NCBI GenBank assembly: GCA_043819075.1
Contig: JBDRFE010000041.1
Coordinates: 1 to 26,393, forward strand
From: an archaeon
GTDB taxonomy: Archaea > Iainarchaeota > Iainarchaeia > Iainarchaeales > 1-14-0-10-31-34
Direction of reading: 5' to 3'
DNA length: 26,393 nt
Positions 1 to 26,393 of this stretch are shown here, in pieces. The first letter of the stretch is position 1. Each line of letters opens with the position of its first letter. The translations under genes and the position numbers were made by a program. Below the pieces are notes generated by a model. That model searched no databases. It was not told where the DNA came from and worked only from the letters and a program-made list of their open reading frames with translations.

Positions 1-303
1 TGTAGATTGATTGAGGGGAAGATTCCATAAGTACGAGAGGAACGTGGAGTCCTGGCCTCTAGTGTACCAGTTGTCTGACAAGGCAGTTGCTGGGTAGCCA
101 CGCCGGAACCGATAAAAGCTGAAAGCATCTAAGCTTGAAACTGTCCCCGAAAAGAGTCAATCATTCCTGAAGGCATTTATTCTGCGGAATGAATGAGGTA
201 AGGACAAGAGTGCCAGTAGAACACTGGTTTGATAGGGCAGAAATGTAAGCAGGGAGCTACGGCGACCTGTTAAGTTGACTGCTACTAATAACTCGAGCAA
301 CAA
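1..303 (+). rRNA. rrl: 23S rRNA, 3' terminal portion (domain VI); 5' part lies outside the window; 3' end approximate
   Basis: Sarcin-ricin loop AGTACGAGAGGAAC at 30-43, conserved GCTGAAAGCATCTAAG at 118-133, TTGATAGG and CTAATA near the end; H94 pairing GATTGATT (5-12) with AGTCAATC (155-162). Confidence 0.97.
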
Positions 304-446
304 CTCTTTAATTTGGGTTTCATACCAACAACCGTTTCGGCGGTTGGGTACGACGCACCACTTTCAGTGGGGCTGTTGTATTTTGCATCAACTGATTTTT
401 CTTTTTTTAAAAAAAATTAGTTTAAGGTTAGACATCAGTAGAATTT

Positions 447-950
447 TTATCTAATCCATATTTCCAAAATATTTTTAGCACTTACAAGTCCGTCAGCAAA
501 ATTAAATGCTGCAGAAAGTAGAGCTACAAAACCTATTGCCTCAATAAAATCTTTTATCAACTTTAAATCTGGAAAATTTTCAATCAAATATCTTGCCCCG
601 ACAAGAAAAATAACTGAAATAATAAAAAATATTGTAGAGCCAAAAAAACCTTCTCCAACCTTAATGAGTTTATCCTTCTTATCTGGACGAAGAGATGCAT
701 ATTGAAAAGCTAATAACCCTAGTGTGGCTGACCCCACAACAACAGAAAATAACAGAATCACCGACTGCTGATAATCTTGATTTGTTGTAAAATTTATTCC
801 CAAAAAAAACACAAAAACTAAAACAAGCAAAAAAACTGGAAGATCAAAAAAAATGTTCCAAAAAAATTTTAATAAGGCTCTTGTTTTCCTCATTAACCAT
901 TCTGCAATTAGTTTCAAGAACAATCTTTTACGAACATCTATTTCTTCCAT
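447..950 (-). CDS. Hypothetical integral membrane protein (about 4 TM helices)
   Basis: 167-aa ATG ORF with four hydrophobic stretches; no recognisable family motif. Confidence 0.75.
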   Translation of the reverse strand: MEEIDVRKRLFLKLIAEWLMRKTRALLKFFWNIFFDLPVFLLVLVFVFFLGINFTTNQDYQQSVILLFSVVVGSATLGLLAFQYASLRPDKKDKLIKVGEGFFGSTIFFIISVIFLVGARYLIENFPDLKLIKDFIEAIGFVALLSAAFNFADGLVSAKNILEIWIR

Positions 951-1087
951 TTGTATAACTAATCACAGATTAACTTAAATATTTTTCATCAGAACTTACA
1001 ATCATTTAAAAAATTGCCTGTGTGTTCGCTGATTGACGTTGAAAAAGGCTTTTAAAAGCGTTGGGAAAAAATTAAGTCAGCAAAAAA

Positions 1088-1121
1088 GCTTTAAAAGGTT
1101 TGGTATATACCTGTATATACT
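1088..1121 (+). promoter_or_regulatory. TATA box plus two tandem GTATATAC palindromes immediately before the ATG (probable leaderless, autoregulated promoter)
   Basis: TTTAAAAG at 1090-1097 after an A-rich BRE-like tract; GTATATAC at 1103-1110 and 1113-1120; ATG at 1122. Confidence 0.55.
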
Positions 1122-1934
1122 ATGATTAAAACGGTTAATGTCTTGGAAGAGATTGAGAAAGAAGTTGTTCCGTTCGGCAACGGAAGCATTGTTTACACTC
1201 CAAAAAAATGGATTGGAAAAAAAGTCTTAGTGGTATTAGAAGAAAAACCAATTGATGTTAAGGGAGAAGCAATGGAAATGTTAAAGCCTTTTCTAAGCAG
1301 CATTCAGGGAGTTTTTTTGTTCGGGAGTTTTGCAAGAAAAGAGCAGACAGAAGAATCTGACGTGGATTTGCTTGTTATTTCAGACAAAAAAATTGAACTG
1401 AAAAGAAAAGGAAGATTTGATTTTATTGCCAAAACAAAAGAAGAGTTTTTTGAAGAACTGAAAAAAGATTCAAATCTTTTCCTGCATCAGATTTTACAGG
1501 AAGCTGAACCAATCTTTAATGAATCTCTCCTGAAAGAACTCAGGGGAAAAAAAATAAAACCGGATTTCAGGGAATTCTTTAACCAGACCTTAGGCGCATT
1601 CAAGAATACCCAGGAACTGCTTGAAGCAGAAAGAAAAAAAGGAAAAAAATACCTTGATTCAACTGCAGTGATTTACTCATTAATTTTAAGGCTTAAAACA
1701 CTTTTCCTTATTCAGTGCTTCACGGAAAAAAAAGGATATTCAAACAAAAAATTCAGGGAATTCATTAAGAGAAACGGATTCAAGGAAAAAACCGCTGAAA
1801 GTTTTTTTAGCGTATACAGGGCAGAAAGAGATGGGGAAAAAACCAGCCATAAAATCGCTTTAGAGAATGTGGAAAAATTGTTTGAGACAGCCAAAATTGA
1901 GTTCCTGAAAGCAGAAGAAACGGTGAAAAATTGA
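1122..1934 (+). CDS. DUF2080-like N-terminal domain fused to a minimal nucleotidyltransferase (Pol-beta family) and a helical HEPN-like C-terminal domain
   Basis: N-terminal EKEVVPFGNGSIVYTPKKWIGKKVLVV matches the DUF2080 pattern; LFGSFARKEQTEESDVDL is the GS...DxD nucleotidyltransferase motif; helical C-terminal half. Confidence 0.85.
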   Translation: MIKTVNVLEEIEKEVVPFGNGSIVYTPKKWIGKKVLVVLEEKPIDVKGEAMEMLKPFLSSIQGVFLFGSFARKEQTEESDVDLLVISDKKIELKRKGRFDFIAKTKEEFFEELKKDSNLFLHQILQEAEPIFNESLLKELRGKKIKPDFREFFNQTLGAFKNTQELLEAERKKGKKYLDSTAVIYSLILRLKTLFLIQCFTEKKGYSNKKFREFIKRNGFKEKTAESFFSVYRAERDGEKTSHKIALENVEKLFETAKIEFLKAEETVKN

Positions 1935-2095
1935 ATAAAAAAAAATACAAAAAAGCAATTGAGTCACTGGATAAAAGGATTTTAGAGCACAAAGAAAAAC
2001 AGAAAACAGCCAAAAACTCCGGGTTGTTTGGTTACTGGGAAAAAGAAATAAAAAAGTTTGAAGCAGAAAAGAAAAAGAAACAAAAATGGATTTAA
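1931..2095 (+). CDS. Small basic helical protein (54 aa), not in the ORF track
   Basis: TTG start overlaps the upstream TGA stop (TTGA), with a GGTGA Shine-Dalgarno at 1922-1926; translation MNKKKYKKAIESLDKRILEHKEKQKTAKNSGLFGYWEKEIKKFEAEKKKKQKWI; fills the gap before nadA. Confidence 0.75.
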   Translation: MNKKKYKKAIESLDKRILEHKEKQKTAKNSGLFGYWEKEIKKFEAEKKKKQKWI

Positions 2096-2164
2096 AACAG
2101 ATTAATTTATCATACTTTGTATGATTGAAATGGATTTTAAAAGTTCACGCAACAAAAGATTTTT

Positions 2165-3196
2165 ATGGAAAAAAGCTCTTTTTATTCAGAAGAAGAAGTG
2201 AAAAAAGAAGCTGAAAGGCTGTACGAAAAACTGAAAAAAACTGGTTTCAGCAGAGATGAATGCATTTCTTTTGCACCATTGACATTAGAAATCAATAAGC
2301 TGAAAAAACAAAAGAATGCAGTGATTTTAGCCCACAGTTACCAGACACCAGACATAATTTATGGAGTATCAGATTTTGTTGGAGACTCATTAGAGTTAAG
2401 CAAAAAAGCCGCTGAAACAAAAGCAGAAACAATTGTTTTTGCCGGCGTAAAATTCATGGCAGAAACAGCAAAAATTTTGTCTCCAAAAAAAACTGTTTTG
2501 CTTCCATCACTTGAAGCAGGATGCAGTTTAAGTGAATCAATTACAGCAGAAGATGTAAGAAAATTAAAGCAGCAGCATCCTGGAATTCCTGTTGTATGTT
2601 ATGTGAATACTTCTGCAGAGGTAAAAGCTGAATGTGATGCCTGCTGTACTTCAGCTAATGCATTACAAGTTGTAGAAAGCTTTAAGGAAAAAGAAGTTAT
2701 TTTTCTGCCTGATGAATTAATGGCAAAAAACATCCAGAACCAGACAAGCAAAAAAATTATTGCCTGGAACGGGTTATGCGTTGTTCACAAAGAATTCAGG
2801 GCAGAAGACATTAAAGAAGTGAAAAAAAAATATCTTGGGGTAAAAATTTTAGTGCACACTGAATGCAATCCAAGTGTAGTAGAGTTATCTGATTTTGCAG
2901 GCGGAACAAACGGAATGATTAATTATGCTAAAACCCATACAGATAAAAAATTCATGATGGTAACAGAATGCGGGTTAACTGACAGAATGAAAACCGAGCT
3001 GCCTGAAAAAAAGTTTGTCGGCACATGCGAGTTGTGCCCTTATATGAAAAAAAATACTTTAGAACTTATTTTACAGGCTTTAAGACACCCAAAAAAAGAG
3101 CAGATAATTGAATTGCCGGAAGAAACAATCAGAAAAGCAGGAAAAGCAATTGATTACATGATGAAAACAAAATCTGATTCTAAAGTTTTTGACTGA
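2165..3196 (+). CDS. nadA: Quinolinate synthase A
   Basis: ILAHSYQ, GDSLELS, GVKFMAE, AGCSLS, YVNTSA, CVVH, HTEC and CPYMK motifs; three Fe-S cysteines. Confidence 0.96.
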   Translation: MEKSSFYSEEEVKKEAERLYEKLKKTGFSRDECISFAPLTLEINKLKKQKNAVILAHSYQTPDIIYGVSDFVGDSLELSKKAAETKAETIVFAGVKFMAETAKILSPKKTVLLPSLEAGCSLSESITAEDVRKLKQQHPGIPVVCYVNTSAEVKAECDACCTSANALQVVESFKEKEVIFLPDELMAKNIQNQTSKKIIAWNGLCVVHKEFRAEDIKEVKKKYLGVKILVHTECNPSVVELSDFAGGTNGMINYAKTHTDKKFMMVTECGLTDRMKTELPEKKFVGTCELCPYMKKNTLELILQALRHPKKEQIIELPEETIRKAGKAIDYMMKTKSDSKVFD

Positions 3197-3719
3197 AATA
3201 ACTGCCTGTTTTTTCCATTAAAATATACCCAAAATCAAATGCAAGAATTCCAAGCCAGATAATCCATTTACCTGAAACAAAAGAAACAATTAAAGCGGTT
3301 AATTCAATTAAAGGCCTTAATTTCATGAATTCGTTCAGCAATTTATTTTTTATTTTATTTTTGTCCACGATTTTGTCGTTAACTATTTCTTCTGCAAAAG
3401 AAACAGAAAAAAATAAGAGCAGGTAAAATACATTTATTTCTGAAACCCCTAAAAAAACAAGTGAAACAGCCATTGAAGCAATTCCAAGGTAATGCCCTGA
3501 AGAATTAATTTTTCCTAAAACAAGAAGCGAAACAACAACCGCAACCCATAAAGCTGAAAGCTCCGGAGAAACAAAAACCACAAAAGCTATAAGGAAGCCG
3601 TAAATTATTCCTGAAATCCTTGCAAAAATTAAAGGCAGTTTTAATCCGTGCTCTTCAATTAAGTCAGTTAATTTTGAAAGCAGGCCTGTAAAAAAAGCTG
3701 CCAGCAAAATAAAAATCAT
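3180..3719 (-). CDS. Hypothetical multi-pass membrane protein, last gene of the agmatinase/DHS operon
   Basis: 179 aa with about 6 hydrophobic segments; ATGA overlap with the upstream fusion gene. Confidence 0.8.
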   Translation of the reverse strand: MIFILLAAFFTGLLSKLTDLIEEHGLKLPLIFARISGIIYGFLIAFVVFVSPELSALWVAVVVSLLVLGKINSSGHYLGIASMAVSLVFLGVSEINVFYLLLFFSVSFAEEIVNDKIVDKNKIKNKLLNEFMKLRPLIELTALIVSFVSGKWIIWLGILAFDFGYILMEKTGSYFSQKL

Positions 3720-5050
3720 TTTTTATTCCTTTTAACAAGATTTTCTTTCATTGAATAAAACAATAAAGGAAACAAAATTGTTGCATCGCCTTCAACAAAA
3801 ACATGGTCTGCTGTTTCATTTATTTTTCCCCACGAAACAGCTTCTTTTACTTTTGCACCTGAAAGCGAACCATCAGATTCAGTTGCGGTTGAAACATAAA
3901 CAGCATAATTTAATCCGTCTCGAAGGATGTTAATGCCGATTGTGTGGTGTTTTGCAATTCCCCCGCCCAAAATTATTCCAGCAGTCTTGTCTGCTGCAAG
4001 AACCAAGTCAGCTAATTCCTGCATGTCGGCAGTAACATCTATTCCAAATTCCTTGTTCCTCTGCTTAAAAGAAAACAACTGCAATCCAAATGCTCCGTCA
4101 GTTATTGCAGGACAGAAAACAGGAATATTGTTTTTTGTTGCCCAATATAAAATTGAGTTCTCGTCTTTGATTTTTTTTCCTAACTCAAAAATTATTTCGC
4201 TTGCAGAAAGCATTTTTCCTTTTTCTTTTTGCTTTAAAAGCATTTCACTGAAAAAAGGCATGAGTTGTTTTTCTAACCATTCATACCTTTCATTCGGCAC
4301 AAAAACATTTCCTATTCTGTTAATTCCCTTTTTATGAAGTTCTAAGTCGTTTACATCAAAGCTTCCGAGCAGAAAAGGCTTGTGGGTTTTCATTAAGTCT
4401 TCTTCAACTGAACCAACTGAAGTGATTACAGCTGAAACCATTTTATGCTTTAACATAAAAGCAAACAATTCCCTTAAGCCAGAAGAAACCATATTAGAAG
4501 TAAAACTCAGAAAAACAGTGCATTTTTCTTCCTGCATTTTATGAATTATTTCAGCAGCCTTTGAAAGATGTGTTGCCTGAAAGCCAATGGATTTCATTGC
4601 AGAAACAAGCTCTGGAATTGTTTTAGAATCAGTTGTTCCTTTAACAGCCTGAGTTAAGTCATCTAAATTAAGTGTTCCTGTTCCCCTGAAATTCATGTTT
4701 TTTTCTATTTTTTTGGGGAAAAAAAATTCATTTAAAACAGCGACAACTTTTTCTGAATCAAATTCCCTGCAGGAAAAAACATCAACAAAAGCCTCTGCTT
4801 TTTCTGGGTAAGAATGAATTGAAATATGGCTTTCAGCAATAATTACAAAACCTGTTATCCCGCTTTCTTCATTGTGTTTGTGCTTGTATGAAACAACAAC
4901 TGGTTCAGTTAATCTTTTCATTTCAATTGAATCAGAAACCCTGATTAAAAATTCCTTGATTTTTTCCTTATCATTTAATGCTTTTTTATCACAGCCGGAA
5001 CAGTCAAAAAAAATATTGTTTCCTTTTCCGTGAAAACATTTTACTTCCAT
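3716..5050 (-). CDS. dhs: Fusion: AdoMetDC/SpeD-fold pyruvoyl-dependent decarboxylase (aa ~1-123) plus deoxyhypusine synthase (aa ~135-444)
   Basis: N-terminal GITGFVIIAE/SHISIHSYPE...DVFSC...RG (self-cleavage site E73/S74); C-terminal GFQAT, TSNMVSSGLRE, NRIGN, PAITDG, GGGIAKHH, DGSLSGA, EAVSWGK (catalytic Lys) and EGDAT; one uninterrupted frame. Confidence 0.93.
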   Translation of the reverse strand: MEVKCFHGKGNNIFFDCSGCDKKALNDKEKIKEFLIRVSDSIEMKRLTEPVVVSYKHKHNEESGITGFVIIAESHISIHSYPEKAEAFVDVFSCREFDSEKVVAVLNEFFFPKKIEKNMNFRGTGTLNLDDLTQAVKGTTDSKTIPELVSAMKSIGFQATHLSKAAEIIHKMQEEKCTVFLSFTSNMVSSGLRELFAFMLKHKMVSAVITSVGSVEEDLMKTHKPFLLGSFDVNDLELHKKGINRIGNVFVPNERYEWLEKQLMPFFSEMLLKQKEKGKMLSASEIIFELGKKIKDENSILYWATKNNIPVFCPAITDGAFGLQLFSFKQRNKEFGIDVTADMQELADLVLAADKTAGIILGGGIAKHHTIGINILRDGLNYAVYVSTATESDGSLSGAKVKEAVSWGKINETADHVFVEGDATILFPLLFYSMKENLVKRNKK

Positions 5051-5853
5051 AAAAGCACCTTTTTGAAAATATTTGCTGCAAGAATTGCAGTCTGGGAATT
5101 AACTTTTTCCGAAGCGCATTCAGTTAAATCAAACCCGATTAAATTGTTTTTGCAGGCTGTTTTCAGCAAAGAAAAAAATTCTTCCGGGTTCATTCCCATC
5201 GGCTCAGGCGTTCCAACTTCCGGCGCAAAACTCGGGTCAAATACATCTAAGTCAACTGAAACGTATACTGGTCCGGAAATTTTTTTTAAAGAAGATTTTA
5301 TTTTCTTTTTTTTTGCAATCTTTTCTTCTTCTGAAGAAGAACTTCTTATCCCTAACTGGATTAAATCAAATTTATTGCTTTTCAACAGTTTGTTTGCCCA
5401 AGTGATGTGAGAGTAAAGTTCTCCCATCCATTCAGGCAATAAATCCCTGTGGGCATCAAAATGAATTACAGTGATTTTTTCTTTTTTTATTTCAGATAAA
5501 GCATTTAATGCTGCAAGAGAAATTAAATGGTCTCCGCCCAAAAACACTGGAAAAATTTTTGGGTTTTCCTTGAACAATTCTTTTACTGTGTCCCTGATTT
5601 TTTCTTCAGTTAATTTCCAGTTTGCCTGTGTTACTTCAACGTCGCCTGAATCAGTGAACTTAAATTTTTCAAAAACATTCTGTTTTGATTGCAAGTCATA
5701 GCCTGGCAGGTTCCTTATTGCCTCTCGGATAAACAATGGGCCATGTTTAACTGATTTTCCTGTTTCACTTGAATCCCAAGGAATACCCAATAAAGCTATT
5801 TCAGCCTGTTTTACTGGATACTCAAAAGGAAAAGTGCGAATAGTGTGAAGCAT
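5041..5853 (-). CDS. speB: Agmatinase (ureohydrolase family)
   Basis: GGDH, DAHRD, SVDLDVFDP and GTPEPMG metal-binding motifs. Confidence 0.9.
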   Translation of the reverse strand: MLHTIRTFPFEYPVKQAEIALLGIPWDSSETGKSVKHGPLFIREAIRNLPGYDLQSKQNVFEKFKFTDSGDVEVTQANWKLTEEKIRDTVKELFKENPKIFPVFLGGDHLISLAALNALSEIKKEKITVIHFDAHRDLLPEWMGELYSHITWANKLLKSNKFDLIQLGIRSSSSEEEKIAKKKKIKSSLKKISGPVYVSVDLDVFDPSFAPEVGTPEPMGMNPEEFFSLLKTACKNNLIGFDLTECASEKVNSQTAILAANIFKKVLLWK

Positions 5854-5869
5854 AAAATTATTCTCTAAA

Positions 5870-5972
5870 GAAAGGGTTTAAAGGTTAAAGGAAAGAAAAA
5901 GCATTAAAAAATCAAATATTTAAAAAATGCTCGGAAAACAGTATTTTAAGAACAAAAAAAAGGGGGAATTAA
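5870..5972. promoter_or_regulatory. Divergent promoter region between speB and the ornithine carbamoyltransferase gene
   Basis: TTTAAA at 5877-5882, about 25 nt from the speB ATG (leaderless spacing); TTTAAA at 5919-5924 and a G-rich SD-like AGGGGG at 5961-5966 before the ATG at 5973. Confidence 0.5.
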
Positions 5973-6905
5973 ATGCACTTAAGAAGCTTAAACGATTTCA
6001 CAAAAAAAGAATTATTGGAAGTAATAGATTCATCACTTGAAATAAAAAATCATCCTGAAAAATTTGAGAAAGCAATGAAAGGAAAAACTCTTTTAATGCT
6101 GTTTGAAAAGCCGTCTTTAAGGACAAGAGTGTCATTTGAAACCGGAATGACTCGAATGGGGGGCCATGCAATATTTTATTCAATAAAAGATTCTCCTTTA
6201 GGAAAAAAAGAATCAATTGAAGACACAGCAAAAACCGCTTCAAGGTTTGTTGACATCATAATGGCAAGATTATACAAACAGGAAGATTTGGATGCATTAG
6301 CAGAAAACTCTGGTGTGCCAGTAATCAATGCCTTGACAGACAAATACCATCCATGCCAGATTGTCGCTGACTTGCTGACAATAAAAGAAAAAAAAGGAAA
6401 ACTAAAAGGACTAAAATTAGCTTACTTTGGAGACAGCAACAACAACGTAACTCATTCCTTGATGCTTGGGTGCACTATGGTTGGAATGAATATCAGCATT
6501 GCATGCCCTGAAGGAAAAGAATTTGAACCAAAAAAAGATGTATTAGAAAAAGCTTTAAAGAATGCAAAAGAAACAGGCTGCAAAGTTGAAGTACTGCATG
6601 ACGCTTTCGAAGCAGCCAGAAACTCTGATGTAGTTTACACTGACTCTTGGATGTCATACCATATTCCTGAAGCAGAAAAAGATGAAAGAATAAAAATTTT
6701 CAATCCATTCCAGGTAAATGAAGCTTTAATGAAAAAAGCAAAGCCTGATGCAATTTTCATGAACTGTTTGCCTGCAATTAGGGGCATGGAACAGACAGCA
6801 GAAGTGATTGACGGAAAACAGTCAGTGGTATTTGATGAAGCAGAAAACAGATTGCATACACAGAATGCAATAATGCTGGCTTTAATGAAAAAACGGGAAA
6901 AATAG
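5973..6905 (+). CDS. argF: Ornithine carbamoyltransferase
   Basis: FEKPSLRTRVSFE, HPCQ, GDSNNNV, YTDSWMS, FMNCLP and EAENRLH motifs; anabolic versus catabolic direction cannot be determined from sequence. Confidence 0.92.
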   Translation: MHLRSLNDFTKKELLEVIDSSLEIKNHPEKFEKAMKGKTLLMLFEKPSLRTRVSFETGMTRMGGHAIFYSIKDSPLGKKESIEDTAKTASRFVDIIMARLYKQEDLDALAENSGVPVINALTDKYHPCQIVADLLTIKEKKGKLKGLKLAYFGDSNNNVTHSLMLGCTMVGMNISIACPEGKEFEPKKDVLEKALKNAKETGCKVEVLHDAFEAARNSDVVYTDSWMSYHIPEAEKDERIKIFNPFQVNEALMKKAKPDAIFMNCLPAIRGMEQTAEVIDGKQSVVFDEAENRLHTQNAIMLALMKKREK

Positions 6906-7024
6906 TTCAGAAAAAATAAAACAAAAAAACGGAAAAAACAATTAAGAAAAAATTGGAAAAAGAATTAGACTAAAGAAAAAAAACAGAAAAGAATTGAAAA
7001 AAATTCTGAAAAACAAAGAAAAAG

Positions 7025-7057
7025 GATGGAATTAAAATTCCATCTAAAATTGTTTTT
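7025..7057. terminator. Inverted repeat plus T-tract between convergent genes
   Basis: GATGGAATT-aa-AATTCCATC (7025-7044) followed by a T run; the A-rich stretch 6906-7024 gives many U-tracts on the minus-strand transcript. Confidence 0.45.
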
Positions 7058-8503
7058 TTATTCTGGTATTAATCCAGTGCATCTCCAGTTAATTTCAGCT
7101 GTTCCTGTTTCCTCTGAAACAACACAAGCCGGATTGCATCCTTGTTTTTTTACATTCAAGTCAATCCACCATGTTTTGCTGTTTTCATTATAAGTTGTGT
7201 TTTCTTTTAGCTGTCCTTCCTGAATGCATTCACTTTCCAAAGCAATTTCTCTTGCCTGTTCTTTTGAGAGTTTCATAAAAGAAACCTGCACACATTTTTT
7301 TTCAATACATTTTATTGCAAGGTTTCCTCCAATTCCTGAACAAAAATCAGGGCACTGCTGTGTTTCATCAACAAACTCTTTGTTTCCAAAAAAACATTCC
7401 CTTGATTCTGTGTCGACTCCGCAACCACAATCAGAAGCCTGTTCACAGAAGTTCTGTTTTCCGTCGCTTTTCTGATTCCAGACAACATTAACTTTGTCGG
7501 TTTTTTCAACTGAAATGACTGCAAAAGGCTGGACTGTAATCTGGGTTATTGCAGTGCCTTCATCTGGTTCAGTGTAAATTTCTTGTGCAAAAATCGTTAA
7601 CTGTTTTCCTGAAAGCATTACTTTGCTTATGTTCAGGCTGTATTTTGGATTAAACTTTTCTCCCAAAAAAACTGCAATAACTGTTTTTGATTCAAAGTCT
7701 ATTATAGGAAGCTCTGGAACAGGAGATTGGTTTAAATAAATTTTAGTGTATATTTGGATTAATTCTTCCGGCGAGTTTGCAACCTCAAAACCTTTTTCTG
7801 TTACCCCTGACTGGGTTCCTTGTTCAATCAAAGAAAAATCAATTTCTTTTTCACCAGGTTTTTCTATTCTTCTTTCATTGAACTCTTTTTCTGCGAGGAT
7901 TTTAATTACTGGCTTGAGCTTGTATGTGTTCCCTGTTTTGATTACTGATTCAGGAGAAAAATCAATTACTAATTCAGTTGTTTTTCCTGCTTCAATTGAA
8001 AAGTTTCTCACTAACTTTATTTTATCTGACGGCACTTCAACATCAAATGTTTCGCCGTTGATTGTGGCTTTCACTTCTTTGACTGCAAGCCTGATTTGAG
8101 TGTATTTTCCTGCGTCAAGCTGTTTTTCTCCAAGCAATGCTTTCAGGCCTTCGCTTGATTTTAATGCCATTAAATCAAAGGTTTTTTCTTCTGAAGAAAA
8201 AACAATCCAAGAAGCATTTTGTTCTGTTTCCTGTTCAGTTTCATTTCCATTGCCAGAATTTTCATCTGAATTCAAATCAGAATTCTGATTTTCATTTGTT
8301 TCCTGGTTTTCTGTTGAAATCCTATGCACTTCAATTGAAGAAATAGTTACATCCAGTTTCTCTAATCCTTCAACTTCTTTGTCTGTAATGCTTAAAAGAA
8401 GGTTCCCTGTTTTTTGCTCCGGCTTCGGAGGGTTAAACGGATCAACACACCCTGCAAAAAGCAAAATTAATGAAATTAATCCTATTACAATAAATTTATT
8501 CAT
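7058..8503 (-). CDS. Multidomain lipoprotein: DUF4382-like domain, PrcB C-terminal-like domain and two Cys-rich modules
   Basis: Lipobox LLFAGC; LSITD...VTISSIEVH...GKYTQIRL...VPSDKIKL...LVIDF...YKLKPVI (DUF4382 pattern); PIIDFESKTVIAVFLGEK...TQITVQPFAVISV (PrcB_C pattern); C-terminal CNPACVV...INWRCTG; GAGGTGA SD upstream. Confidence 0.85.
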   Translation of the reverse strand: MNKFIVIGLISLILLFAGCVDPFNPPKPEQKTGNLLLSITDKEVEGLEKLDVTISSIEVHRISTENQETNENQNSDLNSDENSGNGNETEQETEQNASWIVFSSEEKTFDLMALKSSEGLKALLGEKQLDAGKYTQIRLAVKEVKATINGETFDVEVPSDKIKLVRNFSIEAGKTTELVIDFSPESVIKTGNTYKLKPVIKILAEKEFNERRIEKPGEKEIDFSLIEQGTQSGVTEKGFEVANSPEELIQIYTKIYLNQSPVPELPIIDFESKTVIAVFLGEKFNPKYSLNISKVMLSGKQLTIFAQEIYTEPDEGTAITQITVQPFAVISVEKTDKVNVVWNQKSDGKQNFCEQASDCGCGVDTESRECFFGNKEFVDETQQCPDFCSGIGGNLAIKCIEKKCVQVSFMKLSKEQAREIALESECIQEGQLKENTTYNENSKTWWIDLNVKKQGCNPACVVSEETGTAEINWRCTGLIPE

Positions 8504-8670
8504 TTCTTTCTCACCTCAAAAATAATATAGTAATAAATTCTTGTATCAAGTCCTTAAAAAAGATTCCTGAATTTGAAGTAAAAAACCTTAAAAACTGCCT
8601 TTTTCAAAAGGCAAGTAACGCTTTTGCAGTAAAGAATAAGATTAAAAATCCAAAATTACAATAATTTATA

Positions 8671-8943
8671 GGGTAGTGGAAGACCGGCTGACGGTACCAT
8701 TTTTCGAAATGGAGCTGAGGAAAGTCCGCTCACTCATTCCAAAAAAAATGATTCCGAGAGGAATTCCTGGAGAGCAGAAACGATACCAACCAGAAATTAC
8801 AATGACCTTTAGTGAGATTTTCTGGAAAAAGGATGAAACGTGCTTCAGGTTAAACAGAACTGAAATAAGTTCTGGGAGTGCAAGCCTTTAAGGCGCTAAG
8901 GTGAATGCCGGCAGAACAGAAAGCGGCTTACTCTCCACAACCC
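8671..8943 (+). ncRNA. rnpB: Archaeal RNase P RNA (compact, about 273 nt)
   Basis: GAGGAAAGTCCGCT (from 8718) pairs with ACAGAAAGCGGCTTA (8916-8930) to form P4; P1 GGGTAGTGGA/TCCACAACCC; P2 CCGGC/GCCGG; conserved GCAGAAAC and TGAAAC segments; P5 CACTC/GAGTG. Confidence 0.95.
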
Positions 8944-9056
8944 CAAAACCTTTTAAGAAAAGGTTTATCAAAAAGTACGGCATAAAGCCGTACGAAAAAA
9001 GTTTAATCAAAAACAACTTTTCCAAAAGTTGTAACAAAAAAGTTGAGTGATGCATT

Positions 9057-9353
9057 ATGCCTATGATGAGAGAAATTAAATTTCCTGAACCAACCAAAGA
9101 AATTATTTTAATAAGGGAAAAACTGCAAAAGTTTGGTTTAGGAACAGTCTCTGAAATGATTGCAAAAACAGGCAGTTTTCAGGGAATAGACAGGAATACA
9201 GTTGAAAAAGCAATTTATTCGCTTGACAAGAAAAAAACTTTAACCCAAAGAATGCTCAGAGAAGAAAAAGACCCTGCAAAAATCCAGGTAATAAAAAAAG
9301 CCATTGAAAGCGATGAAAACGAATTAACTTTTTTCAGGGACATAATAGATTAA
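9057..9353 (+). CDS. Hypothetical protein (98 aa, helical)
   Basis: ATG ORF with host-like codon usage; GAGTGA SD-like sequence upstream; no motif recognised. Confidence 0.7.
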   Translation: MPMMREIKFPEPTKEIILIREKLQKFGLGTVSEMIAKTGSFQGIDRNTVEKAIYSLDKKKTLTQRMLREEKDPAKIQVIKKAIESDENELTFFRDIID

Positions 9354-9506
9354 AAGCCAAAAACACAGCCAAACCAAACAAAGGCTGAACCGGATAAAAT
9401 AACTTTTTTCCTGTTTTGCTGAAAGCAAAACAAAAAAAACTGCAACCAACAAATTTAATTACTTTTACTGCTTTTAAATTATAGAATGCAATGAACAGGC
9501 GATGAA

Positions 9507-12161
9507 ATGAGTGTCTCAAAAAAAGAATTAAAAGAAAAATTTGCCGGAGAATGGACTAAACACTACAAGCTGGATTTCTTTAAAGAAAAAGGTTTTACCA
9601 GAAAGCAATGCAAAAAATGCGGGGTAAATTTCTGGACTTCAGACGAAAAAAGAGAAGTGTGCGCTGACTCAAGCTGCGTTGGATACGAGTTCATCGGGAA
9701 AAAAACCAAAAGCTTTGATTACGTTGAAACATGGAGGGAAATAGAAAAATATTTTGCAAAACACGGCCACACTTCAATTAAAAGATATCCGACTGTTTCA
9801 AGATGGAGAGACGACCTATATTTTACCAATGCATCAATAATCGATTTCCAGCCATACGTAGTTAACGGAGAAGTAGAGCCTCCAGCTAATCCATTGATTG
9901 TGCCACAAACAAGCATCCGTTTCGGCGACGTAAACAATGTTGGAGTAACTGGAAGGCATTACACTTGTTTTGTAATGTTTGGGCAACACGCATTCAACAC
10001 AAAAAAAACAGGAATGTTTTACTGGAAAGAAGACGCAATAAGAGACAACTATAATTATGTGCTAAACGTTTTAGGCGTAAAAGAAAAGGATTTAGTGTTC
10101 CAAGAAGAAGTCTGGGCTGGCGGAGGAAGTTTTGGGCCATGCATTGAATACTGTGCCAACGGAATTGAATTAGGGAATATTGTTTTCATGCAATACAAGG
10201 ACATGGGGAACGGAAAATACAGGGACTTAGAAACAAAAGTAATTGACATGGGAGCAGGATTAGAAAGATTAGCATGGTTTACTAACGGAACAGCAACAAG
10301 CTATGAAATAACTTTTGGCAAAGCAATCCAGGACATGAAAAAATTTACCGGAATAAAAATGGATGAAAAAATGTTTTCAGATTACGCTAAACTGGCTGGA
10401 GTGCTTTCAAGCGATTTAAAGGATTATGAAAAACAAAAAGAATTAATCGCAAAAAAAATCGGCGCAGGAAAAGAGTTTTTCTCTGAACTAGAAAAGTTAC
10501 AGGCATTGTATGCAATAGCTGACCATTTAAAGAATATTCTTTATACAACCAATGACGGAATGCTTCCATCCAATTCAGGCGGAGGATACAATTTAAGGAT
10601 GCTGTTAAGAAGGGTTTTTGCATTCAACAAAGAATTCGATTTTAATCTTGATTACGGAAAAATAATTGAAAATCATGCATTTCATTTAAGGAATTTAGAC
10701 GAAGAAATAAGCGATGGAGTAAGAACTGCAGCAGAAATAACTGAAGAAGAAGAAAAAAAATATAATGCAAACAAAATTAATGCAGAAAAAAAATTAAGTG
10801 CAGTAATAGAAAAAGCTAAAACAGAAAAAAAATCAATTGATTCAACTGAATTAATGAAATTATATGAATCAGACGGCATTGCACCAGAAACAGTCAAAGA
10901 AATTGCATTAAAAAAAGGAATTGAAATTAATGTGCCGCAAAACTTTTACCAGATGATTGCAAAAGAAGATGAAATAGAAAAAGAAAAAGGAAGAGAGTTT
11001 TTAGCTGACTTTGAGAAAACACTGCCATTGTATTACGAAGACAGGTACATGCAGGAATTTCAGGCAAAAGTACTGGGTTCAATAGAAAATTATCTTGTAT
11101 TGGATAAAACAGCTTTTTACCCTGAAGGCGGAGGCCAGGCAGGGGATACAGGAGAAATAAACGGAGTGAAAGTCCTTGACACACAGCAACAGCACGGCGT
11201 TGTATTACATGAAATGGAAAAAATTAATTCGTTCAGGAAAGGAATTACTGTAATAGGAAAAATTGACTGGAAAAAAAGATACAGCATAATGAAACACCAT
11301 ACTTCAGCGCACATACTTAATGCCGCTGCAAGAGAGGTTTTAGGCAACCATATATGGCAGGGCGGAAGCAAAAAAGAAGAACATAAAGCACACTTGGATT
11401 TAACTCATTTCAAAAAAATTTCTCATGAAGAACTCAAAAAAATCGAGTTAAATGCAAACAGAATCATTCAGGAAAACATTGAAATAGAAAACATTGAAAT
11501 GGACAGGAATTTAGCTGAACAAAAATTCGGCTTCAGGCTATACCAGGGAGGGGCTGTCCCTGGAAAAAAACTGAGGATTTTAAACATTAAAGGCTATGAC
11601 GTTGAAGCCTGCGGGGGAACACACTTAAAAAACACCGGAGAAATCGGATTGTTCAAGATAATCAAAAGAGAGGGCACAAAAGACGGAATTGAAAGAATTA
11701 CTTACACAGTAGGATTAAGTGCTGTAAGGTTTATACAGGAAAAAGAGGATGCAATTAAAGAAACAGCTGAAGTACTGTCTTCGCCTGAAACAAAAATCGC
11801 TGAATCAGCTAAAAGAATAATAGAGGACTGGAAAAAATTAAGAAAACAATTAAACAAAGGGCCAGAAACAGAAATAAAAGTAAAAAACCCTTCTGGAAGA
11901 AATTTTGTTTCAGCCGACGAAATGCCTGAAAAAGCAGTTATTGCTTTGGCTGACAGGCTTGCAAAAGAAAATCCTAAAGCAGAATTTGTTTTGGTTAACG
12001 GAAAAGAAGTTATTGTAATTGAAGGGAATCAATCAAAAGCCAGTGCAAAAAAAACCCTGCAAGAAATTTTTTCAAAAGCAAAAGGAAAAGGCGGGGGAAC
12101 AGAAAAAATTGCAAAAGGAAAAATAGAGGACAGGGCTGCACTGGACAAAATGAATAAATGA
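9507..12161 (+). CDS. alaS: Alanine--tRNA ligase (archaeal type)
   Basis: Archaeal N-terminal CKKC...C..C zinc region; RWRDDLYFTNASIIDFQP, GRHYTCF, DMGAGLER, HHTSAH and ACGGTH editing motifs; C-terminal GKGGG. Confidence 0.98.
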   Translation: MSVSKKELKEKFAGEWTKHYKLDFFKEKGFTRKQCKKCGVNFWTSDEKREVCADSSCVGYEFIGKKTKSFDYVETWREIEKYFAKHGHTSIKRYPTVSRWRDDLYFTNASIIDFQPYVVNGEVEPPANPLIVPQTSIRFGDVNNVGVTGRHYTCFVMFGQHAFNTKKTGMFYWKEDAIRDNYNYVLNVLGVKEKDLVFQEEVWAGGGSFGPCIEYCANGIELGNIVFMQYKDMGNGKYRDLETKVIDMGAGLERLAWFTNGTATSYEITFGKAIQDMKKFTGIKMDEKMFSDYAKLAGVLSSDLKDYEKQKELIAKKIGAGKEFFSELEKLQALYAIADHLKNILYTTNDGMLPSNSGGGYNLRMLLRRVFAFNKEFDFNLDYGKIIENHAFHLRNLDEEISDGVRTAAEITEEEEKKYNANKINAEKKLSAVIEKAKTEKKSIDSTELMKLYESDGIAPETVKEIALKKGIEINVPQNFYQMIAKEDEIEKEKGREFLADFEKTLPLYYEDRYMQEFQAKVLGSIENYLVLDKTAFYPEGGGQAGDTGEINGVKVLDTQQQHGVVLHEMEKINSFRKGITVIGKIDWKKRYSIMKHHTSAHILNAAAREVLGNHIWQGGSKKEEHKAHLDLTHFKKISHEELKKIELNANRIIQENIEIENIEMDRNLAEQKFGFRLYQGGAVPGKKLRILNIKGYDVEACGGTHLKNTGEIGLFKIIKREGTKDGIERITYTVGLSAVRFIQEKEDAIKETAEVLSSPETKIAESAKRIIEDWKKLRKQLNKGPETEIKVKNPSGRNFVSADEMPEKAVIALADRLAKENPKAEFVLVNGKEVIVIEGNQSKASAKKTLQEIFSKAKGKGGGTEKIAKGKIEDRAALDKMNK

Positions 12162-12167
12162 AAAAAT

Positions 12168-13991
12168 TCATTCGATATAGTTTGTTTTTACTTCAATTAC
12201 TCCTTTGACTTTCTTCAGTTTTTTCAGCAGGGCATCAAATTTTTTATGATTTAACACATTCAAAGTAAAAGAAAATTCTCCAATCATTTTCTCATAATTT
12301 GTTTTTACTTCAGCTGAAAAAATGTTTGAATTAAGAGAAACAATAACTTCAGTTAAATCCTTGAGCAAGCTAATCCTGTCAACTGCCTTTACTTCAAAAT
12401 TAACTAAATGAATTTTTTCTTTCACTGATTCTTTTCCTTTAAAATGCTTTTGTATTTCGTCCCTGGCTTTAGCTGAAATAGCAAAGTTTTCCCAAACCTT
12501 TGAAACTCTTTTCTTTTTTCCAAACAGCATTTCAACCAAGTCTCCGTTGCTTAATTCATGCCATAAAGGAACAAGCTTTCCGTTAACTCTTGCTTTCACT
12601 GCCTTTTCAGCTGTTTCTTTGTCAACTGCAAAAGCAAAATCAATTATTGAAGCTCTTTTAGGCAGTTCAATTAAGTTACCGCTTAAAGTGAAGACAAGAA
12701 TTCTTTCCTGCAGGTAATCAGATTTTAATACATCAATAAAGTGTTTTGTTGGAAGGTCATCAAAATTAATTGACATTAAATTATTCAAAAAAGAAAGGTT
12801 TTTTTGGAATACAATCGGATCGGCTTTTGATTCCCTTAAAAGTTCTGACACACCTTTTTTAACAAGGGCATCCATTTGTTTTGTCCTGATATAAACTTTT
12901 ATCGGAGAATGATTTGGTCCAATAACAGTTGTATGAATTGACTTATACAAGGCAAACTGTGATATTGCAATATGGTCCCTGAACTTTAAAGGCACAGGAG
13001 AAAAAGTGTTATGCAATAAACCCAAAAACTCATAGCATTCTTCTCTTGTTTCAGCTAAAGCAACTAATACAACATAATCCTGGACTTCATTAAAAGACTT
13101 TAAATTCTGGGTCATTTTCTTGAATACACTGTAAACTGTTCTCCTGTACTTTGAAAAAGAAATTTTCAGGCCTGCTTTCTGGAGCTCTGGCTCAAGCCTT
13201 TTAATAACCAAATCCATTTCAGCTTCTTTTGGCTTAAGATTCTTCAAGAGCTTGTGCTTTATTTTTGCATGAATTTTTGGCTTCACTATCTTAAAGCAGA
13301 TTTTCTCGAATTCATCTTTTAATTCATGCATTCCGAGTTTTTTTATTACAGGAACATAGAATTCAAGCACATTAGCCGCAATCATTGCTTGTTTTTCTTT
13401 TGGCAGGAAATTAATTGTCTGCAGGTTATGGTATTTGTCTGCAAGCTTTATCAAAATCACTCTAACGTCTTTTGTTGTAGCAAACAATATTTTCTGCAAA
13501 GTGACATTGTATTCTTTTCTATCACTCATTGAAACAATTTTTTTTAATTTAGTTAGGCTTTCAACAAGCAGGGAAACTTCTTTTCCAAAAATATCCCGTA
13601 TTTCGCTGACACCTGTTTCAGTGTCTTCAATTATGTCATGCAATAAGCCTGCAGCAACTGAAGCTGCATCCAAATTAAGTTCAGTTAAATAAAATGCTGT
13701 GCTGTAAGGGTGAACAAAATACGGGTCGCCTGAAATTCTTTTCTGTCCTTTATGCTTTTCTTTTGAATACCAAAAAGCCCTTGAAATCAGTTCTGAGCCA
13801 AGCTCTTCATGAGGCGCTCTCTTAAATATTTCAAGCGCTTTTTTCAGTATTTTTCTCCTCTTTGAATCAATTAAAGCCCTTCCAAACAAGCCTGTTTCCT
13901 GTTTGTTATAAAAATAATAATTTCTTAAAAGCTTTTCAAGCAATTCATTGTAATTCAATCTCTTTTTTTCCATAAAAAAAACCTTTTGCAT
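12168..13991 (-). CDS. Long RelA/SpoT homologue: HD hydrolase + degenerate synthetase + TGS + ACT (predicted hydrolase-only)
   Basis: HKGQKRISGDPYFVHP, LLHDIIEDT and IKLADKYHN (HD); YSVFKKM, CYEFLGLLH, YKSIHTTV and IRT (synthetase fold); VFTLSG...DFAFAV...VNG...GDLVE (TGS); AVDRISLLKDL (ACT). Confidence 0.92.
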   Translation of the reverse strand: MQKVFFMEKKRLNYNELLEKLLRNYYFYNKQETGLFGRALIDSKRRKILKKALEIFKRAPHEELGSELISRAFWYSKEKHKGQKRISGDPYFVHPYSTAFYLTELNLDAASVAAGLLHDIIEDTETGVSEIRDIFGKEVSLLVESLTKLKKIVSMSDRKEYNVTLQKILFATTKDVRVILIKLADKYHNLQTINFLPKEKQAMIAANVLEFYVPVIKKLGMHELKDEFEKICFKIVKPKIHAKIKHKLLKNLKPKEAEMDLVIKRLEPELQKAGLKISFSKYRRTVYSVFKKMTQNLKSFNEVQDYVVLVALAETREECYEFLGLLHNTFSPVPLKFRDHIAISQFALYKSIHTTVIGPNHSPIKVYIRTKQMDALVKKGVSELLRESKADPIVFQKNLSFLNNLMSINFDDLPTKHFIDVLKSDYLQERILVFTLSGNLIELPKRASIIDFAFAVDKETAEKAVKARVNGKLVPLWHELSNGDLVEMLFGKKKRVSKVWENFAISAKARDEIQKHFKGKESVKEKIHLVNFEVKAVDRISLLKDLTEVIVSLNSNIFSAEVKTNYEKMIGEFSFTLNVLNHKKFDALLKKLKKVKGVIEVKTNYIE

Positions 13992-15703
13992 TACATTCTT
14001 TCAAGAACCTTTATTCCAAGCAAACTCAAGCAATTTTCAATCACAACCGAAGTGCTTTTGACTAATGCAAGCCTTGAATTCATTAAACTCTTTTCTTCAT
14101 TTAATACATTGCATTTCTGGTAAAAAATGTTGAAAACAGAAGTTAACTCTAAAAGGTAATGGCATAAAATGTGCGGCGCCATTAACTCAGAAGAAGAAAA
14201 AACTTTTTCAGGGAACAAAGAAAGAACTCCGATTAAATTTTTTTCTTCTTGGGTTAAAAAATTAAAAACAGGTTTTTTTCCTGAGTTTTTCTCTGCCTTT
14301 GCCAGAATGCTTTTGCATCTTGCAAAACCATACTGAATGAACGCAGAGGTTTCGCCTTCAAATGAAATGCTTTCCTCCGGAATAAAATGAATGTCTTTAG
14401 CTGAATCGGTTTTTAATAAAAAGAACTTTATTGCACCCAAGCCGATTGCTTCAGCTCTATTGCTTAATTCTTTTCCTTTTAACTCAGGGTTTCTTTTCTT
14501 TATTTCTTTTTCAGCCATTGAAACTAATTCTTTAATCAAGTCGTCTGCGTCAACAACCTTTCCTTCCCTTGACTTCATTTTTCCTTCAGGCAGGTAAACC
14601 ATGCCGTAACTGTAATGCAGGCATTTTTTCACCCAATCAAATCCAAGCAGTTCAAGTGCCTTGAATAACTGCCTGAAATAAAAATTCTGTTCAGATGCAA
14701 CAACCCAGATGTTTTTATCCGGATTGAACTGCCTGAATTTTTCAGCCGAAAGAATTAAGTCATTGGTAAAATAAATTGAAGTTCCGTCATTCCTTAAAAC
14801 AACTTTTTTTCCCAAATCAAATTTTGTTAAATCAACCACAATGTTTCCTTCTTCATCTTTTGCAAAAACTTTTTTTTCTAAGCCTGATTCAATTATTTTT
14901 TTTCCTTTATCAAAGTACTCTGATTCCCTGTAAATTACGTCAAACTCTGAGCCGAATTTTTTGTATGTTTCAAACAATCCTTTAATGCTCCAGGAACTCA
15001 TTTTCTTCCATACAGCAATTGTTTTTTTGTCTTTTTTCTCCCATTTCATTAACAGTTCAGCTGCTTCTTTTTCAAGTTCAGGGTTTTCTTTTGCTTTCAG
15101 GTTGAATAAAACATAATAATCTCCTACAAAATGATCTGATTTTTTGTCAGGCTTTTTTCTTTCACCGAATTTTTGGTATGCAAGCATTGACTGTGAAATA
15201 TGGATGCCCCTGTCGTTTATCAAAATTGCTTTCACTGCCTTAAAGCCATTTGCTTCAAAAATATTGCTTAAGCTCATTCCAATTGAGTCATTCCTTAAAT
15301 GGCCTATGTGAAGGGGTTTGTTGGTGTTAGGGGAAGAATATTCAATCAAGATTTTTTTTCCTTTCCCAATAGAATTAAAGCCGAACTTACTCTTTTTTTC
15401 AAGGATTTCAGGCACAAGATTGTTTGCAAGAAAAACGTAATCCAGAAAAATATTAAGGTAAGGGCCTTTTGTTTCAGTCCTTTCAATAAAAAGAATTTTT
15501 TTTAAATCAATTTTTTTCTTTAATTCAGAAGCAATTTCTTTTGGATCTTTTTTTAGTTTTCCGGCTAATTTAAAGCATGGAAAAGAATAATCGCCTAATT
15601 CTTTTGAAGGAGGCACTTCAATTAATTCAAGCAATTCTTTTTCTTGAAATTCTTTTCCAAGCACTGAAAGCAGTTCAGCCGCAAAATTTTCTTTTAAATT
15701 CAT
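13991..15703 (-). CDS. argS: Arginine--tRNA ligase
   Basis: GDYSFPCF, EYSSPNTNKPLHIGHLRN (HIGH), GKMKSREG, FIQYGFAR and terminal ERM. Confidence 0.98.
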   Translation of the reverse strand: MNLKENFAAELLSVLGKEFQEKELLELIEVPPSKELGDYSFPCFKLAGKLKKDPKEIASELKKKIDLKKILFIERTETKGPYLNIFLDYVFLANNLVPEILEKKSKFGFNSIGKGKKILIEYSSPNTNKPLHIGHLRNDSIGMSLSNIFEANGFKAVKAILINDRGIHISQSMLAYQKFGERKKPDKKSDHFVGDYYVLFNLKAKENPELEKEAAELLMKWEKKDKKTIAVWKKMSSWSIKGLFETYKKFGSEFDVIYRESEYFDKGKKIIESGLEKKVFAKDEEGNIVVDLTKFDLGKKVVLRNDGTSIYFTNDLILSAEKFRQFNPDKNIWVVASEQNFYFRQLFKALELLGFDWVKKCLHYSYGMVYLPEGKMKSREGKVVDADDLIKELVSMAEKEIKKRNPELKGKELSNRAEAIGLGAIKFFLLKTDSAKDIHFIPEESISFEGETSAFIQYGFARCKSILAKAEKNSGKKPVFNFLTQEEKNLIGVLSLFPEKVFSSSELMAPHILCHYLLELTSVFNIFYQKCNVLNEEKSLMNSRLALVKSTSVVIENCLSLLGIKVLERM

Positions 15704-15870
15704 TCAACCCAATATAAGCTTGAACAAAAAAGTTAATAAAAAATGCTTTAACTGTGTTTTGCTTCAAAGCACGGAATTCAACAAGATTTTTATAGCAGGC
15801 TTGTTTTTTATCTTACAAATTGCTCTTTAAAAACACAAAACATAATAAGGTTAAAGGCAATAGTTTTTAC

Positions 15871-17829
15871 ATGAAAAAGCTTTTTGTTTTATTTTTAATT
15901 CTGCTTTTTGCGGTTTTATTGTCCGGCTGTCCGGATTCAAAGGACTCAAACAATTCAGACAAAAATATGGCTGACTTAAACCAGTTAAATGATTTTAATG
16001 CAGTTGATAAAAATGTTTTTGATTCAAATGCCTCTGATGAAAACTCTTGCACTGAAGACTGGGAATGCAGTGAATGGAGTGAATGCATTAACGGAAAAAA
16101 ATCTCAGGAATGCTGGGACAACAATGAATGCGGTTTAGCCAATAACTTAACTGAAATTAGGGATTGCGATGAAAATGTTTTTGATTTAAATGCTGTTGAT
16201 AAGAATGAATTTAACCCAAATGTTGACGAAAACGGCAATTGCATTGAAAACTGGAATTGCACTGAATGGAGTGAATGCATTAACGGATGGGAAAAAAGGT
16301 CCTGCGCTGAACAAAACAACTGCAGCACAACTGAATTATCGCCAAGATTATACCAGCATTGCGGGGAATGCATTCATGAAGAAGTAGCTGACTGCAACAC
16401 AGATGACGGCTGCGGCGGAACACAAGAATGCATTGGAGGAGAATGGCAGGAATGCACTGACAACCCTACAGACAACTGTCCCGGAGACTGCATAAACGGT
16501 TACATAAAGTCATGTTATGCTAACATTAATGGAATTAGTTGCCCTGGAATCAAGACTTGTTCTGACCATAAGTGGGGCAGTTGTATTGATGTCACTTTTG
16601 ACAATTGCCCTTTAAACCCAGCTCCAGTAATTGAAGTAAGCCATTTAGAGCCGTTATCTGGAACAAGCGTGACCTTGAATAAACCTTTTACTTTTCAAAC
16701 CCAAATTAAATGCACTTTAAATGAGTGCACGACTATTTATGCAACTCTGTATTATACCTATGATTATGCCTATGGAACAATCACGGGCAAGGTTCCCGTA
16801 GGCGCAGGCAGCCTCTTTTTTACTTCTAGCTCAAACCATCAGTTTATCTCTAAAATGAATAAAGATGATATTTTAACCAACACTTGGCAGGTTACTCCCA
16901 CAGGAGGAACCGGAAACACTTATTCTTTTTATGTTGGCTATTCTGGATCGTATATTCCATCAAATACACAAACTCAAAAAACAAACTTGACTGTGACAGA
17001 AGACTTAAACTGTGACGAAGAAACAACTGAAATTGAATTAAAAGAAGGAAATTTATATTATAAAGACGAAAGTGCAGTACAGCATGTTCTTCCTTTTTAC
17101 AAGTCGTTCGTGGGAATTATAGATAACTCTGCAGGCACAATTTTAATTGACGGCCAGACAATCTGGTTTAAGCTGGACATAATAGACGAAAACGCATCTG
17201 ACTTTAATACAGGAAACCTTGTTTATACAAGAGTCCTTACTTTCAGAAAAAACAATTCAGGCGGGCAGGTGATTAAAACAATTAATTACTCAGAAGAACA
17301 AATGTCTATGCCAATTGAATTTGAAGGATTAAACGGAAAAAAATATAACTATTCTTTATTGATAGATGAAACAGACTCATTAACTTATGCAAATTTGTGG
17401 CTGTTTTTTTATGGGAGCCTAAAAAATATAATTTACACTCAATACAACAAAATCATAAGTTTAAATGACGCAACAAACTCCAGCGCAGACCCGATGAAAA
17501 GCTATCCATATTATATGCTTCATAATTCTAATTTGCCGGAAAGCTTTGGAGGAGGCACAAACTATAATGCAAATGATGAATTTATTGCAAAATTTTATTT
17601 AAATGAAGATGGAGACAGTGATACTGATATTATAATTGCAATAGATACTGCCACAGGAAATTTAGCGGTTTATAGTTACCCTGAAGTAATGTATAATGGG
17701 GAGCATACCTACTTAAGCGAAAACCCAAATTTTAGTTATCCTTCTTCTGGATACACTTCTTATGGCTCTTTTATTGAGTTAAATAGTCATCACTTCAAAA
17801 TAACTATTCCGGAAAACTCTTGTAGTTAA
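15871..17829 (+). CDS. Cys-rich surface lipoprotein; start placed at ATG 15871 rather than TTG 15820
   Basis: MKKLFVLFLILLFAVLLSGC signal/lipobox; repeated CxExWxCxEWSECING modules; beta-rich Thr/Tyr domain; acidic C-terminal domain. Confidence 0.85.
   Translation: MKKLFVLFLILLFAVLLSGCPDSKDSNNSDKNMADLNQLNDFNAVDKNVFDSNASDENSCTEDWECSEWSECINGKKSQECWDNNECGLANNLTEIRDCDENVFDLNAVDKNEFNPNVDENGNCIENWNCTEWSECINGWEKRSCAEQNNCSTTELSPRLYQHCGECIHEEVADCNTDDGCGGTQECIGGEWQECTDNPTDNCPGDCINGYIKSCYANINGISCPGIKTCSDHKWGSCIDVTFDNCPLNPAPVIEVSHLEPLSGTSVTLNKPFTFQTQIKCTLNECTTIYATLYYTYDYAYGTITGKVPVGAGSLFFTSSSNHQFISKMNKDDILTNTWQVTPTGGTGNTYSFYVGYSGSYIPSNTQTQKTNLTVTEDLNCDEETTEIELKEGNLYYKDESAVQHVLPFYKSFVGIIDNSAGTILIDGQTIWFKLDIIDENASDFNTGNLVYTRVLTFRKNNSGGQVIKTINYSEEQMSMPIEFEGLNGKKYNYSLLIDETDSLTYANLWLFFYGSLKNIIYTQYNKIISLNDATNSSADPMKSYPYYMLHNSNLPESFGGGTNYNANDEFIAKFYLNEDGDSDTDIIIAIDTATGNLAVYSYPEVMYNGEHTYLSENPNFSYPSSGYTSYGSFIELNSHHFKITIPENSCS
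16071..16287 (+). repeat. Intragenic duplication (192-nt spacing) of a Cys/Trp module
   Basis: TGAATGGAGTGAATGCATTAACGGA identical at 16071-16095 and 16263-16287; upstream DFNAVDKNVF / DLNAVDKNEF also duplicated. Confidence 0.85.
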
Positions 17830-17876
17830 AACACAAAATAAATAGGCTTAAATAAGAGATTTTACTTTATTAATTC

Positions 17877-19142
17877 ATGAAAAAATTTACTGTTGTTTGT
17901 CTGGTTTTGCTTGTGTTTTTTTCTGGATGCCTTTTGGTTACTAACATAAAAATTCTGTCAGCAGACGCCTCAGAAGAAAAAATTTTAATTAATATTAAGT
18001 CAAACAAATGGGTTGAAGCAAAAGTCAGCGTAGAAGACAGGTCAGAAAACCTGTTCTGCGAAAAAACAGTTGACTTGCACCCAGACGACAATTTAATTGA
18101 AATACCCTGTAAATTAACAGAAACAAGGATTAAAATCATTGTTTCAACTGAAGAAAAAGTTTTTTCAAGAAAACTTACTTTAAAATCAGGTGAAGCAGAA
18201 GAAAATCAAAATAACCAAAACATTGATCAAAACAAACCAGAAGAAAAAAAAGAGGTTGAACCAGAATATACTGAAGAAGAAGCTGCTGAAATTGCTTTAA
18301 TACTTGCAGAAAAAACCATTGAAGGCCAGTTTATGGAAGCATTTGAAAAAGGTTTTTCAGAATCAGGTGAATGCACTGCACAAAAATACATTGAAAACAA
18401 AAACAAAATAACAAAAGAATTCCCTGAATTCAAAGTTCCTGAACTAAACTTAAATGAAAGCCAAATGAACCAGCTGCAGGAACAGATAAATGAAACACGA
18501 GAATGCAATTGTTATGTTAAAAAAGAAGCAACTGAAAAGGAAAGCAACAAATTTACAGTAAATTATTCTCTGGCTTGCGAAGGATACTGCGGTGAAGTTT
18601 ATTTTGAGCCATTCACCCAGAAAAATGAAAGCATTTCAACACAAATTTATTCTGAAGGAGACACAATAACCGGCTTAAAGGGATTTGAAGGAGAAAAATA
18701 TTTTATTGAAGTCGGTGCAGGAGGAACATACGGTTTTGAAAAAAAAATAACTTTAAGCCTTTACTCCGAAGACAAAAACTTTATTGAAAAAAACTTTTTC
18801 AGCGAAGGGCCAGTTGTTTTTTACAATGAAGAAACCGGGAAAAAAATATTAATGAATTCAATTACAATAACAAAAATTATCAGGGCAGTGGCAGGAGAAA
18901 CAGAAATTTATTCTGCTTCACTTGATGTTTCTGATTTAAATGAATACCAGAAGAGTTATTCCGTGTCATTTGACGTTGACCTGAAAAAAAATTCTGTTCA
19001 GATAACCAAAGGGCAGTTAAATGAAGTTTTATCCGAACAAACTGAAAAGCTGAATCAATTATTAGGCTCTTATGAATTAATGGATGAATGCCTTAAGGCA
19101 TGGATTATGAAAGTGCATGAAAAAGTGTTATCAACTAATTAA
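17877..19142 (+). CDS. Hypothetical acidic lipoprotein
   Basis: MKKFTVVCLVLLVFFSGC lipobox-like signal; 421-aa ORF with host-like codon usage. Confidence 0.8.
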   Translation: MKKFTVVCLVLLVFFSGCLLVTNIKILSADASEEKILINIKSNKWVEAKVSVEDRSENLFCEKTVDLHPDDNLIEIPCKLTETRIKIIVSTEEKVFSRKLTLKSGEAEENQNNQNIDQNKPEEKKEVEPEYTEEEAAEIALILAEKTIEGQFMEAFEKGFSESGECTAQKYIENKNKITKEFPEFKVPELNLNESQMNQLQEQINETRECNCYVKKEATEKESNKFTVNYSLACEGYCGEVYFEPFTQKNESISTQIYSEGDTITGLKGFEGEKYFIEVGAGGTYGFEKKITLSLYSEDKNFIEKNFFSEGPVVFYNEETGKKILMNSITITKIIRAVAGETEIYSASLDVSDLNEYQKSYSVSFDVDLKKNSVQITKGQLNEVLSEQTEKLNQLLGSYELMDECLKAWIMKVHEKVLSTN

Positions 19143-19194
19143 TTTCTGAATTTAATTTCAATAAGTTTTTATATTAGTTCTGAGTAGTTATAGC

Positions 19195-20157
19195 ATGCAG
19201 ACAGCCCTTAAAACAGAAAACATTTCCAAGGCATTCGGAAGGCAGAAAGTTTTGGTTGACATTGACTTAGAAGTAATTGAAGGAGAAATATTTGGTTTAT
19301 TGGGGCCGAATGGCGCAGGAAAAAGCACTTTAATCAAAATATTAAACGGGTTAAGCTCGCAGGACACGGGAAAAGTGGTTTTTTTTTCAAAGTATTCGCC
19401 AAAAGAAATTGAATTAAAAAAACTTGTTGCTTTTGTCCCGCAAGAAGACAGCTTTTACAGGTTTTTCACGGTAGAAGAAAACCTGCAATTTTTTGGCTCA
19501 CTGTATGGAATAAAAAGAAAAGAATTAAAGCAAAGAATTGAGTTTTTGCTTGAATGGCTTAACTTAAGTTATTTCAGGAACAGGGCGGCAGAAAACCTTT
19601 CAGGAGGATACAGAAAAATGCTTAACATTGCGTGCTCGCTGGTATACAACCCTTCTTTTATTTTCTTGGATGAACCGACAGTAGGATTAGACCCTGATAT
19701 GAGAAGGCTTTTATGGAAAAAATTAACTGAATTAAGGGACAAAGGAAAAACGTTGTTTATTACAACCCATTACATGGATGAAGCACAGGAATTATGCAAC
19801 AGGATTTCATTAATTCTTGAAGGAAAAATCCTTGTATGCTCTTCACCAGAAGAATTAATCGAAAAATTTGGGGGAGAAAAAAACCTGTTGTTTGAACTGG
19901 ATAAGCCTGTAACAAAAGAACTTGAAGCAGAACTAAAAAAAGAGTTAGGCGAAAGTTTCACGCTCAATAACCAAAAAATAAATGTTTCTTTTCAGGGAAA
20001 AAACGAAATCAATGCCTTGTCAAAAATTAATTCATTAATTAAATCAAATGGATTTACTGTAACAAAAACCACAATAAAAGAGCCTGACTTGGAAAACGTT
20101 TTCTTAAACTTAACAGGAAAAGTAAAAGGAATAAAAAACGTGCAAAAAGAGGAATGA
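19195..20157 (+). CDS. ABC-2 type exporter ATP-binding protein
   Basis: Walker A GPNGAGKST, Q-loop VPQ, signature LSGGY, Walker B FLDEPTVGLD, H-loop TTHYMDEA, C-terminal PDLENVFL. Confidence 0.95.
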   Translation: MQTALKTENISKAFGRQKVLVDIDLEVIEGEIFGLLGPNGAGKSTLIKILNGLSSQDTGKVVFFSKYSPKEIELKKLVAFVPQEDSFYRFFTVEENLQFFGSLYGIKRKELKQRIEFLLEWLNLSYFRNRAAENLSGGYRKMLNIACSLVYNPSFIFLDEPTVGLDPDMRRLLWKKLTELRDKGKTLFITTHYMDEAQELCNRISLILEGKILVCSSPEELIEKFGGEKNLLFELDKPVTKELEAELKKELGESFTLNNQKINVSFQGKNEINALSKINSLIKSNGFTVTKTTIKEPDLENVFLNLTGKVKGIKNVQKEE

Positions 20158-20160
20158 AAA

Positions 20161-21981
20161 ATGAAATTAATTTACATTGCATTAAAAGAATTAAAGCTGA
20201 TAAAAACACAGAAAATCTCGCTTATGCTTATATTCTTTTTTCCGATAATAACAATTCTTGCAATAGGAGTTGCATTCGGAAACGTGAATATTTTCACCGG
20301 AACAGGCTTTTCAGAGGTTCCGGTCGGAATATACATTGAATCAAATGACACTCAAACAAACGAATTAGTTTCTGAACTTGATTCATATAATGCAATAAAC
20401 TTAATCAGATTGTCTTCAGCAGAAGAAGTAAGAAAATCAATTACCCAAAGAAAAGCAAAAATCGGGATCGTAATTCAAAAGCCTTCTGCTGCTGCATCAG
20501 CTGTTGACGTTGAACTGATTTTTGATAACTCAACTTTGCTTGAAACACAAGTCACATTATTTGTAACAGAAACAATTCTCAATGAAGTTAGCTACAGCAA
20601 GGCAACAGAAATACTAAAAGACATGCTTGAAAACATTGATTCAATTAAAAAAACAGTTAAAGATGAAATAAATACAATTGACGGTTTTATCAGCAAACTA
20701 AATGACTCTTATTATACCCTGAATAACCTTGAGAACAGGCTTAACCAGATTGACTTAACTACAATGAAAAGCCAGCTGAACACTTTTGATTCATATTATG
20801 TTCAGTCAAAAACCGATTTAGTTAATACAAAAAACGAAATATATAATGCACAAAACCAGCTTTCATCTTACAGGACAAAAATTCAAAACGAAAGAAACAA
20901 TGTAGTTTATTACAGAGACCAATTAGTTTCACTGAAAGCCCAGGTTTCATCCATCAGAAGCGTTTCTCCGGCAGAAATGTCAAACCAGTTAATTAATATT
21001 GAAAACCAGCTTGACAGCATAATAAACCAGTTGAATTCAACTATAAACGAATTAGACCAGGCTTTAACTGACATTGACAGCACCAAAGAAAAATTAAATC
21101 AGGCTTTAATTAAATTAAATGAAGTTGATTCCAGATTAGATTCAGCTAATTCAAGCGTTCAGTCATTCAAGTACACAATTGATTCAATGAACAACACCTT
21201 AAACGAAATAAAATCATTGATAACTGAAGCAAAAACTTCCAGGGAATCAATTATGAAAGACTTAACTGAAACAAAAACTCAGATGCAGAGCCTTTCATCC
21301 AAGCTTGACAGCATTAGTTCTTTGTCGCCTGAATCAGTTGTAAGGCCGCTGAATATAACAAAAGAGCCGGTTTATGATGCAGGCGAAGTATCAGTTATTA
21401 CTCCAATGGCAATAGCAATTGTATTGCTTTTGACTTCTTTATTGCTTACAAGCATTTCAATTATTTTAGAAAAAAACCAGGGAGTTGAATTAAGGGCAAA
21501 ACTCTCCCCAACCTTATACATAACATGGGTTTCTGGGAAAATTTTGGGCCAAATGGTTTTTGCCTTGTTTGAAGCTGTGTTAATTCTTTTGGTTGCTTTT
21601 GTTGGCTTTGGAGTTGTTCCTTCTGGAAACATTGCCGAATTATTTTTGGTTTTGTTGATTGTTTCTTTTTCTTTTATTTCTATTGGAGTGTTTTTGACTA
21701 ATTTTACTAAAACCCAGTCTACCGCGATTTTGTCTTCTTTGTTGATTAGTGTGCCGTTAATTTTTTTGAGTGGAATGATTTTGCCGACTTCTTTTATGCC
21801 TTCTTTTATCAAGGGAGTAAGTGAAGTTCTTCCGTTAACCGTGGGAACTGAATTAATTACTTCTGTTTTGGTCAGGGGAAACTCTTTGTTTTTCTTGTTG
21901 CCTCAAATCCTGCTTTTATTAGTTCCTGCACTGCTGATGCTGGTTTTTACTTTGCTTTACCCTAGCATAAAAAAAAGCTGA
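20161..21981 (+). CDS. ABC-2 type permease with a long extracellular coiled-coil insertion (YhgE/Pip-like architecture)
   Basis: IALKELK + TM1; about 230 aa of heptad-rich helix; ILEKNQG...SP, GKILG, FLSG..LP and PLT motifs; five further TM helices. Confidence 0.9.
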   Translation: MKLIYIALKELKLIKTQKISLMLIFFFPIITILAIGVAFGNVNIFTGTGFSEVPVGIYIESNDTQTNELVSELDSYNAINLIRLSSAEEVRKSITQRKAKIGIVIQKPSAAASAVDVELIFDNSTLLETQVTLFVTETILNEVSYSKATEILKDMLENIDSIKKTVKDEINTIDGFISKLNDSYYTLNNLENRLNQIDLTTMKSQLNTFDSYYVQSKTDLVNTKNEIYNAQNQLSSYRTKIQNERNNVVYYRDQLVSLKAQVSSIRSVSPAEMSNQLINIENQLDSIINQLNSTINELDQALTDIDSTKEKLNQALIKLNEVDSRLDSANSSVQSFKYTIDSMNNTLNEIKSLITEAKTSRESIMKDLTETKTQMQSLSSKLDSISSLSPESVVRPLNITKEPVYDAGEVSVITPMAIAIVLLLTSLLLTSISIILEKNQGVELRAKLSPTLYITWVSGKILGQMVFALFEAVLILLVAFVGFGVVPSGNIAELFLVLLIVSFSFISIGVFLTNFTKTQSTAILSSLLISVPLIFLSGMILPTSFMPSFIKGVSEVLPLTVGTELITSVLVRGNSLFFLLPQILLLLVPALLMLVFTLLYPSIKKS

Positions 21982-22022
21982 CAAAAAATTGATTAAAATT
22001 TGATGTTTTTTGATTCATAAAA

Positions 22023-22427
22023 TCACTTTTCCAAATCATCCAAAAACTCTTTTGGCTTAACAATTTTTATTTTATTAAATTCTTTTAATTTAAGCAAGTG
22101 TTTATCCCCGCTAACAATATATTTTGCATCAGCTTCAAAAGCAACTTCTAAAATTTTATTGTCGTCTGGGTCATCTTTAATTAAATTAATTTTATTGGTT
22201 GGTTTAACCAATTTCAAAGTCCCTGCAAAAAGATTGATTCTTTCCTGAATCTCAGTTTCATTCAGTTTAAAATCTCTTATCAAAACCTTTGAATATTCTG
22301 ACAAAATTTCAATTGAAGTGAAAACTTCAATTTTTCCTTCAAAAGCTAACCGCATTACCATGAAAGGATTTCCCTTCCAAAAAGAAGCCGAAACAAGAAT
22401 GTTTGTATCAACAACTACTTTCTTCAT
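22023..22427 (-). CDS. PIN-domain (VapC-like) toxin
   Basis: VVVDTNILVSA, DDPDDNKILE and IVSGDKHLL; ATGA overlap with the antitoxin gene. Confidence 0.92.
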   Translation of the reverse strand: MKKVVVDTNILVSASFWKGNPFMVMRLAFEGKIEVFTSIEILSEYSKVLIRDFKLNETEIQERINLFAGTLKLVKPTNKINLIKDDPDDNKILEVAFEADAKYIVSGDKHLLKLKEFNKIKIVKPKEFLDDLEK

Positions 22428-22702
22428 TCTTTGATTCCTCTTCCTTTATGAATTATTTTAGAAACGTCTTTTTCTTTTATATCAAGTTTTTTGGCTTTTT
22501 TCTGGCCTTTTGCAACCAGTTCTTCAAATTTTTTCAGCATTTCCTCTTTTGAAGGAGTTTTAATTCTCTTCAAAAGCAAGGAGTCCTTGCTTCCAAAAAC
22601 AGCAAAAGCTTCTCCTTCCTCTAACCCCATTTCTTCTCTAATGTCTTGCGGAATAACTATCTGACCTCTTGAAGACATTCTGGTTAATTCCACTTCACCC
22701 AA
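22424..22702 (-). CDS. AbrB/MazE/SpoVT-family antitoxin; start placed at TTG 22702
   Basis: TRMSSRGQIVIPQDIREEMGLEEG; a GAGGTG SD lies just upstream of TTG 22702, inside the longer ORF-track call. Confidence 0.9.
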   Translation of the reverse strand: MGEVELTRMSSRGQIVIPQDIREEMGLEEGEAFAVFGSKDSLLLKRIKTPSKEEMLKKFEELVAKGQKKAKKLDIKEKDVSKIIHKGRGIKE

Positions 22703-22830
22703 AAACACCACCTCAATAAAAACAATAAACAAAAGGATTAATAAGTTTTTCGGAAAATAAGAAAATAAGATTATTAGATTATGAAAGTGCTATCGCAGAT
22801 AGCACGCGTGACTCTCGGACGCAACCGAGA

Positions 22831-22986
22831 CGGGCCTGGGAGGATTTGAACCCCCGATCCTCAGCTGGCTTCAAAACTAAAATGCATTGCAGCTCGACTG
22901 AACGAAGTGAATGTCGTGCGCTGGTGTCAAGCTGACAGTGGCAGTTGTTTAGAAGGCTGATGCCTTATCCACTAGGCTACAGGCCC
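22831..22986 (-). tRNA. tRNA-Arg(TCT) with an 83-nt intron (22867-22949) at canonical position 37/38
   Basis: 5' exon GGGCCTGTAGCCTAGTGGATAAGGCATCAGCCTTCTA (37 nt); 3' exon AGCTGAGGATCGGGGGTTCAAATCCTCCCAGGCCCG (36 nt); BHB with central helix CTTC/GAAG and bulges TAA and CCA; CCA end not encoded. Confidence 0.95.
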
Positions 22987-23023
22987 TTGATATTAAATAC
23001 ATTAAAAAATGTTTAAAAACAGT

Positions 23024-23464
23024 TTATTTGACGTTAAACACTTTGCTGAACTCTTTTTTTTCAGTGAATTTCCCGTTATGCAGGTCTAACAGCCAGGCAA
23101 ACAGGTTTTTATCTGAAAACTCTTTTCCAAAGAATTTGAGTTTAGCTTTTTTGTGAAAAACTTTTTGGGTTGGCTTTCTGTAAAATTCCATTGAATTGAA
23201 CGGAATGACAAAAATGAATTCATCTGCTTCGCTTGCATACCTTAATTTGGATTTCATTTTTCCTTTGGTTGGTCTGGTTAAAACTTCTATACCAATCAGC
23301 TTGTTTTGTTTTGTTTCAACTAAGAAATCAAATCTTCCTTGGTTGGAATCACAGGAATTTGTTTTTGAGTGAATTAAAACACTTTGTTCAGGGCAGATTT
23401 TTTTTATTTCTAATTCATTTATTACATGCATTTTATTTAATTCGTTGAAAGTGTATAAATGCAT
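23024..23464 (-). CDS. Hypothetical protein with a PD-(D/E)xK nuclease-like fold
   Basis: RFDFLVE...IGIEV core followed by K..RY and FIFVIP; resembles small restriction-endonuclease-like folds; start uncertain. Confidence 0.6.
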   Translation of the reverse strand: MHLYTFNELNKMHVINELEIKKICPEQSVLIHSKTNSCDSNQGRFDFLVETKQNKLIGIEVLTRPTKGKMKSKLRYASEADEFIFVIPFNSMEFYRKPTQKVFHKKAKLKFFGKEFSDKNLFAWLLDLHNGKFTEKKEFSKVFNVK

Positions 23465-23564
23465 TAAACTGGTTTTGTTGTTTCCGTTAATGTGTGTTCC
23501 TGCAAGATGAATGCAAAAAGCCTCCGTAAACTATAAACAAAAAAAGAGTATTTAAGCTTTCTTG

Positions 23565-24017
23565 TCAGAAGTCAAGGTTTTTAACAAAGTTTCTTGTTTC
23601 CTCAATTTTTTTTTCGTTTAACCCAAGGAAAGATGAAACAATTATTGAGTTTTTTACTTTTCCGCCGTGAAAAGAAATAATGCTTGAAGCTTTTTTTAAT
23701 GCGTTTCCATGCAAGCCAATACATGCAATAAAGATTGCAACCTGTTTGCCTGAAACATTAATGCACTGCCTTAAGTAGTCGTTCATTAAATGAGAAGAAG
23801 AAAAGCCGATTACAGGCATTCCTAATACAATTAAATCAAAGGGCTTCCAGTCAGTTACACCAGACTTTAATTTAACTGTTTTTCCTTTGGGCTGTTTTTT
23901 GTGTTTCACTATCTCAGACAATTCAACTGAAAAATTTTTTTTCTCCAGCTCTTCTTTGATTATTTCAGCTAACTTTATTGTTTCAGGAGAGCCAACAAAA
24001 GATAGAAGGGATTTCAT
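23565..24017 (-). CDS. Flavodoxin-like fold protein
   Basis: TIKLAEII, FDLIVLGMPV and GKQVAIF patterns; FMN phosphate-binding loop is non-canonical. Confidence 0.75.
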   Translation of the reverse strand: MKSLLSFVGSPETIKLAEIIKEELEKKNFSVELSEIVKHKKQPKGKTVKLKSGVTDWKPFDLIVLGMPVIGFSSSHLMNDYLRQCINVSGKQVAIFIACIGLHGNALKKASSIISFHGGKVKNSIIVSSFLGLNEKKIEETRNFVKNLDF

Positions 24018-24108
24018 GCACTAAAAAAAAGAGCGCAAGAATTTAAATAAAGAAACTTAAACAAAAAGAATTAATAAGCGCTAAAAACAATATAATTTAA
24101 GTGAAAAA

Positions 24109-25083
24109 ATGAAGAAAACGATTTTGCTGGCTTTAACAATGGTTTTGCTTTCAGGAATGGCTTTTGGAACAGCAGTTAATGCGCCAAAAGAGATTCCTGC
24201 AAACATTAACTGGAGTTTTTCAGTGGAATTAAATTCATCTAATTCTTTCACTGAAACACAAATTTTTTTTGATAACACATTGATAGTTACTGCATTCAAT
24301 GACAAGCAGCCGGTAATACAATCTGATTTTGTGTTAAAGGCTTTTTCTTTTGATAAAGTGCCAGCAGACAATACAGGGTTAACTGTTTTTGTCTCTTATT
24401 TTGGAATACAGGAAGGAATACATAAAATCAAAACAAAAACTTTTAATGAAAGCAGTTTAACTGAAGAACAGGAATTTGAATTAACTTCAGTTGACACAGT
24501 GAATGCAATAAAAAACCTGCCAAACGAGTTATCACAGGACACGCAGATTTTAATGAAAGACTTAATAAACAAAATAAATGATGACAGAACAAAATTAGAG
24601 GAATTAAAGAATTCAACTGAACAAAACCTGGATGAAAAAACAAAGGTTTTAGAAAACGAAATAACTGTTTTAGAGAATGCATTAAATGAATTGAATGCAC
24701 AAAAAGAAGCTGAATTAAAGGAAGCCGAACAAAAAGAAACCGAAAAACTGCAGGAAAGCACTGGAACGGGCAAAGAGAATGCTTTAACCGGATTCTATAA
24801 TTTTTCTGTTGACCACGCATGGTATGGCATTGTGTTTTTGCTTGCATTGCTTGTATTGCTGGCTTTATTCCAGTTATACAAGACAAAAACCAGTGACACT
24901 ATTTTTGAGGAAACCTTGGAAGACAAGGGAATAAAAGAAGAAAAACAGGAAATAGAAGAAGAAAAAAAGGCAAGATTTTCTTTTTCTGAAAAAAAAACAA
25001 GAAAAAAAATCAGCAAGGCTTTCAATCGGCGATTTGTTAAGAAAATAGTTTCCGGTTTCTTTCAAAAAAAACAAATCAGTTAG
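24109..25083 (+). CDS. Secreted, membrane-anchored protein (signal peptide, beta domain, coiled coil, C-terminal TM, charged tail); 3' end possibly frameshifted
   Basis: MKKTILLALTMVLLSGMAFG signal; coiled coil; ALTGF preceding TM YGIVFLLALLVLLALF. Confidence 0.8.
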   Translation: MKKTILLALTMVLLSGMAFGTAVNAPKEIPANINWSFSVELNSSNSFTETQIFFDNTLIVTAFNDKQPVIQSDFVLKAFSFDKVPADNTGLTVFVSYFGIQEGIHKIKTKTFNESSLTEEQEFELTSVDTVNAIKNLPNELSQDTQILMKDLINKINDDRTKLEELKNSTEQNLDEKTKVLENEITVLENALNELNAQKEAELKEAEQKETEKLQESTGTGKENALTGFYNFSVDHAWYGIVFLLALLVLLALFQLYKTKTSDTIFEETLEDKGIKEEKQEIEEEKKARFSFSEKKTRKKISKAFNRRFVKKIVSGFFQKKQIS

Positions 25084-25136
25084 CTTTAAATATAAAAAAG
25101 AACTAATATAATCAGTTGTTTTTCCTTTGTGATGAA

Positions 25137-25415
25137 ATGAAAATGAAGTACTGCCCTGAATGCGGTTCAATCCAATTGCAGAGTTCTTTTAATGAACTTA
25201 AATGCAGGAAATGCGGTTTCTCAGGAACAATGAAAGAAGACTCTGTTGACGTAATCAATGCTTTTGTGCAAAACAAAAAAAATCCTGTTTTAGTTCAGGC
25301 AAACTCTAATTCTTTTCAGGCAACAAAATTAATTATGGAACAGGAAAACCCGAAAGAGCTTTCACTGAAAGAAAGAGTCAAAAAACTCGGCTTGGAAGAC
25401 ATTGAAATTTTATAG
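25137..25415 (+). CDS. Small zinc-ribbon protein; start at ATG 25137 or 25143
   Basis: MKYCPECGS...CRKCGF (two CxxC pairs). Confidence 0.8.
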   Translation: MKMKYCPECGSIQLQSSFNELKCRKCGFSGTMKEDSVDVINAFVQNKKNPVLVQANSNSFQATKLIMEQENPKELSLKERVKKLGLEDIEIL

Positions 25416-25458
25416 AAAAGCTTTTTTACTTGTTTTAACACAATTTTATAGGAACAAT

Positions 25459-26226
25459 ATGGCTGCACCAAAAAGAAACTTAAGAGGGTTGCCAAGATTT
25501 TCTTCAGTTAAATTAAAAACAAGAAGAATTGCCATACATTCAAGGAATCCTGAAGGAAAAATAGTCAGGGCAAAAACTGTTATGTTTGATTTCCCTAAAG
25601 CTTATGTAAGGGAAATCACAGACAAAAAACTTATTTTAAGCATTTATAAATTAATGAAAGTAAAGCTTGCTTTAAAAAAGGCTGTGAAACAAGCCAAATC
25701 ACGAATGAAAAAAATAAGTGAACGAAGTGAACAAGATAAGGAAACTGCGCTTAAAGCTTACCGTGATGCCTTACTGCAAGCACAAGAGAAACTTGGAATT
25801 ACAGGAGATGCTAAACTAAAAAGCCAGGCTCCAGAAAAACTTCCCAGAATTGCAAAAAATGAGGGGAATGTTTATCAGCAAAGAGTTGATGCCGCACAAA
25901 AAAGACTTGAAAAGCCTGAAGTGACAAAAATGAGTGAAAGAATCAGAGGAAGCGAGGAAAGAAAAAATCTTGAAACAGTGGTACTAAGATTACAGGGAAA
26001 AAGGGCTGTTGCGTTCACTGTAAACGAAAAAAACCTTGCATCGCTTGCAATAAGAAAAATTATTTTAATTGATAACCCGCTGGCAAGAATAGGAACAATT
26101 TTAAGGGCACTAAAAAAAGAAGGGTTAAGTGAATTTGGGGAAGACTACATTAAAAATGAAATAAAAATGATGCAAAAGCAAAGGCTGCTTTCAGTTGCCC
26201 AAATTGAAAGATTACTAGGAAAATAG
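25459..26226 (+). CDS. Highly basic hypothetical protein; start placed at ATG 25459
   Basis: Long Lys/Arg-rich helical ORF; the upstream TTG start overlaps the previous gene and a promoter-like AT tract. Confidence 0.7.
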   Translation: MAAPKRNLRGLPRFSSVKLKTRRIAIHSRNPEGKIVRAKTVMFDFPKAYVREITDKKLILSIYKLMKVKLALKKAVKQAKSRMKKISERSEQDKETALKAYRDALLQAQEKLGITGDAKLKSQAPEKLPRIAKNEGNVYQQRVDAAQKRLEKPEVTKMSERIRGSEERKNLETVVLRLQGKRAVAFTVNEKNLASLAIRKIILIDNPLARIGTILRALKKEGLSEFGEDYIKNEIKMMQKQRLLSVAQIERLLGK

Positions 26227-26256
26227 GCCACAAATTTTAATTTGGCAGGGCAGTTA

Positions 26257-26342
26257 TGCGGGAGGAGAGATTCGAACTCTCGAAGACACTAAGTCACTAG
26301 CCCCTCAAGCTAGTCCAATTGACCGGGCTATGGGACTCCCGC
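26257..26342 (-). tRNA. tRNA-Leu(GAG)
   Basis: GCGGGAG/CTCCCGC acceptor stem with discriminator A; anticodon arm CTAGC-TTGAGGG-GCTAG; long variable arm GAC-TTAGT-GTC; T arm GAGAG-TTCGAAT-CTCTC. Confidence 0.95.
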
Positions 26343-26393
26343 GTATAAAGAAAAAGGATTAAGAACACCTTTTAAAATTTGCTTCCTTTGAAT

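What the first reader, a model, noticed from the sequence alone, without database searches (positions are those of the whole stretch)
3716..5050. Self-cleaving pyruvoyl decarboxylase fused to deoxyhypusine synthase
Seen: one frame joins a complete AdoMetDC-fold proenzyme (E73/S74 cleavage site, downstream His and Cys retained; the usual N-terminal GxH reads GNN) to a full DHS with its catalytic Lys. Autocleavage would release a 73-aa beta chain and leave a DHS carrying an N-terminal pyruvoyl enzyme. Established: AdoMetDC-fold proteins have repeatedly become arginine or ornithine decarboxylases, and DHS modifies IF5A with an aminobutyl group. Inference: the fusion may channel the decarboxylation product straight to DHS, which makes more sense if the product is agmatine or putrescine than decarboxylated AdoMet. 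I do not recall this fusion being characterised.
Basis: partly seen in the sequence, partly recalled or inferred. Interest (0 to 1): 0.8.

Follow-up and report, generated by a model that had tools for sequence, protein, structure and literature searches.

The report
Decarboxylase fused to agmatine-type deoxyhypusine synthase
A tiny-celled archaeon joins a self-cleaving enzyme that probably makes agmatine to an unusual version of the enzyme that modifies the translation factor aIF5A, next to a hydrolase and a membrane protein of unknown kind, which suggests a spermidine-free route to an essential protein modification that can now be tested directly.

Summary
The fusion is real (minus strand, 444 aa, junction intact in independent assemblies) and recurs in DPANN archaea (56 of 120 top hits). 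(1) The DHS half keeps its catalytic His/Glu/Trp/Lys but has lost all three residues that anchor spermidine in human DHS (D243L, N292G, D316L); two of these mirror the agmatine-coupling enzyme CdmS/SpeY. (2) It is the middle gene of a coupled operon: ureohydrolase, fusion, unnamed membrane protein. (3) Among 53 related genomes this DHS class goes with a ureohydrolase (15/16 vs 2/18 for human-like DHS), an arginine-decarboxylase candidate (14/16 vs 2/18) and the membrane gene (15/16 vs 0/18), is usually the only DHS, and replaces the canonical DHS at the same locus in sister species. The fused domain never co-occurs with PvlArgDC, so it is most likely an arginine decarboxylase. Best reading: Arg to agmatine; DHS puts 4-guanidinobutyl on aIF5A; ureohydrolase yields deoxyhypusine (about 50%). 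Channelling is unsupported: the domain is as often fused to the membrane protein, free, or lost. No activity was measured. This scan noted the same module on two other genomes.

The parts
3716..5050 (-). Fusion ORF, 444 aa: SpeD-fold pyruvoyl proenzyme + deoxyhypusine synthase
4682..5050 (-). SpeD (class 1b AdoMetDC) fold domain, aa 1-123; probable arginine decarboxylase (SpeDA-like)
4829..4834 (-). E73/S74 self-cleavage site; S74 would become pyruvoyl (S74 in 55 of 55 fusions); H79 at 4814-4816, C94 at 4769-4771
4643..4681 (-). Short linker, about aa 124-136 (10-15 residues across 55 fusions; lower model confidence)
3716..4642 (-). DHS domain; catalytic H368, E403, W407, K409 kept (human H288, E323, W327, K329)
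4082..4084 (-). L323 in place of human D243 (anchor of the aminopropyl leaving arm); L in 54 of 55 fusions
3935..3937 (-). G372 in place of human N292; G in 55 of 55 fusions
3863..3865 (-). L396 in place of human D316 (anchor of the transferred aminobutyl end); L in 51 of 55, never Asp
5041..5853 (-). Agmatinase-family ureohydrolase, 270 aa, stop overlapping the fusion start by 10 nt; only ureohydrolase found in the genome
3180..3719 (-). Unnamed polytopic membrane protein, 179 aa, ATGA-coupled to the fusion stop; conserved K16, D19, D/E23, K70, D72 (Asn here), H76, E111, R135, D162, Y165
5056..5060 (-). Shine-Dalgarno-like AGGTG 5 nt before the fusion ATG
   Evidence: read from the sequence; not tested against chance
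5973..6905 (+). Ornithine carbamoyltransferase, divergent flank marking the conserved slot; also present beside canonical DHS, so not part of the module
2165..3196 (+). nadA, convergent flank marking the conserved slot

Best explanation
A three-gene DPANN operon for spermidine-independent modification of aIF5A. Step 1 (inferred, about 85%): the N-terminal domain self-cleaves at E73/S74 and, as a pyruvoyl enzyme, decarboxylates arginine to agmatine. Step 2 (inferred, about 70% for agmatine as donor): the DHS domain oxidises agmatine's primary-amine carbon with NAD+, releases ammonia, holds the 4-guanidinobutyl group as an imine on K409 and passes it to the GKHG lysine of aIF5A. Step 3 (inferred): the upstream ureohydrolase removes urea to give deoxyhypusine. 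The membrane protein is a fourth, unexplained component; my best guess is an arginine/agmatine permease, with a metal-dependent membrane enzyme close behind. The fusion keeps supply and use co-expressed; it is one of several interchangeable arrangements, not a channel. Shown here: gene anatomy, residue changes, co-occurrence, same-locus replacement. Not shown: any activity.
For: Pocket: human DHS holds spermidine by D316 at one end and D243+N292 at the leaving-arm end (PMC7226451); the agmatine-coupling CdmS has Phe and Leu at 243 and 316 (PMC10981699); the window has L, G, L at 243, 292, 316, almost invariant in 55 fusions. Co-occurrence in 53 genomes at least 90% complete with a DHS (of 58 searched): this class (16 genomes, 12 genera) has a ureohydrolase in 15, an ADC candidate in 14, the membrane gene adjacent in 15; human-like D243/N292/D316 genomes (18, 8 genera) 2, 2 and 0; genus-collapsed 12/12 vs 1/8, 10/12 vs 1/8, 11/12 vs 0/8. 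ADC identity: the window-class domain (13 genomes) and PvlArgDC (12) overlap in 0 of 53 and in 0 of 30 in a second phylum (7 and 7); 4 of 4 further fusion genomes have no speE and no PvlArgDC match; in a tree the class lies apart from FxP-type AdoMetDCs with SpeDC nested inside, the topology reported for the clade holding the assayed DPANN ADCs (PMC10407285). aIF5A role: DHS is near-universal here (53 of 58); this class is the only DHS in 13 of 16 genomes, including G083 (1 contig, 99%) and G150 (2 contigs, 97%), and in 4 of 4 other fusion genomes; the OTC-nadA slot holds this module in G000 and G014 but a lone canonical DHS in G015, which has no ureohydrolase match; DHS of this class, membrane gene, aIF5A and a ureohydrolase are adjacent in L083; the target GKHG is kept. 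G000 and G014 have an ODC-type gene, so they do not need the ureohydrolase for putrescine. Precedent: the same three steps were proposed for H. volcanii (PMC5178350).
Against: No activity was measured, and the H. volcanii precedent is itself unproven (its DHS was inactive with agmatine in vitro). D316L alone does not exclude spermidine: P. horikoshii DHS has it with D243 and N292 kept, and T. kodakarensis DHS uses spermidine in vitro (its sequence was not seen). G000 and G014 also encode a spermidine route (SpeD, SpeDC-SpeE), so a canonical donor may be present. Three genomes with this DHS class have no ureohydrolase match (G071, G233, G236) and two have no clear ADC (G166, G208). G014 (96% complete, single DHS) has TGA at a Gly codon before the catalytic Lys; if real, the enzyme is dispensable there. 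G000's bin also holds a canonical DHS on C70, which I read as a misbinned sister-species contig but did not prove. I could not compare the domain with the assayed SpeDA sequences, and the Pro said to mark AdoMetDCs is ambiguous without the figure: the HT[WY]P Pro is kept (55 of 55), the upstream FxP Pro is not. Genomes are related, so the contrasts overstate; the second phylum had no human-like DHS to contrast. 20 of 62 named loci of this class have no membrane gene within 1.5 kb of held DNA.
Confidence: 0.5

Rival explanations
1. SpeY-like free-polyamine pathway: Arg to agmatine, two agmatines coupled to G44G (caldomycin), ureohydrolase gives homospermidine. aIF5A is left alone or is modified second-hand with G44G/homospermidine as donor. 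Not exclusive of the best reading; the enzyme may do both.
For: Same gene trio (speDA, speY, speB) is read as a homospermidine pathway in PMC10407285; all tested bacterial SpeY make G44G and their ureohydrolases are G44G-specific (PMC13625781); pocket changes match CdmS.
Against: The domain scores as archaeal/eukaryote-type DHS (PRK03971 382.7 bits, above cut-off), not SpeY (PRK02492 151 of 500), keeps H288 where the SpeY-like proteins in these genomes have Asn, is usually the only DHS and replaces canonical DHS at one locus; SpeY-like genes occur here as extra copies (G166, G177).
Confidence: 0.22
2. Putrescine route: Arg to agmatine, agmatinase to putrescine, DHS transfers the aminobutyl group from putrescine straight to aIF5A with ammonia as leaving group.
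For: Loss of D243/N292 fits any donor without an aminopropyl arm; the upstream gene scores 171.9 against a cut-off of 174.3 for agmatinase TIGR01230; considered for H. volcanii.
Against: D316, the anchor for a free terminal amine, is also lost; G000 and G014 have an ODC-type gene, which makes a putrescine-making agmatinase redundant, yet keep it coupled to DHS, while G015 with the same ODC and canonical DHS has no ureohydrolase match; putrescine is not a donor for human or T. kodakarensis DHS.
Confidence: 0.15
3. Ordinary AdoMetDC fused to a spermidine-dependent DHS.
For: Passes the TIGR03330 AdoMetDC cut-off (79 vs 75.65); G000 has speE; HT[WY]P Pro kept.
Against: No speE match in 4 of 4 other fusion genomes and in 13 of 16 genomes of this DHS class; G000 has a separate FxP-type SpeD (117.7 bits); all three spermidine anchors are lost.
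Confidence: 0.04
4. The fused domain is an ornithine decarboxylase feeding putrescine to DHS.
For: OTC lies next door; SpeDC enzymes nest within this class in the tree.
Against: Lacks the Gln/Thr/Phe/Tyr SpeDC pattern seen in the genome's own C19 gene; OTC also flanks canonical DHS; tracks with ureohydrolase and excludes PvlArgDC.
Confidence: 0.04
5. The fusion exists to channel the amine directly between active sites.
For: Short conserved linker, 10-15 residues; fusion kept across 49-87% identity.
Against: Domain is as often on the membrane protein, free, or replaced by an unlinked PvlArgDC; fused and unfused DHS interleave in the tree.
Confidence: 0.08

Closest known systems
speDA-speY-speB/aguAB clusters, including the assayed ADCs of Ca. 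Diapherotrites (PIN84875) and Ca. Woesearchaeota (PIN80235) (PMC10407285)
   Same: SpeD-fold pyruvoyl enzyme beside a DHS homologue and a ureohydrolase in DPANN archaea; same processing Ser/His/Cys.
   Different: Those are separate genes read as a homospermidine pathway; no SpeD-DHS fusion or membrane gene appears in the passages read. Here the DHS is usually the genome's only one. Direct sequence comparison with the assayed proteins was not possible.
Bacterial SpeY/CdmS diagmatine (G44G, caldomycin) synthase with diagmatine ureohydrolase (PMC10981699, PMC13625781)
   Same: DHS fold, catalytic Lys, hydrophobic residues at human 243 and 316, partner ADC and ureohydrolase.
   Different: Window domain scores far below the SpeY model, keeps H288, has Gly at 292 and belongs with archaeal DHS; predicted acceptor is aIF5A.
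Haloferax volcanii proposed agmatine route to deoxyhypusine (HVO_1958, HVO_2297, HVO_2299; PMC5178350)
   Same: Same three proposed steps.
   Different: Uses PvlArgDC, its DHS group lacks H288, no fusion; never reconstituted. Window domain scores 221.6 of 364 on PRK02301.
Spermidine-dependent DHS (human; Thermococcales PRK03971, 7CMC)
   Same: Best sequence match; H288, E323, W327, K329 kept.
   Different: Human D243, N292, D316 are L, G, L here; 7CMC keeps D243 and N292.
Class 1b AdoMetDC (T. maritima 1TLU, 2III; TIGR03330)
   Same: Fold, ES cleavage site, His and Cys.
   Different: No FxPxG motif before the cleavage site, no dependence on speE, fused to DHS.

Membership tests
Class 1b SpeD-fold pyruvoyl decarboxylase | Full domain with cleavage Ser, His and Cys | tested here: met
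Class 1b SpeD-fold pyruvoyl decarboxylase | Actual self-cleavage and pyruvoyl formation | not testable with these tools
   needs purified protein
Bona fide AdoMetDC (SpeD) | Co-occurrence with an aminopropyltransferase (speE) | tested here: not met
   speE match in 3 of 16 genomes of this class and 0 of 4 other fusion genomes; G000 itself has speE but also a separate SpeD
Bona fide AdoMetDC (SpeD) | Diagnostic Pro of PMC10407285 Fig. 8 | tested here: inconclusive
   figure not visible; one candidate Pro kept, the other absent
SpeDC ornithine decarboxylase | Gln, Thr, Phe, Tyr diagnostic residues | tested here: not met
   pattern present in C19 gene, absent in window domain
SpeDA arginine decarboxylase | Genomic context: DHS homologue plus ureohydrolase, no other ADC | tested here: met
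SpeDA arginine decarboxylase | Placement with the assayed DPANN SpeDA proteins | tested here: inconclusive
   topology matches the published description but the assayed sequences were not in the tree
SpeDA arginine decarboxylase | Arginine decarboxylation | not testable with these tools
   needs assay
Deoxyhypusine synthase fold family | Full domain with catalytic His, Glu, Trp, Lys | tested here: met
Spermidine-dependent (human-type) DHS | Spermidine anchors D243, N292, D316 | tested here: not met
   L323, G372, L396
aIF5A-modifying DHS | Sole or housekeeping DHS in a genome with intact aIF5A target Lys | tested here: met
   13 of 16 and 4 of 4 genomes; GKHG kept in G000; G000's own bin has a second, probably misbinned DHS
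aIF5A-modifying DHS | Transfer to aIF5A | not testable with these tools
   needs assay
SpeY/CdmS G44G synthase | Family model score (PRK02492) | tested here: not met
   151 bits against cut-off 500
SpeY/CdmS G44G synthase | Hydrophobic residues at human 243 and 316 | tested here: met
SpeY/CdmS G44G synthase | G44G formation from agmatine | not testable with these tools
   needs assay
Agmatinase-family ureohydrolase (upstream gene) | Arginase fold with metal-ligand motifs GGDH, DAHxD, DxD | tested here: met
   substrate not testable
Any known transporter or membrane-enzyme family (downstream gene) | Profile or fold match | tested here: inconclusive
   searches gave nothing above background

The most novel reading that the evidence does not exclude
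A widespread, undescribed archaeal route in which an agmatine-specific DHS class (recognisable by L243/G292/L316) puts 4-guanidinobutyl on aIF5A, a protein-directed ureohydrolase matures it, and an unnamed membrane family (830 clusters at 50% identity, no fold match) is an obligatory partner with its own transport or catalytic step; in genomes without a ureohydrolase the guanidino form may be the final, new modification, and the spermidine-using DHS of eukaryotes may derive from such agmatine enzymes by stepwise gain of D243, N292 and D316.
Probability: 0.3. Interest if true: 0.85.

Novelty: new variant of a known kind. Interest (0 to 1): 0.62.

Why it matters
Whether archaea have agmatine-dependent as well as spermidine-dependent DHS is posed as open in a 2026 paper (PMC13625781), and the agmatine route proposed for Haloferax in 2016 was never reconstituted. 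This locus gives a non-halophilic, single-chain candidate that carries its own donor-making enzyme, a three-residue signature that sorts archaeal DHS by predicted donor, and a natural control (canonical DHS at the same locus in a sister species). It also ties a large unnamed membrane family to a defined pathway. The fusion alone would be a modest finding.

Tried and rejected
Assembly artefact or frameshift at the junction: rejected. Two genuine DHS paralogues in the genome: probably not; C70 repeats six genes of the window's neighbourhood at 67-85% nucleotide identity, three other contig pairs are duplicated likewise, and G110's second DHS lies on a stretch 89% identical to C70. Tetranucleotide profiles did not separate C70 clearly. 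Membrane protein identity: no Pfam or NCBIfam family, Atlas neighbours unnamed archaeal proteins, Foldseek best E 0.72, VIA-align best Z 5.3, within background, no internal repeat (probability 7%); this does not show a new fold. Complex prediction of fusion with membrane protein: no answer. Finding the assayed SpeDA sequences: not in the supplement text nor among 10 proteins looked up; the short-protein search returned only 6 hits. A metagenome scan from the membrane-protein side could not run for lack of a conserved stretch, so its neighbours were sampled mostly from the DHS side. Viral contigs: 1 partial DHS hit, no fusion. No RNA holder listed. TiaS and agmatine deiminase not found in G000, 90.6% complete. 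OTC as part of the module: rejected, it also flanks canonical DHS.
Full report
Observation. The window has one 444-aa ORF at 3716-5050 on the minus strand. It holds a complete SpeD-fold domain (aa 14-123) and a complete DHS domain (aa 147-432), with E73/S74, H79, C94 and K409 in place. AlphaFold2 models both domains confidently (mean pLDDT 90.8, lower in the linker). Contigs from two samples cross the junction without a difference; one may be the source sample. Of the 120 best protein hits, 56 (the window protein included) carry both domains; named ones are DPANN archaea. I aligned 55, leaving out one truncated copy.

Context. The ORF is the middle of three coupled genes: an agmatinase-family ureohydrolase whose stop overlaps the fusion start, and a 179-aa membrane protein whose ATG overlaps the fusion stop. 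The genome (90.6% complete, 2.9% contaminated) also has one aIF5A with GKHG, a stand-alone FxP-type SpeD, an ODC-type SpeDC fused to spermidine synthase, and a second DHS on contig C70. C70 repeats the window's gene order (AlaRS, DUF4382, OTC, DHS, nadA, nucleotidyltransferase) at 67-85% nucleotide identity, and three other contig pairs are duplicated likewise, so I read it as a misbinned sister species; this is inference. It makes a natural control: the OTC-nadA slot holds ureohydrolase + fusion + membrane gene in G000 and G014, but one canonical DHS in C70 and G015.

The DHS pocket. The alignment has no gaps against human DHS over this region (offset 80). Human DHS anchors spermidine N1 with D316 and N10 with D243 and N292, with C5 attacked by K329 (PMC7226451, passages); I infer from that numbering that D316 holds the transferred aminobutyl end and D243/N292 the leaving arm. 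The window has L323, G372, L396 there (54, 55 and 51 of 55 fusions; never Asp at 316) while H368, E403, W407, K409 are invariant. The agmatine-coupling CdmS differs from human at 243 (Phe) and 316 (Leu) (PMC10981699, passages). Against over-reading: P. horikoshii DHS has Leu at 316 with D243 and N292 kept, and T. kodakarensis DHS uses spermidine in vitro (PMC5178350).

Co-occurrence. I searched 58 genomes of the phylum that are at least 90% complete; 53 have a DHS match. Typing them by residue and crossing with searches for speE, SpeD fold, membrane gene, PvlArgDC, ureohydrolase and deiminase (table hand-entered; genomes with two DHS were filed under the non-canonical copy where it was typed) gives: window class 16 genomes, ureohydrolase 15, ADC candidate 14, membrane gene adjacent 15, speE 3; human-like class 18 genomes, 2, 2, 0, 2. 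The other 19 fall in six classes; those without Asp243 (11) all have a ureohydrolase. Collapsed by genus the contrasts hold (12/12 vs 1/8; 10/12 vs 1/8; 11/12 vs 0/8), but kin are not independent and the P values overstate. In 79 named loci from across genomes, 42 of 62 DHS of the window class have the membrane gene within 1.5 kb against 0 of 17 with D243; that set was retrieved with the fusion alignment and some loci are cut by contig ends.

The decarboxylase. SpeD-fold proteins here fall into FxP-type AdoMetDC-like, SpeDC-type and the window's class. G013, whose DHS nests among the fusions, lacks the domain and has PvlArgDC. Four further fusion genomes of unstated completeness have no speE and no PvlArgDC match, and three have a ureohydrolase. 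In a FastTree the class separates from FxP-type SpeD (support 0.95 with one divergent protein) and contains SpeDC, as PMC10407285 describes for the clade with the assayed DPANN arginine decarboxylases (sections 4 and 7). I could not place the assayed proteins themselves.

The acceptor. DHS is near-universal in both phyla (53 of 58; 30 of 30). The window class is the only DHS in 13 of 16 genomes, including two nearly closed ones, and in 4 of 4 other fusion genomes; of the three exceptions two look misbinned and one is a SpeY-like extra copy. In L083 this DHS, the membrane gene, aIF5A and a ureohydrolase are adjacent. That favours aIF5A over free-polyamine synthesis, without excluding both. Contrary points: G014's only DHS has a TGA before the catalytic Lys; G071, G233 and G236 have this class without a ureohydrolase match; G000 and G014 also encode a spermidine route.

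The membrane protein. It belongs to a family of 830 clusters at 50% identity with near-invariant D19, H76, E111, R135, D162, Y165, K16, K70, D72 in the best 150. Of the 21 longer than 215 aa, 18 are fused to a SpeD-fold domain and one to a ureohydrolase, which ties it to this pathway from its own side. Its model is confident (pLDDT 96.5, eight helices) but unmatched. More distant members sit beside other genes. A permease or a metal-dependent enzyme are guesses.

Mechanism. Most likely Arg to agmatine; NAD-dependent transfer of 4-guanidinobutyl via K409 to aIF5A with ammonia as leaving group; ureohydrolase to deoxyhypusine (about 0.5). This is the model favoured but not reconstituted for H. 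volcanii (PMC5178350). Rivals: G44G/homospermidine synthesis (0.22), putrescine as donor (0.15), AdoMetDC or ODC (0.04 each). Channelling is unsupported, since the domain is fused to DHS in 6 and to the membrane protein in 14 of 62 loci. All catalytic steps are inferred.

Literature. Seven searches found no description of this fusion, this DHS class or the membrane gene; the library lacks most subscription papers. Seen: PMC10407285 sections 4 and 7, passages and a supplement search; PMC13625781 abstract, Discussion and passages; PMC5178350 abstract, part of Results and passages; PMC10981699, PMC7226451 and PMC7432094 passages. Figures were not visible; the supplements of PMC5178350 (DHS alignment) and PMC13625781 were not opened and may bear on the residue argument. 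That alpha and beta chains stay associated in class 1b enzymes is recalled. PMC13625781 names agmatine-dependent archaeal DHS as an open question.

Verdict. Real; a new variant of the known speDA-speY-speB kind, whose value lies less in the fusion than in the DHS class and its partners. A tree in which D243-type DHS nests inside D243-lacking types, with intermediates, hints that agmatine use is the older state, but sampling is DPANN-only and the root distant. Two earlier notes of this scan reached similar readings on other genomes; they were seen after my reading was recorded and are not support.

Noticed in passing
G000 contig C70 (L001) vs window 1082-10085: Syntenic duplicate of the window region at 67-85% nucleotide identity with a canonical DHS; with pairs C11/C43, C18/C3 and C25/C37 it suggests a co-binned sister species.
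   Followed up: partly
L120:6599-7960 (G014): Same-genus copy of the fusion has TGA at a conserved Gly codon before the catalytic Lys, though it is that genome's only DHS.
   Followed up: partly
L006:1390-2634 and 259-1371 (G000 C19): ODC-type SpeDC fused to spermidine synthase, convergent with a KamA-family radical SAM gene; the SpeDC-SpeE fusion recurs in G014, G015, G056.
   Followed up: partly
window 12168-13991 (-): Long RelA/SpoT-family gene (HD, synthetase, TGS, ACT) in an archaeon, coupled to ArgRS.
   Followed up: no
L198-L203: Distant paralogues of the membrane protein lie beside KaiC-like ATPase and geranylgeranyl-reductase-like or amine-oxidase-like FAD genes, a B12 radical SAM gene or a glycosyltransferase, not DHS.
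   Followed up: partly
DHS loci: At least six other DHS pocket classes (for example D243 kept with G292/L316; T or L243 with W292; F243) occur in these phyla; all may use different donors.
   Followed up: partly
L113:6400-8868: Two tandem DHS genes, one with Asn at 243, beside a divergent window-class decarboxylase; recalls the paralogue pairs of trypanosomatids.
   Followed up: no
window 5041-5853 (-): The ureohydrolase is about 20 residues shorter than its best solved match between the two aligned blocks, which could open the site to a larger substrate.
   Followed up: no
phylum survey: Only 5 of 58 genomes have spermidine synthase while 18 have only human-like DHS as typed copy, 16 of them without speE, implying spermidine uptake from hosts.
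   Followed up: no
window 1122-1934 (+): DUF2080 domain fused to a nucleotidyltransferase domain.
   Followed up: no
window 22023-22732 (-): PIN domain gene with AbrB/MazE-like partner, a toxin-antitoxin-like pair.
   Followed up: no
window 15820-19142, 23024-26226: Several ORFs of 146-669 aa with no Pfam or NCBIfam family above cut-off.
   Followed up: no
G000 whole genome: No TiaS match although TiaS is the other known archaeal use of agmatine; genome is 90.6% complete.
   Followed up: no
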